Notes under the pieces: model-generated
Told to the model about the DNA's origin: nothing
The model's database searches: none
The model's input: only the letters and a program-made list of their open reading frames with translations
Source: a virus
Taxonomy: Duplodnaviria > Heunggongvirae > Uroviricota > Caudoviricetes
IMG/VR virus record: IMGVR_UViG_3300024273_002067
Length of the DNA: 64,000 bases
Direction: 5' to 3' (one strand)
Shown: piece after piece, positions 1 through 64,000 of the stretch
Layout: each line of letters begins with the position of its first letter
How positions within the stretch are numbered: position 1 is the stretch's first letter
Made by a program: the position numbers and the translations under genes

Positions 1-117
1 TCTTATGGAAGATTTTAATAAAGATAAAAGAATACAACAGTTAGACTTTAGAATATACCCAACTAAGAATGATGTCGAAGAAGTTGAATCAGATAAGAAT
101 TTCATTAAGTGGGTAGA

Positions 118-146
118 TTAAACCAAAACAAAGATGAGTAAAGAAG
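118..146 (+). repeat. Conserved stop/start junction copy 1 (TTAAACCAAAACAAAGATGAGTAAAGAAG)
   Basis: Near-identical ~30-nt motif read directly at six gene boundaries within 1.5 kb; contains ATG of the downstream gene. Confidence 0.8.
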
Positions 147-346
147 AACAATATTGGGAACAAAAAGGATACGATGCTAAGTGTTGGGGGTATGTTATAT
201 TAGATTTTGTATGGGATAAAGATAAGAAAGAACACCCAAAGAAGTATCAGAACTCATATCGTCTTGGACAATGGAGAGCCTATGAAGAAGGAAAGTCATT
301 TAAGAATGAAAAACCATATTTTGATAAACCAAAACAAAGAAAATGA
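134..346 (+). CDS. hypothetical small protein (MSKEE...)
   Basis: ORF with ATGAGTAAAGAAG start motif; stop overlaps next start (AAAATGAGTT). Confidence 0.5.
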   Translation: MSKEEQYWEQKGYDAKCWGYVILDFVWDKDKKEHPKKYQNSYRLGQWRAYEEGKSFKNEKPYFDKPKQRK

Positions 347-663
347 GTTATAAAGAAAAATTTAAAGAGAAAAATGTAGACTCTTATAATGAGTTAGATA
401 AATTCTTAGAAAAAAAAGGTTCAAAAATTAAATACATTGTAACCTCCAACGAGTTAGCAGTGTATCTTACAGATGAAAAAGTTACGACTGGTTCTTGGAT
501 ATGGAACAATAAGATTATGATTCCCAACCCTTATCAAGCAAGTAATAAGTTGGACTTTATATTAAAAAATGACACTGTATATACGATAATATTTTCAATT
601 CCTTGCATATGTGGTATATATGAAGATGAAGAACATGTTACCAAAAACAAAGAAGATGAATAA
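343..663 (+). CDS. hypothetical protein, C-terminus ...KNKEDE
   Basis: ORF; ends in the conserved junction with TAA overlapping the next ATG. Confidence 0.5.
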   Translation: MSYKEKFKEKNVDSYNELDKFLEKKGSKIKYIVTSNELAVYLTDEKVTTGSWIWNNKIMIPNPYQASNKLDFILKNDTVYTIIFSIPCICGIYEDEEHVTKNKEDE

Positions 664-670
664 AGATAAA
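638..670 (+). repeat. Conserved stop/start junction copy 2
   Basis: CCAAAAACAAAGAAGATGAATAAAGA; stop of 343..663 and ATG at 656. Confidence 0.7.
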
Positions 671-910
671 GACTTAAAGACTCAATCAGATGAGATAATA
701 AGATTGAAAGCAGAACTCAAAAGAGTTACCAAAAAAGCATCTATCTTAGAGCAGGATGTTTTTAAACTGATAGCTGCGGAAGAATCCAAAGAGAAGGATG
801 AGATGATAGATGCTTTAATAGATGAGTTAGAAGGCACTACTAAGACAGACCATACCTTTAGACTAATTGAAAAAGCTAGAAAGTTAATCTTTTTAAAACA
901 CAGAAAATGA
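656..910 (+). CDS. hypothetical coiled-coil protein (start re-called to ATG 656; ORF track starts at GTG 611)
   Basis: Internal ATG sits in the conserved junction; the upstream part of the track ORF begins with GTG. Confidence 0.45.
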   Translation: MNKDKDLKTQSDEIIRLKAELKRVTKKASILEQDVFKLIAAEESKEKDEMIDALIDELEGTTKTDHTFRLIEKARKLIFLKHRK

Positions 911-1077
911 TAAAAATAACATTAATTCAAGAAGAGTTAGAGAAAGAAATTAGACAAGCTTTTGTTTATGGTCAAGGGAATAGAGCTTTGATGGAAGTTG
1001 GTTTAGAAAAAGATGAAACAGAGGACTATGTTAATAGTAGAATGAGGAGTTTATTAAATCAAGACAAAGATGAGTAA
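907..1077 (+). CDS. hypothetical 56-aa protein, C-terminus ...NQDKDE (not in ORF track, below 60 aa)
   Basis: ATGA overlap with the upstream stop; ends in junction copy 3. Confidence 0.45.
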   Translation: MIKITLIQEELEKEIRQAFVYGQGNRALMEVGLEKDETEDYVNSRMRSLLNQDKDE

Positions 1078-1083
1078 AGAAGA
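1054..1083 (+). repeat. Conserved stop/start junction copy 3
   Basis: TTAAATCAAGACAAAGATGAGTAAAGAAG. Confidence 0.75.
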
Positions 1084-1324
1084 TAAGATAAAAGAAGCTA
1101 TTACAGATATACTATGGATGGCTATTAGATATGCTGATGGAAGACATACTTATGCACCATCAACAGTTAGAAGAGCTGTTAAAGTTATTAAAGAAGTTTA
1201 TCCAGACTTTAAACTAAAGGAAGATAAAACTCTTATCCAACCAAATGAAAAGGATTTATTTGGTGCCTCTTCTAAGGAGGATTATTTATATGACTTAGTA
1301 AATCAAACCAAAGATTATGAGTAA
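1070..1324 (+). CDS. hypothetical protein (MSKED...)
   Basis: ORF starting in junction 3 and ending in junction 4. Confidence 0.5.
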   Translation: MSKEDKIKEAITDILWMAIRYADGRHTYAPSTVRRAVKVIKEVYPDFKLKEDKTLIQPNEKDLFGASSKEDYLYDLVNQTKDYE

Positions 1325-1326
1325 TT
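1301..1326 (+). repeat. Conserved stop/start junction copy 4 (degenerate)
   Basis: AATCAAACCAAAGATTATGAGTAATTC. Confidence 0.55.
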
Positions 1327-1451
1327 CAGAATTAGCAATAAAGATTGTTGAACTATTTAATCCAAATATGGGAGGAAAATGGGACTCTATAATGTATGAG
1401 CAGAAAAAATTAGTATTAGACATATTAAACCAAAACAAAGAAGATGAGTGA
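1317..1451 (+). CDS. hypothetical 44-aa protein, C-terminus ...NQNKEDE (not in ORF track)
   Basis: ATGAGTAA overlap with the upstream stop; 45 codons counted directly. Confidence 0.45.
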   Translation: MSNSELAIKIVELFNPNMGGKWDSIMYEQKKLVLDILNQNKEDE

Positions 1452-1455
1452 AGAA
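1425..1455 (+). repeat. Conserved stop/start junction copy 5
   Basis: TTAAACCAAAACAAAGAAGATGAGTGAAGAA. Confidence 0.8.
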
Positions 1456-1617
1456 TTAACACTAAAAGAAAGAGAGGTTTTATGTGAGCAAAAAGGAGCT
1501 ACTTGGGATTTACCATTTGAACATAAAGTAGCTGATAAGTGGAGAATACCTAAATTAAGAGATAAATTAACACTAGAGCAAATAGAACACTTAAACCAAA
1601 ACAAAGAAGATGAGTAA
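1444..1617 (+). CDS. hypothetical 57-aa protein, C-terminus ...NQNKEDE (not in ORF track; the antisense track ORF 1425..1766 is probably spurious)
   Basis: 58 codons counted; begins and ends in conserved junctions. Confidence 0.45.
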   Translation: MSEELTLKEREVLCEQKGATWDLPFEHKVADKWRIPKLRDKLTLEQIEHLNQNKEDE

Positions 1618-1622
1618 AGAAA
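1591..1622 (+). repeat. Conserved stop/start junction copy 6
   Basis: TTAAACCAAAACAAAGAAGATGAGTAAAGAAAC. Confidence 0.8.
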
Positions 1623-2344
1623 CAAAATCAAAAGACTTATTGACCTGGGAGGGTTATGAGTGGCAAGTTGGAGAGAGGTGGGGATTAATGCATCCCGAAA
1701 AAACAGAGTGCTGGTATGATGAGTCAGCCGTTGAAATAGTAGGAGATGAATTACACCTTCACACACACCACAACCCAGTTACAATAGATGGTAAAGAATC
1801 TCCTTTTGGTGTAGGGTTAATAAATTGTACAACAAAGTTTGGCTACGGCAGATATGACATAGACATAAAGTTGCCAAAAGGACCTTGCCTTTGGCCAGCT
1901 TTCTGGATGTGGGCTTTTGAATCATGGCCTCCAGAAATAGATGTTTTCGAAGGGTATTCTAACAAAAGAGGTAGCTATACTAACTTTAGTAATTTTCATG
2001 AATTCATAATGGGTAAATTTTGGAAGGTACAAACAAATGTGCACTTAGGCAAGGTGCCTAAAAATTATTCTACTGGTGCTAAAAGTCACTGGCTTAGTTG
2101 GACTTCTCCAGATAAAGTATTCAACAAATATAGCTTAGAATGGTACAAAGATGAAGTAAATATACTTTTCAATGATAAGTTGGTTCGTAAGATAACTGAT
2201 GAAAGTGTATTAGAACAATTACGAGGTAAAGATATGAACGTTATTATAAATAACGGTATACAGAAAGAGCATGTAAATTTAGTTGACAAAAAATTTAAGT
2301 CTACTATGATTTGTAAAAATTTTAGATATTCAAAATATAATTAA
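1610..2344 (+). CDS. Glycoside hydrolase family 16-like (laminarinase / beta-glucanase fold)
   Basis: WPAFWMW and catalytic ExDxxE-type motif PPEIDVFEG. Confidence 0.55.
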   Translation: MSKETKSKDLLTWEGYEWQVGERWGLMHPEKTECWYDESAVEIVGDELHLHTHHNPVTIDGKESPFGVGLINCTTKFGYGRYDIDIKLPKGPCLWPAFWMWAFESWPPEIDVFEGYSNKRGSYTNFSNFHEFIMGKFWKVQTNVHLGKVPKNYSTGAKSHWLSWTSPDKVFNKYSLEWYKDEVNILFNDKLVRKITDESVLEQLRGKDMNVIINNGIQKEHVNLVDKKFKSTMICKNFRYSKYN

Positions 2345-2355
2345 AACAATAGAAG

Positions 2356-2589
2356 ATGAAAAATAACTTATTAAACTTAAGTACAGAGTTAATTAAAAAA
2401 ATAAAATCACTTGAAGGATTTAATTCCCCATTAATTGAAGAAGAAATCATAAGGTCTTTAGCCATAGAGTTAGATGAATTGACTTCACCCAGTCAAGAAG
2501 AGAGGGTAAAGGCGTTACACAACATGTTTGCATTGGGCCAAATATTTAATAAGCACAGAGAAAAAAAAGAAGAAGAAAATGCAGATTGA
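2356..2589 (+). CDS. hypothetical protein
   Basis: ORF in a co-directional array. Confidence 0.4.
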   Translation: MKNNLLNLSTELIKKIKSLEGFNSPLIEEEIIRSLAIELDELTSPSQEERVKALHNMFALGQIFNKHREKKEEENAD

Positions 2590-2814
2590 TTTAAATATAT
2601 ACAGAATTGGAAAATCATATATCAAAATCAGAGCCAGACAAAAAGGGTCTAACCATAATAGGCATATACAACGAAACCTACAGAGATGTTGAGCCAGATT
2701 ATGAAGGGGCTAAAATTATAGTTTGGAATAATAGTTCAACTTCAAAAATAAATTAAAACATTTGTTATTGTAATATTTTTGTTATTAATTCGTTGTTAAT
2801 AAAAAAACATTACA

Positions 2815-3006
2815 ATGACTTGGTTTCAATTAAAAGATAAACAACTTCCCCAAAAAGGTAGCTGGGTTCTGATACGCTCATCACAAAAACATGTTCCAAA
2901 ATATGAAGTTTGCATATATGATGGTCATGGTGAATGGTTTATTCCAGCTTATGACGACTCTTGTGTGGAAAAAGATATTATAGAATGGTGCTATATTGAA
3001 AAGTGA
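2815..3006 (+). CDS. hypothetical protein
   Basis: ORF. Confidence 0.35.
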   Translation: MTWFQLKDKQLPQKGSWVLIRSSQKHVPKYEVCIYDGHGEWFIPAYDDSCVEKDIIEWCYIEK

Positions 3007-3127
3007 GAATACAGCAGTTAAAATATCACATATACATAGTAATGTCATCTGAAGAGGTAGTGCTATATCAAGGTAGTATATTTGGGTGTAAACGATATCT
3101 TGAGATTAATTTAAAAACAAAACACAA

Positions 3128-3421
3128 ATGAAAGACTTAATAGAAATGTCAGAAGGAAATCCTGGTGCATTAACTTGTTTAATGGGTATAATGAAATTTG
3201 AAAATCCAGAAGATTTAGTTAATGGTGTTAAAATAGTTTCAAAACTAAAAACTCTAAACATAAAAGGCACAGACATTTATGTGCTCTGGAGTGATTTAGC
3301 CGAAAGAGACTATTCTAAAATGGCTAATATATGTGAAAAATGTCCAGATGAAATTTTAGTAGATGCATGCTCAAGGCAAGACTACTCAGGTGTTGAATTA
3401 GTTAAAAGTTATATATCATAA
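3128..3421 (+). CDS. hypothetical protein
   Basis: ORF followed by a terminator. Confidence 0.4.
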   Translation: MKDLIEMSEGNPGALTCLMGIMKFENPEDLVNGVKIVSKLKTLNIKGTDIYVLWSDLAERDYSKMANICEKCPDEILVDACSRQDYSGVELVKSYIS

Positions 3422-3476
3422 AAGAGCAAGAGTTATTAAAAAAGTTATTAAAAAAATAATATAAATTAATTTATAG

Positions 3477-3510
3477 CGTTGAATCAAGTGTTTGTTTCAA
3501 CGTTTTTTTT
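3477..3510 (+). terminator. Rho-independent terminator (CGTTGAA-loop-TTCAACG followed by T8)
   Basis: Perfect 7-bp stem and T-run read in the sequence. Confidence 0.7.
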
Positions 3511-3539
3511 GCATTTAAACATAAAAGTTTGTACATTTG
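3508..3539 (+). promoter_or_regulatory. Bacteroidota-type promoter (TTTG -33 box, 20-nt spacer, TACATTTG -7 box)
   Basis: Matches the TTTG / TAnnTTTG sigma-A consensus of Bacteroidetes; sits 21 nt upstream of ATG 3561. Confidence 0.45.
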
Positions 3540-3560
3540 TAATACAAAAACACATGACAT

Positions 3561-3743
3561 ATGAATAAAGATATTTTAAAGAAAATAATAGGATACATTC
3601 TAATTTTGTTAGTAATTCTAATAACAATTAAACTCATTAAGGTTCTTCCTGTCATTATGAAACTTATGGCTTTGGCAGCCAATATATTAACTATATACTT
3701 AGCCTACACTTATTTTATTAATAACAAACAAAACAAAAATTAA
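3561..3743 (+). CDS. small membrane protein
   Basis: Hydrophobic ORF. Confidence 0.4.
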   Translation: MNKDILKKIIGYILILLVILITIKLIKVLPVIMKLMALAANILTIYLAYTYFINNKQNKN

Positions 3744-3747
3744 AATT

Positions 3748-4566
3748 ATGAACATTTTTAAATCAGTTGCAATAGGACTTGTGTCCTTAATTCTCTTAGT
3801 ATCCCTTTTTATGTCCTGGGTAGATGTAGACCCTGGTCAAGAAGGATTTGCATACAGACCTTACGGCGGCGGTGTTGACGTGGAGTCCAGTTATACTGAG
3901 GGTACTTATTTTATAGCACCTTGGAATGATGTTATAACGTACAACATTCTTCAGCAGTCCAAATCCTACAATTCAACCGTAATGGATGTGAACGGTACAG
4001 ACATATCTGTGGAGGTAGCCGTAAACTTCTCAGTAAGAAAAGGAAGCTCATCAAAACTTCACTTAAAACATGGAATTGGATACATTCAATTTATAGATGA
4101 TAAAGTTAAGGGCGCAATTAAAGATGTAGTTGGTCGATATACTTACCAAGAGGTATATTCAACAAAGCGTGAAGCTCTAGAGGGTGAGATAGAAGAAATT
4201 TTACTAGAAGATTTTAAGGGCAATTATATAGTGTTTCATTATGTTGAAATTGCTGATGTAAATCTACCATCAAATATAGCAGCAGAAATTACGAACAAGG
4301 AAACTCAAAAACAGAAAAATCTTACTGCTCAGCAAAAGCAACAAGAACAAATTTATCTTGCTGCTGCAAAAGTGGAAACAGCTAAAGGTGATTCTGCTAA
4401 AGTGGTAATTAATGCTACAGCTGAAGCTGCGTCAATAAACATTAAACAAAAACAACTTAAACAATCTCCTCAATACATTGAGTACCTTAAAGCACAAAAG
4501 TGGAATGGACAAATGCCTCAAGTTGTTGGAAATGGAAGCGGACTAATCATAGACTTGAACAAATAA
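3748..4566 (+). CDS. SPFH/band-7 (prohibitin/HflC-like) membrane protein
   Basis: N-terminal TM segment, SPFH-like core and Q/K-rich coiled-coil tail. Confidence 0.55.
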   Translation: MNIFKSVAIGLVSLILLVSLFMSWVDVDPGQEGFAYRPYGGGVDVESSYTEGTYFIAPWNDVITYNILQQSKSYNSTVMDVNGTDISVEVAVNFSVRKGSSSKLHLKHGIGYIQFIDDKVKGAIKDVVGRYTYQEVYSTKREALEGEIEEILLEDFKGNYIVFHYVEIADVNLPSNIAAEITNKETQKQKNLTAQQKQQEQIYLAAAKVETAKGDSAKVVINATAEAASINIKQKQLKQSPQYIEYLKAQKWNGQMPQVVGNGSGLIIDLNK

Positions 4567-4570
4567 TATC

Positions 4571-5638
4571 ATGAACATAGAACGCGACTACCTAAGATTA
4601 TTAAAAGACATACTCGATAATGGGCGTGAAAAAGAAGACCGTACTGGTACAGGTACAATCTCTCTATTTGGTAGACAAATCAGACACGATATGTCAAAAG
4701 GATTTCCACTAATTACCACCAAAAAAATGTATTGGAAAGGAATTGTAACAGAATTGATATGGTTCTTACGTGGTGATACAAACATCAAATACCTTGTTGA
4801 TAATGATTGTCATATTTGGGATGGTGATTGTTATCAAGCATATTTAAAAAACAGAGACTCACAATACATTGGGCCTTATTATACAAAAGAAGAATTCATT
4901 AACAAAATCAAAACAGATGATGAGTTTGCAAAGAAGTTTGGGTCACTCGGCCCCATCTATGGTAAGCAATGGAGAAATTGGACTAAAGATAAAGATGCTG
5001 GCGCTGTTGAAGGTGGTGTCTTTGTAGAATATGAACAAATAGACCAAATCAAAAATTTAATAGAACAACTTAAAACAAACCCAGATAGTAGACGATTAAT
5101 GGTTAACGCTTGGAATGTTGGGGAAATTTCACAAATGGCACTTCCACCCTGTCATTATGGATTTCAAGTTTATACAAGGGAGTTGAGTTACAACGAGCGT
5201 TATGATATTTGGTTTACGAATAATTACGAAACAGGTATGGAACGTAACTACGACAATAGACCTGACTTTGATGATGAATATTATACACCAACACCTAGCA
5301 GAGCAATCTCCTTAATGTTTAATCAACGTTCAGTAGATACTTTCTTAGGTTTACCATTCAACATAGCATCTTATGGTTTACTATTAAAAATAATAGCCAA
5401 AGAAGTTAATATGGTTCCTGATGAATTGATTGGTAATTTAGGTGATGTTCATTTGTATAAGAACCATATTGAACAAGCAAAAGAACAGTTAACCAGAGAA
5501 CCGATGAATTTGTCTGATGTTAGACTTAGAAATTATGAAAACTTAGAAAGTCTTTTAAATACTAAAAACTCAATGGATAACCTTCAACTATGGCATTATG
5601 ATTCACACCCATCAATTAAAGCGCCCCTCTCCAATTGA
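4571..5638 (+). CDS. thyA: Thymidylate synthase (ThyA) with an ~45-aa insertion
   Basis: dUMP-binding and catalytic-Cys regions (RTGTGT, LPPCH); insert between FQVY and the RAISLMFNQRSVDTFLGLPFNIASY block. Confidence 0.9.
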   Translation: MNIERDYLRLLKDILDNGREKEDRTGTGTISLFGRQIRHDMSKGFPLITTKKMYWKGIVTELIWFLRGDTNIKYLVDNDCHIWDGDCYQAYLKNRDSQYIGPYYTKEEFINKIKTDDEFAKKFGSLGPIYGKQWRNWTKDKDAGAVEGGVFVEYEQIDQIKNLIEQLKTNPDSRRLMVNAWNVGEISQMALPPCHYGFQVYTRELSYNERYDIWFTNNYETGMERNYDNRPDFDDEYYTPTPSRAISLMFNQRSVDTFLGLPFNIASYGLLLKIIAKEVNMVPDELIGNLGDVHLYKNHIEQAKEQLTREPMNLSDVRLRNYENLESLLNTKNSMDNLQLWHYDSHPSIKAPLSN

Positions 5639-5865
5639 CAAAAGAAGATATAGATAGAATCATAGAGATGGCCTGGGAAGACAGGACTCCTTTTGATGCT
5701 ATACAATATCAGTTTGGAATCAAGGAAAATGATGTTAGAAAACTGATGAGGAAGTATATGAAGAAAAGTTCTTTTATAATGTGGAGAAAAAGAGTTAAAA
5801 GTAGAAAGACTAAACACAAAGTCAACAATTTAAGTACTAGATTTAAATCTAAAAATCAAAAATAG
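5635..5865 (+). CDS. DUF2805-like small protein
   Basis: WEDRTPFDAI...WRKR motif; ATGA overlap with thyA. Confidence 0.4.
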   Translation: MTKEDIDRIIEMAWEDRTPFDAIQYQFGIKENDVRKLMRKYMKKSSFIMWRKRVKSRKTKHKVNNLSTRFKSKNQK

Positions 5866-5866
5866 A

Positions 5867-6070
5867 ATGAAAAGGGAAAGGTTTGAAGATATTAATGGAA
5901 AGGGTTATTTGGAAATAGTACATAAAGATAAGACTTTAATCAAAAATCCTGAAACGCTAGAAGAAGTTATAGAAGAGTTGAAAGATAGATTTGAGTTTGT
6001 GGAAGATAAGTCTATATTAGAAAAGGCTATAAAAGACATTAAAAAGAGTTGGAATAAAATAAATAAATAA
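5867..6070 (+). CDS. hypothetical protein
   Basis: ORF. Confidence 0.4.
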   Translation: MKRERFEDINGKGYLEIVHKDKTLIKNPETLEEVIEELKDRFEFVEDKSILEKAIKDIKKSWNKINK

Positions 6071-6080
6071 ATAAATAAAT

Positions 6081-6659
6081 ATGGAAACAGTACAATTAAT
6101 TTTAAAAATATTTTGGATGGTATGGATACCATGGATGTTTTTATTTTTTGGGTCTATGGCGTTATCACATTTGGGATACCCCAAACTAAATCATTTTATT
6201 TTAAAATATCTTTATTATTTTAGTAAAGAAGATAGAGATGCTAGAAAAAGAAGAAAACAAGCAAAGATAAGAATGTATGGCACCCGCGAAGAAAAAATAG
6301 AATTGCACAACAAGCTCAACCCAGACTATCAACTAATGACTAATGATGAGCTTTTTGATAAGTATGAAGGAATATCAAGAGATAAAGTGACAATATTACC
6401 AACCCCAACCTTTCTTTTGGACACAAGAACAAATAGTTTATATAGTGACTGCAAAGAAAGACAAGATGAATTAGATTTTATAAGAGAACAGATGAATGAA
6501 GGTAAGTACGTTACAGCCCCACAACCTAAACCATATTTAAGCACAAAAAGTGTGTTAACCTATTCTGGTGTAATTGATATGGCTAAAATTAATAAATCAG
6601 CAGAAAAAATATTTATATTTCCCCAAAAAGATGAGTATTATAGATTTATATCCATTTAA
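6081..6659 (+). CDS. hypothetical protein with an N-terminal TM segment
   Basis: ORF. Confidence 0.4.
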   Translation: METVQLILKIFWMVWIPWMFLFFGSMALSHLGYPKLNHFILKYLYYFSKEDRDARKRRKQAKIRMYGTREEKIELHNKLNPDYQLMTNDELFDKYEGISRDKVTILPTPTFLLDTRTNSLYSDCKERQDELDFIREQMNEGKYVTAPQPKPYLSTKSVLTYSGVIDMAKINKSAEKIFIFPQKDEYYRFISI

Positions 6660-6673
6660 AAAAACTAAACAAC

Positions 6674-7039
6674 ATGGAAAACAAAACAATAACTCTTGAA
6701 GGAGTAGAGTACAAATTGGTACCAGTAGAAAAGATTGCAGAAAGTGAATCAGTAACATTTTATTATGCATGTGATAGTGATTGTGGTTACTTTGAGTTTA
6801 ATGTATTACTAAATGATGATGGTGAAATATGGGAAGATACACAATCAATAACCTATTATCCAGAAGGAGCTATCAATACAAACAATAGAGAGTACTGGGA
6901 TAACAATGATTTCTTACTTGATGTGTTAGAAGATAATGAAAATATTGAAGTAACAAATCTAAGAAAAGAAATTGGTGACCCTAAATTTATAAGCCTAATT
7001 AATATTTTACAAAAAGTTCATGAAAAAGGATGGATATAA
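6674..7039 (+). CDS. hypothetical acidic protein
   Basis: ORF. Confidence 0.4.
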   Translation: MENKTITLEGVEYKLVPVEKIAESESVTFYYACDSDCGYFEFNVLLNDDGEIWEDTQSITYYPEGAINTNNREYWDNNDFLLDVLEDNENIEVTNLRKEIGDPKFISLINILQKVHEKGWI

Positions 7040-7057
7040 ACAAATAAAACAAAACAA

Positions 7058-7444
7058 ATGAAAAAATTATTATTACTAACACTATTACTACCTGGGTTTC
7101 TTTTCTCACAAAATGTTTTTGGTCAAACAAAAGAAGAAGTATATGAGTATTTGGTTTCTATAGATTGCAAATTCCCAGAAATAGTTACAGCTCAATCAAT
7201 TTTAGAGACTGGTCACTTTAAATCTTATAGCTGTAGAGTTAGGCATAATTTATTTGGTCTTAGATATAATAATAAATATTTTATCTTTGACAGCTGGGAG
7301 GAGAGTTGTGATGCATATATTAGCAAAGTTCAATACAAATATAAAAGTGGGAACTACTATGTGTTTTTAGAAAAGTTAGGATATGCTTCTGACCCCGATT
7401 ATTGTAAAAAATTAAAAAAGATAAAAACACAAATTAATAAATGA
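7058..7444 (+). CDS. Secreted peptidoglycan hydrolase, mannosyl-glycoprotein endo-beta-N-acetylglucosaminidase (FlgJ-like) domain
   Basis: Signal peptide; AQSILETGHF...NLFGLR and GYASDPDY motifs typical of the glucosaminidase domain. Confidence 0.65.
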   Translation: MKKLLLLTLLLPGFLFSQNVFGQTKEEVYEYLVSIDCKFPEIVTAQSILETGHFKSYSCRVRHNLFGLRYNNKYFIFDSWEESCDAYISKVQYKYKSGNYYVFLEKLGYASDPDYCKKLKKIKTQINK

Positions 7445-7623
7445 TTCTAAATCATTTAACTCCACAAGAAGTTTTTTTAAAAGAGGTAACTAAATGTCTA
7501 CAGAAAAACTTAGAGTTAAAAGCTGAGATTATAGAAAAAATAAATTCCACTTACGGTGGAGAAAAGTTAAGTTGGATTAAAAAATATAATGGACTCTTTA
7601 TTGAATTATACATACATAGATAA
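7441..7623 (+). CDS. hypothetical protein
   Basis: ORF; ATGA overlap. Confidence 0.35.
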   Translation: MILNHLTPQEVFLKEVTKCLQKNLELKAEIIEKINSTYGGEKLSWIKKYNGLFIELYIHR

Positions 7624-8050
7624 ACAACAGCGAGAAGGCTTAACTCTCAAATGGGAAGAGATAGGATTGTTGGGACTGACAGATTGTTACAATAAAAAGT
7701 TTGAACTTGCATTATGTTATGAGAAAATGGCGCAACATATTATTTATAAATCTGATGAAAAAAATAGTAGTAAAATTCTAAAGGAAGAAAGGTTAGTTAA
7801 CACAATGGTATTCGGATTGTTGTACAGGGTATTAAAAATAGAAAAAAATGGATTGTTTTACAGCATTGAAAATTTATATGATGATTTCAAGGAGTTTATA
7901 AAAGACAATTTACATATTTTTGATATTCCAGCATATAACATGGTGGATACGGAAGCAGAAGCGTGTTTACTTTACTTAGAAGTTTGTAAAGATAGAATGA
8001 TAAAAAAACACTTTATGTTTAAAAGGTTATTAACAGAAAAAACAATTTAA
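7589..8050 (+). CDS. hypothetical protein
   Basis: ORF. Confidence 0.4.
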   Translation: MDSLLNYTYIDKQQREGLTLKWEEIGLLGLTDCYNKKFELALCYEKMAQHIIYKSDEKNSSKILKEERLVNTMVFGLLYRVLKIEKNGLFYSIENLYDDFKEFIKDNLHIFDIPAYNMVDTEAEACLLYLEVCKDRMIKKHFMFKRLLTEKTI

Positions 8051-8052
8051 AA

Positions 8053-8313
8053 ATGAAAATACAAACTTTACTATTCATTATATTAATTACAAATTGTGTT
8101 TATTGTCAAGAATATTATACAGAATACACTAAAGCTTCTTTTGTGACCCAAAATAGAGACACACTGTATCTAATAGACGACCCCCTTGGATATAGTATAA
8201 AAAAAACGTGGGAAGATAAAAAATTGAAAGATATTAAGCCTGTTATAATATTTAAGGACTATATTTGGATAGAAGAAAAACACAAAGCATTGAAATATGA
8301 AAAAGTTAATTGA
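8053..8313 (+). CDS. secreted hypothetical protein
   Basis: Signal-peptide-like N-terminus. Confidence 0.4.
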   Translation: MKIQTLLFIILITNCVYCQEYYTEYTKASFVTQNRDTLYLIDDPLGYSIKKTWEDKKLKDIKPVIIFKDYIWIEEKHKALKYEKVN

Positions 8314-8405
8314 TAATATTGTAGAAATTGTTATAAAAAAGAGGTTTTCATATGTAGACCTTATAGTAATAGCTGTTATCGAATTTATAATACTAAACCT
8401 TACAA

Positions 8406-8996
8406 ATGGCTAAACTTTACTTCAGATATTCCACAATGGGAGCAGGTAAGTCTTTAGACTTATTAAAAACAGCTCACAATTACGAAGAAAGAAAAAAGAA
8501 AGTTTTTCTTTTCACATCGGATTTGGATAATAGATATGGAAAAAAGAAAATAACCTCTAGGCTAGGAATAAGTCGTGATGCGAACACTTTCAACGAAGAA
8601 AATGATTTATATAAAATGGTACATGAACACATAGTTGTTAATAATGAAGAGCTTACTTGTGTCTTAGTTGATGAAGCACAATTTTTAACAAAGGAACAAG
8701 TGTGGCAATTAACTGATATTGTAGACCAGTTAAACATTGTGGTTATTGCATATGGATTACGTTCTGACTATCAAGGAGAACCATTCGAAGGTTCTACATA
8801 CTTAATGACTCTGGCAGATAGAATAGAAGAGCTAAAGACAATTTGTGAATTTGGAGACAAAGCTTCAATGAATATGAGACTACTGAATGGTGAGCCAATT
8901 TTTCAAGGTGAACAAGTTCAAATTGGAGGAAATGAATCTTACCTTCCTGTTTGTAGAAAGTATTTTAAAAAACAAAAACAAAAAACAAATGGTTGA
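8406..8996 (+). CDS. tdk: Thymidine kinase
   Basis: P-loop GAGKS, VDEAQF, C-terminal zinc ribbon. Confidence 0.9.
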   Translation: MAKLYFRYSTMGAGKSLDLLKTAHNYEERKKKVFLFTSDLDNRYGKKKITSRLGISRDANTFNEENDLYKMVHEHIVVNNEELTCVLVDEAQFLTKEQVWQLTDIVDQLNIVVIAYGLRSDYQGEPFEGSTYLMTLADRIEELKTICEFGDKASMNMRLLNGEPIFQGEQVQIGGNESYLPVCRKYFKKQKQKTNG

Positions 8997-9270
8997 CTTA
9001 AACATATGTAGACCTGGTGATATTTTATCTTCCTCTCATGGAGCAATATTGAAGTACATTGAATCACTTGGAGAAGATGACTACATGGACCATAAAGTTC
9101 AGTACTTAAAAGTAAATAATGTATATGGAAATGGAAAAAGTAGAGATGTGTTGGGAGAGTCTTATGGCTCAAGAGATAGGTGGGGTTTTGTGTACAAAAA
9201 AAACAGAAAAGAGAGTGACCACAATATCGTAGAAATAAGAAAAGCATTAATAATAGAAAGAAAAAAATAA
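8989..9270 (+). CDS. hypothetical protein (start re-called to ATG 8989; ATGGTTGA overlap with tdk)
   Basis: Internal ATG overlapping the tdk stop in the same start/stop overlap style seen elsewhere. Confidence 0.4.
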   Translation: MVDLNICRPGDILSSSHGAILKYIESLGEDDYMDHKVQYLKVNNVYGNGKSRDVLGESYGSRDRWGFVYKKNRKESDHNIVEIRKALIIERKK

Positions 9271-9470
9271 TGGAACTAAAAACCTCAATAGAATTACCAG
9301 TTATTCATAATGTAAAATATAATCGCATAAAGTTTTACAAAATAGATGCAATAGCTAAAGCAAAAGATTATAATAAAGATGTAACTATAGTTTTTTCTTC
9401 AGGGCTTGAATATGTTTGCGATATACCATATGATGAACTTGAGGAACTAATTTTAAGAAACAAAAAATAA
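9270..9470 (+). CDS. hypothetical protein
   Basis: ORF. Confidence 0.4.
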   Translation: MELKTSIELPVIHNVKYNRIKFYKIDAIAKAKDYNKDVTIVFSSGLEYVCDIPYDELEELILRNKK

Positions 9471-9489
9471 AACCAGCAATATAAAAAAT

Positions 9490-11157
9490 ATGAAATCAGC
9501 AGAATTCCTAACGAAAACAACATCAGAAAAAGAAATTTTCACGTATGAAGACTTTACACATGAGCAAGTAATGATGTATGAAGCAACTAAAGACTTTATT
9601 AACAAAACTATAATTCCTAATATTGAATCTATAGAAAAACAAGAAGGCACAATAGTTTCTGACATATTGAAACAGGCGGGCGAATTAGGACTTTTGGGAG
9701 TCACCGTACCCGAATCTCTAGGAGGCTTAAGCATGGACTTTAACACATCTATGTTAATAGCTGATATAATTGGAATATCTGGTTCATTTGGAACAACTTA
9801 TGGTGCGCACACTGGAATAGGTACTTTGCCTATTTTATACTATGGAAATAAAGTTCAGAAAGAGAAGTACATACCTAAATTAGCTACTGGTGAACTTGTT
9901 GGATGTTATTGCCTAACCGAACCTGGTGCTGGCAGTGATGCTAACGCTGGTAAAACTAGTGCAAAAAGAAGCAAGGACAAAAAAAGTTTTATAATAAATG
10001 GTCAAAAAATATGGATTAGCAATGGTGGATTTGCTGATATTATGATTGTTTTTGCAAAAATAGGAAAAGACAAAAACCACAGTGCATTTATTGTTGAATC
10101 AAAAACAAAAGGTATCACAATGGGGCCAGAAGAAGTTAAGTTAGGAATTAAAGGCTCTTCTACAAGACAAATATTTTATGAAAATGTAGAGGTTCCTTCT
10201 GAAAATTTACTAGGAAAAAGAGGTCAAGGATTTGAAATAGCTTTAAACATATTAAACATTGGCAGAATTAAGTTATGTGCATCTGCAATAGGAGGTGCCA
10301 AACAATTAATAACACAGTCAAAAGAATATGCAGAAGACAGGAAGCAGTTTGGAACTGAAATAAGAAACTTTGGCGCTATAAGAGAAAAGGTAGCTTTAAT
10401 GATGTCTAAGACGTTTGTTTCTGAAAGTTTAATGTATAGAGCTGGGCAGGACATTGAGTCAAGAGGAGCTTCGGTAGGCACAGTTAAAGCTACAAGTGAA
10501 TATGCTATAGAGTGTGCAATTGCAAAGGTGCATGGTTCTGAAGTTTTAGACTATGTTGTTGATGAGTCTTTGCAAATTCATGGTGGAATGGGTTATTCTG
10601 CTGAATTCCCAATAGAAAGGGCTTATAGAGACTCTAGAATAGCAAGAATATATGAAGGTACCAATGAAATAAATAGACTTATGTTAGTTGGACAATTTCT
10701 TAAAAAAATAAAAAACAAAGAGTTGTCAATCAACAAAAATGTTATTAAAGCCTATTCAAAAATAATAACCCCCTCACAACTAACTTGTTGCAGTGGCATT
10801 TCTCTAATTGAAAATCATAAAATTTTACTTGGATTCTTAGTTGCTAAAGTGTATAAGAAGTTTGGTAAAAACTTATTTAATCATCAACAGGTTGTTATGT
10901 GGATTGCGGATATTATAATAGAAATATATGCAAATGAAAGCGGTTTTTTAAGGTCTAAAAAGACTGGTTACTTGAGCCAAAAAGAAATGTCTAAACTATA
11001 CTTGTATGAATCAAATCAGCTTATAAATAAAGTTGCCACAAAAATAGTTGACTCATCGACCAGTGGTGTTGGTAGGTTTTTCGCTAAAAAAATAGTAAAT
11101 AAATTAACTAACCAGTCACACGAAAATAGAGAAGATTTAACAATTAAAATGTATTAA
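9490..11157 (+). CDS. Acyl-CoA dehydrogenase with an ~170-aa C-terminal extension
   Basis: CLTEPGAGSDA motif and FAD/ACAD fold regions. Confidence 0.8.
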   Translation: MKSAEFLTKTTSEKEIFTYEDFTHEQVMMYEATKDFINKTIIPNIESIEKQEGTIVSDILKQAGELGLLGVTVPESLGGLSMDFNTSMLIADIIGISGSFGTTYGAHTGIGTLPILYYGNKVQKEKYIPKLATGELVGCYCLTEPGAGSDANAGKTSAKRSKDKKSFIINGQKIWISNGGFADIMIVFAKIGKDKNHSAFIVESKTKGITMGPEEVKLGIKGSSTRQIFYENVEVPSENLLGKRGQGFEIALNILNIGRIKLCASAIGGAKQLITQSKEYAEDRKQFGTEIRNFGAIREKVALMMSKTFVSESLMYRAGQDIESRGASVGTVKATSEYAIECAIAKVHGSEVLDYVVDESLQIHGGMGYSAEFPIERAYRDSRIARIYEGTNEINRLMLVGQFLKKIKNKELSINKNVIKAYSKIITPSQLTCCSGISLIENHKILLGFLVAKVYKKFGKNLFNHQQVVMWIADIIIEIYANESGFLRSKKTGYLSQKEMSKLYLYESNQLINKVATKIVDSSTSGVGRFFAKKIVNKLTNQSHENREDLTIKMY

Positions 11158-11412
11158 TGAGCATTCAAAAAAAGTGTTTTAAAGCGCTAGCATACTTTAA
11201 CAGAAAATGCCTACCCAGTTTATCAAAAAGACGTGTTGACATAATGAATATGAAAACTTGGCACAAAGTTTTGTTGGCTTATAAGTGGTGGGTTTTAAAG
11301 AACTCATTAGATTAGACTAATAGGCTATTAATTACGTCTTTATTTTGGTGTTAAATTATGATTCTTATAAAAAAAGTCATATATTAGCATTGCTAAACTA
11401 AAAAACTCAAAC

Positions 11413-11511
11413 ATGGAAGGCATAGAAATAACAATAGGAGTATTTTCTTTGGTGTCTGTAACAATATTTTTTGCAGCAAGAAGATGGTACAAAAGAAATA
11501 AAAATAGATAA
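11413..11511 (+). CDS. possible 32-aa single-TM miniprotein
   Basis: Small hydrophobic ORF in a 430-nt gap; weak. Confidence 0.2.
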   Translation: MEGIEITIGVFSLVSVTIFFAARRWYKRNKNR

Positions 11512-11588
11512 TTGAAAAAATTATTAAGAAACCTTTTCATATTTCTTTATATAAGGAAGATGGGTAAATACAAAAAAGGCAAAAGTAT

Positions 11589-11822
11589 ATGGAAATTTTA
11601 AATACTAATAAACATATATTTAAAAAACAATTGTTGATTGAAAATAAATTTGTAAACCACCTAGAGATATATAAAACTATGAAAAAATGGAAAGATTCTG
11701 GTGTTCTTGATGATTTAATCGTTAATTATGACACTCAAACTCCATTCCTGCCTATTCGCAATAATGATAGCACACAGATAGTTCCTCCCGAGGATGATGA
11801 TGACGAATTAGACATATTCTGA
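11589..11822 (+). CDS. hypothetical protein
   Basis: ORF. Confidence 0.4.
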   Translation: MEILNTNKHIFKKQLLIENKFVNHLEIYKTMKKWKDSGVLDDLIVNYDTQTPFLPIRNNDSTQIVPPEDDDDELDIF

Positions 11823-12208
11823 TGAAAGAAAATGCAAAAGACAAACCAGACCAAGTTGTAGACAACCCAGGCATAATGCCTTACACTACAAATGTGGGAG
11901 CTCCTGCTATAAAATATGAAAATGTTGATTTGTGGAAAAAGAGAGGCGCCAACAAAGTTAACCATCACTTACAGACTAGATTTGAGGAAATTAAAAAAGA
12001 ATACCAAGACTTAATTAAAGAGTTTGAAAATAACAATTTGGTTTACAGTGCTAAATATTCATTTGAACCTGTAATTGGAGAAACTTACTACTTATATGAA
12101 TCAAAAAAAGGTGGCACGTTTTTATCTTTAATAAAACCTGAAGAGTGGAGCCAAAAATTCTTGGGTGGCTTTCAGATAGATAGCCAATTTAAGTGGAACA
12201 AATTATGA
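11822..12208 (+). CDS. hypothetical protein
   Basis: ORF. Confidence 0.4.
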   Translation: MKENAKDKPDQVVDNPGIMPYTTNVGAPAIKYENVDLWKKRGANKVNHHLQTRFEEIKKEYQDLIKEFENNNLVYSAKYSFEPVIGETYYLYESKKGGTFLSLIKPEEWSQKFLGGFQIDSQFKWNKL

Positions 12209-12403
12209 ACTTATAAAAGATGTGAATAATAATGGTAGAATTTATCCAAAAGATTTCTTTATTAGAGAGGTAAACAGAATGGAGAGAAGAAAAGATTTGG
12301 TTATAAGAAAACTTTTAATTGAAAAAAAGAATAAAATTGAACTTAATGGCGTCCTTCAAAGAGTGATAGATTTAAGTGTTAGGTAGTAAATAAATAAATA
12401 ATT

Positions 12404-12892
12404 ATGATAACAGATAAATACGTATTTTTTTGGAGTGGAATCTGCTCACAGTGGGCCGCTTCTGAATTTGAAATTGATGGACAAAAATATACTTGTGCAG
12501 AACAGTATATGATGTATAAAAAAGCTCTTCTTTTTGAAGATGAGGAAGTGGCAAATGCCATAATGAGAACCAATAGCCCAAAAGAACAAAAAGCTTTAGG
12601 AAGAAAAGTTAGAGGTTTTGACAAAGATAAGTGGGAAGAAGTTTGTAAAGAATATGTTTATGAAGCTAACTACGCTAAGTTCACGCAAAACCCACACATG
12701 CTTGAAGAGTTAAAAACTTATGGTGACAGAGAAATTGTTGAGAGTAGTCCAGAAGATTCTATTTGGGGCATTGGAATGCACGAAACTCATCCTGACATTC
12801 TTGACAAATCTAAGTGGCAGGGCCAAAATTGGCTTGGTGAAGCGATAATGCGAGTTAGAGATGAGTTATTAACTGAAAATGTAAACGGTTAA
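12404..12892 (+). CDS. NADAR (YbiA-like / DUF1768) domain protein
   Basis: Aligns along its length with E. coli YbiA (AEQYMMYKKALLF, SP...ALGRKV, AKF, WGIG). Confidence 0.7.
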   Translation: MITDKYVFFWSGICSQWAASEFEIDGQKYTCAEQYMMYKKALLFEDEEVANAIMRTNSPKEQKALGRKVRGFDKDKWEEVCKEYVYEANYAKFTQNPHMLEELKTYGDREIVESSPEDSIWGIGMHETHPDILDKSKWQGQNWLGEAIMRVRDELLTENVNG

Positions 12893-12894
12893 TT

Positions 12895-13263
12895 ATGAGT
12901 GTTAACTTAATATACAGACACACAGGTGACGGAAAGTTTGTTGCTGAAATGGAAGACGGTTCTTTTAAAGACTTGGGTCCCAAAGCTGTAGGCATGATTA
13001 GATATACTTACTTTGAAGATTATCAGTTGCCAGAAGTTGGTTGGGAAATAACAAGAGGCAAGCTTTTAGAGGATTACCAACCAAAGATGTTGAAAGATTA
13101 TCAAAGTGGAAAATTTGAAATTTCTCATACCGATGAAAATGGTGTTAATCATTATAAAGAAAAAGAAGTGTCTCATATAGATGATGAAGGGGTTAAGCAT
13201 TTTAAAGAAAAAGAGGCTCCTAAAGCAGAAGAAGTTGAAGTAAAACAAACTAAAGAAAAATAG
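12895..13263 (+). CDS. hypothetical protein with an internal duplication
   Basis: HTDENGVNHYKEKEV / HIDDEGVKHFKEKEA repeat. Confidence 0.4.
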   Translation: MSVNLIYRHTGDGKFVAEMEDGSFKDLGPKAVGMIRYTYFEDYQLPEVGWEITRGKLLEDYQPKMLKDYQSGKFEISHTDENGVNHYKEKEVSHIDDEGVKHFKEKEAPKAEEVEVKQTKEK

Positions 13264-13266
13264 TAT

Positions 13267-13776
13267 ATGTGGGACATGCAAGAAAATGATTCTTTTGAAA
13301 CTGAAAGAACAGAAACATACAAAAACATAGCTAGAGAGCTAGAGTTTAAAAACGTTAAAGAAATGGTTTCAACAAATAAGAGTTTGAAACTAACAAAAGC
13401 AATAGGACTTTTATGTAAAGCCTATGAAGTTCCCAATGTTTTAGAAAGAAAAGAGTACAAGCCAACAAAAAAAGAGATTTCTATTGCTGAATCAATTGAA
13501 AGTCAAGCAGCCAAATTAGCCAAGAGAGAATGGAATTATTACTTTAAGGCTGGTACTGAAGTAACTCTTGATAAAACAATGTTTCCAGAAAAAGAAGACG
13601 TTTTTGATTTTACGTATAACCTAAAAAGGTTTGCTGGGGTTAGGGGGATTGTTGTCCAAGTTTCTTATGATTTGCATGCGTTTGGACAAGGAACTTCATA
13701 TAATATGGATATTGATTTTAATGGAGAGATTGCAAGAAATGTATGGGCTCCTTATGTTATTGAATATGAAAAGTAA
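13267..13776 (+). CDS. hypothetical protein
   Basis: ORF. Confidence 0.4.
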   Translation: MWDMQENDSFETERTETYKNIARELEFKNVKEMVSTNKSLKLTKAIGLLCKAYEVPNVLERKEYKPTKKEISIAESIESQAAKLAKREWNYYFKAGTEVTLDKTMFPEKEDVFDFTYNLKRFAGVRGIVVQVSYDLHAFGQGTSYNMDIDFNGEIARNVWAPYVIEYEK

Positions 13777-13883
13777 ACCTATTATTTGTGATTCTTGTAT
13801 TGGAGGCAACTTGTTTGATGACATAGAAAGATATGAGACATTAGATGAGGTTGAAAATAGAATAAAAAAATTATTATTATAAA

Positions 13884-14111
13884 ATGAAAGAAGTAAATAC
13901 AATAGATTTAAAATATTTTAAAAAGTATGTCAGAAGTTATAATGAAAATAATTTTCAATACAATGAAACTTTTATAAGAGATATGTTATATGGTATAGGA
14001 TTGTCTGTTGATAAAGATAATTTTAGAATGGCTAATGGATTCAGAAAATTTGAAGACCTATTGTTGGATGAGGTTATTATTCATCGTAAATTATTATTAG
14101 AAAGAGAATAA
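13884..14111 (+). CDS. hypothetical protein
   Basis: ORF. Confidence 0.35.
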   Translation: MKEVNTIDLKYFKKYVRSYNENNFQYNETFIRDMLYGIGLSVDKDNFRMANGFRKFEDLLLDEVIIHRKLLLERE

Positions 14112-14115
14112 TACA

Positions 14116-14364
14116 ATGAACCCTTTTGATACTGAAATAAAACATAAGGATGGAATCTCTTCTTTAAAAGTGCATGTTATGTACATAGACGGAGACTTTA
14201 AGATTTGTGATGGTTGTGATAAAAGAAAAGAACGTATTGCTGCCATAAGAATGATTTGTGGTGATGTTGCCTGCATTTGTCAAGATTGTATTATGGATTT
14301 GTCTAGAGCTTGGGATGAGCCAAGAACTTTATTGACAGAATTTATGGATATTTATGAGAAATAG
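14116..14364 (+). CDS. C4 zinc-ribbon protein resembling the ClpX N-terminal zinc-binding domain
   Basis: CDGCD-x12-ICGDVACICQDC; pattern Cx2C...I.G...IC..C. Confidence 0.35.
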   Translation: MNPFDTEIKHKDGISSLKVHVMYIDGDFKICDGCDKRKERIAAIRMICGDVACICQDCIMDLSRAWDEPRTLLTEFMDIYEK

Positions 14365-14465
14365 TTTTATTTCTTAATGGGTTTTTATATTTTTTTTATT
14401 ATCTTTGGCTGTGTTGTTCTAATTTCTGGAATTATGTTAGACAACTATGTTAATAATAAAAATGA

Positions 14466-14999
14466 ATGAATATAATATCAACTGGCATAGAAGGGTTATT
14501 AGTAATTGAGCCAAGCATATTTGAAGATGAGAGGGGTTATTTTTATGAATCCTACAATAAAGAAAGGTTTGATTCTTTAGGTATATTTTCTGGCGCTTTT
14601 GTACAAGACAACCAAAGCAAGTCAAACAAAGGTGTGTTGAGAGGGTTACACTTTCAAAATGCTCCGTTTGCCCAGGGGAAACTTGTTAGAGTTATAAGCG
14701 GCTCAGTTTTAGATGTTGCTGTTGATTTGAGAAAGGATTCAAAAACTTATGGAAAGCATTTTTCTATTAAGTTAACTGGTGATAACAAAAAAATGTTCTG
14801 GGTTCCTGAGGGGTTTGCTCATGGATTTTCAACTCTGGAAGATGACACTATATTTTCTTATAAATGTACCAACTATTACCACAAGAACTCTGAAGGTTGT
14901 ATTTTGTGGAATGATTCTAACCTAAGTATAGATTGGGGCGTGTTAAATCCAATTGTTTCAGAAAAAGATAAAAACGGAATTAAATTTAGTGATTTTTAA
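14466..14999 (+). CDS. rfbC: dTDP-4-dehydrorhamnose 3,5-epimerase (RmlC, cupin)
   Basis: Aligns along its length with RfbC (FEDERGYF, VQDN.S.S.KGVLRGLHFQ, WVPEGFAHGF). Confidence 0.9.
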   Translation: MNIISTGIEGLLVIEPSIFEDERGYFYESYNKERFDSLGIFSGAFVQDNQSKSNKGVLRGLHFQNAPFAQGKLVRVISGSVLDVAVDLRKDSKTYGKHFSIKLTGDNKKMFWVPEGFAHGFSTLEDDTIFSYKCTNYYHKNSEGCILWNDSNLSIDWGVLNPIVSEKDKNGIKFSDF

Positions 15000-15003
15000 T
15001 TAT

Positions 15004-15261
15004 ATGGTGGGTGAGAATAGTAGGAGGCTTTTAATTGAAAATAGTAGAGAACTTTTTTTGAGTGCAGAATTAAAGGCTAGAAGAATAATAAGAACTAATG
15101 GAAATTTTAACGTAAGAGAAGATGTTAAATTTATAGAATCACTAAAAGAAGGGTTGCTAATAAGTTACAAAGATAATAAAGAGCTATCTAAGTATATTGA
15201 CTATTGGAATTTAGTTTTATACTACTTGAGGAAAATTGTATATGAAAATGAATGTTTATAA
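15004..15261 (+). CDS. hypothetical protein (start re-called)
   Basis: ORF. Confidence 0.3.
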   Translation: MVGENSRRLLIENSRELFLSAELKARRIIRTNGNFNVREDVKFIESLKEGLLISYKDNKELSKYIDYWNLVLYYLRKIVYENECL

Positions 15262-15281
15262 TCAAGATGTAAAAACAATTC

Positions 15282-15665
15282 TTGAAGTGTATAAAATATT
15301 TAAAAAATAATATGAAAAAAATTAATTGGTTTGAGTCAGCTGGTGTTCTTGGCGGAGAAAGGGGTTTAGAAGTAGATTTTAAATCTGGCAAAATAGAATA
15401 TCATAATGGAAAGACGTCTAAAATAGATGGAAATGAAAAAGAAGTTTTATGGGTTATAAATAAAAATATTGAACAGATATCAAAAAAAATACATAAACTA
15501 TCTCACAGACTAAACTTAATAAAGCCAGAAAGGAGAAAGATAAGTGGAGGATATGCAGAATTGTCCGCACTATCAGAAGAGGGAAAAATTAGGTATCGAG
15601 ATAAAATAAAAAAGCTAAATTTAGATTTAGATTTTTATTATGAAAAAAAAGAAATATATGAATAA
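15282..15665 (+). CDS. hypothetical protein
   Basis: ORF. Confidence 0.4.
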   Translation: MKCIKYLKNNMKKINWFESAGVLGGERGLEVDFKSGKIEYHNGKTSKIDGNEKEVLWVINKNIEQISKKIHKLSHRLNLIKPERRKISGGYAELSALSEEGKIRYRDKIKKLNLDLDFYYEKKEIYE

Positions 15666-15811
15666 GAACAACAAAGCAGAAGAAATTAATTTTTAATTTT
15701 ATAAAATTTCTTATATTCTTTTCTGTCTTTTATGACTACAACTCCAATTAAAGTAATAGAAATTACATAAAAAGTTACAATCGACAATAATTCTAAGTAA
15801 TTCATCTTTCT

Positions 15812-16906
15812 TTAGTTTTTTAAATTATAATAAGTCCAACTAAACTGTTCCATATCTATTCCACTTAACATTTCGCTTACCACTACAGCTGTGCCATAAT
15901 TTTCTTCAACATTTACATTTCCAAATAAAGAAATATAACCGACAGCATCCGCTCTAAAATGTGCTTGTGATAAACCATCGTAAATAACTTCAGAATTAAC
16001 AATTGTAAATGGAGCATTCCACTGGCCTTCGCCACCATCTATTTCAAAAGCGTGGTCAGTAGACAGACTAGGCACTATAAGAACATTGTCAATGTCTCCA
16101 CTGTAAGCCTGGTCAATGTCTATGCAGTCGTCACCAACATTCCATACTAATAAATTAGAACAATTGACATTTCCACCAAACCATTCTATGCCATCGTCTT
16201 GATTGGCAACCACTTCAATGTTGTTAATAGTTGTTAAATTTCCGACTCCAGCCAAAGTTAGTCCATTAATTTCATTACCCTCACCAATATTTGAGCCTCC
16301 ATGTCTTATCGAAACATAAGATAGAATACCGCTATTATCAAAATCATCAGCTCCGCCATATAAACCATTTTGGTCTGATGCAGGAATTCCTTCAATTTGT
16401 ATCGATTGCATATTCCCAGGTGCTGATATGGGTGCTTTTCCACATATTATAATACCACCCCACAATCCATAAATATTTTCATTTAAAGAATTTCCTATCA
16501 CCTGGCCCACCTGAATATCGTCTGCTATTGATGTGAAAATTATTGGTTGTTCTGGTGTTCCTTGAGCGTTAATCTTACCCCCTCTTGCCACAATTAAACA
16601 AGATGCATTAGCTCCCGTTCCTGCTTCTGCCTTTATAATTGTACCCGGCTCTATTGTTAGAGTGACTCCATCCACAACACTAACCCTACTTTGGATAATC
16701 CATATTTTGTCTGAAGTTAATGTTGTATTTGTTGTAATATTGCCAGTTATAGTATGTTCTGGAAATGTGTGTTCACAAGAGCCATCATTTTGTTCTGCAT
16801 GTTGATTGTAGTTGTTAGCAGTAGGGTCAGTGCATCCTTTTTTCTTACAAGAATATAGTGTTAACGAAGCTATAAATGCTAAAATTAATATTGTTGTTTT
16901 TTTCAT
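15812..16906 (-). CDS. Lipoprotein, right-handed beta-helix (pectate-lyase-like) repeat protein
   Basis: Lipobox LYSC; Flavobacteria-type CTDPTANNYN...DGSCEH motif; repetitive G/N-rich beta-helix. Confidence 0.55.
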   Translation of the reverse strand: MKKTTILILAFIASLTLYSCKKKGCTDPTANNYNQHAEQNDGSCEHTFPEHTITGNITTNTTLTSDKIWIIQSRVSVVDGVTLTIEPGTIIKAEAGTGANASCLIVARGGKINAQGTPEQPIIFTSIADDIQVGQVIGNSLNENIYGLWGGIIICGKAPISAPGNMQSIQIEGIPASDQNGLYGGADDFDNSGILSYVSIRHGGSNIGEGNEINGLTLAGVGNLTTINNIEVVANQDDGIEWFGGNVNCSNLLVWNVGDDCIDIDQAYSGDIDNVLIVPSLSTDHAFEIDGGEGQWNAPFTIVNSEVIYDGLSQAHFRADAVGYISLFGNVNVEENYGTAVVVSEMLSGIDMEQFSWTYYNLKN

Positions 16907-17069
16907 CTTTAGTTTTAATAATAAATAAAAGCAATAATTATTAATTTAGCGTTTTACTATTAACAAATTGTTACCATATCACAGTGTTATTGTTAATGTA
17001 GAATTTTTAAAAAAATAATATAAAAATATACTTTTTTTAACTTATTTATGTTTTCAAAAACAGACAAAA

Positions 17070-17369
17070 ATGAGTTTAAAAAAAATGAAAAAGGAGTATC
17101 GTGATACTTCAAAAAAAGAGATTGCAAAAGGTGTTGCTGAAAATTTTACATACGGCTTTTTGGGCTCGACATTAATCGTATTTATTTCTAGTGGAATAGA
17201 CATAGCAGTTCTGTTTAGCTATATGGTATACTACTTCTTTTTGGGAAGAGTTGTAAATAGACCCAAATACGTAACATCAATTGGTAAGTTTATAGTATTT
17301 CCAATACCAACATCAATAGGAGCATTTATTGGGTATAAATTAGCTAATTTTATTTCAGTATTCTTTTAA
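17070..17369 (+). CDS. membrane protein
   Basis: 2-3 TM segments. Confidence 0.4.
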   Translation: MSLKKMKKEYRDTSKKEIAKGVAENFTYGFLGSTLIVFISSGIDIAVLFSYMVYYFFLGRVVNRPKYVTSIGKFIVFPIPTSIGAFIGYKLANFISVFF

Positions 17370-17379
17370 TTATATATTT

Positions 17380-17946
17380 ATGGGTATGAATGAAATTTTA
17401 AAAAAAATTTACGAATCTTCAGCATACACTAAAGAAGTTAAGAACGAAACTGTTTTTAATGAAAATACAGTAGGAAGCCCAGTATACGGAGAAGTAACTC
17501 AAAGTGGCACTGAAGCTATAATAGATAAGTTTTCAGAATACTTTAATGTAGACACTGTATTTTATGACTTGGGCTCTGGATTAGGTAAAATGGTGGCTCA
17601 TGTTGGATTGACTGTGGGAGCAAAATCAATAGGTATAGAATACAGTAAAGAAAGACATGGTGGAGCAAGTGTGATGAAGGATAACTACATCCCAGATTGT
17701 GATAATGTATCATTCAAAAATGGAAATGTATTAGACTTTGACCTTTCCGATGCTACAGTTATATATATGGATAATACAGTTTTTCCAAAACACATAGATT
17801 TAGAAATATACAAAAAATTAAGTAGTGGCTGTCTAGTGTTGTATAAAAAGAAGTTAATTGGCATAGAAGAAGAACAGAACTTTCAAAGAGACTTAGTGGA
17901 CAGAACATATCATCAAAGAGGTTTATATTGGATGACTAAATCTTAA
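17380..17946 (+). CDS. Class I SAM-dependent methyltransferase, DOT1-like motif set
   Basis: FYDLGSGLGKMV...GIE and VIYMDNTVF resemble the DOT1 DLGSGVG and VIFVNNFAF motifs. Confidence 0.5.
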   Translation: MGMNEILKKIYESSAYTKEVKNETVFNENTVGSPVYGEVTQSGTEAIIDKFSEYFNVDTVFYDLGSGLGKMVAHVGLTVGAKSIGIEYSKERHGGASVMKDNYIPDCDNVSFKNGNVLDFDLSDATVIYMDNTVFPKHIDLEIYKKLSSGCLVLYKKKLIGIEEEQNFQRDLVDRTYHQRGLYWMTKS

Positions 17947-17984
17947 AATTTGTAATATTTTCTATTAAACTACGTTATTAACGT

Positions 17985-18323
17985 ATGATTTATGAAAAAG
18001 AAATAAAAGGAGAAATTATAAATATTGAAGTTGGAATGGGCGCAACTAAAAGTGTTGGAAGTGATTCATATCCATATACTGTAATTAAAGTTCAGAGTAA
18101 TGGAAGTGAAATACATGCACAACGTGATATATCAACTCCAACTGAAGATAGCGAATATTACGGCAATCAATCTTACACCTATGTCCCAGACCCAGAATCA
18201 GAAATTGAAATTTTTACTCTAAGAAAAAATGGATATTTTGTAAAAAAAGGAAAACCGTTAAACTATTATTGGGATAGCATATGTCTTGGTACAAGAAGAT
18301 GTTATAGAGACCCCTCTTTTTAA
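17985..18323 (+). CDS. hypothetical protein
   Basis: ORF. Confidence 0.4.
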   Translation: MIYEKEIKGEIINIEVGMGATKSVGSDSYPYTVIKVQSNGSEIHAQRDISTPTEDSEYYGNQSYTYVPDPESEIEIFTLRKNGYFVKKGKPLNYYWDSICLGTRRCYRDPSF

Positions 18324-18474
18324 AAAAACAAGTATTAATACTTATAAGTATCGTAACTTATACTTATAGGGAACTATAGGTGCACATGTATTTTAAACAT
18401 ATACACCACCCAAATTTCATGGTTTTACTAAGGTTGTAACTATATATTGCTGTAACCAAAAAAAAACAAAAAAC

Positions 18475-20091
18475 ATGAAAAAGATTATTATCAACTTATC
18501 ACTATTAGCATTAGGACTAATAATGTCAAACACCTTAACTGCTCAAGCGTCATCTGTATGGGCTACTGTTGAAAGTTTAGAAGCACTAAAACAAGACAAA
18601 AACTTTCAAGACTTACAACAAGAATTAAACTTAAAGTACGAACAAGCTTTATCATCTTCAAAAAAAGAACATTTACAAAAAGTTTATGAATTTAAATGTG
18701 AATGTGATGAAGTAGACCTTTATACATCAATGCACAAAATTAATTCAGTTAACAAAATTGAATATGGACCTAAATACGAAAGCTTATCAGAACCAAATGA
18801 CTATAATTCATTAAGCACAAACTCAAGTTGGCATCTAGATTTAATTAATGCTCAATTAGCTTGGCAATTTACACATGGAAATATTGACATTGCTATATCA
18901 GACCAAAACTACTTTGTAGAACATGAAGAGCTAATTGGTGCAGTATCTTACCATGACACCACCAACACCTCTTCTCAGACTCACGGTACTGCAGTAGCTA
19001 TAACAGCTGCAGGAAACACAAATAATGGCGTAGGTCTTTCTAGCATTGGATACAACTCAACTCTTTCGCTATATAGAATGAACTATGGAGAAGTTTTATC
19101 TGCTTCATATAATGGAGCTAAAGTAATAAACTTAAGCTGGACTAGTGGATGTGCCTATAACCAATATTTACAAGATGCAATAAATGAAGTTTACGAAAAT
19201 GGAACATTTATAGTGGCCGCAGCTGGTAATGGCTCTACATGTGGAGGCTCAGAAGCATTAGTTTATCCCGCTGCTTATGACAACGTATTTGCTGTGTCTA
19301 GCGTTGGAGAAAATGATTCTCACGAAAACCCAAACGGAGCCACTCATCAACACAACAGTTCTGTTGACATAATGGCTCCTGGGTATGATGTTCCGATAAG
19401 TGCCGCTCCAGGATGGTACCTATATGGTAGTGGAACTTCTTATGCGTCTCCAATGGTTGCTGGAACTGTGGGGCTTATGATTTCAGTTAATCCAGACATT
19501 ACAAATGAAGAAATAGAAACAATATTATCTCAAACAGCTTGGAACATTGATGAAGCAAACCCTAGTTACATTGGAAAAATGGGCTCTGGTAGGCTAGATG
19601 CAGGATATGCTGTTGCTCAAGTTCAAAGAAATTTAGATATTGCTGCTGCAAATGATAATAATGATGATGGGAATAATGGTCACGGAAATGATGAAGATGG
19701 TGTAGATGACACCAACCCAGGAAATGGGCACGGAAATTCAAACCCAAGTTATGAACATGCAAAACCATCAAAAGGAGACAATGTACATGTAGGCGATGTC
19801 GTAGATAATCCAAATGGAGGTTCGAACAATGTGCACAAATCATTTTCCGATGCTAGTATCAATAGGATAGTTGTATTTCCAAACCCTTCTCATGGAGACT
19901 TTAGAATAAAGTGGAAAGGAATGGATATGGAGCTTTTATATATTTACAATTCCAACTTTCAGATAGTACAAAGACATAGAGTGGAAATGTATAACCAAAT
20001 TAGCCTAACGCTATTACAGCCTGGTAATTACGTGGCAATGTTAGTGGATAGCAATGGAACTAGATATAGAAAGAGAATAATAATTTTTTAA
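18475..20091 (+). CDS. Secreted subtilisin-like (S8) serine peptidase with a T9SS C-terminal sorting domain
   Basis: Signal peptide; GTSYASPMVAG Ser motif and HGT His motif; C-terminal FPNPS... beta-sandwich tail. Confidence 0.75.
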   Translation: MKKIIINLSLLALGLIMSNTLTAQASSVWATVESLEALKQDKNFQDLQQELNLKYEQALSSSKKEHLQKVYEFKCECDEVDLYTSMHKINSVNKIEYGPKYESLSEPNDYNSLSTNSSWHLDLINAQLAWQFTHGNIDIAISDQNYFVEHEELIGAVSYHDTTNTSSQTHGTAVAITAAGNTNNGVGLSSIGYNSTLSLYRMNYGEVLSASYNGAKVINLSWTSGCAYNQYLQDAINEVYENGTFIVAAAGNGSTCGGSEALVYPAAYDNVFAVSSVGENDSHENPNGATHQHNSSVDIMAPGYDVPISAAPGWYLYGSGTSYASPMVAGTVGLMISVNPDITNEEIETILSQTAWNIDEANPSYIGKMGSGRLDAGYAVAQVQRNLDIAAANDNNDDGNNGHGNDEDGVDDTNPGNGHGNSNPSYEHAKPSKGDNVHVGDVVDNPNGGSNNVHKSFSDASINRIVVFPNPSHGDFRIKWKGMDMELLYIYNSNFQIVQRHRVEMYNQISLTLLQPGNYVAMLVDSNGTRYRKRIIIF

Positions 20092-20183
20092 TATGAAAAA
20101 AAACTTAAGACTTTTTATTAGTATTTTCTTGACTAATTTTATAATATTGCAATTAATTAAAACTATAATAACATAGAAACATA

Positions 20184-20212
20184 AAAACCTCACTATTTAA
20201 GTGAGGTTTTTA
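20184..20212 (+). terminator. Rho-independent terminator (AAAAACCTCACT-loop-AGTGAGGTTTTT)
   Basis: 12-bp perfect stem and T-run. Confidence 0.65.
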
Positions 20213-20231
20213 TGTTTATTAATAAAAATTA

Positions 20232-20444
20232 ATGAAATTATTTAATAAAAAAATGAAAAGTGAAATTGACGTTGACATTGACATTGATAGATTAAAGGCT
20301 ATAAGTGAAAATATAAACAAGTGTGTAAATCGTTATTTTAGAATTAAAATAAAGAAGAACATAAGAACTTTCACTGGTATAAATGTGGACAGATTTAATT
20401 TGCTTAATATTTATAAACAAAAAAATGACAAAATCAAAAATTAA
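20232..20444 (+). CDS. hypothetical protein
   Basis: ORF. Confidence 0.35.
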   Translation: MKLFNKKMKSEIDVDIDIDRLKAISENINKCVNRYFRIKIKKNIRTFTGINVDRFNLLNIYKQKNDKIKN

Positions 20445-20634
20445 AAAAATTTCAAAACATGCATTTCACATATTGCCAATAGTTGGTTTAGGTATATGTG
20501 GGATACTTTATCCAGGATGGATAAAAAACGGATATCTATATGAATGGTACCCAACTATTGCGGCTGGGATTGCTGTCTATGGAGGGTTTATAGCTAACTT
20601 AGTCTGGTACATAAAACAAAGGAAACACCTTTAA
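20425..20634 (+). CDS. small membrane protein (start re-called)
   Basis: 2 TM segments. Confidence 0.35.
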   Translation: MTKSKIKKISKHAFHILPIVGLGICGILYPGWIKNGYLYEWYPTIAAGIAVYGGFIANLVWYIKQRKHL

Positions 20635-20637
20635 AAA

Positions 20638-21069
20638 ATGAATACTATTATACTATTTTCAATATATATATTATTTATAATTATATCTGGTGCATCTGAG
20701 GCTGTGATGGATAAAATTCAATTTCATTATAACAAATCTATCTTTTTACAATTTAAAAAACAGCTATTCTGGGACCCTAGCATGTCTTGGAAGAACAAAT
20801 ATAAAAATGGAGACCCTAAGCAAGGTTGTAAATTCATTTTCTCCACTACATACTTTGTTTTTGCCACTGATGCATGGCACTTATTTAAATTCCTAAAAAA
20901 CACATTCATATTTGCGTCAATTGGAATAGCAATGTATGCACAAACTTGTGCTTTAAAGGATTTTGATTTATCTAAAATTTTAACTATATTGCTATTTGTA
21001 ATATTAGGAAGAGCCTTTTACGGCTTATCTTTTAATTTATGTTTTGATAAAATATTAAAATCAGATTGA
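20638..21069 (+). CDS. membrane protein
   Basis: Multi-TM ORF. Confidence 0.4.
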   Translation: MNTIILFSIYILFIIISGASEAVMDKIQFHYNKSIFLQFKKQLFWDPSMSWKNKYKNGDPKQGCKFIFSTTYFVFATDAWHLFKFLKNTFIFASIGIAMYAQTCALKDFDLSKILTILLFVILGRAFYGLSFNLCFDKILKSD

Positions 21070-21458
21070 AACTATTTGTTAGTAATAAAATTGAAGTTAG
21101 AGATTCCAGCCTATCAGGAAGGGGTGTTTTTGCCAATAAAGATATAAAGGCGGGGGAAATATTAGAAGAATGTCATCATGTTATTTTAGAAAACACATTT
21201 AAAACTCAAGACCCCATGTTACAAACGTACATTTTCTCTTGGCCTAAAGGCTCTCACGGAGGGAAAAACTCATCTTCTGTAGTTCTGGGTATGGGCTCTA
21301 TATTTAACCACAGTGATAATAATAATGCTGATTGGGTCACAGATGAAATTAGGAACTTGTATTCATTTTATGCAATAAAAGACATAAAAAAAGATGAAGA
21401 GATATTTACTAATTATGGCATAATGTACAAAGATGTTGTGGGTACTAATAACAAATAA
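21066..21458 (+). CDS. SET-domain protein (lysine methyltransferase fold), minimal 130 aa
   Basis: GRGVFA, IFNHS.NNNA, EEIFTNYG motifs. Confidence 0.7.
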   Translation: MKLFVSNKIEVRDSSLSGRGVFANKDIKAGEILEECHHVILENTFKTQDPMLQTYIFSWPKGSHGGKNSSSVVLGMGSIFNHSDNNNADWVTDEIRNLYSFYAIKDIKKDEEIFTNYGIMYKDVVGTNNK

Positions 21459-21469
21459 AAAAACAAACA

Positions 21470-21706
21470 ATGAGTGATAGAGCAAAAAAAAGGTACGCAA
21501 ATAAGCAATTGAAAAAGAATTTAGAAAAGCAAAGCTTAAGTATAGGCGAAACAAGCATTTTTAACAAAAGTTTTATGATAGATTCAAAAAAACTTGATTC
21601 TATAGAGAAAATACAAAAGGCATTTGAACTAATTAAAATTAAGTTCAACCCACCAAATGAAGAGGCTTACAATGAATATTCAGATATACTTTCCGATTAT
21701 GAATGA
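21470..21706 (+). CDS. hypothetical protein
   Basis: ORF. Confidence 0.4.
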   Translation: MSDRAKKRYANKQLKKNLEKQSLSIGETSIFNKSFMIDSKKLDSIEKIQKAFELIKIKFNPPNEEAYNEYSDILSDYE

Positions 21707-21768
21707 GGAATAAAATGTAATATTTTATAAAAAAATTCGTTATAATAAGGAATTAAAAAAATTAAAAC

Positions 21769-21969
21769 ATGTATTGGATTTGGAGAAAAATTATTAGAAG
21801 ACCAGTCTCATCAATTTCTTTGTTGAGGAACACAGAGCTTTTTTTGGAAATAGAAAGAAAGTCAGATAGACAATTGCTAAACAATCTTAATAAGAGATAT
21901 CAAAAAAATAAATCAATAATAGATTTATATGAACAACAACCGAGACACATAATAGACGAACCAGGTTAA
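21769..21969 (+). CDS. hypothetical protein
   Basis: ORF. Confidence 0.35.
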   Translation: MYWIWRKIIRRPVSSISLLRNTELFLEIERKSDRQLLNNLNKRYQKNKSIIDLYEQQPRHIIDEPG

Positions 21970-21979
21970 TATATTAGTA

Positions 21980-22537
21980 ATGAAATTTGTTGAAAACGTA
22001 ATACATAACTCACTAACAATTAAAGGTATAACTGTTGAGCTTTTTATATTAAAACAAAATAAAATTGTTACTCAAAAAGTTTTTGATGACTATGAGATGT
22101 TTGAAGATACAGATGGTAAAATATACTATGTTGAGCACAATATGATTGGTTTAGAATTAAATCTATTTAGACCCATCTTAATTTCTAAGTCTGAAATGCC
22201 ACTGAAAGGAGACATGATTTTATTTACTAACATTTTTGAAACTGGTGAATGTTCAATTGAAAATGCAGAAAAAAACTTATCAAACAAAGATGTTTATAAT
22301 TTTCACACCAACAAAAAAGAGATTTATAAAATAATTGTTAACTATAATGAATTTGAATTTAAAAGTCATTTAGAAAACATAAAAAAAGGCTCTTGGGTTC
22401 ATGGACAACAATTTTTTGTTGAATGCGATTCTGGTGTTTACGACAAAAATAGATTAAAAGAAGTGGATTATAATTTATATGACTCTTCTTTAAGTATATT
22501 TAAAATCAAAGAACCTATCGTAATACATATGTTTTAA
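21980..22537 (+). CDS. hypothetical protein
   Basis: ORF. Confidence 0.4.
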   Translation: MKFVENVIHNSLTIKGITVELFILKQNKIVTQKVFDDYEMFEDTDGKIYYVEHNMIGLELNLFRPILISKSEMPLKGDMILFTNIFETGECSIENAEKNLSNKDVYNFHTNKKEIYKIIVNYNEFEFKSHLENIKKGSWVHGQQFFVECDSGVYDKNRLKEVDYNLYDSSLSIFKIKEPIVIHMF

Positions 22538-22580
22538 GATATTTATTTTAATATTAAAAAGAGAAAATAAACAAATATAA

Positions 22581-23645
22581 CTATCTGTTATATATTTTTT
22601 CAGAAGAGCCATCTTGATACATTATGACTACTATACCCCTATAACTTCCATCAACCTCTTGCCCTGACAGGTTAAACCTTTTATATATTGACTTTTTTTG
22701 ATAGTTTCTTACAACAGATATTGGTCCAAAAGTTTCACTTTTACCATCATTATCATACTGAACAAGTCTGTAATAAGTTATTTCATTAAATCTATCGTCA
22801 GGATAATGATAATCTATTTTAGAAACACTATGTCCAGCAGCGCCTTGCACATTTATTACTGTCCAAATCTCGCCATCAGTTGAGCTTTCTACCATAAAGT
22901 AATCAGAGTTATACTCTGATTCTGTAGTCCAATTTATAAAATTATATTCATCAATAGGCTCAGCTTCAAAAGAAGACAGTTCAACTGGTAGAGATGTTGG
23001 AGACACTTCATAAAGTTCAAAATTATCCATCCACCACTCTTCCCCTGCTCTAGTGACTCTTGCGTAAACATCTATTGCAATCTGAGTAGGCCCCGCAGGA
23101 ACATAAAGTTCAATGTAAGAATAGCCATCTCCAGTACCATTTCTATCACCACCAGAGGAAGGTTGAAAAGTTGTTAAATAGCCTGTGGATATTTTTCCAG
23201 CAGTAGCTGTGGATGAATAGTCCCATGTCGCATTATTAAATCCTTTAACTCTTATTTCACTAACAAAACCTCCGCCATTCTTGCTTAGTTGAACATCTAT
23301 GTAATCACCACCATCTAAACCCGCAGTAGACGCTGTAGGGCTAGTTATTGTTTGAGCAGCTAATCGCATTCTAAATATATGGTCTTTACCGTTATCAACA
23401 GTTATGTTTGGGAGTGAATACCAATCTTCCTCCCTTGCATTGTTACCACCTCCATATATTACTGCACTAGAAGATGGAGATACTGATATATTATTAAAAT
23501 AACCTGTAGTAGCAGCTGGCGTCCACCATGCACCACTCCAGTCGAATGATTCAATATAGTCAGAAGCTATTAGAGTTTCCGTGTTTTGAGATTTTAAGGT
23601 GCTTACAAAAGTTAAAAATAGAGTAATTAAGATAAAGTTTTTCAT
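22581..23645 (-). CDS. Secreted beta-rich protein with a T9SS C-terminal sorting domain
   Basis: Signal peptide; C-terminal ...YYRLVQYDNDGKSETFGPISV... motif. Confidence 0.6.
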   Translation of the reverse strand: MKNFILITLFLTFVSTLKSQNTETLIASDYIESFDWSGAWWTPAATTGYFNNISVSPSSSAVIYGGGNNAREEDWYSLPNITVDNGKDHIFRMRLAAQTITSPTASTAGLDGGDYIDVQLSKNGGGFVSEIRVKGFNNATWDYSSTATAGKISTGYLTTFQPSSGGDRNGTGDGYSYIELYVPAGPTQIAIDVYARVTRAGEEWWMDNFELYEVSPTSLPVELSSFEAEPIDEYNFINWTTESEYNSDYFMVESSTDGEIWTVINVQGAAGHSVSKIDYHYPDDRFNEITYYRLVQYDNDGKSETFGPISVVRNYQKKSIYKRFNLSGQEVDGSYRGIVVIMYQDGSSEKIYNR

Positions 23646-23746
23646 GTAATAGTTTTTTACAAATATATTATTGTGTTATATAAAATAAATAGAATGTTAT
23701 TTTGTTTTGTAATATTTTATAAAAAAAATCGTTTCATAATAATAGT

Positions 23747-24334
23747 ATGTCATTACATAAGAATCAAATAACATTATTGGGAACCATAGTCTTTGACCCG
23801 CTTGGAATGACTAAAAAACATGAAAAGCAATCTTCCTGGAAAAAGGTAGCTATGATTCACTTTGAAACACAAAAAGAGTATTGTGGTGGAATTTGTGAAT
23901 ACTATTCTTGGTTTATAAATAAACGTTTTAACATAGGACTATTAAAGCCAATAAGAGGTGCTCATGTCACTTTTATAAATGATAGAGAGGAAGACATAAT
24001 TAATGACTGGAGTTGTGTTAAGAACAAGTTTAACAACAAAAAAATAGAAATAACACTAAACGCAGAGCCAAGAACAGACTCGGCAGAATGCAAAGACTCA
24101 AGAATAACTCACAATTGGTGGCTAAATGTTTCAAATGAATCTAGATTAGAGATTCAGAAAATAAGAAATGAACTAGGATTGGGAGACCCGTTCTTTGGGC
24201 TACACATGACTATAGGTAGAGCGGAAAATTTTAAAGAAAATTCAAAAACTGGTGTGTTGAGGGCAAAAAAAATGAATGTAGAACAATCTATATACATTCA
24301 TAATTTAATTAAAAAAGGATTTATTAGATTTTAG
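23747..24334 (+). CDS. Putative 2H phosphoesterase (LigT-like)
   Basis: Two H-x-T-x motifs (GAHVTF and GLHMTI) about 80 aa apart. Confidence 0.4.
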   Translation: MSLHKNQITLLGTIVFDPLGMTKKHEKQSSWKKVAMIHFETQKEYCGGICEYYSWFINKRFNIGLLKPIRGAHVTFINDREEDIINDWSCVKNKFNNKKIEITLNAEPRTDSAECKDSRITHNWWLNVSNESRLEIQKIRNELGLGDPFFGLHMTIGRAENFKENSKTGVLRAKKMNVEQSIYIHNLIKKGFIRF

Positions 24335-24659
24335 AATAAAAAGGATTTTCACTTTCCTTTAATAATTTTAGGTTATCATCTATTTTCTTGCATTCTTTTT
24401 TAAAATTCACAACCCTATCTTCTGGCAATTCAAACCACTCTCTACCACCATCTGTAGAGTGAGACTTATATCCTCTGTGCAATATTGTTTCTATTTTTCT
24501 ATAATTTTCAGAAGAGTACGTCTTCAACAAAACCAACTCACCACTTGAGCCCGTTTGCAATTGTTTAAGTCGCTTACTGACATCACCCTTAGTTATGCCA
24601 ACCTTGAATCTATGTGGTTCTGAACTCCAATCTGTTATTAAATATATGCTACCCTTCAT
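24324..24659 (-). CDS. T5orf172 (MUG113 / GIY-YIG-like) domain protein
   Basis: IYLI...KVGIT...RLKQLQTG...LHRGY...GGREWFELPED pattern. Confidence 0.6.
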   Translation of the reverse strand: MKGSIYLITDWSSEPHRFKVGITKGDVSKRLKQLQTGSSGELVLLKTYSSENYRKIETILHRGYKSHSTDGGREWFELPEDRVVNFKKECKKIDDNLKLLKESENPFYSKI

Positions 24660-24745
24660 TAAGACGAATTAAAGAAAAAAAACAAAACCTGTAAATAGTT
24701 GTCTTGTATAATTTACTTTTATTGTTTTTATTTTATATTTGCACT

Positions 24746-25012
24746 ATGGACTATGAATTTATTTTTGAAAAAGGAAAACACATGGGAAAAACAGTAGATT
24801 GGGTTAGTGACAACGACCCAGCCTATCTTGTCTGGGTTGAGGAGTGTAAGCCAGAACTTTTGCTGCCAAATCCCAAAAAAAGAAAGCACATAGAGGTTGA
24901 CTATTCCAATAATACAATAAGAAAATATATAGAGCCTGAAATAGATAAAGCAGAAAGTGCATTAAAGCCAAACTTGGACTTTTGGGAGTCTTCTAAAAAT
25001 AAAAAACAATAA
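24746..25012 (+). CDS. hypothetical protein (start re-called to ATG 24746 downstream of a TATATTTG box)
   Basis: A -7-like box lies inside the track ORF 24704. Confidence 0.35.
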   Translation: MDYEFIFEKGKHMGKTVDWVSDNDPAYLVWVEECKPELLLPNPKKRKHIEVDYSNNTIRKYIEPEIDKAESALKPNLDFWESSKNKKQ

Positions 25013-25027
25013 ATTTGTAATTTTTAT

Positions 25028-25057
25028 TTTATTTTTTCGTTTTTAATGTTATATTTG
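25028..25057 (+). promoter_or_regulatory. Candidate Bacteroidota -7 box TATATTTG (plus TAAATTTG at 25010) upstream of the 706-aa gene
   Basis: TAnnTTTG motifs. Confidence 0.3.
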
Positions 25058-25085
25058 TATTTCCAATTTAAAATTTATTAATATT

Positions 25086-27206
25086 ATGAACTTCACAGAA
25101 GAGCAACTAACTGAACTTAATGTTTCTACAATAAAAAGAACCAGTGAAAACCAACTGACTTTAGAAGACTACTCTAACTCAAGACCTTCTTTATCTAAAA
25201 ACATAATTCAATTTAGAAATGGTTTTGTAAACCTTAAAGATTCTGGTTATGACAATTTACAGATTGCCATGAGTGTAGTTTCTGAATTGATGAATTTTGG
25301 GTACATAGTAAATCAAGATGGTATAGGAAACATATCTAGAGCTTCTAAAGAAGATATAGTAATATTTCATAATGAAGTTTTAGACTACATTAAAACAATG
25401 ACTGGTTCAGATAGGGATTATCAACCTTTTTGGCCTAACTTTCCTGAAAGTGTAATGAATAAAAGTGAAGCAGAACTTTGGATTCACCAAATTATACATT
25501 ACAGCTCAAATGGTACATATATACCTAACGAATTAACAAGAAGGTCAAGAACAGCATTTGAACACGCTAACTATACGACTTTAGACTCTGGTGATGATGT
25601 TATGTTTTCCAACATTTTTACAAATTTAGTTTCTGTTAATGGAAGCTTAAGCCCAGATGACAAAGATGTAGTTCAGTGGTTTGTTGATAGTGATTGGAAA
25701 TTGAATCTTCCAAACCAAATACCTTTTAAGGAAACATTATGCTTTTTGGTAAGTATAGGGGTTAAATGTGAAATAAAAACGGTTACCGATGTTTTAAGGG
25801 TGGCAGTTTATATGTCTGGTGGTGACATTAGCCTTCGTAAAAACACTAAAAACAAAACTCTTTTCAAGAAGTTTAAAAGGTCTGAAAGAAAAATGATTCT
25901 ATCACTTTTAGAATCAACAAGGTGTGACGAATCAGAAGCGGTACTTAAACTTTCTAAATGGATTAGGTTAGGAGAGATATTACATCCAGGTGAATATAAA
26001 AACAAATTCCCAAAATCTTTTAATATGTTTAAAAGACTAAGGAATGATAAAGTTATTTCTTGGAATGCTAGTGTAGATAAGGAATTTAAAAAAGACTTGG
26101 AAAGTGGCTTAAAAAAGCTTTCAGAAAGACCTGGGGAATTCTTTAGGAGAATAGATGCTTTGGTAAGAAAAAATACTAATCAAATAGATAAGATATTGAC
26201 TTACATCAAAAGTGTTGGAACAAAAGTTTCAAATAAAGTTTTGTTTGAGACTTATGAACACTTTGGAAAAAGAGCTAATAAAAGTGATTTCAGAAGTATA
26301 ACACTTTCTGGTAGTAGAAGCAACTTTTCTTTACCCACTCTTGAGAAGCTGTCTGAATACGCTGTAAATTCAATACAAAAAAGTATTAAAGACTCTTTAA
26401 GGGTAAAATTTAAAGAACTTCCAAAAATGTCTAATGTTTGGATTGATGAAGAGCTTAAAAATATTCCTATGCCTAAAAACATGAGGTCAGTAAGTTCGTC
26501 TTTGGTTCCAATAATAAGAGGTGAAAGAATTAAAGTTAAAAATAAAGACGCAAAAGTTGTTAGAGCCTTTGTTCACTGGTTTGATGAGCGTGGAAATCAA
26601 GATTTAGATTTAACTGCTATATTCATAGGCGACAATAAAGTGGAGCACATTGGATGGAATGGTGGTCACAGCTCTATCTTAGGATGCTACTCTGGGGATG
26701 TGAGACATAAGAAAGGTGCTTGTGCTGAATATATAGACATTAAAGTAGATAAAGCATTAGCTAATGGCTACAAGTATGTTGTAATGGATGTCAGGAATTA
26801 TAATAATACTGGGTTTAACTCATTGCCTCAGTGTGTTGGAGGCTGTATGGAAAGAGAAGATGCGGTTAAAGGAGAGGTTTGGCTTCCAAAAACCATAGAG
26901 GGTTCTATGAGGCTTCAGTCAGAGTCAAACTCTACCATTATGTTTGTTTTTGACTTGGAGAAAATGGAATATATAATTCTAGACGTTGATTCTATAGGAA
27001 ATGTCGCTTCATCAAATTTTCAAGAAATTTCAAACTCTATAAGAGAATATTGTGAGCCGCCTGTATTTTCAGTCTATGACTTAATTGTGATGCACGTAGA
27101 TGCTAGAGGTGGTAAGATATCTAAAAAGGAAGATGCCAATAACACTTTTGATTTTAAAGACTTCAGAGGTTCTTATGTTGAAACTTTAAAACTAATGGGA
27201 GTATGA
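25086..27206 (+). CDS. Large protein with a TerD-like C-terminal domain
   Basis: The last ~170 aa (DLDLTAIF...GD..H...YIDIKVD...YVVMDVRNY...STIMFVFDL) resemble the TerD beta-sandwich; the N-terminal 500 aa are unrecognised. Confidence 0.4.
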   Translation: MNFTEEQLTELNVSTIKRTSENQLTLEDYSNSRPSLSKNIIQFRNGFVNLKDSGYDNLQIAMSVVSELMNFGYIVNQDGIGNISRASKEDIVIFHNEVLDYIKTMTGSDRDYQPFWPNFPESVMNKSEAELWIHQIIHYSSNGTYIPNELTRRSRTAFEHANYTTLDSGDDVMFSNIFTNLVSVNGSLSPDDKDVVQWFVDSDWKLNLPNQIPFKETLCFLVSIGVKCEIKTVTDVLRVAVYMSGGDISLRKNTKNKTLFKKFKRSERKMILSLLESTRCDESEAVLKLSKWIRLGEILHPGEYKNKFPKSFNMFKRLRNDKVISWNASVDKEFKKDLESGLKKLSERPGEFFRRIDALVRKNTNQIDKILTYIKSVGTKVSNKVLFETYEHFGKRANKSDFRSITLSGSRSNFSLPTLEKLSEYAVNSIQKSIKDSLRVKFKELPKMSNVWIDEELKNIPMPKNMRSVSSSLVPIIRGERIKVKNKDAKVVRAFVHWFDERGNQDLDLTAIFIGDNKVEHIGWNGGHSSILGCYSGDVRHKKGACAEYIDIKVDKALANGYKYVVMDVRNYNNTGFNSLPQCVGGCMEREDAVKGEVWLPKTIEGSMRLQSESNSTIMFVFDLEKMEYIILDVDSIGNVASSNFQEISNSIREYCEPPVFSVYDLIVMHVDARGGKISKKEDANNTFDFKDFRGSYVETLKLMGV

Positions 27207-27439
27207 TTAAGAGTTTATTATATTTAGTCACTTCCTTAATTCTTACAAATTTCATATTTAGCTGCAAAACAAAAGAAACATCTTGTGATGCTTATTCCGA
27301 AATAATGTTAATACAAAAAGATACACTATGCATAGATTCTCAGCATATACACATTGAATCTGAAAGCTTATGTGCATACTTTGATGACATAGAAACTGTA
27401 TATGTTGACACTTTTTATTTAAAAATACCAAAACAATAA
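27203..27439 (+). CDS. secreted or membrane small protein
   Basis: Signal-like N-terminus; ATGA overlap. Confidence 0.35.
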   Translation: MIKSLLYLVTSLILTNFIFSCKTKETSCDAYSEIMLIQKDTLCIDSQHIHIESESLCAYFDDIETVYVDTFYLKIPKQ

Positions 27440-27440
27440 A

Positions 27441-27830
27441 ATGAAACATATAACTACGCATCCAATTAAAAAGTCAGACTTAGGTTTCCACGGAAATCTA
27501 TTCGGTGGAAAATTATTGGCGTGGATGGACGCTGCAGCTGCTGGCTTTGCATCAGAAGTTTGTGACACCCCCAGAATGGTAACAAAGGCAATTGACAAAT
27601 GTATATTTAGCAAACCTGGTAAAGAAGGTCAGTTACTTAAAATATATGGAGAAGTAGAACATATAGGAAGAACAAGTTTAACTGTTAATTTAGAAGCAAG
27701 AAGTCATAGCGTTTATGATGGTCACCAAACCGTTATGCTATCAACTAAAATGGTTTTTGTAAGAATAGATGAACAAGGTGATGCAATACCAATTTCAGAA
27801 AGAGTAAAAGAGAAGTATGAAACTAAGTAG
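27441..27830 (+). CDS. Acyl-CoA thioesterase (hotdog fold, YciA/BFIT-like)
   Basis: HGNLFGGKLLAWMD motif. Confidence 0.7.
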   Translation: MKHITTHPIKKSDLGFHGNLFGGKLLAWMDAAAAGFASEVCDTPRMVTKAIDKCIFSKPGKEGQLLKIYGEVEHIGRTSLTVNLEARSHSVYDGHQTVMLSTKMVFVRIDEQGDAIPISERVKEKYETK

Positions 27831-27832
27831 AG

Positions 27833-27985
27833 AAGAAATATTGACAGCTTTAGCTTGCGTAATTGGACTGCTTATAATGTTCTTAAATCAAAAAAGTGAT
27901 GATGAAAGAATTTTTTCACTTCTAATAATACCAGTGTTGATGTTGCTATATATTAGAAAAGAATTAAAAAAAGATAAAAAAAAAT
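27833..27985 (+). CDS. possible 50-aa membrane miniprotein
   Basis: Hydrophobic ORF, not in track. Confidence 0.25.
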
Positions 27986-28149
27986 AAAAAAAGTATTTAG
28001 ATTCAAAAAAAAATCATATATTTACATAAGCAAACAGAGGCTACGTTTTTAGTTACTTCTATATAACTATAAATAAATAAAATCACTGATTACAATTCCC
28101 TCAGTTTGTTTTTAAAAAATTAAAAATTTAGACTATATTATATTAAAAC

Positions 28150-28283
28150 GGCTCGCCAACCAGTTACTTCTAAGCTCTAAACAGAAAGAAGACACAAGCA
28201 TAAGGCATACTGGTAAAAATTTCCGATAATATAGATTTAAAATGTTTGTGTATTCGTAAAACCTAAAGGAGTTGGCGACAATT
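28150..28283 (+). ncRNA. Candidate structured non-coding RNA (closing helix TCGCCAAC / GTTGGCGA)
   Basis: Relatively GC-rich, ORF-free, 8-bp long-range complementarity, immediately upstream of a strong terminator. Confidence 0.2.
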
Positions 28284-28303
28284 TAAACTGTAATCAACTT
28301 AAC

Positions 28304-28340
28304 AAAAAAGAGTATCTCGATAGATTTACTCTTTTTTTTT
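28304..28340 (+). terminator. Strong bidirectional rho-independent terminator (AAAAAAGAGTA-loop-TACTCTTTTTTTTT)
   Basis: 11-bp stem, T9 run. Confidence 0.7.
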
Positions 28341-28401
28341 GCTTAAAATTGTAATATTTTTCAAATTATATCGTTATAGTAATAAGATAAAAAACAATAT
28401 T

Positions 28402-29283
28402 ATGAGTAAAGCAATTTCATATAACGATGTAAAAGTAATAGATAAAAAAGCCATAAAAATAGGAGACCCTGTTTTTGATAACTTTATTTCAGAACAAGGC
28501 GGAATAGAGTTGGCTACTATGATTACAATAGCTGGTACTCCTGGTGCTGGTAAAACGACTCTTTGCAAGAAATTGCAAAAAGATTTAGGAGAAAATGACG
28601 AATCTATTTTCTTTTCTTTAGAGAGTAGAAAGGGTTCAGTTGCTAGACAGACTAGTAGAGTGAAAACTGGTGATAATGAAAAAATTTGCGATGTTGACGA
28701 CTTTAAAACATGGAAATCATTCATGGATTATATATATGAAACAAAGCCCCTTATGGTTGTGGTTGATTCACTTCAACATGCTGCAACTCTATTGTCTAAT
28801 GAGAATGGAAAGCATAAATACGATAATTATAAAAACATAGTAAAAGATTTGTATGACTGGAAGGATGTTACTCAAGGAATTGTAGTTCTTATAGTACAGT
28901 TGAATGGTAAGGGTGATGTAGAGGGACCTATTGCTACAGTGTTTGATGTAGACTGTCCTATATTTTTGACTGCAAACCCTAAGACAAATGAAAGAACTAT
29001 GCACACTGAAAAAAACAGAATGGGACCAATAGGTAAAATATATTATGAATTTGTTAATGATGATAGATGCTTTAAGTTTACTTCAGAAGAAGATTGGGGC
29101 TCTGTAGAAAGTGAAGAAATGTTGTCTGAAAATTTGCTAAAAGATGTTGCAGGTTTTATAAATTCTATAAAAAAAACAGATGAAAATAAGTTTAATAAAA
29201 TAAAGTCTAAAGTCAAAAAAATATCTAGCAATGACTCTGTTGATTATATTATACAAATGCTAGAAATTTATAAAGAACACTAA
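28402..29283 (+). CDS. DnaB-family helicase C-terminal (RecA-fold) ATPase (start re-called to ATGAGTAAAG at 28402)
   Basis: Walker A GTPGAGKTT, FFSLES (H1a), VVVDSLQ (Walker B), LIVQLN (H3). Confidence 0.5.
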   Translation: MSKAISYNDVKVIDKKAIKIGDPVFDNFISEQGGIELATMITIAGTPGAGKTTLCKKLQKDLGENDESIFFSLESRKGSVARQTSRVKTGDNEKICDVDDFKTWKSFMDYIYETKPLMVVVDSLQHAATLLSNENGKHKYDNYKNIVKDLYDWKDVTQGIVVLIVQLNGKGDVEGPIATVFDVDCPIFLTANPKTNERTMHTEKNRMGPIGKIYYEFVNDDRCFKFTSEEDWGSVESEEMLSENLLKDVAGFINSIKKTDENKFNKIKSKVKKISSNDSVDYIIQMLEIYKEH

Positions 29284-29344
29284 ATTGAATTTTAAAATTT
29301 GTTTTATAAGAAAAAAAACATATTTTCGTTAAAAGAATTAAATT

Positions 29345-30496
29345 ATGAATGAAGCCTTAATAGCTAAAGAAATAAAAGTGAACTCAAGTATTAAAAACAA
29401 AGAAAACAAAGAAGACAAGTTTGATTTTGACGACATACTAATAGAGCCATCAAAAACTACATCAATACATACTCGAAATGATATTAATATACATTATGAC
29501 TATGAAGATTTTGGATTATTTTCTAAACTCCCCCTAATTGCTGCGCCAATGGACACAGTTGTTTCTTCTGAAAATTATTTTGATTTTTTCGAGTTAGGGA
29601 TAAATGTATGCCTCCCTAGAGGGGAACATTTATATTTTGGAGAAAATTTAAACTCAAAATCACAAACAAAAATAAACAAAGTTAAATTTGGAAATAGAAT
29701 GGTTTTTGAGTCTTTTTCACTAATAGACTTTACAAAACACTTTGTCGCTAAAAAAGCTAAATTTTATCCAAAACACGTTTTGATAGATATTGCTAACGGA
29801 CATATGTCAGACCTAGTTTATGTAACCAAAAAAGCAAAAGAGTATTACGGAAGTACAATGGTATTAATGGTTGGTAATATAGCTAACCCAGAAACTTACA
29901 AAACTCTATCTAGAGCTGGGGCTGACTATATTAGGTGCGGGATAGGCAATGGGCAAGGCTGTTTAACAACTTTACAAACAGGCATCGGTTATCCAATGGG
30001 CTCTTTAGTGAAAGAGTGTTATGAAGCTTCTAAAAAATTGCCTAAAAAAAATAGGGCCAAAATAGTTGCAGATGGAGGAATGAAAAAATATTCAGACATC
30101 ATAAAGGCACTGGCCCTGGGTGCCGACTATGTGATGGTTGGTTCAATTTTTAATAAATCTCTTGAGTCTTGCGGGCAAAACTATTGGTCTGGCATACCTG
30201 TTGGGAAAAATGTTGCTAATTTTTTATACAAAAAAGGATTCAAAGTTAAAAAAAGATTTAGAGGCATGTCAACGAAAGAAGTTCAAAAAAAGTGGGGAGG
30301 GAAAAATTTAAAAACATCTGAAGGTGTCGTTAGGATTAGAGATGTGGAATACACTTTAAAGTCTTGGGTTGAAAACTTCTCTCATTACCTAAAGTCTGCA
30401 ATGAGCTATACAAACTCATACACTATTGAAGAGTTTGTTGGAAAGCCTAAAACGAACAAAATAAGCAATAACTCTTTTAAGAGATTTAATAAGTAA
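29345..30496 (+). CDS. guaC: GMP reductase / IMPDH-family enzyme (no CBS domains)
   Basis: FDDILIEPSK, PLIAAPMDTV, GIGNGQGCLTT (catalytic Cys), ADGGM...GADYVMVGS. Confidence 0.8.
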   Translation: MNEALIAKEIKVNSSIKNKENKEDKFDFDDILIEPSKTTSIHTRNDINIHYDYEDFGLFSKLPLIAAPMDTVVSSENYFDFFELGINVCLPRGEHLYFGENLNSKSQTKINKVKFGNRMVFESFSLIDFTKHFVAKKAKFYPKHVLIDIANGHMSDLVYVTKKAKEYYGSTMVLMVGNIANPETYKTLSRAGADYIRCGIGNGQGCLTTLQTGIGYPMGSLVKECYEASKKLPKKNRAKIVADGGMKKYSDIIKALALGADYVMVGSIFNKSLESCGQNYWSGIPVGKNVANFLYKKGFKVKKRFRGMSTKEVQKKWGGKNLKTSEGVVRIRDVEYTLKSWVENFSHYLKSAMSYTNSYTIEEFVGKPKTNKISNNSFKRFNK

Positions 30497-30499
30497 AAT

Positions 30500-30727
30500 A
30501 TGAAGCCACCAAAAAAAAGAACAATAGGAGAGATAAGACAGACTAAAGACTCTGTATACAACCATCCAAAATCACACAATGAATTAGACTATGAATCAAT
30601 GCGATTACATGCTGATAAATTTATTGATAAAGAGCACTTTCATCTTAAGTCAAACCTAAACGCCTCTCAATACTCTGATGTAATTTCTGCTTTAGTTGAC
30701 TATAAAAACAATTTTAAAAATGTGTGA
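30500..30727 (+). CDS. hypothetical protein
   Basis: ORF. Confidence 0.35.
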   Translation: MKPPKKRTIGEIRQTKDSVYNHPKSHNELDYESMRLHADKFIDKEHFHLKSNLNASQYSDVISALVDYKNNFKNV

Positions 30728-30893
30728 AGATAAATGTCAAAATGATTCCGTTGAATTCTTGTTGAAAAACAAAAAAATAAAACATTCAGAAATTAATGAT
30801 GTTAAAAAGATATATTCTGAAATTGAAAGATGTAATAATTTACTATTTTTGAAATTAAAAAAAGAATTAATTAACAAAGGATGGATTGCATGA
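30696..30893 (+). CDS. hypothetical protein
   Basis: ORF. Confidence 0.3.
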   Translation: MTIKTILKMCEDKCQNDSVEFLLKNKKIKHSEINDVKKIYSEIERCNNLLFLKLKKELINKGWIA

Positions 30894-31300
30894 GTCAAGA
30901 GCTATTTGATATATCGATAATATTTTGTTTACACTTTGTAGGAGACTTTTTGCTTCAAAGTAGAAGTATGGGAAGAAATAAAGGTAAGAGTATTTTATGG
31001 TTATTTGCACATGTATTTGTATATACCACCTTTTTGTTTTGGGGATGGAGTTCATTTGTTGGGTTTAGTGAATATTCATTTTACGTAATGTTCGGCGTAT
31101 ATCATCTAATTTTCATAACACACTTTTTAACAGATTTAATTACGAGCAAAATAAGTGGTTATGCATATCTAAAGTGTACAGATAACAATTTATCTAAGAA
31201 ATTAAAATATAGATGGGAACATATGTTTTGGTCAATAATTGGATTAGACCAACTTATACACATAATATCTTTGATATTAATATATAATTATTTAAATTAG
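30881..31300 (+). CDS. membrane protein
   Basis: Multi-TM. Confidence 0.4.
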   Translation: MDCMSQELFDISIIFCLHFVGDFLLQSRSMGRNKGKSILWLFAHVFVYTTFLFWGWSSFVGFSEYSFYVMFGVYHLIFITHFLTDLITSKISGYAYLKCTDNNLSKKLKYRWEHMFWSIIGLDQLIHIISLILIYNYLN

Positions 31301-31305
31301 CGCAC

Positions 31306-31572
31306 ATGAAAGTAGTTTGCATAAATGATAGCGATAAGCCTATAGATATACCAGAGCACAAATGGGTAAAGAAAGATGAGATATACACAATTGCAAAAGT
31401 TGTGAAATTAAACCTACAAACAAATGCCTTAGGTGTGGAGCTGGAAGAAATTGACTTGATAGGGTGTTTTCCCTATGAGTATTTTTTAGCAAATAGATTT
31501 GCGCCACTGCAACCAGAAAAGTCTCTACAAAAAGAGCTGGAAGGGGAGTTAGAAATAGAAAATACGATTTAG
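31306..31572 (+). CDS. hypothetical protein
   Basis: ORF. Confidence 0.4.
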   Translation: MKVVCINDSDKPIDIPEHKWVKKDEIYTIAKVVKLNLQTNALGVELEEIDLIGCFPYEYFLANRFAPLQPEKSLQKELEGELEIENTI

Positions 31573-31576
31573 ATAT

Positions 31577-33427
31577 ATGGATTTAAAAAAAATATCAGAC
31601 GAAATAAAAGAAATTGTATCCAATAGGCAAAAGGAACTAAACCTCTCCTTTGTTGAAGACACTCATACTTATTTTATGAAAAACTTACAGGGGGAAATGG
31701 TGAGCAACTACCCTTCTGTGTCTACTGTATTAAAAAGTTTTTATACACCTTTTGACGCAGAGTCAACAAAAAGCTTTAAAAATTGTGGCGGAGACCCAGA
31801 AAAAGAAAAGTCGCTTCTGAAGGAGTGGAGTGATTCTGGAACTTACGCATCTCACATGGGCAGTAGAGTTCACTTTATCTTAGAAGACTATTTGGTTGAA
31901 TTATATGGAGCCTACAAAGAAGTTAGGTTACCAATCTTCGAGTGTGATGATGAACAAACTGAAAACGGAGATTCTATGATTGTTGCTGGCAAGTCTTTTT
32001 TAGACTTAATGCACTCAAGGGGAGCTGTTTTATTAGATACTGAAATGGTTTTAGGTAGTCCCGAATTGGGGTACACTGGTCAACCTGATAAAGTTTGGCT
32101 CATAGTTGGAAAAGATGGTAATCCTGGTATTTTAGTAACAGATTGGAAAGGTTTACCACTAGATACACCAATACTAACAGATAGCGGTTGGAAAAGTATG
32201 GGTACCCTAAATAAATCTGATAAGGTATATGATAAAGATGGTGACTTAGTTAATATCATGAATATATCACAAGTTAAAAATAAGAAGTGTCTTAAGATTA
32301 AATTTGATAATAATGAAGAGGTTGTTTCTGATTTTGAACATAGATGGTTAGTTTATACTGAGAGTAGTGGTGTTAAAAAAGAAAGAGTCATGACAACTCA
32401 AGAGATTAAAGATTATAATGATGGTTTAATTAAAAGAGATTCATATAAAATATTAAAGATTTCAAACCCAAAACCATTAAATAACCCTAAAACTGAATTA
32501 CCAATAGACCCTTATGTCTTAGGTATGTGGTTAGGTGATGGTCATAGTATTGATGCTAAGATAACTCAAGCTAATGAAGTTGTTTGGTCTGAAATTAAGA
32601 AAAGAGGTTATAAGGTTGGAAATGATGTATCACAAGGTGGTGCTGGTAAAGCAACAACTAGAACTATATTTGACTTACAAGGTAGGTTAAGAAAAACATC
32701 TTTATTAAGCAATAAACATATACCAGAAATTTACTTATCCAGTTCATATGAACAAAGGTTAGATTTACTTAGGGGGTTAATGGATAGTGACGGTACATAT
32801 AATAAAACTAGAAATAGTTTTGTAATGGAAACAACTAGAGAAAGTCAAGCTGATTATACTGCTGAAATAATATCTTCTTTAGGCATTAAACCTACTAAGA
32901 GTTCATTTTATAAGAAATTTAACGGTAAAATTATTAAATGCTACAGAACATCGTTCGTAACTAGTGAATTTAACCCATTCTTATCTAGAAATCAAGACCT
33001 AGTGTTAAACCTAAAGAAAGATAGAAGAACTTATAGAACTATAGTATCGGTCAAAGAGGTGGAATCAGTACCAACTAAGTGTATTGAAGTGGATAGTCCG
33101 TCTAGTACATTCTTATGTGGTAAATCGTTATTAGTAACACACAACACAAATAAGCCAAAAAACTTCGTTTCACAATTCTACACCAAACCTATGTTAACTC
33201 CCTTTACAGAGTATGACGACACATCTCTGGGTCACTATTATGTACAACTACCACTTTATGCAAAACTACTCTTAGATATGCTAAAGGGCTCTAAATATGA
33301 AAACATACCACTTCTTGGCGGTATAGTAGTATTGCTAAAAAAAGATGCAACATTTGAAGAGTATAGAATACCTAAGGAAGTTCTAACCATTGTAGACAAA
33401 ATGAATGTTTCACTATACTTAAAGTAA
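31577..33427 (+). CDS. PD-(D/E)XK (YqaJ/RecB/Cas4-like) nuclease interrupted by an intein
   Basis: Exteins carry GQPD, TDWK and QLPLY motifs; the insert 32150..33145 has two LAGLIDADG-like motifs and a terminal HN|T. Confidence 0.6.
   Translation: MDLKKISDEIKEIVSNRQKELNLSFVEDTHTYFMKNLQGEMVSNYPSVSTVLKSFYTPFDAESTKSFKNCGGDPEKEKSLLKEWSDSGTYASHMGSRVHFILEDYLVELYGAYKEVRLPIFECDDEQTENGDSMIVAGKSFLDLMHSRGAVLLDTEMVLGSPELGYTGQPDKVWLIVGKDGNPGILVTDWKGLPLDTPILTDSGWKSMGTLNKSDKVYDKDGDLVNIMNISQVKNKKCLKIKFDNNEEVVSDFEHRWLVYTESSGVKKERVMTTQEIKDYNDGLIKRDSYKILKISNPKPLNNPKTELPIDPYVLGMWLGDGHSIDAKITQANEVVWSEIKKRGYKVGNDVSQGGAGKATTRTIFDLQGRLRKTSLLSNKHIPEIYLSSSYEQRLDLLRGLMDSDGTYNKTRNSFVMETTRESQADYTAEIISSLGIKPTKSSFYKKFNGKIIKCYRTSFVTSEFNPFLSRNQDLVLNLKKDRRTYRTIVSVKEVESVPTKCIEVDSPSSTFLCGKSLLVTHNTNKPKNFVSQFYTKPMLTPFTEYDDTSLGHYYVQLPLYAKLLLDMLKGSKYENIPLLGGIVVLLKKDATFEEYRIPKEVLTIVDKMNVSLYLK
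32150..33145 (+). mobile_element. Intein with LAGLIDADG homing-endonuclease domain (~332 aa)
   Basis: N-terminal block A-like LPLDTPILTDSG, LGMWLGDGHS and LLRGLMDSDGT dodecapeptides, C-terminal LLVTHN followed by Thr. Confidence 0.6.
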
Positions 33428-33454
33428 AATTATTTAAATAAAAAACCCCACCAC

Positions 33455-34249
33455 ATGAGAACGTTAATTTTAATAATATCCGCATCCCTTTTTGCTGGAT
33501 GTGGTGGAGAAGATTTAACAAACACATCTAACAAGGAGGTCATTCGGATAATAGAAGACTTTGGTTTTGTTGGATTAAATGAGAATGAAATAATAGAGGC
33601 GTTAAACACACCTAAGAGTTCTATAGATGACAACCCGCCCTGTTATAACATAGAGGACTTGTCTGCTTTCTTGACTCATTTTGGTTCTTGCGCTAAAGAT
33701 ATTATTCCAACATTATCTAACGACTACTTTCAAGATGCAAATTGTAATGTCGCTAAATGGGAATCTTCAGCAAGAGAGTTCAATCCTATTGACTCAACAG
33801 GTGTCAATACTAATCTCAACCCTATGTCTATAAAGTGGTTTCTAGATTCAGATAATTATATAAATACAGGCTCTGATTTTACGCTACCATTTTACACTTA
33901 TAATGATGGCGTTATAAATTCTGATTGCGATGGAATATTCCAACCCAGTTGTAATGGTGCGCATAGTGTAGTTATTCAAATGGAATTTGAAGATGGCACT
34001 ATCTACAGAAGAATCGGAACAGGTTTCGCTAGTGTTAATAATACACCTTCAGATATTCCGCAGTGCGAATTAAGCATTTTAGATTATAGCCCTAGTGACT
34101 TAAGTCATTTCGACTTTGATACATTTACACCTATAAAATTTGAACCTTATGAATTTATAATTCAAGGTCTAGAGTGGGACTTAGATAATGATGACTGCGT
34201 TTCCACTAGCGATTTAAACCTATTCCTGATAGGCTTCGGTGATTGTTAA
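33455..34249 (+). CDS. Lipoprotein with two dockerin-like Ca-binding repeats
   Basis: LFAGCGG lipobox; DLSAFLTHFGSC and DLNLFLIGFGDC repeats. Confidence 0.45.
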   Translation: MRTLILIISASLFAGCGGEDLTNTSNKEVIRIIEDFGFVGLNENEIIEALNTPKSSIDDNPPCYNIEDLSAFLTHFGSCAKDIIPTLSNDYFQDANCNVAKWESSAREFNPIDSTGVNTNLNPMSIKWFLDSDNYINTGSDFTLPFYTYNDGVINSDCDGIFQPSCNGAHSVVIQMEFEDGTIYRRIGTGFASVNNTPSDIPQCELSILDYSPSDLSHFDFDTFTPIKFEPYEFIIQGLEWDLDNDDCVSTSDLNLFLIGFGDC

Positions 34250-34386
34250 AGTTAAAAAAAGTTGTGCTTTCAGAAAGGTTATAAGGTCATAAAAATAAAT
34301 TATTTTTTATTTTTTAATATAATTAATCCATTTTTCTAAAAAAATAATTATTTATAAATGCAGGACCCCGAACACATGATTTAAAA

Positions 34387-34959
34387 ATGAACACAAAAGA
34401 ACAGCTTATACTAAAGTTTAGAAAACTTCAAACCGTTTTTTCTGTATTACTTTTCTTTTTTATCTTAATGTTCTTTCTGGTTGTAACAAAATTTGACGTT
34501 AAAGAAACTCAAATATCTCACTGGGGTGTTCTTGAAAATGTGGGTTGGGTTTTTAATTATGGAATAATATTAGTTTCTATATCAACCTTCTTTAATGTTT
34601 TTTTTTACATAAAGAATCACAATAGGATATTTCACAAAAAAACATTACACCTACTGTTTTTCTTTGTGTCTATTTCTCTCTTTTTAGTAGGCCTTTTTCC
34701 AGTAGATATAAACCCATCAATTCATAACCCTTCTGCTTTTTTATATTTTTTTTCATATCCTTTTTCCATTTTTCTGTTATCACACTTAAATAGGAAAAAT
34801 ATAATATATAAAGAGTGGATTACTCACTTAGTGGTGTCATCACTAATGATTGTACTTCCGCTAATATTCATATCGTTGTTTAGTGGAATGGCTATTGCTG
34901 AAATGGTTCATACACTACTGGTTATGTTTTGGAATATACGAATACTGGTGAAAAACTAA
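34387..34959 (+). CDS. integral membrane protein
   Basis: 5-6 TM segments. Confidence 0.45.
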   Translation: MNTKEQLILKFRKLQTVFSVLLFFFILMFFLVVTKFDVKETQISHWGVLENVGWVFNYGIILVSISTFFNVFFYIKNHNRIFHKKTLHLLFFFVSISLFLVGLFPVDINPSIHNPSAFLYFFSYPFSIFLLSHLNRKNIIYKEWITHLVVSSLMIVLPLIFISLFSGMAIAEMVHTLLVMFWNIRILVKN

Positions 34960-35017
34960 TTTATTCATTTTTTCTTTATTTATTACATATTTATTTACGA
35001 ACAAGTAAAATAACATT

Positions 35018-35248
35018 ATGACAGTACCTGGTATGGGGGTATCCTTTAAAGAATTCGCTAAAAACCCAATAGTAGCACTATTATTTATGGCCCTAATGGC
35101 TATAGGATATCTATATTATGACAATAAATCTAATCTTACCAATCAAGTTGAAGATTTAAGAGATGAGATAACAATATTAAAATCAGACTATAAAGAATTA
35201 AACGATAAATTTATAGAGACAATACAAAAAATCAACAATGAAAATTAA
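35018..35248 (+). CDS. small TM/coiled-coil protein
   Basis: ORF. Confidence 0.4.
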   Translation: MTVPGMGVSFKEFAKNPIVALLFMALMAIGYLYYDNKSNLTNQVEDLRDEITILKSDYKELNDKFIETIQKINNEN

Positions 35249-35750
35249 ACAAAGAACAGTAAACGTATTAACATTTATTTTAGGGCTAGTTATTTTAATT
35301 GTAATTTTTAATAAACTAAAGTCTGAAGAACACGATAAACAAGAAATAAAACAAGAAATAAAAAAATTTCACACAACTAAAGACAGCACAATTAGATTGG
35401 TAGATGATTTTGTGTTTTCATACCAACAAAAAAAAGAAATTCAAAAAAAAGAACTTGATTCTTTAAATCAAATTCTTGTCAACAATAAAATGCTTTCTAA
35501 AAAAGAAATGGTAGAACTTAGAAACAAAATAAAAAATAAATCTATTATTATAAATGAAATATCTCAAAAAAATATAATAGAAAAAGATTCAATTATTTAT
35601 AACACAATTAAACAAGACACAATTATTTATGATACGATAATTGAAAACACAATAATAAGAGATACTCTTTACTTTACTGATACGTTGTATAAAATAGATA
35701 CTATATTTTACAAAAAAGAAGACATAAAAAGAATAAAGTTTAATAACTAA
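35238..35750 (+). CDS. membrane-anchored repeat protein (DTIIY-type short repeats)
   Basis: N-terminal TM segment; repeats DSIIYNTI / DTIIYDTI / NTIIRDT / DTLYKIDTIFY. Confidence 0.4.
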   Translation: MKIKQRTVNVLTFILGLVILIVIFNKLKSEEHDKQEIKQEIKKFHTTKDSTIRLVDDFVFSYQQKKEIQKKELDSLNQILVNNKMLSKKEMVELRNKIKNKSIIINEISQKNIIEKDSIIYNTIKQDTIIYDTIIENTIIRDTLYFTDTLYKIDTIFYKKEDIKRIKFNN

Positions 35751-36211
35751 ACCTTATTATTATTCTTACTGTTAAAAATAACCTCTATTTCTTTTATTTT
35801 TTCCATAAACTCTCCAGCAACTGCATCTAATTCTGAATGGAAATCATTAGAGCATTTTACAGAATATAAATTTTTACTCAATGTTATTTCTAACAAAACT
35901 AACTCTGTATTATAGTCGATAAATTTAGGAAATTCTGAAAGGAATTTTATGGCATCTTCTTTTTCTCTAAAAACAGAAACCTTATCTTTCATTATGTCTT
36001 CGTAAACATCAGTGCCCCTCTGATAAAGAGAACTATAAGAATTTTCTGAAACAAGTCTAGATTTATACCTAAAAAGACCAGTTACAACAGAGTAATAATT
36101 TAGATTCTTTTTTTCAGCGACTTTATATCCAACAATTTTTTTTTCATTCAATCTATGAAAATTTGTGTATTTACACAACAGCTGTTCGCAAAGTCTATTT
36201 GAAGCGTTCAT
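35747..36211 (-). CDS. hypothetical protein
   Basis: ORF. Confidence 0.4.
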   Translation of the reverse strand: MNASNRLCEQLLCKYTNFHRLNEKKIVGYKVAEKKNLNYYSVVTGLFRYKSRLVSENSYSSLYQRGTDVYEDIMKDKVSVFREKEDAIKFLSEFPKFIDYNTELVLLEITLSKNLYSVKCSNDFHSELDAVAGEFMEKIKEIEVIFNSKNNNKV

Positions 36212-36235
36212 TATTTCGTAAAGTTAATAAAATAA

Positions 36236-36502
36236 TCAAACAAAATCATCATTTTCATCCAATTCCTCAGACTCTTCTACAGTATCACCACCTTCTGTTT
36301 CACCAGCTGAACTGGTTACATTATTAAAATATATATGTGTGTCGTTTTTACGCTCTTGCTTAGACGCATCACTTTGGCTTCCATAATAACCATAACCACC
36401 CTGATTCTTCTGAACGTCTGGACCTCCGCCTGGGGCCCTGTCAACCTCTGTAGATACTATTTCCGACAAAACTTCTCTTACTATATTTCTTATATCATCC
36501 AT
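36236..36502 (-). CDS. acidic Gly-rich small protein with N-terminal IVREVLSEIV motif
   Basis: Shares its N-terminal motif with 45573 and 50064. Confidence 0.45.
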   Translation of the reverse strand: MDDIRNIVREVLSEIVSTEVDRAPGGGPDVQKNQGGYGYYGSQSDASKQERKNDTHIYFNNVTSSAGETEGGDTVEESEELDENDDFV

Positions 36503-36552
36503 TTCAATATATAAATATGTATAAATATTATCTTACTGTAATATATTTGAAT

Positions 36553-37107
36553 TTATAACTTGCACATGTTTAAACATATTATAGCTGTATTGTATGCATC
36601 GGTATCGGCTCTATGTGGAGTTCCTTCAAATTGAATACCAATTTCTTTTAGTGCATTTTCCACACTGTATAGCCTACTTTTATTTTGTTGCAATTTAGAA
36701 AAACACTTCTGTATATCCTTGTGATTTTTTGAGAATGGAAATTCTACACCTTTTGACTTACACTCTTTAGTCAGATGAGTCTTATCAATCACCCCCCAAC
36801 TCCCCCAATTTGTTTCTTTTAAATTGTATTTAGATTCTAAAAGTGAAAAAGCTTCAGATAATGAAATTCCATGTTTTTTAACTTGCTCATCCGTTATTGA
36901 AGTTAGCTTAGTGCAAAAATTACTCACATTAGACATTTCAGGCTTTATTAAAAATCTGTCTTGTTTTATTATTTTTTTATTTACTAAATCAATCTCAACC
37001 AAACCTATGTCTAGTATTTCTTGAACCATACCCCTGGGCGGCCTTCCCCTCCAACAAGTAAACTCAAAATCAACAACTAAAAACATTTCACTTTCCATAT
37101 GCAACAA
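36553..37107 (-). CDS. DEDDh 3'-5' exonuclease (ERI-1 / 3'hExo-like)
   Basis: VVDFEFTC (Exo I) and HRADTDAYNTA (Exo III). Confidence 0.7.
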   Translation of the reverse strand: MLHMESEMFLVVDFEFTCWRGRPPRGMVQEILDIGLVEIDLVNKKIIKQDRFLIKPEMSNVSNFCTKLTSITDEQVKKHGISLSEAFSLLESKYNLKETNWGSWGVIDKTHLTKECKSKGVEFPFSKNHKDIQKCFSKLQQNKSRLYSVENALKEIGIQFEGTPHRADTDAYNTAIICLNMCKL

Positions 37108-37209
37108 CTTAATACACTGCTTACATTAAATATGTAACAATTTACATTTAGCTACATTAAGTAATAATGTTTTTTTTCTTTTATTTATTAAGGTCCAACA
37201 AAAAAATTA

Positions 37210-37461
37210 ATGAAAGAAAATAAAGACGATAAAAAAAAAGATATTGTAGAAATAAAAAAGAAAAGCTCTGAACTTAAACTACTAATAGAAAAATATCAAA
37301 AAAGTCTTAAAGAAATACAAGGCGATTGTAAGCACACTCCTACAGTAAAGTTAGTTTCTGACAATGGGATAACAAATGCACTTAGAGTCGTATGTAGAGA
37401 TTGTGAAAAAATAATAGGATACCCTTCTGCAAGTGATACGGACAAATTTTATAATATTTAA
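37210..37461 (+). CDS. hypothetical protein with a CxxC...CxxC zinc ribbon
   Basis: GDCKH...CRDCEK. Confidence 0.35.
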   Translation: MKENKDDKKKDIVEIKKKSSELKLLIEKYQKSLKEIQGDCKHTPTVKLVSDNGITNALRVVCRDCEKIIGYPSASDTDKFYNI

Positions 37462-37973
37462 TTAAATGTTTTTTCATTTAGTATGATATTAAATTCAAAA
37501 ACAACACTTTTGGCGTATGACATTAATTTTGACTCCATATCGAAATAAATTTCACACTCATTTTTTGTAAAATCAGATTGTGAAAAAATTTTTGAATAAG
37601 AAAATGATATAAATACTAAAGATAATTCATCATACTTATCATGGTCAGTTCTAAAATTGTTTAAACAAGGATAAGGAATTGACCATGAACGATAAGCGTT
37701 TTGATATTGAGACAACTCAAAATAAGCTTTATTTAAATTTTCTAAATTTCTATAAATACATTTTTTTACGTCAAAAAAAACATAATAATGATAATCTATA
37801 GAATATTCATCTTTTTTTTCATTATAATTAACTTCTTGAAACAGCACTTTATCATGAGTAATTATAGATATTTTTTCATTTTTAGAAACTCCATAAATCT
37901 TATTAGAATTATCTAAAAGTTTTTGAAAATAATCATTCATTTTTATTTTTTCTTCTAATAAAAGCAATTTCAT
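37458..37973 (-). CDS. hypothetical protein
   Basis: ORF. Confidence 0.4.
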   Translation of the reverse strand: MKLLLLEEKIKMNDYFQKLLDNSNKIYGVSKNEKISIITHDKVLFQEVNYNEKKDEYSIDYHYYVFFDVKKCIYRNLENLNKAYFELSQYQNAYRSWSIPYPCLNNFRTDHDKYDELSLVFISFSYSKIFSQSDFTKNECEIYFDMESKLMSYAKSVVFEFNIILNEKTFN

Positions 37974-38014
37974 AAATTTAATGTAACATTTTTCAATTCA
38001 AAGTAAAGCTTATG

Positions 38015-38046
38015 TTTGTTTTATGGTATTAAAATATTTATATTTG
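38015..38046 (+). promoter_or_regulatory. Bacteroidota-type promoter (TTTG, 20-nt spacer, TATATTTG)
   Basis: Consensus boxes 29 nt upstream of the rhomboid gene ATG. Confidence 0.4.
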
Positions 38047-38074
38047 TTATAAGTTTAATTTTCTAATAAAAATT

Positions 38075-38968
38075 ATGATTTTAAATAAAAACAAACAAAA
38101 AGGATTAAAGAGACTTGTATTTATAAATGTTGCTTTTTTTCTTATAGCAAATGTTATAATGTCTGCTTCTGGTAGCTATGATTTAATGTCAGACTTTGCC
38201 TTAAGCTCTAGCTTTATGCATGTCATATTAAAGCCGTGGACTTTACTTACTAGCATGTTTTTACATATAGACTTTTTTCACTTACTCTTTAACATGTTAT
38301 ACCTATTTATATTTGGACAAATTTTATCCGAAAGATTAGGCAGCCAATCTGTAGTTACAGTATATCTTTTGGGTGGAATTGTTGGGGCAATATTTTATTT
38401 ATTATTTTATAACTTAATATCTATTGACCCCAGATATCTGGCCATGGGGGCTTCTGGTGGCGTTATGGCAGTTATGTCTGCTGCAACAACAATTAATCCA
38501 AATAAAGGAGTTTCAATAATGTTTTTGGGTAAAATAAAGATAAAATGGATTTTTATATTTTTATTTATTATGACCAGTGTATATAATATAAACATAAATA
38601 CTGGTGGCAAAATTGACCACATGGGAGGTGCTATGTTTGGCTTTATTTACATAACTCTAATAAAAAACAGAAACCTATACCTGGGGAAGTGGTTGGATAA
38701 TATTTGTGTTTATTTTTCAGATAAATTTTCAATAAATAAAACAACATTTAAAATTAAAAAAGATGAATCAAATATCAAAACTGGATTTAGGGGAGCTCAA
38801 GATAGGAGAGACAAAAAAACAAGAGAAGTGGCGGTTGATAATTTTTTAGAAAAAACAGAAATAAACGAAGAAATGGATAAGTTGCTTGCAAGGGTTAAAA
38901 AAGTTGGGTTTGATAACTTAAGCGAATCAGACAGGCAAAGACTAGTATATTTAAGTAAAAAAATGTAA
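38075..38968 (+). CDS. Rhomboid-family intramembrane serine protease
   Basis: GASGGVMAV (Ser) and DHMGGAMFG (His) in TM helices. Confidence 0.7.
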   Translation: MILNKNKQKGLKRLVFINVAFFLIANVIMSASGSYDLMSDFALSSSFMHVILKPWTLLTSMFLHIDFFHLLFNMLYLFIFGQILSERLGSQSVVTVYLLGGIVGAIFYLLFYNLISIDPRYLAMGASGGVMAVMSAATTINPNKGVSIMFLGKIKIKWIFIFLFIMTSVYNININTGGKIDHMGGAMFGFIYITLIKNRNLYLGKWLDNICVYFSDKFSINKTTFKIKKDESNIKTGFRGAQDRRDKKTREVAVDNFLEKTEINEEMDKLLARVKKVGFDNLSESDRQRLVYLSKKM

Positions 38969-38969
38969 T

Positions 38970-39284
38970 ATGAGCAATAAAGAGAGAATAGAAATTGAAC
39001 CTGGTTTTTTTGTTGGTGAAACTGTAATATTGTTAGAAGAGACTGAATTTACAAAAGTTCACAAGATAAAAATTGGCACTGTGGGCGTAGTATCAAAAGA
39101 CGATAACTTAGAAACGCTGAAGGGGTGGAAAGCTATAAATGTAGAAGAAGGCTTCAAGAGCGAAATAGATAAAATGACTCCAGAAAAAATAGATGAGCTA
39201 TATAATCATTTATCTAGGATTGGAAAGATTAAAAATGCTGACAAGCTAGATGATTTAGCAAAAATTAAAACAAATAAACAATAA
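38970..39284 (+). CDS. hypothetical protein
   Basis: ORF. Confidence 0.4.
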   Translation: MSNKERIEIEPGFFVGETVILLEETEFTKVHKIKIGTVGVVSKDDNLETLKGWKAINVEEGFKSEIDKMTPEKIDELYNHLSRIGKIKNADKLDDLAKIKTNKQ

Positions 39285-39847
39285 TGAAAGAAACACTGCC
39301 TTTGGCTAAATGTAGAACTCTGTTCTTTGGGAAAGACGTTGATATGGAATCTATAGAATCTATATCTGAAAATATTATAAAGATAAATGAAGATGATAGT
39401 TTTTTAGAAAAGCTTTATCCTGTATATGGATTGAAATATGAGCGTAAACCTATAAAAATAATGATTGACAGTTATGGCGGATACGTTTACCAGTGTATGG
39501 GATTGATAGGTATTATGGAAAGTTCAAAAACAGAAATACACACTTATGCCACTGGGGCTGCGATGTCTTGTGGTTTCATAATGTTAATATGTGGACATAA
39601 AAGATTTGCATACAAACACGCTACACCTATGTATCATCAAGTTTCGACTGGCTTCTGGGGTAAAACTCAAGATATGGAAGAGAGTTATAAGGAAACAAAA
39701 AGACTTCAGGGCAAATTTGAATCATTAACTTTAGAGAAAACAAAAATATCTAAATCAAAATTAAAAGAAATTTTAAAGACAAAACAGGATTGGTATATGG
39801 ATGCGGAAGAGGCTGTGTCCTTTGGTGTTGTGGATAAAATAATATAG
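39284..39847 (+). CDS. ClpP-family (S14) serine peptidase, short divergent paralogue
   Basis: GAAMSCG (Ser) and YHQVSTG (His) motifs. Confidence 0.65.
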   Translation: MKETLPLAKCRTLFFGKDVDMESIESISENIIKINEDDSFLEKLYPVYGLKYERKPIKIMIDSYGGYVYQCMGLIGIMESSKTEIHTYATGAAMSCGFIMLICGHKRFAYKHATPMYHQVSTGFWGKTQDMEESYKETKRLQGKFESLTLEKTKISKSKLKEILKTKQDWYMDAEEAVSFGVVDKII

Positions 39848-40152
39848 TGAAGTGGGTTTCACATAATAGATTGATTGTTGAAAAAACTTCTTCAAAAGAA
39901 ACTTTAAGTGAATGTCAAAATGATTTTTATAGTTTATATGAGGGTGTGTCACTATTCAATTATAAATTTAATACAGTTAACAGAGTGTTTCGTTATAACA
40001 AAATGTCTGATAAAGAAAAAAAAACTCTTTTGTCCTTGTTAGATAGTGCGACAACCACAGATGAAATTAAAAAAATAATAAAAATAAATAAACTCCAAAC
40101 AAACTTGCGGCATATAGACACCCAGGAGAGAGTACGACATTTAGATTTATGA
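39847..40152 (+). CDS. hypothetical protein
   Basis: ORF. Confidence 0.4.
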   Translation: MKWVSHNRLIVEKTSSKETLSECQNDFYSLYEGVSLFNYKFNTVNRVFRYNKMSDKEKKTLLSLLDSATTTDEIKKIIKINKLQTNLRHIDTQERVRHLDL

Positions 40153-40643
40153 TGGAAATTGAATGGCTATTAGTTAATTATAAACATGACAAGGATAATG
40201 ATAAAATGTATTCTGATTGTGTAGAAATAAAAGATAATAAAATTTTTAATGATTTAACATTTTCGCAATCAATTAGAGGTAATGTGAAAAATGTTGGATT
40301 TTTTAAATTTCGTATAACTAAAGGTTGTGATATAAGATATTATGCTAATTTCAGTAGAATAAAAAATCATTCAAGATTTAAAAACAAATTCTTATTAACA
40401 TTAACTGGTCAAATTGATGTTTTAAGCCCAAGCCACCATAATAGCAATCAGGCCAAAATTCAAGTCGCAGGCTCTTATGACAAAGCAAGAGATGCACTTC
40501 AGGCTGCGAATGACATTTCTAATGGCTTTATAAATTCATTAGTTAGTGGTGGAGATAATTTGGAATTTTGCAAAGAAAGCAAAAAATTATTAATAGAAAA
40601 AAAACATGAGCTTCGGTTCGTTGGGCGACCACAATTAAAATAA
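40149..40643 (+). CDS. hypothetical protein
   Basis: ORF. Confidence 0.4.
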   Translation: MMEIEWLLVNYKHDKDNDKMYSDCVEIKDNKIFNDLTFSQSIRGNVKNVGFFKFRITKGCDIRYYANFSRIKNHSRFKNKFLLTLTGQIDVLSPSHHNSNQAKIQVAGSYDKARDALQAANDISNGFINSLVSGGDNLEFCKESKKLLIEKKHELRFVGRPQLK

Positions 40644-40648
40644 AAATT

Positions 40649-41209
40649 ATGATTAAAGAAATAGTAAAATATGGTGATGATATACTTAGAATTGTTTGTG
40701 AGAAATACGCTTCTGGTGCTATTGACATCAATGAATTAATTTCAAACCTAAAAGACACACTTAACTCAGTTAAAAATGGAGCAGGATTAGCTTCTCCACA
40801 AATAGGCATTAATAATAGAGTTTTTGTAACCAGAAACTATAGAGACGACAAGCCAGATGAAATGCTTACATTCATAAATCCAGAAATAATAACAAAGTCT
40901 AAAGAACAAGTTAAGGTTCCTGATGGCTGCTTAAGCATACCCAATATACACTCTGAAACAGAAAGACATTCTTACATAACAGTATCTTACCTGGATGAGG
41001 GGCTAAATAGAGTGGAAGAAGAGTTAGAGGGATTTCAATCTGTTGTGTTTCAACATGAACTAGACCACTTAAATGGCGTTTTGTTTTTAGACTTGTTAAG
41101 TCAGGAAGAAAAAGAAAAGATTGAAGAGTTTATTTTGAGACAGAAAAGTGAGCCTAACATATTTTATATTGAAGGAAAAATAATTGAAATGAGTTTAAAA
41201 AATGGCTAA
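40649..41209 (+). CDS. def: Peptide deformylase
   Basis: GAGLASPQIG, GCLSIP, HELDHLNG motifs. Confidence 0.85.
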   Translation: MIKEIVKYGDDILRIVCEKYASGAIDINELISNLKDTLNSVKNGAGLASPQIGINNRVFVTRNYRDDKPDEMLTFINPEIITKSKEQVKVPDGCLSIPNIHSETERHSYITVSYLDEGLNRVEEELEGFQSVVFQHELDHLNGVLFLDLLSQEEKEKIEEFILRQKSEPNIFYIEGKIIEMSLKNG

Positions 41210-41423
41210 AAAAATAATGTTTGAAGAAGTGATGCGTGAAGAGTCTAGAATTTTTAGAGTTAATATGGGAACTATACCTCCAGGTGAGGTTGAAGCTTTT
41301 TTGGCCAAAATTAAATCAGAATATAAGAAAAGTCCCATCATGCATTTCCAACAAAACTTATACAAAAGAACCCTCATTACAGAGAAGGTAGAAAAATTCC
41401 CACCATTGCCATATGAAAGATAG
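41202..41423 (+). CDS. hypothetical protein
   Basis: ORF. Confidence 0.35.
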   Translation: MAKKIMFEEVMREESRIFRVNMGTIPPGEVEAFLAKIKSEYKKSPIMHFQQNLYKRTLITEKVEKFPPLPYER

Positions 41424-41487
41424 CTATTACTTTCCAATAAGATAAAAGGATTATTGACTTTTGTAAAAAATATGTTATTTATAATAT

Positions 41488-42195
41488 ATGTACAAAAGAC
41501 TATCAGGATTCAACATAAGGAAGGCAATGGAGTTGGAAATATCTATAGAAGATATTTTTCAAATAACCACGGAAGAAGAGGGGGATAAAGCAGCTAAAGA
41601 AATATACTTAGATGACATAACACACTCTTCAGAGATAGATAATATAGATGAAATTTTTAAAGATGATAAAAATATAATTTTTTACTATTCTCCCAAAAAA
41701 GAGGTTATCATAAACGAAACTCTTAAAGCTTATATTTATGAATTTTATGTAGCAAGTCGTGAATTTGAACCAGGAGCTGGTGATTCTATAATATTATCTG
41801 AAAAGTCTAAAGAAATTATGTTTTTAAACACAGAGGTAATTGGTAACTCTGATTTTATAGAAAACATTATGGCTGCCCAAAGATATTTGGGACAATTTGA
41901 AAAAGCTATATTCAAAAGAAAATTTATTGGAATAGGAAACTTTCAAATGGAAGAATACGCTATAAGTCATTTAATGGTTGGATTCTCAGAACTTCATTTA
42001 CTGGACTTCTTCATAAAGGACAGTAATTTAATATCTACCATTACAAATATAATATCAGCAGAATATGAAAAAGATATTTTGGAGCAAAAAGAATATTTTA
42101 CAGAAGAAGAGTTTGAGGTTTTAATGCAAACTGTTAATAAGCACAAAAAGATTCTAAGCGGAAGAAATAGTGGATTAGACTTTGATTTTACATAA
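41488..42195 (+). CDS. hypothetical protein
   Basis: ORF. Confidence 0.4.
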   Translation: MYKRLSGFNIRKAMELEISIEDIFQITTEEEGDKAAKEIYLDDITHSSEIDNIDEIFKDDKNIIFYYSPKKEVIINETLKAYIYEFYVASREFEPGAGDSIILSEKSKEIMFLNTEVIGNSDFIENIMAAQRYLGQFEKAIFKRKFIGIGNFQMEEYAISHLMVGFSELHLLDFFIKDSNLISTITNIISAEYEKDILEQKEYFTEEEFEVLMQTVNKHKKILSGRNSGLDFDFT

Positions 42196-42251
42196 TTACG
42201 ATAAATCCTCAAGAAAGCCCTCGACTTTAGTCGTGGGAGGATGTCAAATAA

Positions 42252-42659
42252 TTACTTTCTGTCAAAATCTGCAAATACTTCGCCCCAATCTTTAGTCTTC
42301 CATTTCAAAACTTCACTTTTGTAAGTGTTATTTTTTAACCAATTTTCAGCTCTAGATATAACTTCCCACAAATCTTTAGTTCTGGAACTGTAGTCCATCC
42401 CACTATTTACCTTCTTGTTTCTAACCCATGCAATAGCTGTATTTGAGTCTGTATAAACATCCTTTTCTATGCCTTCTGATTTCATTTTTGCCAACGCATG
42501 AACAACTGCCAAGAACTCTCCAACATTATTAGTTCCAACAGAAAATGTTTCATGAAAATAAACATTTCCATTATCTGTCCAAACTCCTCTGTATTCCATG
42601 ATTCCTGTTTTGCTTGAATAAGCAGCATCTACTGATATAGTGTTTTTTTTAAACATCAA
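42252..42659 (-). CDS. rnhA: Ribonuclease H (RNase HI type)
   Basis: DAAYS...G, NNVGEFLAVVHAL, YTDS motifs. Confidence 0.8.
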   Translation of the reverse strand: MMFKKNTISVDAAYSSKTGIMEYRGVWTDNGNVYFHETFSVGTNNVGEFLAVVHALAKMKSEGIEKDVYTDSNTAIAWVRNKKVNSGMDYSSRTKDLWEVISRAENWLKNNTYKSEVLKWKTKDWGEVFADFDRK

Positions 42660-43135
42660 TTAACATATTTATATCTATAAGGATTTTTATCTGATATATG
42701 ATTTTTCAATTCTAAAATATTTGTTTTAAAATTAAGAGAAAAAGATTTAAACAATTCTTCAAAAACTTTATCATGCTCATCTTCTTTAAAAAAGCCATGA
42801 AAATTTAATCCTATATAAACAATTTTTTGGTTTTTTAATTTATATCTAGAAGATACCAAACTAACCTTAAACCTCTTTAAGTTAATGTATTTAAATTTAT
42901 TTTTAAAAAAAATACTTATCAAGTTCACATATCCGAATGTACCATGTTGTTCTCTTTCTGATTTTATTAGAAAATCATAACTAAAAGGAAAAACGACAAC
43001 AAATTCAGACGTTTTACTTTTTGTAACATCTAAAATAAGACAATTTTCATCATATAGAAATTTAGCACCTTTTATTCGAGAAACTATTTGACAATATTGA
43101 CCTCCAACTTTAGACTCTACTAAAAGATGTCTCAT
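42656..43135 (-). CDS. hypothetical protein
   Basis: ORF; ATGA overlap. Confidence 0.4.
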   Translation of the reverse strand: MRHLLVESKVGGQYCQIVSRIKGAKFLYDENCLILDVTKSKTSEFVVVFPFSYDFLIKSEREQHGTFGYVNLISIFFKNKFKYINLKRFKVSLVSSRYKLKNQKIVYIGLNFHGFFKEDEHDKVFEELFKSFSLNFKTNILELKNHISDKNPYRYKYVN

Positions 43136-43142
43136 AATTAAT

Positions 43143-45443
43143 TTACTTTTTCTTTTTGTAAGGCTTCTTTTTAGAAGTTTTAGAATTCTTTATTATTTCT
43201 TCACACTCCTTTAAGGTTAAATCTTTAGGCTCATATGATTGTGGTATTTTGAAATTTTTCTTTCCCTTCTTAATGTAAGCACCGTACTTACCTTTTAAGA
43301 CAAATATATCTTTACTTTCAAAATCTTTTATAACTCTATTCTTTTGTTCCTCTAAAGACTCTTTAATTAAAGAAACTGCTTCATCATAATTTATTGTTTC
43401 TGGCTTATATTCTTCTGTTATAGATGCATAAACTTTATCCAACCTAACATATGGGCCAAACTTTCCTATTGCAACAGATAGCTCAGAACCTTCATACTCC
43501 CCCAAAACTCTAGGCCAATTCAATAACTCTATTGCTTGTTCTAAAGTTATCGAGCCAAACTCTATAGTCTTATCTATTTTAGCAAATTTTGGCTTTTCCT
43601 CATCGTCTTTATCTCCCATCTGTACCATTGGTCCATATCTGCCTATTTTAGCATATACAACCCTAAGAGTCCCTGGGTGTGTCCCCAACTCTCTAATCCC
43701 AACTTTACCTTCTTCTTCATTGGCTTTTTTAACTTTTTCAGAGAATGGTTCATAGAAATCTCTTATAACTGAAACCCACTCAGCATTACCTTTAGCTATT
43801 TCATCAAAATTACCTTCTACGGTTGCTGTGAAATTGTAATCCATAACCTTATCAAATGTACCCAGAAGATATTCAGTAACTATCATTCCCATTTCAGAAG
43901 GTACAAATTTCTTTTTTTCTCCTCCATAGTTTTCGACACTTGTTTCTTCAGTAATTGAATCATTTTTTAAAAAAAGTTTATCTACACTTTTTTCTGACGG
44001 CTCCACATCTCTCAATTCAACGTATTCTCTTTTTTGTATTGTAGAGATTATACTGGCATATGTCGAAGGTCTTCCTATGCCTAACTCTTCTAACTTTTTT
44101 ACTATAGAAGACTCAGAATATCTAGTTGGAGGCCTTTTAAATGTCTGAAAGGCGTTTATTTCTACACAATTAATTAAATCATCTTTAATTAAGTTAGGTA
44201 ACAATCCAGACTCATCTTCTCCACCCTTATCTTCTGGTGTATACAATTTGAGAAAACCATCAAAATTTACAACTTCACCTTTTGTGACAAATTTTTCTTT
44301 TGAATTTGACAACTTAGTCTTTATAGTTGTTCTCTCTATTTTGGCATCTGACATTTGTGATGCCATTGTACGCTTCCATATTAAATTATATAGTTTTTTA
44401 CAATCTTCTGAATCTCCAACAATATCTACCGATGGGTTTACTGGCCTTACTGCTTCGTGAGCCTCTTGTGCCCCTTTAGACTTTCCTTTGTACTTTTTTC
44501 TATTTGAATATTCACTACCAAATTTATTTATTATTTCACTTTCAATATCATTAAGAGAGTCTTCAGAAAGAGTAACAGAATCAGTTCTCATATAGGTAAT
44601 ATGACCGCCCTCATAAAGTGACTGTGCTGCGCTCATTGTTCTATTTAAAGAAAAGCCCATTCTAGAGCTGGCGGCTTGCTGTAAAGTGGAAGTTGTAAAT
44701 GGGGCGGGTGAAGTCTTTTTTCCAGGCTTTTTTTCTACTGAGTCTACACTAAACTTAGCTACCTGACACTTTTCCAAAAAAGATTTTGCGTCTTTTTTTT
44801 CTGAAAATCTTTTATCAAGAACTCCATTAAATTCACTTCCCTTAAAATCCATTAAAGATGTAACCTTGAAATCTGAACTTGTTGTAAATTTTTTAATTTC
44901 ATTCTCTCTTTCTACCAATATTCTTAATGCGACAGATTGAACTCTACCACCACTAAGACCAGGTTTAACTTTTTTCCATAACAAAGGAGATAAGTCAAAG
45001 CCAACAAGACGGTCTAGAACACGCCTAGCCTGTTGTGCATTAACCATATTCATATCTAAATCTACTGGGTTTGATATTGCTTCCAGTATTGCCTTTTTAG
45101 TTATTTCAGTAAAAATAATTCTCCTAGTTTTCGAGTCAGGCAACTTGAGACACTCTTTGATGTGCCAAGATATTGCAGTACCCTCTCTATCATCATCTCC
45201 TGCTAGCCAAACGACTTCTGCCTTATCAGCTAATTTTTTAATTCCTTTTACAACATCCTTTTTGTCTGATGATATAATGTATTTAGGAGTGAAATCATTT
45301 TCTTTGTCTATACCTTTGTTTCCCTTATCTAAGTCTCTAATGTGACCATAACTGGCTACCACTTTATACTCATTACCTAAAAAGCCTTGTATTTTATTTA
45401 TCTTACCTGGCGACTCTACTATTACTAAATTTTTTGCTGACAT
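43143..45443 (-). CDS. topA: DNA topoisomerase I (type IA)
   Basis: Toprim N-terminus VIVESPGK, catalytic Tyr region, C-terminal Zn-ribbon-less basic tail. Confidence 0.9.
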   Translation of the reverse strand: MSAKNLVIVESPGKINKIQGFLGNEYKVVASYGHIRDLDKGNKGIDKENDFTPKYIISSDKKDVVKGIKKLADKAEVVWLAGDDDREGTAISWHIKECLKLPDSKTRRIIFTEITKKAILEAISNPVDLDMNMVNAQQARRVLDRLVGFDLSPLLWKKVKPGLSGGRVQSVALRILVERENEIKKFTTSSDFKVTSLMDFKGSEFNGVLDKRFSEKKDAKSFLEKCQVAKFSVDSVEKKPGKKTSPAPFTTSTLQQAASSRMGFSLNRTMSAAQSLYEGGHITYMRTDSVTLSEDSLNDIESEIINKFGSEYSNRKKYKGKSKGAQEAHEAVRPVNPSVDIVGDSEDCKKLYNLIWKRTMASQMSDAKIERTTIKTKLSNSKEKFVTKGEVVNFDGFLKLYTPEDKGGEDESGLLPNLIKDDLINCVEINAFQTFKRPPTRYSESSIVKKLEELGIGRPSTYASIISTIQKREYVELRDVEPSEKSVDKLFLKNDSITEETSVENYGGEKKKFVPSEMGMIVTEYLLGTFDKVMDYNFTATVEGNFDEIAKGNAEWVSVIRDFYEPFSEKVKKANEEEGKVGIRELGTHPGTLRVVYAKIGRYGPMVQMGDKDDEEKPKFAKIDKTIEFGSITLEQAIELLNWPRVLGEYEGSELSVAIGKFGPYVRLDKVYASITEEYKPETINYDEAVSLIKESLEEQKNRVIKDFESKDIFVLKGKYGAYIKKGKKNFKIPQSYEPKDLTLKECEEIIKNSKTSKKKPYKKKK

Positions 45444-45572
45444 CTATTAATTATCAATGATTTAAAGACAAATATAACATTTTTTAATTAAACATAAAAG
45501 AAAACTTTACATAAAACAAGTCATTATTATAATAAAACTTAATATTTATATCTGAAACGTATTTTTAATATA

Positions 45573-45983
45573 ATGAAAGAAAAATCAGTCAGACTGTTAG
45601 TGAGGGAGGTTATTAGTGAGATTGCTATGTCAATGGGTGGTTCTGGGTGGGACAGCAACAATGATATCCAGTCATTTCATGGATATCCTTCTGGGTATGG
45701 TCAATTTCCTTATTTATATACAGACATACCTGAAATGTTGCCCGGTGCAGAGGAGATAAATAAAAACAGTGAGCATATAAAAATAAAAAAATACGAAAAC
45801 AACAATGAAGTATATGACTTTCCTTTTGAGAATTTTAAAAAAGGATTTGAAATTGAAAAATCAGAACTAGAAAAACAAAAACAACTGTTGAATGTTTTTG
45901 ACATAGCAAAAAAAGTTATAGACAATTTAAGAAAAGACAAAAATTTTTATCAAGATGAGAATGCTGGAGATACACCGCAGTAA
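45573..45983 (+). CDS. small protein with N-terminal LVREVISEIAMSMGG motif
   Basis: Shares its N-terminal motif with 36236 and 50064. Confidence 0.45.
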   Translation: MKEKSVRLLVREVISEIAMSMGGSGWDSNNDIQSFHGYPSGYGQFPYLYTDIPEMLPGAEEINKNSEHIKIKKYENNNEVYDFPFENFKKGFEIEKSELEKQKQLLNVFDIAKKVIDNLRKDKNFYQDENAGDTPQ

Positions 45984-45987
45984 AGTT

Positions 45988-46185
45988 ATGGTTATATTGG
46001 AAGTGGACTATAGCGAATTCGAAAGAAACCATTTTGATGATATATGGGATGCGATTAGAGATGTTTACGAAGAAGAACTTTACAAGCTAAAAAAAATAGA
46101 GAGAAAAAAAGATAAAATGCATGTTAAACTTAACATACTAAGAAGACGTGCATATTTAAAAGAAAGAAAAAAAACTAAACAATAG
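45988..46185 (+). CDS. hypothetical basic protein (start re-called)
   Basis: ORF. Confidence 0.3.
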   Translation: MVILEVDYSEFERNHFDDIWDAIRDVYEEELYKLKKIERKKDKMHVKLNILRRRAYLKERKKTKQ

Positions 46186-46537
46186 TTATATAACTTACAC
46201 CATTCGTCATAGTTATTTTCTCTAAATTTATATATGTAAGATTACCAGACACACTTTCATGTAAAGACTCCCACCTTTCTGTTAATAAAATCTTTTTTCC
46301 AAAAGCAAAACAAGCGAAAGACTCTATTGAAGCATAATCCATATCATCATCTAGCTCTGATTTTCTACTTTTTTTGAGTGTGTAATAAAGAAATGATGAT
46401 TCATATTCTTCAATTTCCGAAATTTGACTAAGGTTAATTCTGACAACACCCCAATCATATACAATTACATAACGATTACCAGTATTGGCTGGGTTATGTA
46501 TTGTTCCTTGAATATATTTTCTCTTAGCAAATTCCAA
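46175..46537 (-). CDS. hypothetical protein
   Basis: ORF. Confidence 0.4.
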   Translation of the reverse strand: MEFAKRKYIQGTIHNPANTGNRYVIVYDWGVVRINLSQISEIEEYESSFLYYTLKKSRKSELDDDMDYASIESFACFAFGKKILLTERWESLHESVSGNLTYINLEKITMTNGVSYITIV

Positions 46538-46538
46538 T

Positions 46539-47297
46539 CTATAGCTTTTTTAACATAATCTCCTTTACAACTTCATTGTCATAAGACACTAAATCATAAG
46601 TGACATCTGTCACTTCAACTCCACACACTCTTCCTTCTGAGTTTTTTAATATCAACTTAGTGCCCTTAGATAAGTGCTCCAAGACACTTTCTGGTGGCAA
46701 CTCTATGTCAGACATGGTAAAGTTTAGATTTTCTATATTTACTCTAGTGTGGCTTCTAGTTTCTTTTACTATCTCATTAACAATAGTTTGACCAGTTATG
46801 CTTTTCATCGAAGCCTCTTGCACTAAAAACTCTTGTTTTTTCTCTTGAAAATAACTGTTTATCTCTTTAGTTTTTGTTTCTATTAATGATTCAAGATTTT
46901 TAGAAACTTTTTCTATTTGAGATTCAATTTCTAATTTTGTTTCTTCTCCTAAACTTATTATGCTAGCCTTCTCTTTTTCCTTTTCCCTTTTAACCACCTC
47001 TTCCTCTTCCAGCATTTTAAGCAACTCTTCCTCGTTTTGCTTTTTTATACTCTCCTTCGATACAACATAATTTCCATTGGAGTAGTTTTCAATTACGTAA
47101 TTTACATAATCATCTCTATTTGCACTTTCGTTATAAGAGGGGTGCCCTTTAAAGTTATATCTTATAATTAGAGTCTTTATTGCATCGTACTCCCTTCCAT
47201 TATAGTTTTTAACTATTCTGTCTACCTCTTTTATTTTAGCAGGATTATAATGATTATACAAATCAATAAGTGCTTTCTTAAAACTGTCAGAATCCAT
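46539..47297 (-). CDS. coiled-coil hypothetical protein
   Basis: ORF. Confidence 0.4.
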   Translation of the reverse strand: MDSDSFKKALIDLYNHYNPAKIKEVDRIVKNYNGREYDAIKTLIIRYNFKGHPSYNESANRDDYVNYVIENYSNGNYVVSKESIKKQNEEELLKMLEEEEVVKREKEKEKASIISLGEETKLEIESQIEKVSKNLESLIETKTKEINSYFQEKKQEFLVQEASMKSITGQTIVNEIVKETRSHTRVNIENLNFTMSDIELPPESVLEHLSKGTKLILKNSEGRVCGVEVTDVTYDLVSYDNEVVKEIMLKKL

Positions 47298-47312
47298 TTT
47301 CTTTTATTTTAT

Positions 47313-47341
47313 AAATAAAACAAAAAAAGGCTGATTAACAG
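47313..47341. terminator. Bidirectional rho-independent terminator (A7GGCTG-loop-CAGCCT7)
   Basis: 12-bp stem flanked by an A-run and a T-run. Confidence 0.65.
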
Positions 47342-47368
47342 CCTTTTTTTGAAGTTTAAAAACTTAAC

Positions 47369-47851
47369 CTAGAATGGCAAGTCATCATCCGTACCACCTA
47401 CAGCAGCTTGTGGTGCGGCAACTTGTGGCGTAACGGCTGGTGCAGCAGCTTGTGGTGCAGCAGCTTGTGGCGCAGCAGCTTGTGGTGCAGCAGCTTGTGG
47501 TGCAGCAGCTTGTGCGTTCTCATTTCTTCTTCCGTCTGTTAGGATTCTGAAATCTCTAGCATTTATATCTGTATATCTAATTTTACTACCATCTCTTTCA
47601 ACGGTTCTATACTTTAATTCTCCTTCAACAAAAACTAAACTACCTTTTTGCAAGATTCTCTGAGCATTTTCTGCTAACTTTCCAAACATTGTGATATTAT
47701 GCCAAGAAGTCTCTTCTTGCTTTACACCACTTTTGTCAGTCCAGTTTTTGTTTGTGCCTACTGAGATTCTAGCCAATGTAGTTCCATTGTCTAACGTTTT
47801 TACATCTGGGTCCGCCCCCAGTCTTCCTAATACTTCTACTTTGTTTACCAT
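47369..47851 (-). CDS. ssb: Single-stranded DNA-binding protein (bacterial SSB type)
   Basis: OB fold, AAPQA x6 linker, acidic DDDLPF tail. Confidence 0.9.
   Translation of the reverse strand: MVNKVEVLGRLGADPDVKTLDNGTTLARISVGTNKNWTDKSGVKQEETSWHNITMFGKLAENAQRILQKGSLVFVEGELKYRTVERDGSKIRYTDINARDFRILTDGRRNENAQAAAPQAAAPQAAAPQAAAPQAAAPAVTPQVAAPQAAVGGTDDDLPF
47400..47520. repeat. 15-nt tandem repeat (GCAGCTTGTGGTGCA x ~7) encoding the SSB linker
   Basis: Read directly. Confidence 0.8.
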
Positions 47852-47910
47852 AATTATTATTTATTTTATATTAATTCAAAATTAGTCATTTAAGTTTACA
47901 TATTCAAACT

Positions 47911-49929
47911 TTACTTAAATATTTTTTTAATAATGTTTTTTACTAAGCCTTTTTCCTCAGCATTATCTATACTAACATTACTTACATTTTCTTTTCTAAT
48001 AATAAAAAGCTCTTGCTCAGACATCTGACCTGGCATCAATCTTTGTCTAGAAGAATCAGGATTCATGTCGCTAGAAAAAGAAGTTTTAGTTTGTATTTTA
48101 TTGTTACTACAAAAAACAAAAATACTATCTATCAACTCTTTAGTAGCCCTACTATTATAGTATCCTTTCAATTGTTCTAGCTCTATTGTCTTGCCATTTC
48201 TCAAAAATCCAGCAGTAGCTCTTTCGCCAGTAATCATATGAGTTACATTTATAGCTAAATATTTTTTATCACAAATTCTATTTAAATATGTATATATGCA
48301 ATGATGCATTTGTAACCCTTCTAAGTTCAATCTTTCGGCTGTGTCAACTATTTCAAATTTCACATCTCCAACTTGAGTATTTAAATGCTTAAAATCAGAA
48401 GTTGCTTTTTTGTAAAATTCAGATTTTTTAGCATCTTTCATAACGTTATACCTGGAAGTGTAGTCGTCATGCAAGTCTTTCAATTGCTTAAAGTTTTTGC
48501 ACTTAAAAATCACTTTTTGCTTTACTTCCAATAAATCAACTACCCTTAAAGAATCTCTATATATTGTGACATAATCACTACCTGATTTATCCATTTTACA
48601 ATCTAGAATATGTCTTATGTTTTTAAAAGTCAAACATGTATCATCTGTTATATTTCTAGACTTTACCACTTTAGACAAAACTTCATAAACCCTTTTTTGT
48701 TCAAAATTTTGCAACAAAAATTCTAACTGATTCTTTGAAGTTATTTCAAGTAAATAAGATTTATTCAAAGTTTCTAAATGAGAAATTATTTTTATTGAAT
48801 TATATATAGTGGAGCTTACTTTCAAAAATTCTGAATCAAACACTTTTTTTAACGAAACCAACTCATCTTTCATGCCACTACGTGATGAGGTACCTGCTTT
48901 AGAAAATAGCATGGAAACCTCCATTATTGATTGTGGATTAGTTGCTTTTTTTTCTTTGTAAATATCTGGTTTACATATGAAAGTACTTTCTGTCCACGCT
49001 TTAAAGAAATTGTATCCTTTTGTGTGAATTATACAGGATGCACTTTCAAAGGACAAAATGGACAACATAAGTTTATAACTATTCATAGAGTTGAAAAGAT
49101 AATCGCCTAGATTTAGTTTCTTTTTAACAATTTCACTATCTCCAAATCCACTATCTAAATTCTGATAATATTCTACATTTCCAAACTCATCTTTTTCTAT
49201 TTGAATTTGACTTTTAGATTTTATGAAATCAATAAAATAAACAGAATTAAATTTATCCAAATCTTTAATTTGTTTCTTTATTAATTCTAAAGATTTTAAC
49301 ACATTTTCAAAGCCTGTATATTTAATAGAATCAGAGTAGAAAAAAAACTCTTCTAAATAAGCAACATTTGTGATGTCTAAACCAAAACTTTCAGAGTCCT
49401 TACCTTTAATTGAAGAGTCAATAACTTCACTTTTTTTTGCACTCAATTCCCTAATAGAATTTTCACCTTTAACAAAAGGTTTAGACAAATTTATTTTAGA
49501 AGTCTTATTAAGCATATCAATTTCTAGAAAATCTAAAGATTCAGAAAATTTTAATTCACGATTTCCAGAAATGTATTCAACCACATTTTTCATCCTGCTA
49601 AGTACAAGTTTTTCTTCTTCAACTTTTACACTATAAGCTACTCCATACAACTCTGTTAAATTAGGCTCTAACAAATATAACTTTTCTAAGTTATCGTAAA
49701 CAGTATTGCATGAAGTGCAAGTTATTGACTTTAAACTTTCTGAGTCTTCAGTTAATTCATCATAATTTTTTATGACATTTCTAACGAGTTTACCATTAAA
49801 CTTTTGAATACTGCCGCATTTACAATACAGTATTTGGCCTTTTGTGGAAATGTTTGATTCTTCAGACGCAACTGAAACAACCATACTAGAAGACAAATCA
49901 ATAATAAATGAAGGCTTTTTTATGGACAT
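47911..49929 (-). CDS. Large hypothetical protein, possible PcfJ-like C-terminal region
   Basis: LNLEGLQMHHCIYTYL resembles the PcfJ EG..M.HC motif; weak. Confidence 0.3.
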   Translation of the reverse strand: MSIKKPSFIIDLSSSMVVSVASEESNISTKGQILYCKCGSIQKFNGKLVRNVIKNYDELTEDSESLKSITCTSCNTVYDNLEKLYLLEPNLTELYGVAYSVKVEEEKLVLSRMKNVVEYISGNRELKFSESLDFLEIDMLNKTSKINLSKPFVKGENSIRELSAKKSEVIDSSIKGKDSESFGLDITNVAYLEEFFFYSDSIKYTGFENVLKSLELIKKQIKDLDKFNSVYFIDFIKSKSQIQIEKDEFGNVEYYQNLDSGFGDSEIVKKKLNLGDYLFNSMNSYKLMLSILSFESASCIIHTKGYNFFKAWTESTFICKPDIYKEKKATNPQSIMEVSMLFSKAGTSSRSGMKDELVSLKKVFDSEFLKVSSTIYNSIKIISHLETLNKSYLLEITSKNQLEFLLQNFEQKRVYEVLSKVVKSRNITDDTCLTFKNIRHILDCKMDKSGSDYVTIYRDSLRVVDLLEVKQKVIFKCKNFKQLKDLHDDYTSRYNVMKDAKKSEFYKKATSDFKHLNTQVGDVKFEIVDTAERLNLEGLQMHHCIYTYLNRICDKKYLAINVTHMITGERATAGFLRNGKTIELEQLKGYYNSRATKELIDSIFVFCSNNKIQTKTSFSSDMNPDSSRQRLMPGQMSEQELFIIRKENVSNVSIDNAEEKGLVKNIIKKIFK

Positions 49930-50063
49930 AATTATTTAATATTTATTTTTTTAAAAATCAATGTATTTTAGTTATCTGTGAAATTAATAAGTTTAATGTT
50001 ATAAACAAAAAAATATATGTTTTTTTTTAATATTTATAGCAAAGTACTTTAATAAAAAAAATT

Positions 50064-52889
50064 ATGCATAATAATAAAAAGCTTTATGAAGAAGTTTCAA
50101 GAATGATTGAACTATTAGGAGGAGAGCAAAAAGATTCAAAAACACTTAAAGAGTCTTTTGACAATAAAGTGATATCTAAAAGAAATTTAACAGAATCTAT
50201 AGATGACATAGACTTCACTAACTTATTTGATGATGACTTAAACGATGAGGAATTAGACAAAAAAATAGATAGCAAATTTTCGTCACTTTCAGCCAATGAT
50301 GACATTTCTTTACTGGGCAAGTTAGCTCTGGTTACGGGTTCAATTAACAAATTACAAGCTGCGATGTTTGATTTGCAAAAAAAGGATTTGTTGACTCTAA
50401 AAGACTTAAGTTCTGAAAGAATTAATAGAGATGACGATAAAGGTGCTGTAGTTCATAAAGGAAGAAAAATTTTATACCCTGGGCAATCTGTTGCAGATTT
50501 TAGAGACATGATGAACAAGGGAAGGCTTATGTTAAAGGTTGGAAATGAATCAGAAAATCTAGACGGAGACAATGTAGGCAAGGTATTTAAGTGGCTAGGA
50601 GGAACTCAAGGAACAAAAACTTTACATAATATTGGATTTGGAAGCGATGGTAAATTGAGTAAAAAAGGAAATGCTGAACTAAACTTTCTAGCAAGAATTC
50701 TTTCTAATCAGCCAAAAGATGATTCAGAACAGAAAATAATAGAAACATTTGGAGATGCTGCAAAAAATAATGCACTAAAAATATTACTTGACCTATATAA
50801 AGTTGCAGGTACAAACATTCTACTTCCACTCCTAAACATGGAGCCAACACCAGAAAATTTAGATTCTATTTCAGATGGAGTTACTAAGGCGTTGAATAAC
50901 TTAGCTGGCATTAGTGGAGATAAGCTAGAGGCTAAAGAAACTAGCTGGGACTCTTCGAGAAATGTTGGGTCTTGGATTTTACAAGTTGCAAAGAATTATG
51001 CTAAAAATGCAATTAAAAAAAATACTGAATACTTACCAAATATAAATTCTGCTAATCAATTTTTAGAAGATATGCTAAGTAGGGAGGGAGTCATTTCTTT
51101 TTTATCAAGAAAAGAACCTTCACATGACAACTATGCTGACTCAGTAGAAAAAGTGGGTGAGAAATATTTATACAAATATTCAAAAATTGATGATGCTATT
51201 GATGACTTAAGAAATTCAACTAAAGTTAAAAATCATCATTTAATGCCATATAATTTAGAAATATCTAAATACAAAGATTTATTTTCACTAGAAAGAAAGG
51301 CGCCTATATCAATGAGTCCTGAAATGGAAAAAGAAATAGGACAAAAAGTTGCTGATGAAGAAAGTTTACTAAACTTAGATAGTGGTGATGAAATGAAAAT
51401 AAGAAACATATTGTCTAAAGTTGTTGATTTTATGACTTTAGATTCTAAAAAATATGGAATCAAACAAGCTACTCACGACCCTAGTTATTTATCTATTTCT
51501 GACAAAAAGGAAATACAATCAGGTAGAGATGAGTCTTTAATTAGAAAGAGAAAAGAGCTAGCAAAAGAAAATGCTATAAACTTCATGTATAACTTTTTAT
51601 TGTCTGCAGTTGGTAACACTAAGTATGGTACAGATATAGGCATTTCTGGTAAGGTGAGTCCAGAAATTATGTCTGACTGGATAGAGTCTCAAAGAAAGAC
51701 AATGTTGACCAAGCTTATAAAAATAGAAAAAGCAAACAATCCCGATATAGATAGTGAGAAAATAAAGGAAAGAGCTGAAAAGCTAGGACTTTTAACTAAA
51801 GGAGGTAAATTTGCTCAATCATTTAAAGGTGGTTTAAAGGATTACTTTTCTAACAACAAAGAAGAATTGTCTAAAATAATGAAACTAGTTTCTTCAACAT
51901 CTCCTGAAGGATACGAGGTAGAGTCTGATATCGAAACTATATTCGAACAGAAAGTTAGGGCTAGAATTCAAGAAATAATTAGAGAGTCATTTGTCATAAA
52001 AGAAGAAGAGTACGAAGACAATAATTTAGAAGAAGATGAGTTAGATAAATTGATAAATGCATTTGGAGACAGGTTTTCTAAAGCAACATCTTACAATAGA
52101 GCTGGGAATGGTGGATTAGACAAAGAAATTAAAAGCATTGTAGATGGAAATCTATCAAAGTGGCACTTTGAAAATAGTGAACAAGGTCAACATAACTACA
52201 TCAGCTCAGTACTAGCTTCTATGTATAACACATTAAGCAGTTCACAACAAAGAAATGTCTTAAAACACATTTTTCTTTCTTTCTTCCCAAGAGGTGAGGA
52301 AAGTAGAATAGTTACACAACTAATAAACAAACAAGTACCAGGCTCTTTAATGAGCAATAGACCAGAAATGTGGGATGTTATTATATCTTCTGAAAATGAT
52401 GGAACTCTATTGTTACAAAAAGCCTTAGAAACATATGAGCCTAAAGGCTCATTATTTAAGTACTTATTGAGAAGAATTCTTAACGAAGCTAGAAATAAGT
52501 CCAGAAAAGAAGATGCCTCATTACATAAAGGTGAAAGGACTTATCACAGTACTTCTGTAGATTCTATTGACGCACCATTAGGAAGCGATGAAGACGGGAG
52601 TAGAGCATATGAACTAGAGGCAGAAGATTCTTCTGATGATAAAATAGGTGAATTAAGAGACAGAATTTCAAACTATCTATATAAAGCAGAAGATGCTGGA
52701 TTACTTTCTGGTAGTGAGTTAAATTTATTGAAATCAATCAGTCAATTTGGTTCCGAAGTAATGGATAACGATAAAATTAACTATGAACTATTGGGAACAA
52801 GAATAGGAAAAAGCGCTTCTAATGTTGGAACTATGATGTCCAACATAGTAAAGAAGATGAAGCAAGGTAGAGAAAAGGGAATTGTATAA
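50064..52889 (+). CDS. 941-aa protein with N-terminal LYEEVSRMIELLGG motif and C-terminal sigma-region-4-like HTH
   Basis: N-terminal motif shared with 36236 and 45573; C-terminal YELLGTRIGKSASNVGTMMSNIVKKMK. Confidence 0.45.
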   Translation: MHNNKKLYEEVSRMIELLGGEQKDSKTLKESFDNKVISKRNLTESIDDIDFTNLFDDDLNDEELDKKIDSKFSSLSANDDISLLGKLALVTGSINKLQAAMFDLQKKDLLTLKDLSSERINRDDDKGAVVHKGRKILYPGQSVADFRDMMNKGRLMLKVGNESENLDGDNVGKVFKWLGGTQGTKTLHNIGFGSDGKLSKKGNAELNFLARILSNQPKDDSEQKIIETFGDAAKNNALKILLDLYKVAGTNILLPLLNMEPTPENLDSISDGVTKALNNLAGISGDKLEAKETSWDSSRNVGSWILQVAKNYAKNAIKKNTEYLPNINSANQFLEDMLSREGVISFLSRKEPSHDNYADSVEKVGEKYLYKYSKIDDAIDDLRNSTKVKNHHLMPYNLEISKYKDLFSLERKAPISMSPEMEKEIGQKVADEESLLNLDSGDEMKIRNILSKVVDFMTLDSKKYGIKQATHDPSYLSISDKKEIQSGRDESLIRKRKELAKENAINFMYNFLLSAVGNTKYGTDIGISGKVSPEIMSDWIESQRKTMLTKLIKIEKANNPDIDSEKIKERAEKLGLLTKGGKFAQSFKGGLKDYFSNNKEELSKIMKLVSSTSPEGYEVESDIETIFEQKVRARIQEIIRESFVIKEEEYEDNNLEEDELDKLINAFGDRFSKATSYNRAGNGGLDKEIKSIVDGNLSKWHFENSEQGQHNYISSVLASMYNTLSSSQQRNVLKHIFLSFFPRGEESRIVTQLINKQVPGSLMSNRPEMWDVIISSENDGTLLLQKALETYEPKGSLFKYLLRRILNEARNKSRKEDASLHKGERTYHSTSVDSIDAPLGSDEDGSRAYELEAEDSSDDKIGELRDRISNYLYKAEDAGLLSGSELNLLKSISQFGSEVMDNDKINYELLGTRIGKSASNVGTMMSNIVKKMKQGREKGIV

Positions 52890-52894
52890 TTACT

Positions 52895-53770
52895 TTATTC
52901 AAAACCTATATTTCCAGAAGCATTATTAGAGTATGTAGATGATATAATATTGTCCCTCATCTCTTTTAACTCTTCTAGCTTTTCCAAATAATTGTAACCG
53001 TATAATTCTACTGATTCTATCAAATTTTTAATGTGGCCAATAGATAAGCCATTAGTTTCTTTTGATATTTTACCAACTTTACTTTTGCTAATTTTTATAT
53101 CTAATTTTTCACAAAAAGACTTTATATACTGCCCCCTCTCTAGTTCGTCTGGGTATTCTATGAAATACTTTTCCTCAAACATTCCTGGCTTATCTGTTAA
53201 AAATTCAGCTATCTTTGCCTCATAATTGGTTGTTGCAATAAAATATATCCCATCTTTATTATCATTAGACTTAAGAATGTTTTTTACAGCTGATATTCCG
53301 TACTTTTCTAAAGACACTCCAAACTCTTCCATGATAATTAACATATCAGCATCATTGTTGCTTTCCTTTATGAAAGATATAAAGCTACTTAAATCAGTTG
53401 GGTCTTCTACATAAACAACAATACCATCATATGATTCGGCCATTCTTCTACATAAATACTTTTTGCCACAACCTGGTTGACCGTGTATTAATATGGCCCT
53501 ATTATACTCAACTCCAGAAGACTTATATTTACTTTTTAAATTGATAAAACTATTAAAATCATCTTTAATATCTTGATAATAAGCATTTAATATTTCAACG
53601 GGATTATCATTTTTAAAGTGTAACTTTGACAAATGTGCCCCATGCTCTAATGAATAGTTTAGACTATATATACCCTTTGGTATTTCGCTATATACTGGTT
53701 TGGCTGGGTGGTAGTTTTCTCCATCTTCTGAAGTCCACACTCTTTTAGTTTTATTTTCTGACATAAACAT
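52895..53770 (-). CDS. AAA+ ATPase
   Basis: Walker A GQPGCGKK, Walker B LIIMEEF, sensor-1 ATTN. Confidence 0.7.
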   Translation of the reverse strand: MFMSENKTKRVWTSEDGENYHPAKPVYSEIPKGIYSLNYSLEHGAHLSKLHFKNDNPVEILNAYYQDIKDDFNSFINLKSKYKSSGVEYNRAILIHGQPGCGKKYLCRRMAESYDGIVVYVEDPTDLSSFISFIKESNNDADMLIIMEEFGVSLEKYGISAVKNILKSNDNKDGIYFIATTNYEAKIAEFLTDKPGMFEEKYFIEYPDELERGQYIKSFCEKLDIKISKSKVGKISKETNGLSIGHIKNLIESVELYGYNYLEKLEELKEMRDNIISSTYSNNASGNIGFE

Positions 53771-53854
53771 TTAATATAATTCAATATAAGAAAAATATAG
53801 ATAAAGTCAACATAGATTATAAAAAATGTTTTATATTTATTAATAAATCTAATT

Positions 53855-54676
53855 ATGAAAGAAAGTAAATCACATAACTTATTTTTAAAAAACTTTTTAA
53901 CAGAGAGTTATAAATCTGTAGATGAAAAAGTTAATGAAATTAAAGAGAAGATAAAAGAGTTAGAATCAGAAGAGGAAGTTGCAATAAAAAATTGGGGTGG
54001 AACTGATGGAGACGAAGATGTAGAATTTAGTCCTGAAGAGTTTTTTGGAGCAGCAGGAGATGCTGCTGAAGAAGATATAAAGTCAGACCCAACAATGGGA
54101 GGAAGTGATGAGTTTGCATCCTTTGGAAGTATGGAAGACCCCAGAATGCTAAAGAGCTTAACTGAGGAAGAGTTTAGGCTTATGATTAGAAAGACAATAA
54201 GCGAGTCAGGATACCCTGCTTTGGATGGTGGTGAAAATGCAGACGGTGGAGAAGCTGAAAATGATAATAATGATGATGCTACAGTAGCAGAATCTGAAGA
54301 TAACTTAGAAGAAGAAAGAATAGCTAACACAGAAGCAAGTAAAGATGTTAATGAGTTGAGAAATTTCATAGGTAGTCACATATACGGAGAAGACTTAGGT
54401 GATTTGGGTAAAATGTATGTTGCTTACTCGTATGGAGAGCAATTCCCAGCTTATTTGCACTATAAAGACAAATGGTACCACAATACTGATTATTATATGT
54501 TAGAAGACGGTAAAATTAATAAACCTACAGAAAAGCACAAAAAAGACATGAAGCCTTCAAAAGAAACTCATGGAATGTCTACAATAGGTCTACAGTCTTT
54601 AATTAGAGCATTTAAGAAAAAGAATCAAATTGGTGAAAATAACCATACAGATGTTGAGCCTGGTGAAAAGAATTAA
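53855..54676 (+). CDS. highly acidic protein
   Basis: D/E/G-rich ORF. Confidence 0.4.
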   Translation: MKESKSHNLFLKNFLTESYKSVDEKVNEIKEKIKELESEEEVAIKNWGGTDGDEDVEFSPEEFFGAAGDAAEEDIKSDPTMGGSDEFASFGSMEDPRMLKSLTEEEFRLMIRKTISESGYPALDGGENADGGEAENDNNDDATVAESEDNLEEERIANTEASKDVNELRNFIGSHIYGEDLGDLGKMYVAYSYGEQFPAYLHYKDKWYHNTDYYMLEDGKINKPTEKHKKDMKPSKETHGMSTIGLQSLIRAFKKKNQIGENNHTDVEPGEKN

Positions 54677-54683
54677 TTAATTT

Positions 54684-55196
54684 CTAATTATCCTGACCTG
54701 AAGTTTCTTCAATTATTTCACCTATAATATCCATCCAAAGTATTGTAGCCCAATCCTCAGCACTTTTTTCCCAAGGTCTATCATCGTATGGTATATATTC
54801 TGTTATACGTTCTCCTAGCCAATATTTTGGGTTTTGACACAAATCTCCATTTGCCATATCTATTACGTGACCCATCTCATTAAGTAATGTCCAGACTCTA
54901 GACACTTTTTCTGTAAGACTTTCATTTATAGATATTTGATAAACATTTTCTGAATACTGATATGTAATACCTTTTATTAGATACTCTAATGGTTCATTAC
55001 CATTTAACAATACAAAAACATTTGTATCGCATATATACTTTTTTAGAACCCTATCTGCCACCTCTACCTCAAATGAAGGTGTAGAAAAGTGAGGTATTAA
55101 TTTTTGAGAGTTAATATAATTACTAAATAATAAAAATATTATAATAAAAAAATTAATATTTTTATTATTTAAACTTTGTATATATTTAGATTTCAT
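54684..55196 (-). CDS. secreted hypothetical protein
   Basis: Signal peptide. Confidence 0.4.
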   Translation of the reverse strand: MKSKYIQSLNNKNINFFIIIFLLFSNYINSQKLIPHFSTPSFEVEVADRVLKKYICDTNVFVLLNGNEPLEYLIKGITYQYSENVYQISINESLTEKVSRVWTLLNEMGHVIDMANGDLCQNPKYWLGERITEYIPYDDRPWEKSAEDWATILWMDIIGEIIEETSGQDN

Positions 55197-55203
55197 TTGT
55201 TAA

Positions 55204-56178
55204 TTATTCTATAATAATTTTTTTACTATAAAGTATATTTTTTGAAGTAGCCACAACCAAGTAGGTGCCTGCAGATAAGTGGTCAGTTTTATCAATGGCA
55301 ATCAAATGCTCTCTACAATCTATAACTTCTATTTTAGAGTAAACTTCATTTCCTCTTACATCTCTAAGAACAACTAAAATTTCTTGTCTACCTATACAAT
55401 TAACATCCTTAAATAGAATATTAATACAATCACCTCTCTTTAATGGAGTTGGGTATATGTCCATTACACCATCTCCATTGGGAGCATGTTCAACAGGAAT
55501 AATATTAAACGTCTCTTGCTCACCATTAAAATCTACCTGCGTAAGCCTATAGTAAGACAATCCTCTTAGTGGGTTACTGTCAATTTCAAAGTAGTTAATT
55601 ATATTGACACTGTTGCCTGCTCCTTTTGTTTCAATTGTAATTTTCCAATCTATTGCATCTTGACTTTTCTCTACAATGAAGTAATCGTTATTAATCTCAG
55701 AAGCAGTTGACCATGATATCTCAACAATGTTTTCATTTACAACAGCATTAAATTCTATTAATTTAATGGGTAAAAATCCGCCATTACTTACAGTGGCTGG
55801 GCCTGTTAGAGGTGGGTCGTTCCCGCTCCACCAAGTATTAGAGCCAATATTTAATCTAGAACCTGAGTTGCCCCCAGTTAGTGTCCCTCCAGCATATACC
55901 TGAACTACACCATCACTATCTAAATTTATTTTTCTTCCATTACTAAATAACATCGTTCCATAAACCTCAATCCTCATGTTAACATAGGTAGGACTATTTA
56001 AATCAATTACAACAGACATTGAAGCGGGTATTCGCATTGTATCTCCTGTATTTGCAGGTACATAACCACAATCCCACGAAGCAGCACTACTCCAGTCACC
56101 ACCATCGTCAATTAAAGTACATATAGCAGAACTAGTAAGTGTAAGTGATAATAAAAATAGTAATAGTAAGTTTTTCAT
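55204..56178 (-). CDS. Secreted protein with a T9SS C-terminal sorting domain (start re-called to MKNLLLL)
   Basis: Signal peptide; C-terminal LSYYRLTQVDFNGEQETF motif. Confidence 0.55.
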   Translation of the reverse strand: MKNLLLLFLLSLTLTSSAICTLIDDGGDWSSAASWDCGYVPANTGDTMRIPASMSVVIDLNSPTYVNMRIEVYGTMLFSNGRKINLDSDGVVQVYAGGTLTGGNSGSRLNIGSNTWWSGNDPPLTGPATVSNGGFLPIKLIEFNAVVNENIVEISWSTASEINNDYFIVEKSQDAIDWKITIETKGAGNSVNIINYFEIDSNPLRGLSYYRLTQVDFNGEQETFNIIPVEHAPNGDGVMDIYPTPLKRGDCINILFKDVNCIGRQEILVVLRDVRGNEVYSKIEVIDCREHLIAIDKTDHLSAGTYLVVATSKNILYSKKIIIE

Positions 56179-56236
56179 ATGTTTATGTTTTGTTATAAAT
56201 GTAAATATTTCCAAACTTCATAAGTAATTATACTAA

Positions 56237-56422
56237 TTAATCTTCATCATTTAGATTTTGTATATATTTAGCCTTATCAATTTCCGACCTTCTTTTTACT
56301 GATTTTTTTACAAACTCTTTTCTCTCTCTAATATCATTAAGCATCTTAGTTTTGAAAACTTTATTTTTTAAATTTTTCAAAGCCTGATTTATATTTCCTT
56401 TAGCGACTTTTATTTTAAGCAT
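56237..56422 (-). CDS. rpsU: Ribosomal protein bS21
   Basis: MLKIKV...ALKN.K.K....ML.DIRERKEFVKKSVKRR aligns with bacterial S21, closest to the Bacteroidetes type. Confidence 0.8.
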   Translation of the reverse strand: MLKIKVAKGNINQALKNLKNKVFKTKMLNDIRERKEFVKKSVKRRSEIDKAKYIQNLNDED

Positions 56423-56435
56423 GTGTTATAAATTT

Positions 56436-57395
56436 TTATTTCTTAGACGTTGACCACCAATCTTTACTTTTATTATCAACAACAACTTTCGCCATCTCAT
56501 CAACACCTTTCTCATCAACTTTTAACATATCTACAGTTAAGTATTTAGACATTATCGAGCAAGCTTCAGAGTAGTTAGTTTTTGCCTTTCTTACATTTTC
56601 AGAAAGTTCTGTTATGTCTAAAAAGTTACATAGAGTTAAAAACATCTTTATATTATCATCTGTATAACTTGAATCTATACCACTTCTAAATTCAGCATAA
56701 GTAGGAAGTGCTTCACCTAAAACTACAGTACCGTCTTTGTATAAAGATTTTAATAAAGACTCAAATATGGCCTTATCTTCTTCAAGTTTTTTTTTCTTTT
56801 CATCAACAATTACTTGATAATCTTCTTTGTTAGATATATTTTTATCAACACTTTCTTGACCAGAATCCTCATCAGGCCCTTCGACAGAGTCGTTATCACT
56901 ATTAACCAATTCACCATCAGTGCCTTCTTCTACTTCTTTTTGATATTTCACAAAGAAATGTAATGAAGTTAAAGATATTACTGGTAACAAGCCGCCCTCT
57001 AAAAATGCTAAATACCTTTTCATACTAGGTATGTCCGTAATGTCCGAGCCGAGCATTTCCCATATTGGACCAGTTAATTCAATCCAAGAAACGAATAGCT
57101 CACCATTTGGGTCTATCTCTTTATATGAGTAAAATATATTACCTAACATTTGAATGAATGTTACAATTCCAAACATAAACCATACACCACCCTTAACTCT
57201 ATTTGTAGCAGCAACTAAAGCAGTTATTGCGGCAATTTCTATTGCAATAGATAAATATACAGCCCAACTAAATGGATTGGCCATGTCATACCAAGTAACA
57301 ACGTGAGAAATGGATATTCCTGCCACCAATAAAATTGGAACAAGAAACATAGCTCTATTCGGATTTTCTTTTACCCACTTAAATAAACTTATCAT
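56436..57395 (-). CDS. membrane protein with an acidic cytoplasmic domain
   Basis: 4-5 TM segments followed by a D/E-rich segment. Confidence 0.4.
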   Translation of the reverse strand: MISLFKWVKENPNRAMFLVPILLVAGISISHVVTWYDMANPFSWAVYLSIAIEIAAITALVAATNRVKGGVWFMFGIVTFIQMLGNIFYSYKEIDPNGELFVSWIELTGPIWEMLGSDITDIPSMKRYLAFLEGGLLPVISLTSLHFFVKYQKEVEEGTDGELVNSDNDSVEGPDEDSGQESVDKNISNKEDYQVIVDEKKKKLEEDKAIFESLLKSLYKDGTVVLGEALPTYAEFRSGIDSSYTDDNIKMFLTLCNFLDITELSENVRKAKTNYSEACSIMSKYLTVDMLKVDEKGVDEMAKVVVDNKSKDWWSTSKK

Positions 57396-57721
57396 TTTTG
57401 CAAGTCTTTAATGTTGTTTTTTACTAATGAATGTAATTCCATCAATTGAGAACCTCTGTCCTTAGATGAAATCCAGTTATCGTATTCAAGATGAATGTTT
57501 ATTTTTTCAACCCTTATAACTTCTGGTATACTATCTATTTTTTGACTTAAACTATTTATTTTTTGACTTAAACTATCTACTACAAAAGTTTGTTGTTCAC
57601 TTATCTTTTGTTGCTTATTAATATCTCCAGACTTTGAACAAGATTTGAAGAAGAAAAACACAAGGGCTACAGATAAAATGTAAATTTTATACTTTTTTAA
57701 AAAATCTTTTACTTTTTTCAT
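57392..57721 (-). CDS. membrane-anchored small protein
   Basis: N-terminal TM segment; short tandem repeat SLSQKI(N/D)S. Confidence 0.4.
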   Translation of the reverse strand: MKKVKDFLKKYKIYILSVALVFFFFKSCSKSGDINKQQKISEQQTFVVDSLSQKINSLSQKIDSIPEVIRVEKINIHLEYDNWISSKDRGSQLMELHSLVKNNIKDLQK

Positions 57722-57806
57722 AATTGTTATTATTATTGTTATTGTTACTTATAAATATTCATAAAAACAAATATATGTTATATAATAAAAAAATCAACAA
57801 TTAAAG

Positions 57807-58922
57807 TCACTTAATAAAGTGCTCTCTAAATGACCTGTAAATCCCAGGAACGCCTTCTTGTTTGTTGCCTTTAATATTGTCTAAACTACTTCTAATTGAC
57901 TCGTCAACTTCGTATGATTTAGGTATTTCAATATTAATATACACAAACATGTCACCCACCACTTCTCTGCCATATACTGGTAGTCCTTTGCCAGATATTC
58001 TAAACACTTTACCCACATGTGAATTGGGGGGAATATTTATTTTTATATTACCGTAAGGGGTGTCTATTTCTAAATTTGGATTTCCGAATATAGCATCAAC
58101 AAGACTTATAGTTTTGTCTAAAACAATATCGTCACCTTCTATCAAGAACTTATCATGCTCTTTTTCAAACACATCAATCAATAAATCTCCACTATGACCG
58201 CCCTTAATAAAATCGCCTTTCCCCTTAATTGCAAAAGGCATATTAGACCTAGAGCCTTTAGGTATGTTTATATCAACTTCTTCTTGCTCATTGAAGTTGG
58301 AGCCCAAACCACCACAAGGCACACATCTTTCTTTTATTATAGTTCCTCCACCTTGACAATGATTACAATCTACCTCCTGCCTTATAACTCCCAACGGTGT
58401 AACTTGTTGCATAACAACACGACCTCTACCAGCGCAACTATTACAGGTCACATGACTATTGCCACCCTTTGAGCCTAAGCCATTACAACTTTTACATTTA
58501 GACTTTCTTTTTATAACAACTTTTTTATGAATTCCATTAACTATTTCTTCTACTGTTATGCCCAATTTAATCCTCAAGTTCCTTCCCTTTGATTTTTTAG
58601 GTGCACTATATGAATTTCTTGAACCACCAAAGAATTCTCCAAACAAATCATCCATAGATGGGTTACCGCCAAAACCACGATTATACTGTTGCCCATTATT
58701 TGCACCCATATGACCATGGGCATCATATTTTGACCTCTTATCACCATTACCTAATACGTCATAAGACTCTGAAATTTCTTTAAATTTTTCCTCAGCCTGT
58801 TTGTCGCCATGATTTTTGTCTGGGTGGTATTTTATAGCAAGCTTTCTATAAGATTTTTTAATCTCTACAGAAGTAGAAGACTTTGTTACTCCCAAAATTT
58901 TATAATAATCTAATTGTGACAT
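57807..58922 (-). CDS. dnaJ: Molecular chaperone DnaJ (full-length type I)
   Basis: J-domain HPD, G/F-rich region, four CxxCxGxG zinc repeats, C-terminal domains. Confidence 0.9.
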   Translation of the reverse strand: MSQLDYYKILGVTKSSTSVEIKKSYRKLAIKYHPDKNHGDKQAEEKFKEISESYDVLGNGDKRSKYDAHGHMGANNGQQYNRGFGGNPSMDDLFGEFFGGSRNSYSAPKKSKGRNLRIKLGITVEEIVNGIHKKVVIKRKSKCKSCNGLGSKGGNSHVTCNSCAGRGRVVMQQVTPLGVIRQEVDCNHCQGGGTIIKERCVPCGGLGSNFNEQEEVDINIPKGSRSNMPFAIKGKGDFIKGGHSGDLLIDVFEKEHDKFLIEGDDIVLDKTISLVDAIFGNPNLEIDTPYGNIKINIPPNSHVGKVFRISGKGLPVYGREVVGDMFVYINIEIPKSYEVDESIRSSLDNIKGNKQEGVPGIYRSFREHFIK

Positions 58923-58962
58923 TTAATAAATGTAGCACATAAATAAAAAAAATAAATAGATA

Positions 58963-59406
58963 TTAAGAGTTTCTTACCATTATAAACCTTGCTCTTGTTT
59001 TGTGTTTATCATTTGAATAAAAAAGGCTTTCAATTCTAAATGATGATTCTAAAATCTTACTAGAGTCAAAGTGACACAACGTAACCAAATCTGTACCATG
59101 CACCTCTGAAGATGTCCAGCAAGGTGGTAAAAAATTTAAAAAAGGATATTTATTATGTATAGAATTTCTATCAAGCCTCCATTGGCCAAAACCATATTCT
59201 ATCTCACATTCGTCACGAATTAATTTTAAAATATAATAACATTCATATTCAGTTGGAAGCCTCCACCCTTGTCCATATTTAGCACAATATACCTTAGCAT
59301 CTTGCCATCCCAAATTTAATTTATTTTCAGGAATTTTAATAGACAGATTATTGATATACAATCCATTTTCCAGTATTAAATGACGATTAAAATTATTGTT
59401 GTACAT
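58963..59406 (-). CDS. hypothetical protein with GWRLPT motif (DUF1566/FGE-like fragment?)
   Basis: Motif only. Confidence 0.3.
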   Translation of the reverse strand: MYNNNFNRHLILENGLYINNLSIKIPENKLNLGWQDAKVYCAKYGQGWRLPTEYECYYILKLIRDECEIEYGFGQWRLDRNSIHNKYPFLNFLPPCWTSSEVHGTDLVTLCHFDSSKILESSFRIESLFYSNDKHKTRARFIMVRNS

Positions 59407-59408
59407 AT

Positions 59409-59434
59409 AAAAAAGGCCTCGATTTCCCGAGGCC
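59409..59434 (-). terminator. Minus-strand rho-independent terminator (GGCCTCG-loop-CGAGGCC plus T-run on the minus strand)
   Basis: 7-bp GC-rich stem just downstream of the clpP stop. Confidence 0.55.
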
Positions 59435-59454
59435 TATATTGGTTATATTTAACT

Positions 59455-60207
59455 TTATTTCTTAGTTTTAGAAGAACCTTTCTTTGTTGGAGGCTCCAAA
59501 CCAACCACATGGTCAATAACACCATATTCTAAAGCTTCAACTGCTGTCATCCAATAATCTCTATCACAATCTGCATGTATAGTATCAAATTTTTGACCAG
59601 TGTGATGAGCTATAATGTCATACAATTCTTTCTTAAGCAAATTAATCTGAGTAGCAGTTATTTCAATGTCTGAAGCTTGTGATTGGCCAATACCACCCAA
59701 AGGCTGGTGTTGCATTGAGCGTGAGTGCTTTAGAGCATATCTTTTCCCCTTCTCTCCTGCAGTGAGCAAAACAAAAGCCATAGAAGCACACAACCCCATA
59801 TTATAAGTTCCCACACTTGGTTTTACAGCTTGCATAGTGTCATATATTCCAAGGCCAGCATATACAGAGCCACCAGGGCTATTAATGTACATTTTCACAT
59901 CTTTTTTAGCATCTACGGACTCAAGATATAAAAGTTGAGCGTTAATAACATTTGCAACTTGGTCTGTAACTGGCATTCCCATGTATATGATTCTATCCAT
60001 CATCAATCTAGAGAAAACATCCATAGCAACAGCATTCATCTGTCTTTCTTCAATAATGTTTGGCGTCATTCCTACTGGACTCGTTTCCAAAATAGAAACT
60101 GGATTGATTACGCTTCTCATTTGAAAGTTTTCATAATCGTGAAGAGTTAAACTAGATACTCCATGGTCTCTAGCAAACAGTCTAAAATCTTTCTTTATAT
60201 TATTCAT
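59455..60207 (-). CDS. clpP: ATP-dependent Clp protease proteolytic subunit ClpP (start re-called to MNNIKK)
   Basis: Ser GLCASMA and His MQHQPLGG motifs; the track ORF overlaps the upstream gene stop by 95 nt, and the ATG at 60207 lies 1 nt after its stop. Confidence 0.85.
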   Translation of the reverse strand: MNNIKKDFRLFARDHGVSSLTLHDYENFQMRSVINPVSILETSPVGMTPNIIEERQMNAVAMDVFSRLMMDRIIYMGMPVTDQVANVINAQLLYLESVDAKKDVKMYINSPGGSVYAGLGIYDTMQAVKPSVGTYNMGLCASMAFVLLTAGEKGKRYALKHSRSMQHQPLGGIGQSQASDIEITATQINLLKKELYDIIAHHTGQKFDTIHADCDRDYWMTAVEALEYGVIDHVVGLEPPTKKGSSKTKK

Positions 60208-60208
60208 A

Positions 60209-62293
60209 TTATTTTTTATTTTTTTTTGTGACAACTTTTTTAGCAACTTTTTTAACAACGACCTCATCAGATTTAGAGATGTAGTCAACAGACAATTTAT
60301 CACCCATTTTTATTTCACCTCTCAATACGGCTTGTGATGCTGGGTTTTGTATGTACTTAGTCACAGCTCTTATCACGGGTCTTGCACCAAATTCCTCACT
60401 GTAGCTCTCTTTTAATAAGAACTCTTTCATTCTTTTAGTTACAGTAAGTTCGTACTCTCCATTCTCATACATTCTTTTTGTTAAAGAATTTACGTGTATA
60501 TCTACAATTTTAGAAATGTCTTCTTCCTTTAAAGTATTAAAGACAACTTTCTCATCAATTCTATTGATAAATTCTGGCCTGAACACTTTCTTTAGAGACT
60601 TTGCAATAACATCATTAACATTCATGTCATCAGTTGTACCAGAATCAAAGCCAACAGGAGTTACATCTAGCTCTTTAACTCCAATGTTAGAAGTCATTAT
60701 TATGATAGTATTTTTGAAGTTAATTTCTCTACCTAAACTATCAGTCAACATTCCTTCATCTAGTATTTGCAACAAAACATTACTAACATCTCTATGAGCC
60801 TTTTCTATTTCATCAAAAAGAATAACGCTATAAGGATTGTTTTTGACAGCGTCTGCCAACTGACCACCTTCGTCATGACCAACATACCCAGGAGGTGAAC
60901 CTATCATTCTAGAAACCGAATGAGGCTCCATATATTCTGACATATCTAACCTAATTAAAGACTCATCATTACCAAACATATATTCAGCCAAAGCTTTAGT
61001 TAATTCAGTTTTACCTACACCAGTTCTTCCCAAAAACAAAAATGATGCAATAGGTCTATTTGGATTGTGAAATCCTGCTGCAGAGCGTTGAACAGCTTCA
61101 GACACTTTCTGTACAGCCTCATCTTGGCCAATTACTCTAGCTTTAATTTCTTCAGGCATTTTTATCAACCTCAAACCTTCATCATCAGTAAGCTTTTTAA
61201 CGGGTATACCAGTCATTCTAGCGACAACTCTAGCTATCTCTTCAAGTAAAACATCAACTTTATTTTCTTTACTATCCCTGTCCCAGCTAAACTTATCCAA
61301 TTCTAATTGCTTCTCCATCTTTCTAATGGCATCTCTTGATTCCGCTGCCATTTCAAACTCTTGCTTTTTAATGTGTGAAGACTTAAGTTCTACTTGAGAC
61401 TCTATATCTCTTTCTAGTTTAAGAATTTCTTCAGGAACATTTATATTGTCTATGTGAACTCTAGAGCCAACTTCGTCCATGATGTCTATTGCCTTATCGG
61501 GAAACTGCCTTTCTGTAATATACCTTTCAGCATATGTTATACAAGCATCTATAGCCTCTTCATTAAAAGAAACGTTGTGAAAGTTTTCATAGTGTTGCTT
61601 TATATTCATAAGAATTTCCTTAGTCTCCTCAGTAGTTGGAGGAGCAACCTTGACCTTTTGAAACCTTCTTTCTAAAGCCCCATCTTTTTCAATAGTCTTC
61701 TTGTACTCATCTATAGTGGTTGCCCCAATACACTGAATAGCACCCCTAGATAGAGCTGGCTTAATCATGTTTGCAACATCTAATGAACCTTGAGCATTAC
61801 CAGTCCCTATTATAGTATGTATTTCGTCAATAAAAACAATTACATCTTGATTCTCTTCTAACTCCTCTATTATGGCCTTCATTCTTTCTTCAAATTGACC
61901 TCTATACTTTGTGCCAGCAACAATAGATGACATCTCTAGTTCAACTATTCTTTTATCATGCAAAATTCTGCTAACTTCTTTATTTACAATTTTCATTGCT
62001 ATACCCTCAGCTATCGCCGTCTTACCAACTCCTGGGTCTCCTATTAATACAGGATTATTCTTTTTTCTTCGACTCAATATTTGTATTAATCTATCAATCT
62101 CTTCCTCCCTTCCTATAACAGGGTCTAGCTGATTATTCATGGCTAATAGCGTTATATCTTTACCAAAAGAATCTAGCGCTGGTGTCTTTGATTCCTTTCC
62201 ATCTTTTCTTTTAATTCTCTTTCCATCATTAGGCTCTTTCCTTCCACCCAATGATTCAAATTCACTTTCATCTGAAGACATATTGATATTCAT
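60209..62293 (-). CDS. Clp/Hsp100 double-AAA+ unfoldase (ClpC/ClpA-like, no N-domain)
   Basis: Two Walker A motifs (GDPGVGKTA and GRTGVGKTE), Clp signature regions, arginine fingers. Confidence 0.85.
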   Translation of the reverse strand: MNINMSSDESEFESLGGRKEPNDGKRIKRKDGKESKTPALDSFGKDITLLAMNNQLDPVIGREEEIDRLIQILSRRKKNNPVLIGDPGVGKTAIAEGIAMKIVNKEVSRILHDKRIVELEMSSIVAGTKYRGQFEERMKAIIEELEENQDVIVFIDEIHTIIGTGNAQGSLDVANMIKPALSRGAIQCIGATTIDEYKKTIEKDGALERRFQKVKVAPPTTEETKEILMNIKQHYENFHNVSFNEEAIDACITYAERYITERQFPDKAIDIMDEVGSRVHIDNINVPEEILKLERDIESQVELKSSHIKKQEFEMAAESRDAIRKMEKQLELDKFSWDRDSKENKVDVLLEEIARVVARMTGIPVKKLTDDEGLRLIKMPEEIKARVIGQDEAVQKVSEAVQRSAAGFHNPNRPIASFLFLGRTGVGKTELTKALAEYMFGNDESLIRLDMSEYMEPHSVSRMIGSPPGYVGHDEGGQLADAVKNNPYSVILFDEIEKAHRDVSNVLLQILDEGMLTDSLGREINFKNTIIIMTSNIGVKELDVTPVGFDSGTTDDMNVNDVIAKSLKKVFRPEFINRIDEKVVFNTLKEEDISKIVDIHVNSLTKRMYENGEYELTVTKRMKEFLLKESYSEEFGARPVIRAVTKYIQNPASQAVLRGEIKMGDKLSVDYISKSDEVVVKKVAKKVVTKKNKK

Positions 62294-62379
62294 GTTTATT
62301 TAATTTTAAATTGTTTTTATTATAAATAATATTTGTTCTGTAAAATTAACTATTAATTTCAATTAAACAAATTATAAAT

Positions 62380-62709
62380 TTAATTTTTTAATGCAATAAT
62401 CCATTCTTTTATTCTTTCATTATCTACTGGGAACTTTAGGGCAAACTCATCTTTAGAGCTAAATCCCACAAAGCCAGAAGCTTTGAATTTAAAACCTAGT
62501 ATGTTAGAGTAGTTTGCAACTATTTCTGTTCCTTCTTTATTTATAAAATCTACCTCAAATGTTCTTGGATTTTTTAAGTCACCCGTTATGTGGTATATAG
62601 ATTTTATTAATTTTGAATCACCTCTAAATTTTCTAAATATATATTTAGAATCATATTTAGTCAAATAAATTCTACCAAGCTCATCTTTTATTTCAATTGG
62701 GCTATTCAT
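62380..62709 (-). CDS. hypothetical protein
   Basis: ORF. Confidence 0.4.
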   Translation of the reverse strand: MNSPIEIKDELGRIYLTKYDSKYIFRKFRGDSKLIKSIYHITGDLKNPRTFEVDFINKEGTEIVANYSNILGFKFKASGFVGFSSKDEFALKFPVDNERIKEWIIALKN

Positions 62710-62774
62710 AATGTAAATATAATGATTTTTTATGATTTTTAAACACTATTTACAAATATAGTAATCAATAATTT

Positions 62775-63209
62775 ATGAAAAAAAAAATTGGTGCAGGAAT
62801 ATTTGCGATTGACAAAAATAGTGGAAAAATATTATTATGCCAAAGAGGTTTAGACACCTCTTTCTCTGAAATGTGGGCTGTATTTGGAGGTACCTTTGAA
62901 GAAAAGGACGGGACACCAAAACAAACTGCAAAAAGAGAATTTTTTGAAGAGACTGGATGTGTTGTTGATTATAAAATATCTAGAGAGCCTTTTTTTTTGA
63001 ATTCCAATAGATTTATAGACTTTTATACATATTTAGGAGTATTTGACGGGCAGCCAGAAATAAGAATAAATGAAGAGAGTCTTAGCTATGGGTGGTTTCA
63101 CATAGACAATTTGCCAACAAACATAATACCTGGTATGGGAGAAATGCTTGATGACAAAATGCCTGAAATTAAACGATTAATAAATACTATGTCTAACTCT
63201 AATTATTGA
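62775..63209 (+). CDS. Nudix hydrolase
   Basis: Nudix box GGTFEE...REFFEETG. Confidence 0.75.
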   Translation: MKKKIGAGIFAIDKNSGKILLCQRGLDTSFSEMWAVFGGTFEEKDGTPKQTAKREFFEETGCVVDYKISREPFFLNSNRFIDFYTYLGVFDGQPEIRINEESLSYGWFHIDNLPTNIIPGMGEMLDDKMPEIKRLINTMSNSNY

Positions 63210-64000
63210 ATGCATTTTTAAGTATATGCTTTATTACAGAGACGGTAAATCCATTACCTATCATTCTATACCTTTCAGTTCTGGATACATTTTTCACATT
63301 TGTGTAACCATCTGGTAAGCATTGTAACCTTTCGCATTCAACTATAGTTAATTTTCTAAATCCTTTTTGATTAAATTCTAAAGCCTTTTTTCCTCTAGCA
63401 TCTAGTTGCAAACTTTTCTTTTCTCCAGAAAATTTATACATTTTTTCTGTACCTTTTACAAACTTATCCATAAAAACTTCTTCACCCTCTTTTAGTGATG
63501 ATTTTTCTACTTTTTTACTTTTAAAAACTATTTGTCTTTTACTTTTTTTAACATACATATCAAAATTTGAACCTTTAAAATAGTTTGCATCTATACAATA
63601 GGACTTTTCCTTGTTTGTATATCCATTTTCTAAAACGTCTTTTAACTTTTTTCCCTCATCTTTAGGTTGAGGCACAACTATGCTAGTCCAATAAAGCCTA
63701 TTTCTCTTTTGGGCAGATAATTTTTCAGAATTTATATTTACATAAGGAGTTCCCATAGCTCTGGATATTGCTGTTTTACTATCTAAACTCATGCTCGCCA
63801 CATTCTCTAAGACAAAGTGTTTTGGATTTAACTTCTCTTTAGCTTCTATATAATTCCAAAACAAACCACTCCTTTCGCCATCCAAGCCTTTTCTGTTACT
63901 TTTGGCTATACTCAAGTCTTGACATGGTGAACCTCCAATAAGCAAATCTACCTTTCCATCACAAATGTCTAATATCTTTTTGTAGTCTAAAGATTTTACA
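63199..64000 (-). CDS. DNA cytosine-5 methyltransferase, partial (N-terminus beyond the window end)
   Basis: Motif IV DLLIGGSPCQDLS, ENV motif VI; the reading frame stays open upstream of the track's TTG start up to position 64000. Confidence 0.75.
   Translation of the reverse strand, partial: VKSLDYKKILDICDGKVDLLIGGSPCQDLSIAKSNRKGLDGERSGLFWNYIEAKEKLNPKHFVLENVASMSLDSKTAISRAMGTPYVNINSEKLSAQKRNRLYWTSIVVPQPKDEGKKLKDVLENGYTNKEKSYCIDANYFKGSNFDMYVKKSKRQIVFKSKKVEKSSLKEGEEVFMDKFVKGTEKMYKFSGEKKSLQLDARGKKALEFNQKGFRKLTIVECERLQCLPDGYTNVKNVSRTERYRMIGNGFTVSVIKHILKNAFNN

What the first reader, a model, noticed from the sequence alone, without database searches (positions are those of the whole stretch)
118..1622. 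Six copies of a ~30-nt conserved stop/start junction link a tandem array of unrelated mini-genes
The consensus TTAAACCAAAACAAAGA(AG)ATGAGTAAAGAAG recurs at six consecutive gene boundaries (118, 638, 1054, 1301, 1425, 1591). In each case the upstream gene ends ...N-Q-N/D-K-(E)-D-E-stop and its TAA/TGA stop is embedded in the ATGAGTAA or ATGAGTGA of the next gene, which starts MSK/MSE/MSN. The protein bodies between junctions are unrelated in sequence and vary in length (44 to 106 aa), so the conserved unit is the nucleic-acid junction, not a paralogous protein family. Three of the mini-genes are below the 60-aa cutoff and are missing from the ORF track. The antisense track ORF 1425..1766 is an artefact of this array. 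The junction could be a translational-coupling or re-initiation cassette, a repeated early promoter/initiator, or a short homology used to shuffle gene cassettes, analogous to the PeSL elements flanking hyperplastic regions of T4-type phages. The shared C-terminal ...NKEDE tail could also be a tag. I know of no described family with this exact architecture.
Basis: seen in the sequence. Interest (0 to 1): 0.85.

Follow-up and report, generated by a model that had tools for sequence, protein, structure and literature searches.

The report
Portable stop-start junction for phage mini-genes
A 25-30 base sequence that stops the previous gene in any reading frame and starts the next one sits between dozens of unrelated small genes in a widespread group of uncultured marine phages, and closely related strains have swapped gene cassettes exactly at this sequence.

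Summary
The repeat is real and larger than reported. The window holds 8 co-oriented copies plus one variant between 117 and 2365. A near-identical contig (L149) shows that the array runs at least 2.1 kb further upstream, with 18 motif-led genes.

The unit is nucleic acid, not protein. The consensus is TTAAACCAAAACAAAG(AAG)ATGAGTAA. It carries a stop codon in each of the three frames around one ATG, and upstream genes use the three frames about equally. It has no Shine-Dalgarno sequence, no stem-loop and no recognisable promoter. It has A at the positions that favour initiation in Bacteroidia.

Exact 22-23-mers occur in more than 150 IMG/VR stretches and in at least 120 metagenome contigs. In 596 Gb of prokaryote genomes they occur only in five low-GC MAG contigs that look mis-binned. 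No cultured phage carries it.

Contigs more than 98.8% identical to the window have different cassettes, and the breakpoints fall inside junction copies 118, 638 and 1425. Across relatives, 62 of 63 homology breakpoints lie in a junction.

Best reading: a promoter-less, structure-less analogue of the T4 PeSL cassettes. It acts as a translation re-start site and as the short homology for cassette exchange. The expression role is inferred. The C-terminal tag idea is rejected.

The parts
117..143 (+). Junction copy 1, short form ATTAAACCAAAACAAAG-ATG-AGTAAAG. The upstream gene stops at TAA 119-121. The next gene starts at 134.
   Evidence: It is the left recombination breakpoint of the block shared with L156.
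134..346 (+). Cassette gene, 70 aa, ORFan. It stops at the TGA of ATGA in junction 2.
   Evidence: No Pfam or PHROG family. An identical protein is encoded in L149, L150, L155, L156 and L157.
323..352 (+). Junction copy 2, long form with AAA in place of AAG. The upstream gene reads it as DKPKQRK*.
343..663 (+). Cassette gene, 106 aa, ORFan.
   Evidence: The exact protein is found in 29 blocks of the public collection, with different downstream neighbours in L155, L156 and L157.
636..665 (+). Junction copy 3, long form, with ACC in place of AAACC.
   Evidence: It is a breakpoint in L155, L156 and L157 at window position 666.
656..910 (+). Cassette gene, 84 aa. The true start is ATG 656, not GTG 611.
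   Evidence: L149 gene call 3428-3682.
887..916 (+). Junction copy 4, degenerate (TTAAAACACAGAAAATGA).
   Evidence: (family D5).
907..1077 (+). Cassette gene, 56 aa.
   Evidence: A 63% identical homologue lies in L053.
1053..1079 (+). Junction copy 5, short form with 2 mismatches.
1070..1324 (+). Cassette gene, 84 aa.
1297..1326 (+). Junction copy 6, diverged (AAATCAAACCAAAGATTATGAGTAA).
1317..1451 (+). Cassette gene, 44 aa.
   Evidence: A 57% identical homologue lies in L042.
1424..1453 (+). Junction copy 7, long form, perfect core.
   Evidence: It is the right breakpoint in L155 and L146: identity of 99.6% begins at window position 1426.
1444..1617 (+). Cassette gene, 57 aa.
   Evidence: Conserved in L146, L148 and L155.
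1590..1619 (+). Junction copy 8, long form, perfect core.
1610..2344 (+). Junction-led gene, 244 aa, glycoside hydrolase family 16. It is the last gene of the array.
   Evidence: Pfam PF00722, E = 2.7e-15.
2336..2365 (+). Variant junction TTAAAACAATAGAAG-ATG in front of gene 2356-2589. The same type recurs in L003.
1..121 (+). 3' end of the preceding 105-aa cassette gene, which begins upstream of the window (L149 2576-2893).
   Evidence: It is 89% identical in protein to a gene in L002, L004 and L065 that is followed there by different cassettes.

Best explanation
The element is a portable gene junction of about 25-30 nt. The consensus is TTAAACCAAAACAAAG(AAG)ATGAGTAA.

It carries a stop codon in each of the three frames: TAA 15 or 18 nt before the ATG, TGA within ATGA, and TAA/TGA within ATGAGTAA. 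These surround one ATG. Any upstream ORF therefore ends in the junction, and the next ORF starts there.

In a group of uncultured large marine phages, probably infecting Bacteroidota, the junction links long co-oriented arrays of unrelated ORFan mini-genes (median 64 aa).

Two roles are proposed.

(1) Evolutionary role, shown by comparison. The identical junctions are the places where cassettes are gained, lost, replaced and reordered between related phages. The most likely mechanism is homologous recombination or annealing across the roughly 25-bp identity. Every product again has a working junction. That makes the array a hyperplastic, plug-and-play region.

(2) Expression role, inferred. 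The array is transcribed as a polycistronic RNA. The junction acts as an unstructured, Shine-Dalgarno-free, A-rich initiation region. Ribosomes that terminate within 18 nt or less of the ATG would re-initiate there, or new ribosomes would load.

The strict sequence conservation, including the C residues, goes beyond what initiation alone requires. It may reflect homogenisation by recombination or an unknown sequence-specific factor.
For: Junction anatomy:
- The ATG lies at a fixed offset of 14 or 17 nt from the motif start in about 90% of copies.
- Of 441 non-redundant copies, 83%, 97% and 69% carry the frame-0, frame-1 and frame-2 stops. 57% carry all three, against 1.8% of ordinary gene starts.
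- Upstream ORFs end in frames 0, 1 and 2 in 99, 112 and 123 cases. The stops a given upstream ORF does not use are still present in 66-99% of copies.
- The only common length variant is a 3-nt insertion, which keeps the three-frame arrangement.

Coupling and orientation:
- 585 of 778 non-redundant copies have an upstream ORF of at least 25 codons ending inside the junction.
- Copies are co-oriented in all loci but one.

Expression signals:
- Junction RNAs do not fold. Minimum free energy is -0.1 to -3.9 kcal/mol, with z-scores between -0.4 and +1.0.
- No inverted repeats, no sigma-70-like site and no TTTG...TAnnTTTG promoter in the array.
- Other genes of the window do carry TATATTTG boxes upstream.
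- The short form has A at -3, -6, -12 and -13, the positive determinants measured in Flavobacterium johnsoniae (PMC6847099).

Distribution:
- 35 plus 117 IMG/VR stretches and at least 120 metagenome contigs including TARA.
- 0 and 5 hits in 596 Gb of prokaryote genomes. The 5 are multi-copy, low-GC contigs in MAGs of unrelated taxa.

Shuffling among relatives:
- 618 junction-led genes fall into 369 families. 110 families occur in at least 2 loci, and 57 of those have different neighbours.
- Cassettes that are 95-100% identical sit between unrelated flanks, and identity ends inside the junction on both sides.
- 34 of 35 5' breakpoints lie 25 nt or less upstream of the ATG. All 28 3' breakpoints lie within -19 to +27 nt of the stop.

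Shuffling in the window's own locus:
- L155 replaces window 667-1425 (four cassettes) with three unrelated cassettes.
- L156 shares only window 119-666.
- L146 and L157 share the same breakpoints.
- The shared parts are 98.8-99.6% identical, and each arrangement is seen in at least 2 independent assemblies.

Crossover position:
- The short or long state follows the downstream cassette in 40 of 50 comparisons, against 62.5% expected by chance. It does not follow the upstream cassette (62 of 93). This places most crossovers in the AAACCAAAACAAAG core.
Against: No transcript or ribosome data exist, so the polycistronic and re-initiation parts are inference.

The conservation of about 1.3-2 bits at some 20 positions, including C at -5, -10 and -11, is far stronger than in other start regions of the same window. 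A-rich initiation alone does not explain it.

About 25% of copies are not directly coupled to an upstream ORF. A few follow terminator-like hairpins with no visible promoter. That would fit a promoter role.

Breakpoints at gene boundaries could partly reflect selection for viable recombinants rather than targeting by homology.

All comparison data come from short-read metagenome assemblies, although the key junctions are replicated in independent samples.

No recombinase was identified in the 64-kb window.
Confidence: 0.68

Rival explanations
1. The junction is a phage-specific promoter, read by a phage-encoded RNA polymerase or sigma-like factor. Transcription would start at or just before the ATG, giving each mini-gene its own leaderless or near-leaderless mRNA. 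Cassette exchange would then be a by-product, as with T4 PeSL promoters.
For: The conserved block spans about -16 to +8 around the A of ATG. That resembles the extent of single-subunit RNA polymerase promoters (own knowledge). Conservation is much stricter than initiation regions usually need. Some copies are the first gene after a gap or hairpin, with no host-type promoter nearby: only 12 of 193 uncoupled copies have a TAnnTTTG box within 110 nt. In T4-type phages the analogous shuffling element is a promoter (PMC2839356).
Against: The motif is tied to the ATG at 0 or 3 nt and to stops in three frames. A promoter does not need either feature. 75% of copies overlap the end of an upstream ORF with no terminator between genes. 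No RNA polymerase gene was seen in the window, though only 64 kb were available. F. johnsoniae transcripts are mostly leadered (PMC6847099, section list).
Confidence: 0.17
2. The junction is an operator in the mRNA for a phage-encoded sequence-specific regulator. This could be a translational repressor like T4 RegA, an endoribonuclease like RegB, or an antisense small RNA. The regulator would switch the whole set of mini-genes on or off together. This can coexist with the best explanation.
For: The same about 25-nt sequence covers the start codon of every gene in the array. It is conserved far beyond general initiation needs. The closest positional analogue, the start-associated sequences of Cluster K mycobacteriophages, was interpreted the same way (PMC3203893).
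Against: No candidate regulator was identified. No reverse-complement copy of the motif that could encode an antisense RNA lies in the window; the only minus-strand hit has 2 mismatches and sits at a gene start. Not testable with sequence alone.
Confidence: 0.1
3. The junction is a site for a dedicated site-specific recombinase, making the arrays an integron-like system in a phage.
For: Co-oriented arrays of promoter-less single-gene cassettes, with breakpoints confined to one short conserved site.
Against: The site is asymmetric, with no inverted repeat or hairpin, unlike attC. No integrase was found in the window. The site always includes a start codon and three stops, features that serve expression rather than recombinase binding.
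Confidence: 0.04
4. The repeat reflects a conserved C-terminal peptide (..LNQNKEDE) or N-terminal MSK tag, or it is chance low-complexity sequence in an AT-rich genome, or the shuffling is an assembly artefact.
For: Five of the window's junctions do encode ..NQ/K-N/D/T-K-(E)-D-E. The sequence is A-rich.
Against: Upstream ORFs read the junction in all three frames about equally. Exact 22-mers are absent from 596 Gb of genomes apart from apparently mis-binned phage contigs, and shuffled controls give 0 matches. Both alternative cassette orders recur in independent assemblies from different studies.
Confidence: 0.01

Closest known systems
PeSL (promoter-early stem-loop) mobile regulatory cassettes of T4-type phages (Arbiol et al. 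2010, PMC2839356; Comeau et al. 2014, PMC4122927)
   Same: Both are short conserved repeats placed before ORFan genes in hyperplastic regions. Insertions, deletions and replacements between close relatives have their breakpoints in the repeat. In both, the repeat is part of the downstream gene's expression signals.
   Different: A PeSL is an intergenic composite of a sigma-70-type promoter, an AT-rich upstream region, a G/C-rich stem-loop terminator and a Shine-Dalgarno sequence. The junction here has none of these. It is about 25-30 nt, overlaps the end of the upstream ORF, has stops in all three frames, and abuts the ATG.
Start-associated sequences (SAS) of Cluster K mycobacteriophages (Pope et al. 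2011, PMC3203893)
   Same: Both are asymmetric repeats in one orientation, sitting immediately upstream of ATG starts of non-structural genes from different families. Both are absent from host genomes, and the stop of the upstream gene often lies inside the repeat. The function of SAS is unknown, and a role in translation initiation was suspected.
   Different: SAS is a 13-bp GGGATAGGAGCCC containing a Shine-Dalgarno core, lying 3-7 bp from the start, with 11-19 dispersed copies per genome. Many copies have an upstream inverted-repeat extension. No role in cassette exchange was reported. Here the sequence differs, it touches the ATG, it forms dense tandem arrays and it marks recombination breakpoints.
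Integron gene-cassette arrays (attC sites)
   Same: Both are co-oriented arrays of promoter-less single-gene cassettes of unrelated function, exchanged at a conserved boundary site.
   Different: attC sites are 57-141-bp imperfect palindromes that fold as hairpins and are cut by an IntI integrase. The junction here is unstructured and asymmetric, no integrase is seen, and it doubles as stop and start signal.
Shine-Dalgarno-free, A-rich initiation regions of Bacteroidia (Baez et al. 2019, PMC6847099)
   Same: No Shine-Dalgarno sequence, low structure, A at -3, -6, -12 and -13, and no extra AUG near the start.
   Different: Ordinary Bacteroidia start regions are only loosely similar to one another. 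This one is a near-invariant 25-mer.

Membership tests
PeSL cassettes (T4-type phages) | Sigma-70-type -35/-10 early promoter inside the repeat | tested here: not met
   No sigma-70-like site coincides with any junction. 21 sites were found in 4 kb against 19.9 +/- 4.4 in shuffles.
PeSL cassettes (T4-type phages) | Stable stem-loop acting as terminator or attenuator | tested here: not met
   Junction RNAs fold at -0.1 to -3.9 kcal/mol with z-scores between -0.4 and +1.0. No inverted repeats at the junctions.
PeSL cassettes (T4-type phages) | Located before ORFan genes in hyperplastic regions | tested here: met
   369 families among 618 junction-led genes, 256 of them singletons. No Pfam or PHROG hits for the window's mini-genes. 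Different cassettes lie between conserved anchor genes in the window and in L004.
PeSL cassettes (T4-type phages) | Indels and replacements between close relatives have their breakpoints in the repeat | tested here: met
   Window/L149 compared with L155, L156, L146 and L157. 62 of 63 breakpoints lie in junctions.
Start-associated sequences (Cluster K mycobacteriophages) | 13-bp consensus GGGATAGGAGCCC with a Shine-Dalgarno core | tested here: not met
   The junction consensus is TTAAACCAAAACAAAG and has no GGAG.
Start-associated sequences (Cluster K mycobacteriophages) | Asymmetric, one orientation, a few nt upstream of ATG starts, absent from host genomes | tested here: met
   ATG at 0 or 3 nt in about 90% of copies. 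Co-oriented in all loci but one. 0 and 5 hits in GTDB genomes.
Integron attC cassette arrays | Imperfect palindromic attC that folds as a hairpin | tested here: not met
Integron attC cassette arrays | Adjacent tyrosine-recombinase integrase with attI and the Pc promoter | tested here: inconclusive
   No integrase among the window proteins scanned. Only 64 kb of a probably much larger genome was available.
Bacteroidia Shine-Dalgarno-free initiation region | A at -3, -6, -12 and -13, low secondary structure, no Shine-Dalgarno sequence | tested here: met
   Logo: the short form has all four A residues, the long form three. Folding. Criteria from PMC6847099.
Bacteroidota sigma-A promoter | TTTG (-33) and TAnnTTTG (-7) | tested here: not met
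   None in 1-2400. TATATTTG boxes occur upstream of eight other window genes.
Known RNA families (Rfam 15) | Match to any covariance model | tested here: not met
   No match at E <= 1 in window 1-4000.

The most novel reading that the evidence does not exclude
The junction is the recognition site of a dedicated phage-encoded factor, either a polymerase or initiator, or a recombination or annealing protein. On this reading the arrays are a true cassette-capture platform: a phage counterpart of the integron. One 25-nt universal adaptor would supply termination, initiation and mobility to any small gene, letting marine Bacteroidota phages trade host-takeover or anti-defence genes across distant lineages.
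Probability: 0.2. Interest if true: 0.9.

Novelty: new variant of a known kind. Interest (0 to 1): 0.72.

Why it matters
Whether phage mosaicism arises at conserved linker sequences or by random illegitimate joining followed by selection is an old question. This element is an unusually clean, abundant natural case of the linker route.

Hundreds of contigs carry one invariant 25-30-nt junction. Single-gene cassettes that are 95-100% identical appear in different orders and different phages, and the breakpoints are confined to the junction.

The junction also shows a minimal design for joining genes. Three stops and one start in 25 nt, with no Shine-Dalgarno sequence, work regardless of the frame of the preceding gene. 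That is useful for thinking about translation re-initiation in Bacteroidota and as a synthetic-biology part.

The arrays mark a large, fast-turning pool of at least 369 ORFan families. They are obvious candidates for host-takeover or anti-defence functions.

The motif is a simple sequence tag. It finds this uncultured phage group in metagenomes and flags mis-binned contigs in MAGs.

Tried and rejected
- C-terminal tag: rejected, because upstream ORFs use all three frames.
- Chance or low complexity: rejected.
- Known RNA family: none.
- Host-type promoters and terminator-like hairpins at the junctions: none.
- Cultured relatives: blastn of a 25-copy array (L008) and of the consensus against 50,697 phage records gave nothing, or only single chance-level hits. 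tblastn of a large window protein found only distant matches.
- Literature: no paper in the library prints the 14-mer. The crAss-like phage phi14:2 paper reports no common motif for early transcripts.
- Function of the mini-proteins: no Pfam or PHROG family. I did not run structure prediction or the large protein searches, because cassette function does not decide what the junction is.
- Junction conservation against gene-body conservation among diverged homologues: 83.5% against 67.7%. I do not rely on this, because junctions were selected by motif match.
- Recombinase or RNA polymerase gene in the window: none recognised.
- A second start-associated motif (TTAACCCTTTAAA, seen in L003) is not start-associated in the window.
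Full report
**1. The observation**

The + strand of window 1-2600 is a run of short, tightly packed genes. Nearly all of them start inside the same sequence. Aligned on the ATG, the starts at 134, 343, 656, 1070, 1317, 1444 and 1610 share (A/T)TTAAACCAAAACAAAG, an optional AAG/AAA/ATT, then ATGAGTAAAG. The start at 907 has a decayed copy. The start at 2356 has a related variant, TTAAAACAATAGAAGATG.

Chance does not explain the repeat. The 29-mer with up to 3 mismatches has 2 matches against 0 in 100 shuffles. The 11-mer core with up to 1 mismatch has 18 matches against 5.8 +/- 2.6 expected, and seven of those lie in a row on the + strand within 124-1607. Outside the first 2.4 kb, the 64-kb window has no convincing copy.

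**2. The unit is DNA/RNA, not protein**

At 118 the upstream gene stops at the TAA inside TTAAAC. At 326 the junction is read as DKPKQRK and the gene stops at the TGA of ATGA.

Relative to the ATG, the consensus holds three stops:
- TAA in frame 0, at 15 nt (short form) or 18 nt (long form) upstream;
- TGA in frame 1 (ATGA);
- TAA or TGA in frame 2 (ATGAGTAA).

Among 441 non-redundant copies from the window and related contigs:
- 83%, 97% and 69% carry these three stops, and 57% carry all three. Only 1.8% of ordinary gene starts in the same DNA do.
- Upstream ORFs end in frames 0, 1 and 2 in 99, 112 and 123 cases.
- The stops a given upstream ORF does not use are still present in 66-99% of copies.

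The only frequent length variant is a 3-nt insertion, which preserves this arrangement. The C-terminal tail is therefore a by-product of one of three readings, not a tag.

The mini-ORFs themselves are real genes. In 36 diverged homologous pairs from 26 families, mismatches fall 185/127/402 on codon positions 1/2/3, and 303 of 579 codon differences are synonymous. They match no Pfam or PHROG family.

**3. What the junction lacks and what it has**

It lacks:
- RNA structure. Minimum free energy is -0.1 to -3.9 kcal/mol, with z-scores between -0.4 and +1.0.
- Inverted repeats.
- A sigma-70-like promoter.
- A Bacteroidota-type TTTG...TAnnTTTG promoter.
- Any Rfam match.

Other genes of the window do carry TATATTTG boxes 12-55 nt upstream, and none carries a Shine-Dalgarno sequence. 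Two proteins have weak type-9-secretion sorting domains. The thymidylate synthase gene is closest to that of a Flavobacterium phage. The host is therefore probably a member of the Bacteroidota.

In Flavobacterium johnsoniae, initiation is favoured by low structure and by A at -3, -6, -12 and -13 (PMC6847099). The short form of the junction has A at all four positions and the long form at three.

**4. Distribution**

- The exact long-form 22-mer occurs in 35 IMG/VR stretches and in none of 596 Gb of GTDB genomes.
- The short-form 23-mer occurs in 117 IMG/VR stretches.
Many are from TARA Oceans.
- The short-form 22-mer also occurs in five MAG contigs assigned to unrelated taxa. These contigs are 25-34% GC and four of the five carry several copies, so they are probably mis-binned phage DNA.
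- Source contigs reach 380 kb.
- One 6.5-kb stretch (L008) has 25 copies.
- Copies are co-oriented in every locus but one.
- No cultured phage in a 50,697-record collection carries the motif beyond single chance-level hits, and no paper in the library prints it.

**5. Cassette exchange among relatives**

618 junction-led genes (median about 64 aa) fall into 369 families, of which 256 are singletons. 110 families occur in at least two loci, and 57 of these have different neighbours on at least one side.

Cassettes that are 95-100% identical at the nucleotide level sit between unrelated flanks. For example, L049 and L073 share four cassettes at 97-99% identity in a different order. Printed alignments show identity ending inside the junction on both sides.

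Among 129 unique pairs of at least 90% identity:
- 34 of 35 5' breakpoints lie 25 nt or less upstream of the ATG;
- all 28 3' breakpoints lie within -19 to +27 nt of the stop.

The short or long state of a junction follows the downstream cassette in 40 of 50 comparisons, against 62.5% expected. It does not follow the upstream cassette (62 of 93). This places most crossovers in the AAACCAAAACAAAG core. These pairs are not independent, so the result is only suggestive.

**6. Cassette exchange in the window's own locus**

Exact-protein look-ups found contigs from independent studies.

- L149 is 99.8% identical to window 1-2601. It extends the array upstream, giving 18 motif-led genes over 4.5 kb, and the array is still not complete.
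- L155 matches window -211..666 at 98.9% and window 1426..2475 at 99.6%. It replaces window 667-1425 (four cassettes) with 518 nt holding three unrelated cassettes.
- L146 has the same right breakpoint.
- L156 shares only window 119-666, with unrelated cassettes on both sides.
- L157 breaks at 666.

Junction copies 118, 638 and 1425 are therefore recent recombination breakpoints. Both the window-type and the alternative joints recur in two to four independent assemblies, which argues against chimeras.

Compared with the more distant L004, two anchor genes are conserved (89% and 70% protein identity). Everything between them differs: eight cassettes in 2.2 kb in the window against about four in 0.56 kb in L004.

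**7. Mechanism**

Shown:
- the junction is a frame-independent stop-start adaptor;
- it is where cassettes are exchanged.

Inferred:
- Exchange is by homologous recombination or strand annealing across about 25-30 bp of identity. That length is near the minimum used by bacterial and phage recombination systems (own knowledge).
- Exchange between direct repeats would also give deletions, duplications and possibly one-cassette circles, as shown for PeSLs (PMC2839356). Paralogous cassettes within arrays are consistent with this.
- The array is polycistronic, and the junction serves as a Shine-Dalgarno-free start region. Ribosomes that terminate within 18 nt or less would re-initiate there. 585 of 778 non-redundant copies have an upstream ORF of at least 25 codons ending inside the junction.

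Not explained:
- Why the sequence is nearly invariant, including the C residues, when other starts in the window are only loosely A-rich.

Possible explanations for that invariance are homogenisation by the recombination itself, spread of cassettes together with their junctions, or a sequence-specific factor. The main rival is a phage-specific promoter that gives near-leaderless mRNAs. It fits the extent of conservation and some uncoupled copies, but it does not explain the three-frame stops or the fixed link to the ATG.

**8. Comparison with known systems**

- T4-type PeSLs: the junction works like them. Both are repeats in front of ORFans in hyperplastic regions, with indel breakpoints in the repeat. 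It fails two defining PeSL features, the sigma-70 promoter and the stem-loop.
- Start-associated sequences of Cluster K mycobacteriophages: it resembles them in position, asymmetry and absence from host genomes. It differs in sequence, in lacking a Shine-Dalgarno core, in forming dense arrays and in the evidence for exchange.
- Integron arrays: it resembles them in layout but lacks a hairpin site and an integrase.

I file it as a new variant of the known kind "conserved boundary repeats that mediate modular shuffling".

**9. Verdict**

The cassette-shuffling interpretation is supported, the tag idea is rejected, and the expression role is plausible but untested.

Interest is high for phage evolution and for translation in Bacteroidota. 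It is tempered because the concept has a precedent in PeSLs and because all evidence is computational.

Noticed in passing
window 2336-2365; L003 11400-12600 and 8040: A second junction type, TTAAA(A)CAATAGA(G/A)ATATG, precedes gene 2356-2589 in the window and five or six consecutive small genes in L003. It suggests that lineages or sub-arrays carry alternative junction sequences.
   Followed up: partly
window 4571-5638; L149 7220-9591 (also L150, L151): The thymidylate synthase gene is intact in the window. In near-identical relatives its first ~143 nt are followed by a 340-aa DUF7487 ORF and then a complete, more divergent thyA copy (76-84% nt). This looks like a homing-endonuclease-type replacement.
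   Followed up: partly
window 2602-2735: This 134-nt segment holds most of a 49-aa TTG-start ORF (2607-2756). It is absent from L149 and L146, which are otherwise 97-99.8% identical. The indel is not bounded by the junction motif.
   Followed up: partly
window 3077, 23667(-), 24734, 25050, 38039, 45476(-), 57775(-), 62760(-): TATATTTG, the TAnnTTTG -7 box of Bacteroidota promoters, lies 12-55 nt upstream of eight genes in the correct orientation. Together with the absence of Shine-Dalgarno sequences and two weak type-9-secretion sorting domains (18475-20091 and 55204-56178), it points to a Bacteroidota host.
   Followed up: partly
window 31577-33427: A 616-aa ATPase (terminase-large-subunit-like or helicase-like) carries a LAGLIDADG/Hom_end homing-endonuclease segment at residues ~382-455. 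This is probably an intein.
   Followed up: no
window 8406-62293: The window holds an unusually cell-like gene set for a phage: thymidine kinase, acyl-CoA dehydrogenase, NADAR, dTDP-sugar epimerase, DOT1-like methyltransferase, GMP-reductase-like enzyme, rhomboid protease, two ClpP, peptide deformylase, topoisomerase IA, PcfJ-like protein, DnaJ and a Lon-like AAA protease. This suggests a very large phage genome.
   Followed up: no
L158-L162 (GTDB MAG contigs): Junction arrays occur in 25-34% GC contigs of MAGs labelled Microbacteriaceae, Promethearchaeia, Campylobacteraceae and Aenigmatarchaeota. These are most likely phage contigs mis-binned into those MAGs.
   Followed up: partly
L003 7400-7700 and 5560-6520: Another short repeat, TTAACCCTTTAAA, lies 10-20 nt upstream of several gene starts in L003. 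It could be a phage promoter. It is not start-associated in the window.
   Followed up: partly
window 1266-1290: A small hairpin followed by a T-rich run (CCTCTTCTAAGGAGG ATTATTTATA) lies inside gene 1070-1324, just upstream of the diverged junction at 1297. It could be a weak attenuator or chance.
   Followed up: no
L149 1537-1552 (window coordinate about -1235): A TAGCTATATTTGTAAC box, a host-type -7 element, lies inside a 29-aa cassette about 30 nt upstream of a junction. The same cassette and box occur in L008. It may be an internal promoter of the array.
   Followed up: no

What the first reader, a model, noticed from the sequence alone, without database searches (positions are those of the whole stretch)
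18475..20091. Three secreted proteins with type IX secretion C-terminal domains, including a subtilisin
The S8 peptidase (18475..20091) and two beta-rich proteins (22581..23645 and 55204..56178) end in the T9SS CTD pattern (FPNPS..., YYRL.Q.D..G..ETF...V). A beta-helix lipoprotein (15812..16906) and a dockerin-repeat lipoprotein (33455..34249) carry Flavobacteria-style lipoboxes. If the element is a phage, it exports its own cargo through the host T9SS during infection. Possible roles are host surface remodelling, superinfection exclusion or degradation of a surface polysaccharide/protein layer. Together with the TTTG/TAnnTTTG promoters, these features also pin the host to T9SS-bearing Bacteroidota.
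Basis: partly seen in the sequence, partly recalled or inferred. Interest (0 to 1): 0.55.

Follow-up and report, generated by a model that had tools for sequence, protein, structure and literature searches.

The report
Huge-phage genes for T9SS-secreted proteins
A very large virus of marine Flavobacteria-type bacteria carries host-derived genes for a protease and two binding proteins that have the address tags of the host's type IX secretion system. The virus therefore probably makes the infected cell export viral proteins. One earlier paper reported this for a different phage; here it appears as a conserved gene module.

Summary

- **Subtilase (18475-20091).** It is an intact S8 peptidase with a signal peptide and a type A T9SS C-terminal domain (CTD). 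It scores 24.8 bits on TIGR04183 against a cutoff of 23.
- **55204-56178.** It scores 19.6 bits, below the cutoff. Its orthologues pass, and its modelled C-terminus superposes best on solved T9SS CTDs.
- **22581-23645.** It has no canonical CTD. It ends in a ~35-residue tail that keeps only the last CTD motifs.
- **YYRL...ETF motif.** It belongs to an Fn3-like domain upstream of the tag, not to the CTD.

The window is not a bacterial chromosome. It is syntenic with a 390-kb contig. Its S8 falls in a clade of phage S8 genes, and in 26 IMG/VR contigs those genes lie directly downstream of the major head protein gene. That clade nests within multi-copy S8+CTD genes of Flavobacteriales (Crocinitomicaceae and relatives). 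No capsid or terminase gene was seen in the window itself.

Most likely mechanism: Sec export, then host T9SS export of an active protease and adhesin-like partners. The biological purpose is unresolved.

Phage-encoded T9SS cargo was reported once before (Bellas 2020). The short tail, found on both phage and bacterial exoproteins, is the newest element.

The parts
18475..20091 (+). Secreted subtilase (S8) precursor, 538 aa: signal peptide, conserved N-terminal region, catalytic domain, G/N/D-rich linker, type A T9SS CTD.
   Evidence: The catalytic residues D143, H170, S322 and the oxyanion N252 are invariant in 16 homologues. Four Cys are also invariant (C75, C77, C226, C256).
18475..18549 (+). 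Sec signal peptide of the S8 (aa 1-25, MKKIIINLSLLALGLIMSNTLTAQA).
   Evidence: Hydrophobicity heuristic. It is conserved across the family and in 29 of 30 phage homologues. No SignalP-type predictor was available.
18838..19599 (+). Subtilisin-like catalytic domain (aa 122-375).
   Evidence: Pfam PF00082 at 1.2e-27. phmmer matches subtilisin DY and Carlsberg at about 2e-20 over aa 129-367.
19873..20088 (+). Type A T9SS C-terminal sorting domain of the S8 (aa 467-538), with FPNPS, GNYVAM and RKRIIIF motifs.
   Evidence: TIGR04183 24.8 bits against cutoff 23. Best PDB sequence hit is the NucA CTD 8glk_D, E 0.003. A CTD HMM built here gives 1.7e-15.
22581..23645 (-). Secreted adhesin/CBM-like protein, 354 aa: signal peptide, jelly-roll domain, Fn3-like domain, short C-terminal tail. 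It is the conserved neighbour of the S8 gene in related phages.
23001..23588 (-). Jelly-roll binding domain (aa ~20-215).
22710..22997 (-). Fn3-like domain that carries the YYRL.Q.D..G..ETF motif (aa ~217-312).
22584..22697 (-). Short C-terminal tail (aa 317-354, ...KRFNLSGQEVDGSYRGIVVIMYQDGSSEKIYNR): candidate minimal sorting tag.
   Evidence: Tail HMM 7.9e-17. hhalign to the S8-type short tail gives prob 87.6%, E 3.5e-6. Four homologues have a full CTD at this position. The same tail sits at the extreme C-terminus of bacterial exoproteins.
55204..56178 (-). Secreted G8/beta-helix-like + Fn3-like + type A CTD protein, 324 aa (ATG start at 56178).
55207..55458 (-). Type A T9SS CTD of that protein (aa 241-324).
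54684..55196 (-). 170-aa ORF 8 nt downstream of the CTD protein, with a signal-peptide-like N-terminus. Possibly co-expressed exported protein of unknown function.
   Evidence: No Pfam or NCBIfam match.
15812..16906 (-). Beta-helix protein with a lipoprotein-type N-terminus (…LTLYSC).
   Evidence: PF28492 Beta_helix_4, precomputed. N-terminus. It is conserved at 74% identity in the 390-kb relative.
33455..34249 (+). 264-aa protein with a lipoprotein-type N-terminus (…LFAGCGGED). The 'dockerin' assignment is not supported.
   Evidence: No Pfam or NCBIfam family at E<=1.

Best explanation
The window is part of a very large (about 390 kb) phage of marine Flavobacteriales. It carries host-derived genes for exported proteins:
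- an active subtilisin-like protease;
- a CBM/adhesin-like + Fn3 protein;
- a G8/beta-helix + Fn3 protein.

Each has a Sec signal peptide, so it should cross the inner membrane. The protease and the G8 protein end in a type A T9SS sorting domain. The host SprA/PorV translocon should recognise that domain, carry the protein across the outer membrane, and allow the tag to be removed. The third protein ends in a ~35-residue tail that keeps only the distal CTD motifs (GxY... and K...). I read this tail as a reduced version of the same tag.

Outside the cell the protease cuts proteins, and the two non-catalytic proteins bind surface or polymer targets.

What is shown:
- the domain architecture;
- an intact catalytic triad;
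- conserved cysteines;
- CTD identity by HMM and by fold;
- a phage lineage for the S8;
- Flavobacteriales origin.

What is inferred:
- actual T9SS-dependent export;
- the purpose.

I favour shaving or remodelling of the infected cell's protein surface late in infection, which would destroy receptors and protect progeny. The alternative, almost as likely, is an auxiliary exo-protease that keeps amino acids flowing to the infected cell.
For: Architecture and enzyme.
- S8 HMM, invariant triad D143/H170/S322 and N252, and four invariant Cys.
- Signal peptides.

CTD.
- TIGR04183 scores 24.8 bits for the S8.
- The best PDB sequence hit is a CTD caught inside the T9SS translocon.

Phage identity.
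- 27 window ORFs are syntenic with a 390,165-bp contig.
- 34 IMG/VR contigs carry S8 at 50-61% identity.
- In 26 of them the S8 directly follows the major head protein gene (phrog_138, 8.6e-67).
- The window holds typical large-phage genes: TK, ThyA, intein/LAGLIDADG, T5orf172, S21, PDF, ClpP, DnaJ.
- There are no tRNA genes.

Host origin.
- 80 loci in Flavobacteriales MAGs share only the S8 (47-60% identity). 60 of 73 of these S8 genes carry a full CTD. There are several copies per 1.9-2.2 Mb scaffold.
- In an NJ tree the phage S8s form one clade nested among them.

Conserved module.
- The S8 and a tail-bearing partner are neighbours in L003, L005 and 17 IMG/VR loci.

Short tail as a tag.
- It is always at the extreme C-terminus, on proteins with signal peptides.
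- It occurs on several different passengers in phages and in bacteria, including extracellular PHA-depolymerase-like esterases.
- It alternates with a full CTD within both families.
- Its best NCBIfam hit is TIGR04183, but weakly.
- The literature reports that the last 22 aa of a CTD suffice for secretion (PMC10202324).

Precedent: Bellas 2020.
Against: - No capsid, portal or terminase gene was found in the window or in the loci of its closest relatives. Not every small ORF was scanned.
- The 706-aa 'jumbo-phage' protein also occurs on megaplasmids.
- The S8 CTD only just passes TIGR04183 and just misses the Pfam gathering score. Protein 3 is below the cutoff on its own.
- Most phage S8 relatives have lost the proximal CTD, which could mean decay of the signal rather than a mini-tag. 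Short tail against full CTD gives hhalign prob of only 46%.
- F. johnsoniae work that I recall from memory found that longer CTD regions were needed for secretion.
- The host is unknown, so the presence of a T9SS in the host is inferred.
- Nothing here discriminates between the proposed biological roles, except gene position next to the head gene in relatives. That position does not hold in this window.
Confidence: 0.68

Rival explanations
1. The proteins are exported only to the periplasm. The CTD in this lineage is a decaying relic, as the truncated tails of most relatives would suggest. On this reading the protease works inside the envelope, for example by cutting outer-membrane or peptidoglycan tethers to help lysis at the end of infection.
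For: - 108 of 120 S8 homologues lack the proximal CTD.
- CTD scores are borderline in the window.
- In 26 relatives the S8 is co-oriented with, and directly downstream of, the major head protein gene. That is late-gene territory.
- The CTD is less conserved than the catalytic domain among close relatives: 38-61% against 75-90%.
Against: - The window's clade keeps all CTD motifs, and its best PDB match is a translocon-bound CTD.
- The tails keep motifs D and E, and always sit at the extreme C-terminus on unrelated passengers, including bacterial extracellular esterases.
- Both families swap between tail and full CTD.
Confidence: 0.14
2. The element is not a phage. It would be a giant plasmid or another extrachromosomal element of a Flavobacteriales bacterium, and the three genes would be ordinary bacterial T9SS cargo.
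For: - There are no structural phage genes in 64 kb.
- PcfJ-like, topoisomerase and SSB genes (42-50 kb) are common on conjugative elements.
- The 706-aa protein has homologues on megaplasmids.
Against: - The S8 is nested in a clade whose members sit beside a major head protein gene on IMG/VR contigs.
- A 310-kb IMG/VR contig holds a 45% homologue of the 706-aa protein.
- The window has arrays of tiny co-oriented ORFs, an intein/homing endonuclease, T5orf172, S21, NAMPT/NMNAT, TK, ThyA and PDF.
- No replication, partition or conjugation genes were seen.
Confidence: 0.08
3. The window is a stretch of bacterial chromosome or an integrated host island.
For: - Several genes are host-like: ClpB, ClpP, DnaJ, topoisomerase, acyl-CoA dehydrogenase.
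- S8+CTD homologues are chromosomal in Flavobacteriales.
Against: - An exact 41-mer is absent from GTDB genomes.
- Bacterial loci share only the S8 with the window, at <=60% identity and with higher GC.
- There are no tRNA or rRNA genes.
- About 100 mostly unknown small ORFs.
- Synteny is with a 390-kb contig whose name suffix '_c' may mark it as circular. This was not verified.
Confidence: 0.03
4. The C-terminal beta-sandwich domains are Ig-like decoration or binding modules of virion proteins, not secretion tags.
For: - Ig-like and Fn3 domains are common on phage structural proteins.
- The S8 is next to the head gene in relatives.
Against: - All of these proteins have cleavable-looking Sec signal peptides, which would remove them from the cytoplasm where virions assemble.
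- The closest sequence and fold matches are specifically T9SS CTDs.
- Cellular homologues are named as T9SS cargo by NCBI.
Confidence: 0.03

Closest known systems
Phage-encoded T9SS cargo of 'Cryophage' (Bellas et al. 2020, Nat Commun, PMC7468147)
   Same: A phage of a Bacteroidota host encodes proteins with type A T9SS sorting domains. They are presumed to use the host system. Cargo content varies between related genomes: here the 390-kb relative has an extra 414-aa CTD gene that the window lacks.
   Different: - Their cargo was an endoglucanase, a GH39 and a PA14 protein in a cryoconite phage, and it was called a unique occurrence.
- Here the cargo is an S8 protease plus two non-catalytic binding proteins, in huge marine phages.
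- The protease is conserved across many phage lineages rather than being a flexible island gene.
- Many copies carry a truncated tail.
T9SS-secreted subtilases of Bacteroidota, e.g. mirolase of Tannerella forsythia (CTD structure 8qb1)
   Same: The architecture is the same: signal peptide, N-terminal region, S8 catalytic domain and type A CTD. The mirolase CTD is the top structural match to the CTD of the window's G8 protein.
   Different: - Mirolase is a chromosomal virulence or nutritional protease.
- Sequence similarity to the window's S8 was not compared directly.
- The phage enzyme has a conserved G/N/D-rich linker and four invariant cysteines.
Multi-copy S8+CTD paralogues of Crocinitomicaceae, Parvicellaceae, Cryomorphaceae and UBA952 (Flavobacteriales MAGs)
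   Same: They show 47-60% identity over the whole protein, with the same signal peptide, N-terminal region and CTD. They are the probable source of the phage gene.
   Different: - They are chromosomal, with higher GC and often 700+ aa with extra domains.
- None of 73 has the S8-type short tail.
- Their neighbours are bacterial genes.
Gingipain proteinase-adhesin complexes of Porphyromonas gingivalis
   Different: - Gingipains are cysteine proteases, and their adhesin domains are part of the same polyprotein.
- Here the protease is a serine protease and the adhesin-like protein is a separate gene.
- No evidence of complex formation was obtained.
Subtilisin-like proteases of Bacillus jumbo and large phages (Kirov, Izhevsk and others)
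   Same: They are S8 catalytic domains encoded by large phages.
   Different: They show only about 29-32% identity over half the protein. They belong to Gram-positive hosts, with no T9SS tag. Their function is also unknown.

Membership tests
T9SS type A cargo (TIGR04183 / PF18962) | N-terminal Sec signal peptide | tested here: met
   A positive n-region, a hydrophobic core and an AQA/SQ-type end are present in all three proteins. The feature is conserved in homologues. This rests on a heuristic only; no SignalP was available.
T9SS type A cargo (TIGR04183 / PF18962) | C-terminal domain scoring above the curated HMM cutoff | tested here: inconclusive
   - S8: TIGR04183 24.8 against 23 (met); PF18962 26.0 against 27 (just missed).
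- 55204-56178: 19.6 against 23 (not met), but orthologues score 25.1, 24.0 and 23.4 and a huge-phage homologue scores 32.7.
- 22581-23645: no match.
T9SS type A cargo (TIGR04183 / PF18962) | Conserved motifs B (PNP), D (GxY) and E (K near the C-terminus) | tested here: met
   - S8: FPNPS, GNYVAM, RKRIIIF.
- 55204: YPTP, GTYLVV, SKKIIIE.
- 22581: only D/E-like residues remain (RGIVVIMY, EKIYNR), so the feature is not met for that protein.
T9SS type A cargo (TIGR04183 / PF18962) | Seven-stranded Ig-like beta-sandwich fold | tested here: met
- The S8 CTD was not modelled.
- The tail of 22581 has only 3 strands.
T9SS type A cargo (TIGR04183 / PF18962) | Producer cell has a T9SS | not testable with these tools
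   The host is unknown. Indirect evidence: the nearest cellular homologues are in Flavobacteriales MAGs, and 99 ORFs in about 1.1 Mb of flanks from those loci matched the CTD HMM.
T9SS type A cargo (TIGR04183 / PF18962) | T9SS-dependent secretion and removal of the CTD by PorU | not testable with these tools
   This needs an experiment.
Peptidase S8 (subtilases) | S8 fold with the Asp-His-Ser triad in that order, plus an oxyanion Asn | tested here: met
   PF00082 at 1.2e-27. D143, H170, S322 and N252 are invariant in the alignment. phmmer matches subtilisins at about 2e-20.
Peptidase S8 (subtilases) | N-terminal I9-type propeptide | tested here: not met
   No Inhibitor_I9 match. A conserved ~95-aa N-terminal region with two invariant Cys exists, but its nature is unknown.
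Tailed jumbo phage | Virion hallmark genes (major capsid, portal, terminase) | tested here: not met
   - None was found among the window ORFs scanned or in L002, L003 and L005.
- The 'terminase' PHROG hits of 31577-33427 cover the intein/LAGLIDADG part only.
- The feature is met in relatives: the major head protein gene is next to S8 in 26 IMG/VR contigs.
Tailed jumbo phage | Genome larger than 200 kb | tested here: inconclusive
   The window is 64 kb. The syntenic relative is a 390,165-bp contig. Other S8-bearing contigs are 151-310 kb.
Dockerin (PF00404) | Paired EF-hand-like Ca-binding repeats matching the dockerin HMM | tested here: not met
   No Pfam family at E<=1 for 33455-34249. By eye there is only one D-x-D-x-D-like segment.

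The most novel reading that the evidence does not exclude
The ~35-residue C-terminal tail (consensus ..[IV].Y.[DN]L.G[QKR]E[VI]......G.[VIY].[IV].Y.DG....K[IV]..) may be an undescribed minimal T9SS sorting signal that keeps only CTD motifs D and E. On this reading it is used by Flavobacteriales exoenzymes and by a module conserved across large aquatic phages: a secreted S8 protease plus an adhesin-like partner, often placed right after the head gene. Phages would use that module late in infection to strip or remodel the protein surface of the infected cell.
Probability: 0.25. Interest if true: 0.7.

Novelty: new member of a known kind. Interest (0 to 1): 0.52.

Why it matters
- **Viruses using a bacterial secretion system.** If phages of marine Flavobacteriales routinely send their own proteases and binding proteins through the host T9SS, infected cells change their surface or their surroundings before they lyse. 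That bears on superinfection, on loss of progeny to cell debris, and on protein turnover in the ocean, where these bacteria are major degraders of polymers.
- **A host marker.** CTD-tagged genes give a simple host marker for uncultured huge phages.
- **Signal recognition.** The short tail, if functional, would give a natural minimal T9SS tag. That would be useful for understanding signal recognition and for secretion engineering.

Tried and rejected
- **Exact 41-mer of the S8 gene** in IMG/VR and in GTDB genomes: no match. The source contig was not found there.
- **Single-protein IMG/VR scan with the S8:** nothing. The alignment-based scan worked.
- **The 706-aa protein (phrog_33734) as a phage marker:** rejected after it also hit megaplasmids, annotated as TerD family.
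- **Whole-genome comparison with the published huge phage LR756500.1:** only 11 of 103 window ORFs are shared, so it is not a close relative.
- **PHROG scans of large ORFs in L002, L003 and L005:** no structural genes.
- **Walking off the window's left end:** only arrays of tiny ORFs were found.
- **tblastn of the 941-aa ORF against phage genomes:** no match.
- **'Terminase' PHROG hits of 31577-33427:** rejected, because they coincide with the LAGLIDADG/intein segment.
- **S8 as a prohead protease:** considered because of its position next to the head gene. Rejected because of the conserved signal peptide and CTD.
- **Dockerin annotation:** no support.
- **hhalign of the 22581-type tail against full CTDs:** no meaningful alignment (prob 1.8%). 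The link to the CTD runs only through the S8-type tail and through domain swapping within families.
Full report
**What is in the sequence**

The window has about 31% GC and no tRNA genes. It holds about 100 ORFs, most of them small and co-oriented.

**The subtilase (18475-20091)**

The ORF encodes a 538-aa protein.
- It matches Pfam Peptidase_S8 at 1.2e-27, and it matches subtilisins in the PDB at about 2e-20.
- In an alignment of 16 homologues, the catalytic Asp143, His170 and Ser322 and the oxyanion Asn252 are invariant. So are four cysteines. Invariant cysteines fit an oxidising, extracytoplasmic location.
- The N-terminus (MKKIIINLSLLALGLIMSNTLTAQA) looks like a Sec signal peptide by a hydrophobicity heuristic.
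- The last 72 residues score 24.8 bits on TIGR04183 (cutoff 23). They score 26.0 on PF18962 (gathering score 27).
- The best PDB sequence match of the last 83 residues is the CTD of the F. johnsoniae substrate NucA, as seen in the T9SS translocon complex. It aligns end to end (8glk_D, E 0.003).

**The other two proteins**

55204-56178 (324 aa from the ATG) has four parts: a signal peptide, a G8-like beta-helix segment (PF10162, 7.9e-8), an Fn3-like domain and a C-terminal domain.
- The C-terminal domain scores only 19.6 bits on TIGR04183.
- Orthologues at 85-89% identity pass the cutoff with 25.1 and 24.0 bits. A homologue in the published 462-kb phage LR756500.1 scores 32.7 bits.

22581-23645 (354 aa) has a signal peptide and three further parts.
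- The same Fn3-like domain follows.
- A three-strand tail of about 35 residues ends the protein.
- No CTD model matches it.

**Phage or host?**

The window does not map to a bacterial chromosome.
- A 41-mer from the S8 gene has no exact match in one genome per GTDB species.
- Eighty Flavobacteriales loci found with the S8 alignment share nothing else with the window, and their GC is higher.

Several results point to a very large phage.
- 27 window ORFs between 15.8 and 35 kb are syntenic, at 52-94% identity, with a 390,165-bp contig.
- Other S8-bearing contigs are 151-310 kb. They carry DNA polymerase A, RNR, GroEL/ES, queuosine genes and an M15 peptidase.
- 34 IMG/VR contigs encode S8 proteins at 50-61% identity.
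- In 26 of them the gene directly upstream on the same strand matches the major head protein family phrog_138 at 8.6e-67.
- The window itself carries genes typical of large aquatic phages:
  - thymidylate synthase and thymidine kinase;
  - GMP reductase/IMPDH;
  - an intein with LAGLIDADG, and T5orf172;
  - peptide deformylase and ribosomal protein S21;
  - two ClpP, a ClpB-like ATPase and DnaJ;
  - just beyond its end, NUDIX, NMNAT and NAMPT.

There are caveats.
- I found no capsid, portal or terminase gene in the window, or in the loci of its closest relatives.
- One protein I first took as a jumbo-phage marker also occurs on megaplasmids.
- I therefore keep a giant non-viral element as a minor rival.

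**Origin and host**

The S8 family is abundant in MAGs of Crocinitomicaceae (including Lishizhenia, Crocinitomix and Fluviicola), Parvicellaceae, Cryomorphaceae and UBA952.
- There are several copies on single 1.9-2.2 Mb scaffolds.
- 60 of 73 of these bacterial proteins end in a full type A CTD.
- In a neighbour-joining tree of the catalytic domain, all phage S8s form one clade nested among the bacterial ones. The tree has no bootstrap, so the internal order is uncertain.
- Cellular homologues of the G8 protein are named 'T9SS type A sorting domain-containing protein' in Flavobacteriales and Vicingaceae MAGs.
- TAnnTTTG is enriched upstream of window ORFs: 18 observed against 5.3 +/- 2.3.

Together this supports a T9SS-bearing Flavobacteriales host and capture of host cargo genes by the phage.

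**A conserved module and a short tail**

The S8 gene has a tail-bearing partner gene next to it in L003, L005 and 17 IMG/VR loci. The partner is 311-923 aa. In the window the two genes are 2.5 kb apart.

Most phage S8s (108 of the 120 best hits) lack the proximal CTD. They end in 'vYDMsGkkVnLe.apsGMYLvV.nG.v..KivK'.
- This tail is related to the tail of the partner family (hhalign prob 87.6%, E 3.5e-6). It is only weakly related to full CTDs (prob 46%).
- Its best NCBIfam hit is nevertheless TIGR04183, at 13-14 bits.
- One S8 tail (L095/L096) hits both tail models.
- In both families a minority of members carry a full CTD at the same position.
- In IMG/VR loci, 29 of 30 and 16 of 17 tail-bearing ORFs have signal peptides. 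The tail is always at the extreme C-terminus.
- The partner-type tail also ends bacterial proteins next to chromosomal S8 genes. These are choice-of-anchor-J plus extracellular PHA-depolymerase-like esterases, and proteins of about 315 aa that I take to be LamG-like from their sequence alone. All have signal peptides.
- A review reports that the last 22 residues of the HBP35 CTD, which cover motifs D and E, suffice to secrete GFP (PMC10202324).

The tail therefore behaves like a sorting tag, possibly a minimal CTD. This is inference.

**Mechanism**

Shown:
- the architecture of signal peptide, passenger and tag;
- an intact protease;
- the CTD fold;
- the phage lineage of the S8;
- the host origin.

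Inferred from established T9SS biology:
- Sec export;
- recognition of the CTD by the SprA/PorV translocon, powered by GldLM;
- release or surface attachment after removal of the tag.

The purpose is open, and two readings remain.
- Surface shaving. The position of S8 orthologues right after the head gene suggests late expression. The constant pairing with an adhesin-like protein points the same way. From my own knowledge, T9SS-delivered surface adhesins are common receptors of Flavobacteriia phages. This makes surface shaving attractive, as receptor destruction or protection of progeny.
- Nutrient supply. The host paralogues are probably nutritional exoproteases. In this window the gene sits among metabolic genes, so an auxiliary nutrient-supply role is about as likely.

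**Comparison with what is known, and novelty**

Bellas et al. 2020 reported T9SS-tagged proteins in a cryoconite phage and called this a unique occurrence. The tagged proteins were an endoglucanase, a GH39 and a PA14 protein.

A paper on large aquatic 'moraphages' with Flavobacteriia hosts does not mention T9SS. Whether this window belongs to that lineage was not tested.

The present case adds four things:
- a different cargo, a protease with adhesin-like partners;
- presence in huge marine phages, including an unannotated gene in LR756500.1;
- conservation across many phage lineages;
- the short tail.

I rate it a new member of a known kind, with a moderately interesting open question attached.

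Noticed in passing
window 22584-22697 (-); also L015 5866-7728, L028 5890-7764, L069 6850-7806, L047 5319-6263; L090-L122: A ~35-aa C-terminal tail has no Pfam or NCBIfam model. It ends unrelated signal-peptide proteins in both large phages and Flavobacteriales chromosomes, including extracellular PHA-depolymerase-like esterases. In two families it alternates with full T9SS CTDs.
   Followed up: partly
L090-L121 (e.g. L091 3003-4877 head protein, 5986-7449 S8): In 26 IMG/VR contigs the secreted S8 gene lies directly downstream of, and co-oriented with, the major head protein gene (phrog_138). L090 and L091 also have a 230-aa signal-peptide protein with the same short tail between the two genes.
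   Followed up: partly
window 17380-17946 (+) and 21066-21458 (+): DOT1-like and SET-domain methyltransferase genes flank the S8 gene. These domains are best known from eukaryotic histone methylation. Both are conserved in the 390-kb relative.
   Followed up: no
window 56237-56422 (-): A 61-aa ribosomal protein S21 gene (PF01165) lies immediately upstream of the G8/CTD gene on the same strand.
   Followed up: no
window 38075-38968 (+), 39284-39847 (+), 40649-41209 (+), 57807-62293 (-): There is a dense set of protein-processing and proteostasis genes: a rhomboid intramembrane protease with a Bacteroidota-type DUF6576 tail, two ClpP genes, peptide deformylase, DnaJ and a ClpB/ClpA-like ATPase.
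   Followed up: no
L009 16871-18115 (-) versus window 16907-17379: The 390-kb relative has an extra 414-aa gene with a T9SS CTD (TIGR04183 25.7 bits) between the beta-helix and DOT1 genes. The window lacks it, so cargo content varies between close relatives.
   Followed up: partly
window 31577-33427 (+); 24324-24659 (-); L141 7220-9591: Selfish elements are present. One is an intein-like LAGLIDADG insert inside a 616-aa exonuclease-like gene. Another is a T5orf172 gene. In relatives, the thymidylate synthase gene is split by a DUF7487 ORF.
   Followed up: no
window 1610-2344 (+): A GH16 glycoside hydrolase (2.7e-15) has no signal peptide, unlike the other envelope-directed proteins of the window.
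   Followed up: no
window 25086-27206 (+): A 706-aa protein (phrog_33734, 5.5e-72) is shared with jumbo phages (XacN1, Xoo-sp13, SCTP-2). It is shared equally well with megaplasmids, where it is annotated as TerD family or RING finger family 4.
   Followed up: partly
window 50064-52889 (+): The largest ORF (941 aa) has no Pfam match above threshold, no PHROG match and no phage-genome match. It shows only a faint sigma-70 region 2 signal.
   Followed up: partly
window 19630-19872 (+): The G/N/D-rich linker between the protease and the CTD contains a motif (DGNNGHGND..G.D..NPG) conserved in both full-CTD and short-tail S8 proteins. Its role is unknown.
   Followed up: no
window 9490-11157 (+), 27441-27830 (+), 12404-12892 (+), 14466-14999 (+): Metabolic genes unusual for a phage are present: acyl-CoA dehydrogenase, a 4HBT thioesterase, NADAR, and dTDP-4-dehydrorhamnose 3,5-epimerase.
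   Followed up: no
window 42252-49929 (-): A block on the minus strand holds a type IA topoisomerase, SSB and a PcfJ-like protein. This combination is more familiar from conjugative elements.
   Followed up: no
window-wide; e.g. 22 nt upstream of 23645: TAnnTTTG (the Bacteroidota -7 element) occurs upstream of 16 of 103 ORFs: 18 sites against 5.3 +/- 2.3 in shuffles. It is present before the 22581-23645 gene but not clearly before the S8 gene.
   Followed up: partly

Follow-up and report, generated by a model that had tools for sequence, protein, structure and literature searches.

SET and DOT1 are two families of enzymes that write lysine methylation on eukaryotic histones. Among the closest described systems is vSET (A612L; PDB 1n3j and 3kma) of Paramecium bursaria chlorella virus 1, a virus-encoded stand-alone SET core of about 120 residues. 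It lacks pre-SET and post-SET modules and is a homodimer. The chlorovirus enzyme trimethylates histone H3K27, thereby shutting down host transcription (PMC3089700). Small SET cores are also found in S. pombe Set7 (5h6z) and Plasmodium PFL0690c (4rz0), which are eukaryotic nuclear histone methyltransferases with C-terminal extensions. Prokaryotes encode SET lysine methyltransferases as well. In Chlamydia (NUE/cpnSET), Legionella (RomA/LegAS4) and Bacillus anthracis (BaSET) the SET protein is a secreted effector whose targets are eukaryotic histones, and it is larger, multi-domain or signal-bearing. Go1-SET of Methanosarcina mazei methylates MC1-alpha, a chromatin protein and the known endogenous substrate of a prokaryotic SET enzyme, and serves as a precedent for nucleoid targets other than histones (PMC3980110). 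Stand-alone SET proteins of 117-136 residues are also encoded by uncultured tailed phages (e.g. UniProt A0A6J5L8Y2), by the cultured Vibrio myovirus vB_VcorM_GR11A (GR11A_00061) and by the 735-kb huge phage LR756501. Their carriers are contractile-tailed or jumbo phages, where the SET genes often sit within replication or nucleotide-metabolism modules. UniProt and JGI already annotate such proteins as 'SET domain containing protein', among them UniProt entries from 'uncultured Caudovirales'. The literature was searched for SET and DOT1 proteins of phages, with no relevant hit.

Here we describe a gene for a stand-alone SET protein of 130 residues that lies in a 64-kb stretch of DNA, analysed as a whole and referred to below as the window (Table 1). 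The product is probably an active minimal SET lysine methyltransferase, carried by a large tailed phage of marine Bacteroidota. The host of vSET is a eukaryote, whereas the host here would be a bacterium without histones. A compact, intact SET gene and a gene for a DOT1-like enzyme stand in one probable Bacteroidota phage locus, with hundreds of phage homologues for comparison. Because the family is widespread and already annotated, the locus is on present evidence no discovery of its own but serves as a tractable test case. The identity of the substrate would reveal how protein lysine methylation is used in phage infection, and it bears on proposals of a prokaryotic origin for the SET and DOT1 families (PMC3980110).

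Table 1 Features of the SET locus and of other diagnostic genes in the window
Position	Strand	Feature	Basis or remark
17380..17946	+	DOT1/aKMT-like class I AdoMet methyltransferase, 188 aa	Putative protein lysine methyltransferase; Pfam DOT1, AlphaFold, fold matches
18475..20091	+	Secreted subtilisin-like S8 peptidase with type A T9SS C-terminal sorting domain	Pfam Peptidase_S8; TIGR04183
20177..20217		Perfect palindromic hairpin, 18-bp stem	Between S8 peptidase gene and small-gene cluster
20232..22537	+	Run of seven small co-directional ORFs including SET	ORF list
20638..21069	+	Hydrophobic ORFan, 143 aa	Directly upstream of SET; no Pfam or NCBIfam match; kept only in the window's own lineage
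21066..21458	+	Stand-alone SET-domain gene, 130 aa	Predicted protein lysine N-methyltransferase; Pfam SET, PDB sequence, AlphaFold, Foldseek
21117..21134	+	GRGVFA, residues 18-23	GxG AdoMet-binding motif of SET domains; aligns to vSET GYGVFA
21300..21329	+	IFNHSDNNNA, residues 79-88	NHS motif; aligns to vSET IFNHSKDPNA
21396..21419	+	EEIFTNYG, residues 111-118	C-terminal SET motif with catalytic tyrosine Y117
21470..21706	+	78-aa ORFan with Lys/Arg-rich N-terminus, MSDRAKKRYANKQLKKNLEKQ	Downstream of SET; no family match; kept only in the window's own lineage
56237..56422	-	Ribosomal protein bS21	Pfam Ribosomal_S21, 43.4 bits against a cut-off of 27

Motifs and predicted fold of the SET protein

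The Pfam SET profile (PF00856) is covered end to end by the 130-residue protein (positions 1-105 of 105) at 64.2 bits against a cut-off of 22.4 bits (E = 1.7e-17), and by this profile score the match is far above chance level. The best sequence match among solved structures is Set7 (5h6z, E = 2e-13), and vSET (1n3j) also matches at E = 4e-12 with 33% identity. The NCBIfam LegAS4 model gives only a trivial match of 15.9 bits. The phage SET proteins introduced above have the same architecture, pass Pfam SET and are 30-61% identical. The protein contains a single cysteine (C36), carries no other domain and no pre-SET or post-SET zinc module, and lacks the C-terminal extensions of Set7 and PFL0690c; no signal or secretion tail was found on it. 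The reading frame starts with TTG, which is the only possible start; an in-frame stop lies at 21048-21050. The start codon overlaps the TGA that ends the preceding ORF, the two together reading TTGA, and is kept in relatives with 94% nucleotide identity. The dN/dS ratio is 0.25 against a 94%-identical marine relative, and on this comparison the SET gene is under purifying selection.

All three signature motifs of SET enzymes are present: G18-R19-G20 (GxG), N81-H82-S83 (NHS) and the ELxxxY-type stretch E111-E112-I-F-T-N-Y117. In SET domains, half of the pseudoknot and of the AdoMet pocket is built from the NHS motif. The patterns GxGVFA, IFNHS..NA and EEI..SY/NYG are common to the 130-residue protein and vSET, and Y117 aligns to Y105, the catalytic tyrosine of vSET. 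In a family alignment of 32 sequences, extending down to 33% identity, seven positions do not vary (G20, F22, E34, G75, N81, E112 and Y117), and conservation reaches at least 90% at G18, V21, A23 and H82. The SET-I loop is 7 residues longer than that of vSET and carries a conserved motif, F57-S-W-P-K61, that is present in the family but missing from vSET.

The AlphaFold model of the SET protein has a pLDDT of 87. Its best PDB fold match by Foldseek is vSET (3kma, TMt 0.85), and all top PDB fold matches are SET methyltransferases, with Set7 and PFL0690c at TM 0.77-0.80. Among viral proteins, the best fold match (TM 0.84) comes from an uncultured Caudovirales phage and is named 'SET domain containing protein'; SET proteins of Megaviridae and chloroviruses are also among the matches. 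The first-pass annotation of the window had read this ORF as a minimal SET domain of vSET size with the core motifs listed in Table 1, and had proposed structure prediction as a check. The ORF and its intact catalytic motifs stand as described, and the profile, the sequence search of solved structures and the predicted fold all agree with that reading.

Tandem SET-SET fusions occur naturally in the family (P0212, P0217, P0219 and P0226). These fusions are consistent with a dimeric working unit, and the 130-residue protein may therefore form a homodimer. The Phe/Tyr-switch position cannot be aligned with confidence among minimal SET domains, so that the sequence allows no call on mono-, di- or tri-methylation.

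Relatives of the SET gene and nature of its carrier

A SET gene of the stand-alone type is a frequent find on tailed-phage contigs and occurs in hundreds of phage genomes. At least 369 loci in IMG/VR contain a relative. One protein, P0001, is 99% identical and lies on a 141.6-kb JGI contig. The closest relatives (48-61% identity) are all on viral contigs, whereas bacterial ones reach at most 47%. Some IMG/VR relatives lie within 10 kb of genes for tail sheath, tail tube, UvsX, SbcD or DNA polymerase, and the nearest ones adjoin tail sheath, tail tube and UvsX genes. Free-living bacteria also possess stand-alone SET genes, which appear to be resident in Fictibacillus and Saprospiraceae. Genomes of bacteria and archaea yielded 91 such loci, and in Fictibacillus the chromosomal neighbourhood of the gene is conserved. 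No close relative emerged when GTDB genome contigs were scanned with the single protein, whereas an alignment-based scan did recover relatives.

The neighbourhood of the phage SET genes varies with the lineage, being linked to PhoH, to ClpB, to a T4-like replication module or to a tail module. When the 3,138 ORFs of 169 SET loci were clustered all against all, SET itself was the only family shared across SET lineages; GMP-reductase-like and ClpB-like genes recur beside SET within single lineages only. Because no neighbour is conserved across at least four SET-carrying phage lineages, genomic context yields no clue to the substrate.

The window encodes bS21, T9SS-tailed secreted proteins and genes for nucleotide metabolism and replication. 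The T9SS sorting domain on the S8 peptidase (TIGR04183, 24.8 bits against a cut-off of 23) is a clue to a Bacteroidota host, and phage-borne bS21 is typical of large Bacteroidetes-infecting phages (PMC9723584, PMC7162821). For several ORFans of the window, relatives turned up nowhere but in genomes of jumbo or huge phages (300-735 kb) and in IMG/VR contigs. A match to phrog_33734 (E = 5e-72) has homologues in XacN1, Xoo-sp13, Weasels2 and a 310-kb IMG/VR contig, a 319-residue ORF has a relative in the 462-kb LR756500, and a 152-kb IMG/VR contig (L184) shares GH16, DUF2452, the DOT1-like gene and two small ORFs with the window. A megablast of positions 10000-34000 against 50,697 phage records gave no match, nor did the 941-residue ORF of the window when compared with phages, and extension to the left by the GH16 protein reached only short contigs. 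A Bacteroidota phage-like element, as suggested at the outset, remains the best reading of the T9SS domain, bS21 and the restricted ORF relatives, and by this indirect evidence the window most likely belongs to a jumbo or huge tailed phage of marine Bacteroidota.

It is conceivable but unlikely that the window is instead part of a chromosome, or of a non-viral mobile element, of a low-GC member of the Bacteroidota, in which case SET would be a resident gene acting on the cell's own proteins. Genes of a housekeeping type are present, coding for DnaJ, a ClpB-like and two ClpP-like proteins, topoisomerase IA, SSB, peptide deformylase, bS21, ThyA and thymidine kinase. However, all of them are of kinds known from huge phages (PMC7162821, PMC9723584). 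No capsid, portal, terminase or tail gene was recognised by Pfam and PHROGs among the approximately 100 ORFs of the window; this is not decisive because the window covers 64 kb of a contig of at least 141 kb. The 'terminase' PHROG matches of ORF 31577-33427 cover its intein or homing-endonuclease region and probably reflect that region. The chromosomal SET loci and the conserved neighbourhood in Fictibacillus would fit a resident gene, but the nearest SET relatives are viral, as are the nearest relatives of several other ORFs, which lie in 152-310 kb IMG/VR viral contigs and in GenBank huge phages. Moreover, the 64 kb contain no tRNA or rRNA, ORFans make up the majority of the ORFs, and several genes (for T5orf172/MUG113, an intein or homing endonuclease, NADAR, PcfJ and phrog_33734) are of kinds that phages and other mobile elements commonly carry.

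Small-gene cluster and DOT1-like neighbour

Within the window, the SET gene belongs to a run of seven small ORFs. The gaps between them range from -62 nt, where the first two ORFs overlap, to +62 nt, and the run is therefore probably a single transcription unit. The stop/start overlap between the 143-residue ORFan and SET suggests that these two genes are translationally coupled. No strong terminator was found inside the run; the sole strong hairpin lies just upstream of it and is likely to act as a bidirectional terminator and boundary of the unit. A scan for sigma-70 promoters returned fewer sites than in shuffled sequence; its consensus is not valid for Bacteroidota, and the result was disregarded.

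A second lysine-methyltransferase-like fold had been noticed 3 kb upstream of SET, and both Pfam and the fold search bear it out. With a score of 45.3 bits the 188-residue product clears the Pfam DOT1 cut-off of 23, and its AlphaFold model has a pLDDT of 95. The top 42 fold matches comprise Dot1p, DOT1L, Sulfolobus aKMT, bacterial DOT1L, T. brucei DOT1A and one Salinibacter methyltransferase (5bxy). The sequence matches in the PDB include the 'bacterial DOT1L' 9ne1 and aKMT, the closest being 5bxy, which was deposited as an 'RNA methyltransferase'. With Dot1p/DOT1L, aKMT and 9ne1 the protein shares a class I Rossmann methyltransferase core with DOT1-specific N-terminal elements, but it lacks the nucleosome-binding regions of Dot1p/DOT1L. 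There are 66 relatives in IMG/VR and none among 50,697 GenBank phage records, and some distant matches are giant-virus MAGs.

SET and the DOT1-like enzyme were considered as a linked system, and this was rejected. None of 163 other SET loci has a DOT1-like gene within 10 kb, and a reverse search found no SET gene within 10 kb of the 66 viral DOT1-like loci. Among the phage SET lineages, only that of the window has a DOT1-like gene nearby, and the pairing within 10 kb is confined to this lineage and is not a conserved system. The idea that the SET and DOT1-like clusters share genomes, prompted by almost equal lengths of their longest contigs, was not borne out either: the readable contigs differ, and the longest are not among them. 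The DOT1-like enzyme would be a second, independently acquired lysine-methyltransferase candidate and not an obligate partner of SET.

Predicted activity and candidate substrates

The SET protein is predicted to be an AdoMet-dependent protein lysine N-methyltransferase with the architecture of vSET, probably working as a homodimer like vSET, and to be co-transcribed with its six small neighbours. In the infected cell it would mono- to tri-methylate one or more lysines of a basic host or phage protein, and this methylation may shift the interactions of the target during host takeover. A basic substrate is favoured because the median pI of the SET family is 5.3 and because the substrate in the precedent, MC1-alpha, is a chromatin protein. 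The tentatively preferred class is that of basic proteins that bind nucleic acids, with a host HU-type nucleoid protein or a phage DNA-binding protein as a tentative candidate and a ribosomal or translation protein as a somewhat weaker one. HU, ribosomal proteins and EF-Tu had also been named in the first-pass annotation, as guesses. No gene for HU, for a histone-fold protein or for another recognisable nucleoid protein was found within the 64-kb window.

The SET fold does not by itself imply a lysine target, since SETD3 methylates His73 of actin (PMC11462206). A histidine, or a non-protein amine, would suit a bacterial host that has no histones, and the FSWPK insert sets the family apart from vSET. 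However, whether compared by sequence or by fold, the nearest solved structures all belong to lysine methyltransferases, and the protein keeps its catalytic tyrosine and the aromatic positions that match the lysine channel of vSET (Y55, F57 and Y117), so that we consider a different target decidedly improbable. Lysine methylation by an active enzyme would also be lost if the fold had been retained as a catalytically dead binding or scaffold module. Degenerate copies do occur, as in the first SET copy of the tandem fusion P0212, in which the NHS motif has degenerated, but the cofactor and catalytic motifs are all intact here, at positions invariant or at least 90% conserved in the family, and the gene is under purifying selection, which makes a dead fold very unlikely.

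An NCLDV giant virus of eukaryotes, or an effector against eukaryotic histones like vSET, Chlamydia NUE or Legionella RomA, was considered and rejected as scarcely credible: SET, DOT1, inteins, MUG113, DnaJ, topoisomerase IA and low GC are common in marine Mimiviridae-like viruses, and giant viruses appear among the SET fold matches and distant DOT1-like matches, but the conserved TTG start over a stop codon, the tightly packed and overlapping genes, the T9SS sorting domains, bS21, peptide deformylase and bacterial SSB, the lack of a signal or secretion tail on SET and the tail sheath, tail tube and UvsX genes beside its nearest relatives all speak against it. Because of the start codon, the T9SS tails, bS21 and the tailed-phage relatives, histone H3K27 cannot be the substrate of this SET protein, as judged from these genomic features, while its chemistry is predicted to be vSET-like.

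A lysine methyltransferase of a Bacteroidota phage could be part of a larger scheme, in which large phages carry SET and DOT1 in one genome as a 'chromatin-writer' toolkit and methyl-mark bacterial proteins during infection. We hold this to be improbable. If true, the nucleoid (through an HU-type protein) or the ribosome would be reprogrammed by a phage that brings its own bS21 and peptide deformylase; alternatively, lysines of phage proteins would be capped against lysine-directed host defences such as ubiquitin-like conjugation. Such a toolkit would add a new layer to phage-host conflict and provide a prokaryotic setting for enzymes later used by eukaryotes on histones.

Close to the SET gene itself, the small Lys/Arg-rich ORFan that follows it is a candidate partner or substrate of the SET protein.

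Sequence and predicted fold of the SET protein

As judged from its sequence, the SET ORF is a real, constrained gene with intact active-site motifs. No ATG follows the in-frame stop at 21048-21050, which leaves TTG as the sole candidate among the standard start codons (ATG, GTG, TTG); this TTG shares bases with the TGA that ends the upstream ORF. The same start is kept in a marine relative (TARA scaffolds L164-L166; 93.6% nucleotide identity), against which 12 synonymous and 13 non-synonymous differences give a dN/dS of 0.25. The protein contains the GxG cofactor motif (GRGVFA, residues 18-23), the NHS motif (IFNHSDNNNA, residues 79-88) and EEIFTNYG (residues 111-118), which includes Y117, aligned with Y105 of vSET, the minimal SET protein of chlorovirus PBCV-1; Y105 is the catalytic tyrosine of vSET. 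The first-pass annotation had quoted these three blocks in a 130-aa ORF. All of them are present, and the match is not a chance one, with Pfam SET (PF00856) aligning end to end (profile positions 1-105 of 105; 64.2 bits, threshold 22.4; E 1.7e-17).

Among all PDB chains, the best sequence matches are S. pombe Set7 (E 2e-13) and vSET (E 4e-12). A database search yielded 63 relatives of 107-157 aa, every one already annotated as PF00856. In an alignment of 32 of them, with identity down to 33%, G20, F22, E34, G75, N81, E112 and Y117 are invariant, and G18, V21, A23, H82 and W90 are conserved in at least 90%. Because the window protein has a single cysteine and no second domain, it has no pre-SET or post-SET zinc clusters.

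Structure prediction, one of the checks proposed for the earlier reading, gave the overall SET fold, so the refuting outcome named there (no SET fold) did not occur. The AlphaFold2 model built on the 32-sequence alignment is nearly all-beta (mean pLDDT 87.1, pTM 0.82), and Foldseek against the PDB ranks vSET first (3kma; E 2.4e-9, TM 0.85 on the target, 33% identity), followed by Plasmodium PFL0690c and S. pombe Set7 and then by MLL1, G9a, SETD8 and SUV420H1; the top 50 matches are all SET methyltransferases. The best match among predicted viral structures is A0A6J5L8Y2, 'SET domain containing protein [uncultured Caudovirales phage]' (TM 0.84, 38% identity), and the next are SET proteins of Megaviridae, of the chlorovirus type and of further Caudovirales. 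The SET-I loop of the window protein is 7 residues longer than that of vSET, and it bears F57-S-W-P-K61, conserved among closer relatives. Because the SET-I loop usually lines the substrate groove, it may be the specificity element of the family.

Distribution of SET genes and the DOT1-like neighbor

Because relatives are widespread in IMG/VR, a cultured phage, bacteria and archaea, the window SET is one member of a large family already labelled in databases. Stand-alone SET methyltransferases are known from viruses and prokaryotes alike; the window SET belongs with them and is not a separate kind, and neither in structure nor in genomic setting does anything here stand out as anomalous. Among 1.84 billion cluster representatives, searched exhaustively with HMMER, 2,840 proteins reach E <= 1e-3 and 517 reach E <= 1e-10; the majority are 110-170 aa long. 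At least 369 IMG/VR loci encode SET relatives, and the best 80 of these show at least four unrelated neighborhoods: tail sheath, tail tube, head-tail adaptor, DNA polymerase and helicase genes (about 21 loci); a replication module of the T4 type that includes UvsX, SbcC/D and a GMP-reductase-like gene (about 20 loci); a position near a ClpB-like ATPase (49-53% identity), within 10 kb (9 loci); and a position directly downstream of PhoH in the closest group (54-61% identity), which includes a 254-kb contig. The cultured myovirus Vibrio phage vB_VcorM_GR11A also encodes a SET protein (GR11A_00061; Pfam SET 52 bits), annotated 'hypothetical protein', between helicase, ligase and DHFR genes. Free-living bacteria and archaea contribute 91 loci at 47% identity or less, with carriers in Fictibacillus and other Bacillaceae, Saprospiraceae, Patescibacteria, Bdellovibrionota and Asgard archaea. 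Full-text literature searches found no functional study of phage SET proteins.

In the window, the run of small ORFs that includes SET ends head-to-head with a minus-strand gene and is preceded by a probable bidirectional terminator (see table). Downstream of SET, after a gap of 11 nt, comes an ORFan of 78 aa whose N-terminus is rich in Lys and Arg. The neighbors of SET in this cluster have no homologues outside the window's own lineage, and hence the cluster genes define no conserved system.

A second lysine-methyltransferase-like fold had been proposed about 3 kb upstream. As to fold, this was correct, since Pfam DOT1 and the AlphaFold model agree; the model (pLDDT 95.2) has yeast Dot1p, human DOT1L, aKMT and bacterial DOT1L as its top folds. 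Sequence similarity to 'bacterial DOT1L' 9ne1, T. brucei DOT1A and Sulfolobus aKMT is weak, and the top PDB sequence match is a Salinibacter protein deposited as 'RNA methyltransferase'. The family comprises 169 relatives in the databases, mainly of marine-metagenome origin, and 66 IMG/VR loci, with no match in 50,697 GenBank phage records. The gene sits in a separate unit (17070-20091) upstream of the SET run. SET and DOT1-like genes lie within 10 kb of each other at none of 163 other SET loci and none of the 66 DOT1-like loci, and their pairing is lineage-specific. In a 310-kb IMG/VR contig (UViG_3300017917_001524), homologues of the 99-aa membrane protein and the 706-aa protein are spaced as they are in the window, roughly 10 kb from each other, with no detectable SET or DOT1-like gene between them. 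This arrangement suggests that the two methyltransferase genes occupy a variable region.

A 152-kb IMG/VR contig (UViG_3300030090_007211) encodes two tandem DOT1-like paralogues at 9436-10567 (48-49% identity to the window protein) and also has GH16, DUF2452 and two small ORFs in common with the window. Another homologue, P0164, labelled 'tRNA G46 methylase TrmB' by JGI, lies directly downstream of ClpP and Cpn10 on a 159.5-kb contig (NCBI GCA_001625785.1 LULV01000001.1). That contig carries family B DNA polymerase, RecA/RadA, RNR and a 7-deazaguanine set (GCHY-1, PTPS, radical SAM, TGT) and looks viral, though it is filed within a genome assembly.

Source of the window

The source is likely a jumbo or huge phage of marine Bacteroidota. 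The window has a GC content of about 30% throughout, about 100 mostly co-directional, tightly packed ORFs and no tRNA genes in its 64 kb. It encodes proteins of nucleotide metabolism (thymidylate synthase, thymidine kinase, GMP-reductase/IMPDH-like, NUDIX) and of replication and DNA handling (cytosine-C5 DNA methylase, SSB, RNase H, RNase T-type exonuclease, DnaB/KaiC-like ATPase, topoisomerase IA), mobile or selfish elements (an ORF with an intein or homing endonuclease, T5orf172/MUG113, PcfJ), chaperones and proteases (DnaJ, ClpB-like ATPase, two ClpP-like proteases, rhomboid), and NADAR, peptide deformylase, glucosaminidase, acyl-CoA dehydrogenase, GH16, Band-7 and dTDP-sugar epimerase.

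The host is probably a Bacteroidota, judging from the T9SS sorting domain of the S8 peptidase; the corresponding domain of a second secreted protein is weaker. Phage-encoded bS21 is known from large Bacteroidetes-infecting phages (PMC9723584, PMC7162821). The 706-aa protein (phrog_33734, E 5.5e-72) has relatives in Xanthomonas jumbo phages XacN1 and Xoo-sp13, Rhodococcus phage Weasels2, a 485-kb uncultured phage and the 310-kb IMG/VR contig, and a 735-kb phage (LR756501) has a match to the SET protein. Several ORFs, such as the 706-aa and 319-aa ones, have relatives in phage genomes only, and the locus recurs in marine assemblies, TARA Oceans among them. The first-pass description as a Bacteroidota phage-like element is the best reading of T9SS, bS21 and the huge-phage relatives, although no capsid, portal, terminase or tail genes were recognised within the 64 kb. 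A giant virus of eukaryotes is a very unlikely source: the TTG start that overlaps a stop codon is conserved, the window encodes bS21, peptide deformylase and proteins with T9SS tails, and relatives occur in tailed phages.

The ORF at 31577-33427 is probably an intein-interrupted replication protein; its misleading 'terminase large subunit' PHROG matches probably stem from the intein or homing-endonuclease region, over which the matched stretches lie. The predicted secreted set consists of the S8 peptidase, a G8-domain protein, a beta-helix protein and a 354-aa ORFan. Because at least two carry T9SS C-terminal sorting domains, the element would export proteins via the host type IX secretion system. 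DnaJ, ClpP-like and ClpB/ClpA-like genes form a chaperone/protease cluster (57807-62293, minus strand). The 941-aa ORFan matches nothing in phages or Pfam apart from a weak sigma-70/ECF-like C-terminus (28 bits, below cut-off), on which basis it could encode a sigma-like factor of the phage. The complete acyl-CoA dehydrogenase, rhomboid protease and GH16 are unusual auxiliary genes for a phage.

Coordinates of window features
Feature	Coordinates	Strand	Remarks
GH16 glycoside hydrolase	1610-2344	+	
Acyl-CoA dehydrogenase	9490-11157	+	complete
Predicted secreted protein	15812-16906	-	
Membrane protein	17070-17369		99 aa
DOT1-like gene	17380-17946	+	188 aa; Pfam DOT1 45.3 bits, cut-off 23
S8 peptidase	18475-20091	+	secreted; T9SS type A sorting domain above NCBIfam cut-off
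Hairpin	20177-20217		palindromic; perfect 18-bp stem, 5-nt loop; between S8 peptidase gene and small-gene run
Seven small co-directional ORFs	20232-22537	+	SET is ORF 4
Hydrophobic ORFan	20638-21069	+	143 aa; upstream of SET, probably coupled to it (TTGA overlap)
SET ORF	21066-21458	+	130 residues; TTG start
Predicted secreted protein	22581-23645	-	
706-aa protein	25086-27206		phrog_33734
616-aa ORF	31577-33427	+	exonuclease-like N-terminus, Hom_end/LAGLIDADG region
Rhomboid protease	38075-38968	+	
Second ClpP-like gene	39284-39847	+	next to peptide deformylase
Peptide deformylase	40649-41209		
941-aa ORFan	50064-52889	+	
Predicted secreted protein	55204-56214	-	
Ribosomal protein bS21	56237-56422	-	61 aa; Pfam 43.4 bits, cut-off 27
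319-aa ORFan	56436-57395		adjoins bS21; sole phage match 462-kb phage LR756500
DnaJ	57807-58922	-	full-length
ClpP-like protease	59455-60303	-	overlaps ClpB/ClpA-like ATPase gene
ClpB/ClpA-like ATPase	60209-62293	-	694 aa; double-AAA

Possible substrate and role of the SET enzyme

All the sequence motifs and the overall predicted fold required for AdoMet-dependent lysine methylation are present and conserved in the SET protein, and the family, fold and probable phage context of this reading are supported. The functional unit would be a dimer, because vSET is a dimer and natural tandem SET-SET fusions occur among database relatives (P0212, P0219, P0226 and the PhyH-SET-SET protein P0217); in P0212, NHS is lost from the degenerate first copy and intact in the second. 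The enzyme presumably acts inside the infected bacterium, since no signal peptide or T9SS tail was found in it. Because the median pI of the family is 5.3 and the sole endogenous prokaryotic SET substrate known is the chromatin protein MC1-alpha (PMC3980110), the substrate would be basic. The best guess is that the SET enzyme would help in taking over the host by methylating a basic nucleic-acid-binding protein. A tentative candidate is the HU of the host or a DNA-binding protein of the phage, and a ribosomal or translation protein is a still less likely one; no gene for HU or a histone-fold protein was recognised in the window. The co-occurrence of SET and DOT1-type enzymes in one element, probably a phage of Bacteroidota, offers a good experimental entry point to the role of protein lysine methylation in phage infection. 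Among the database relatives, P0217 (607 aa) has an N-terminal PhyH dioxygenase domain fused to its two SET domains, which would bring a fold of the hydroxylase or demethylase type and methyltransferases together in one protein.
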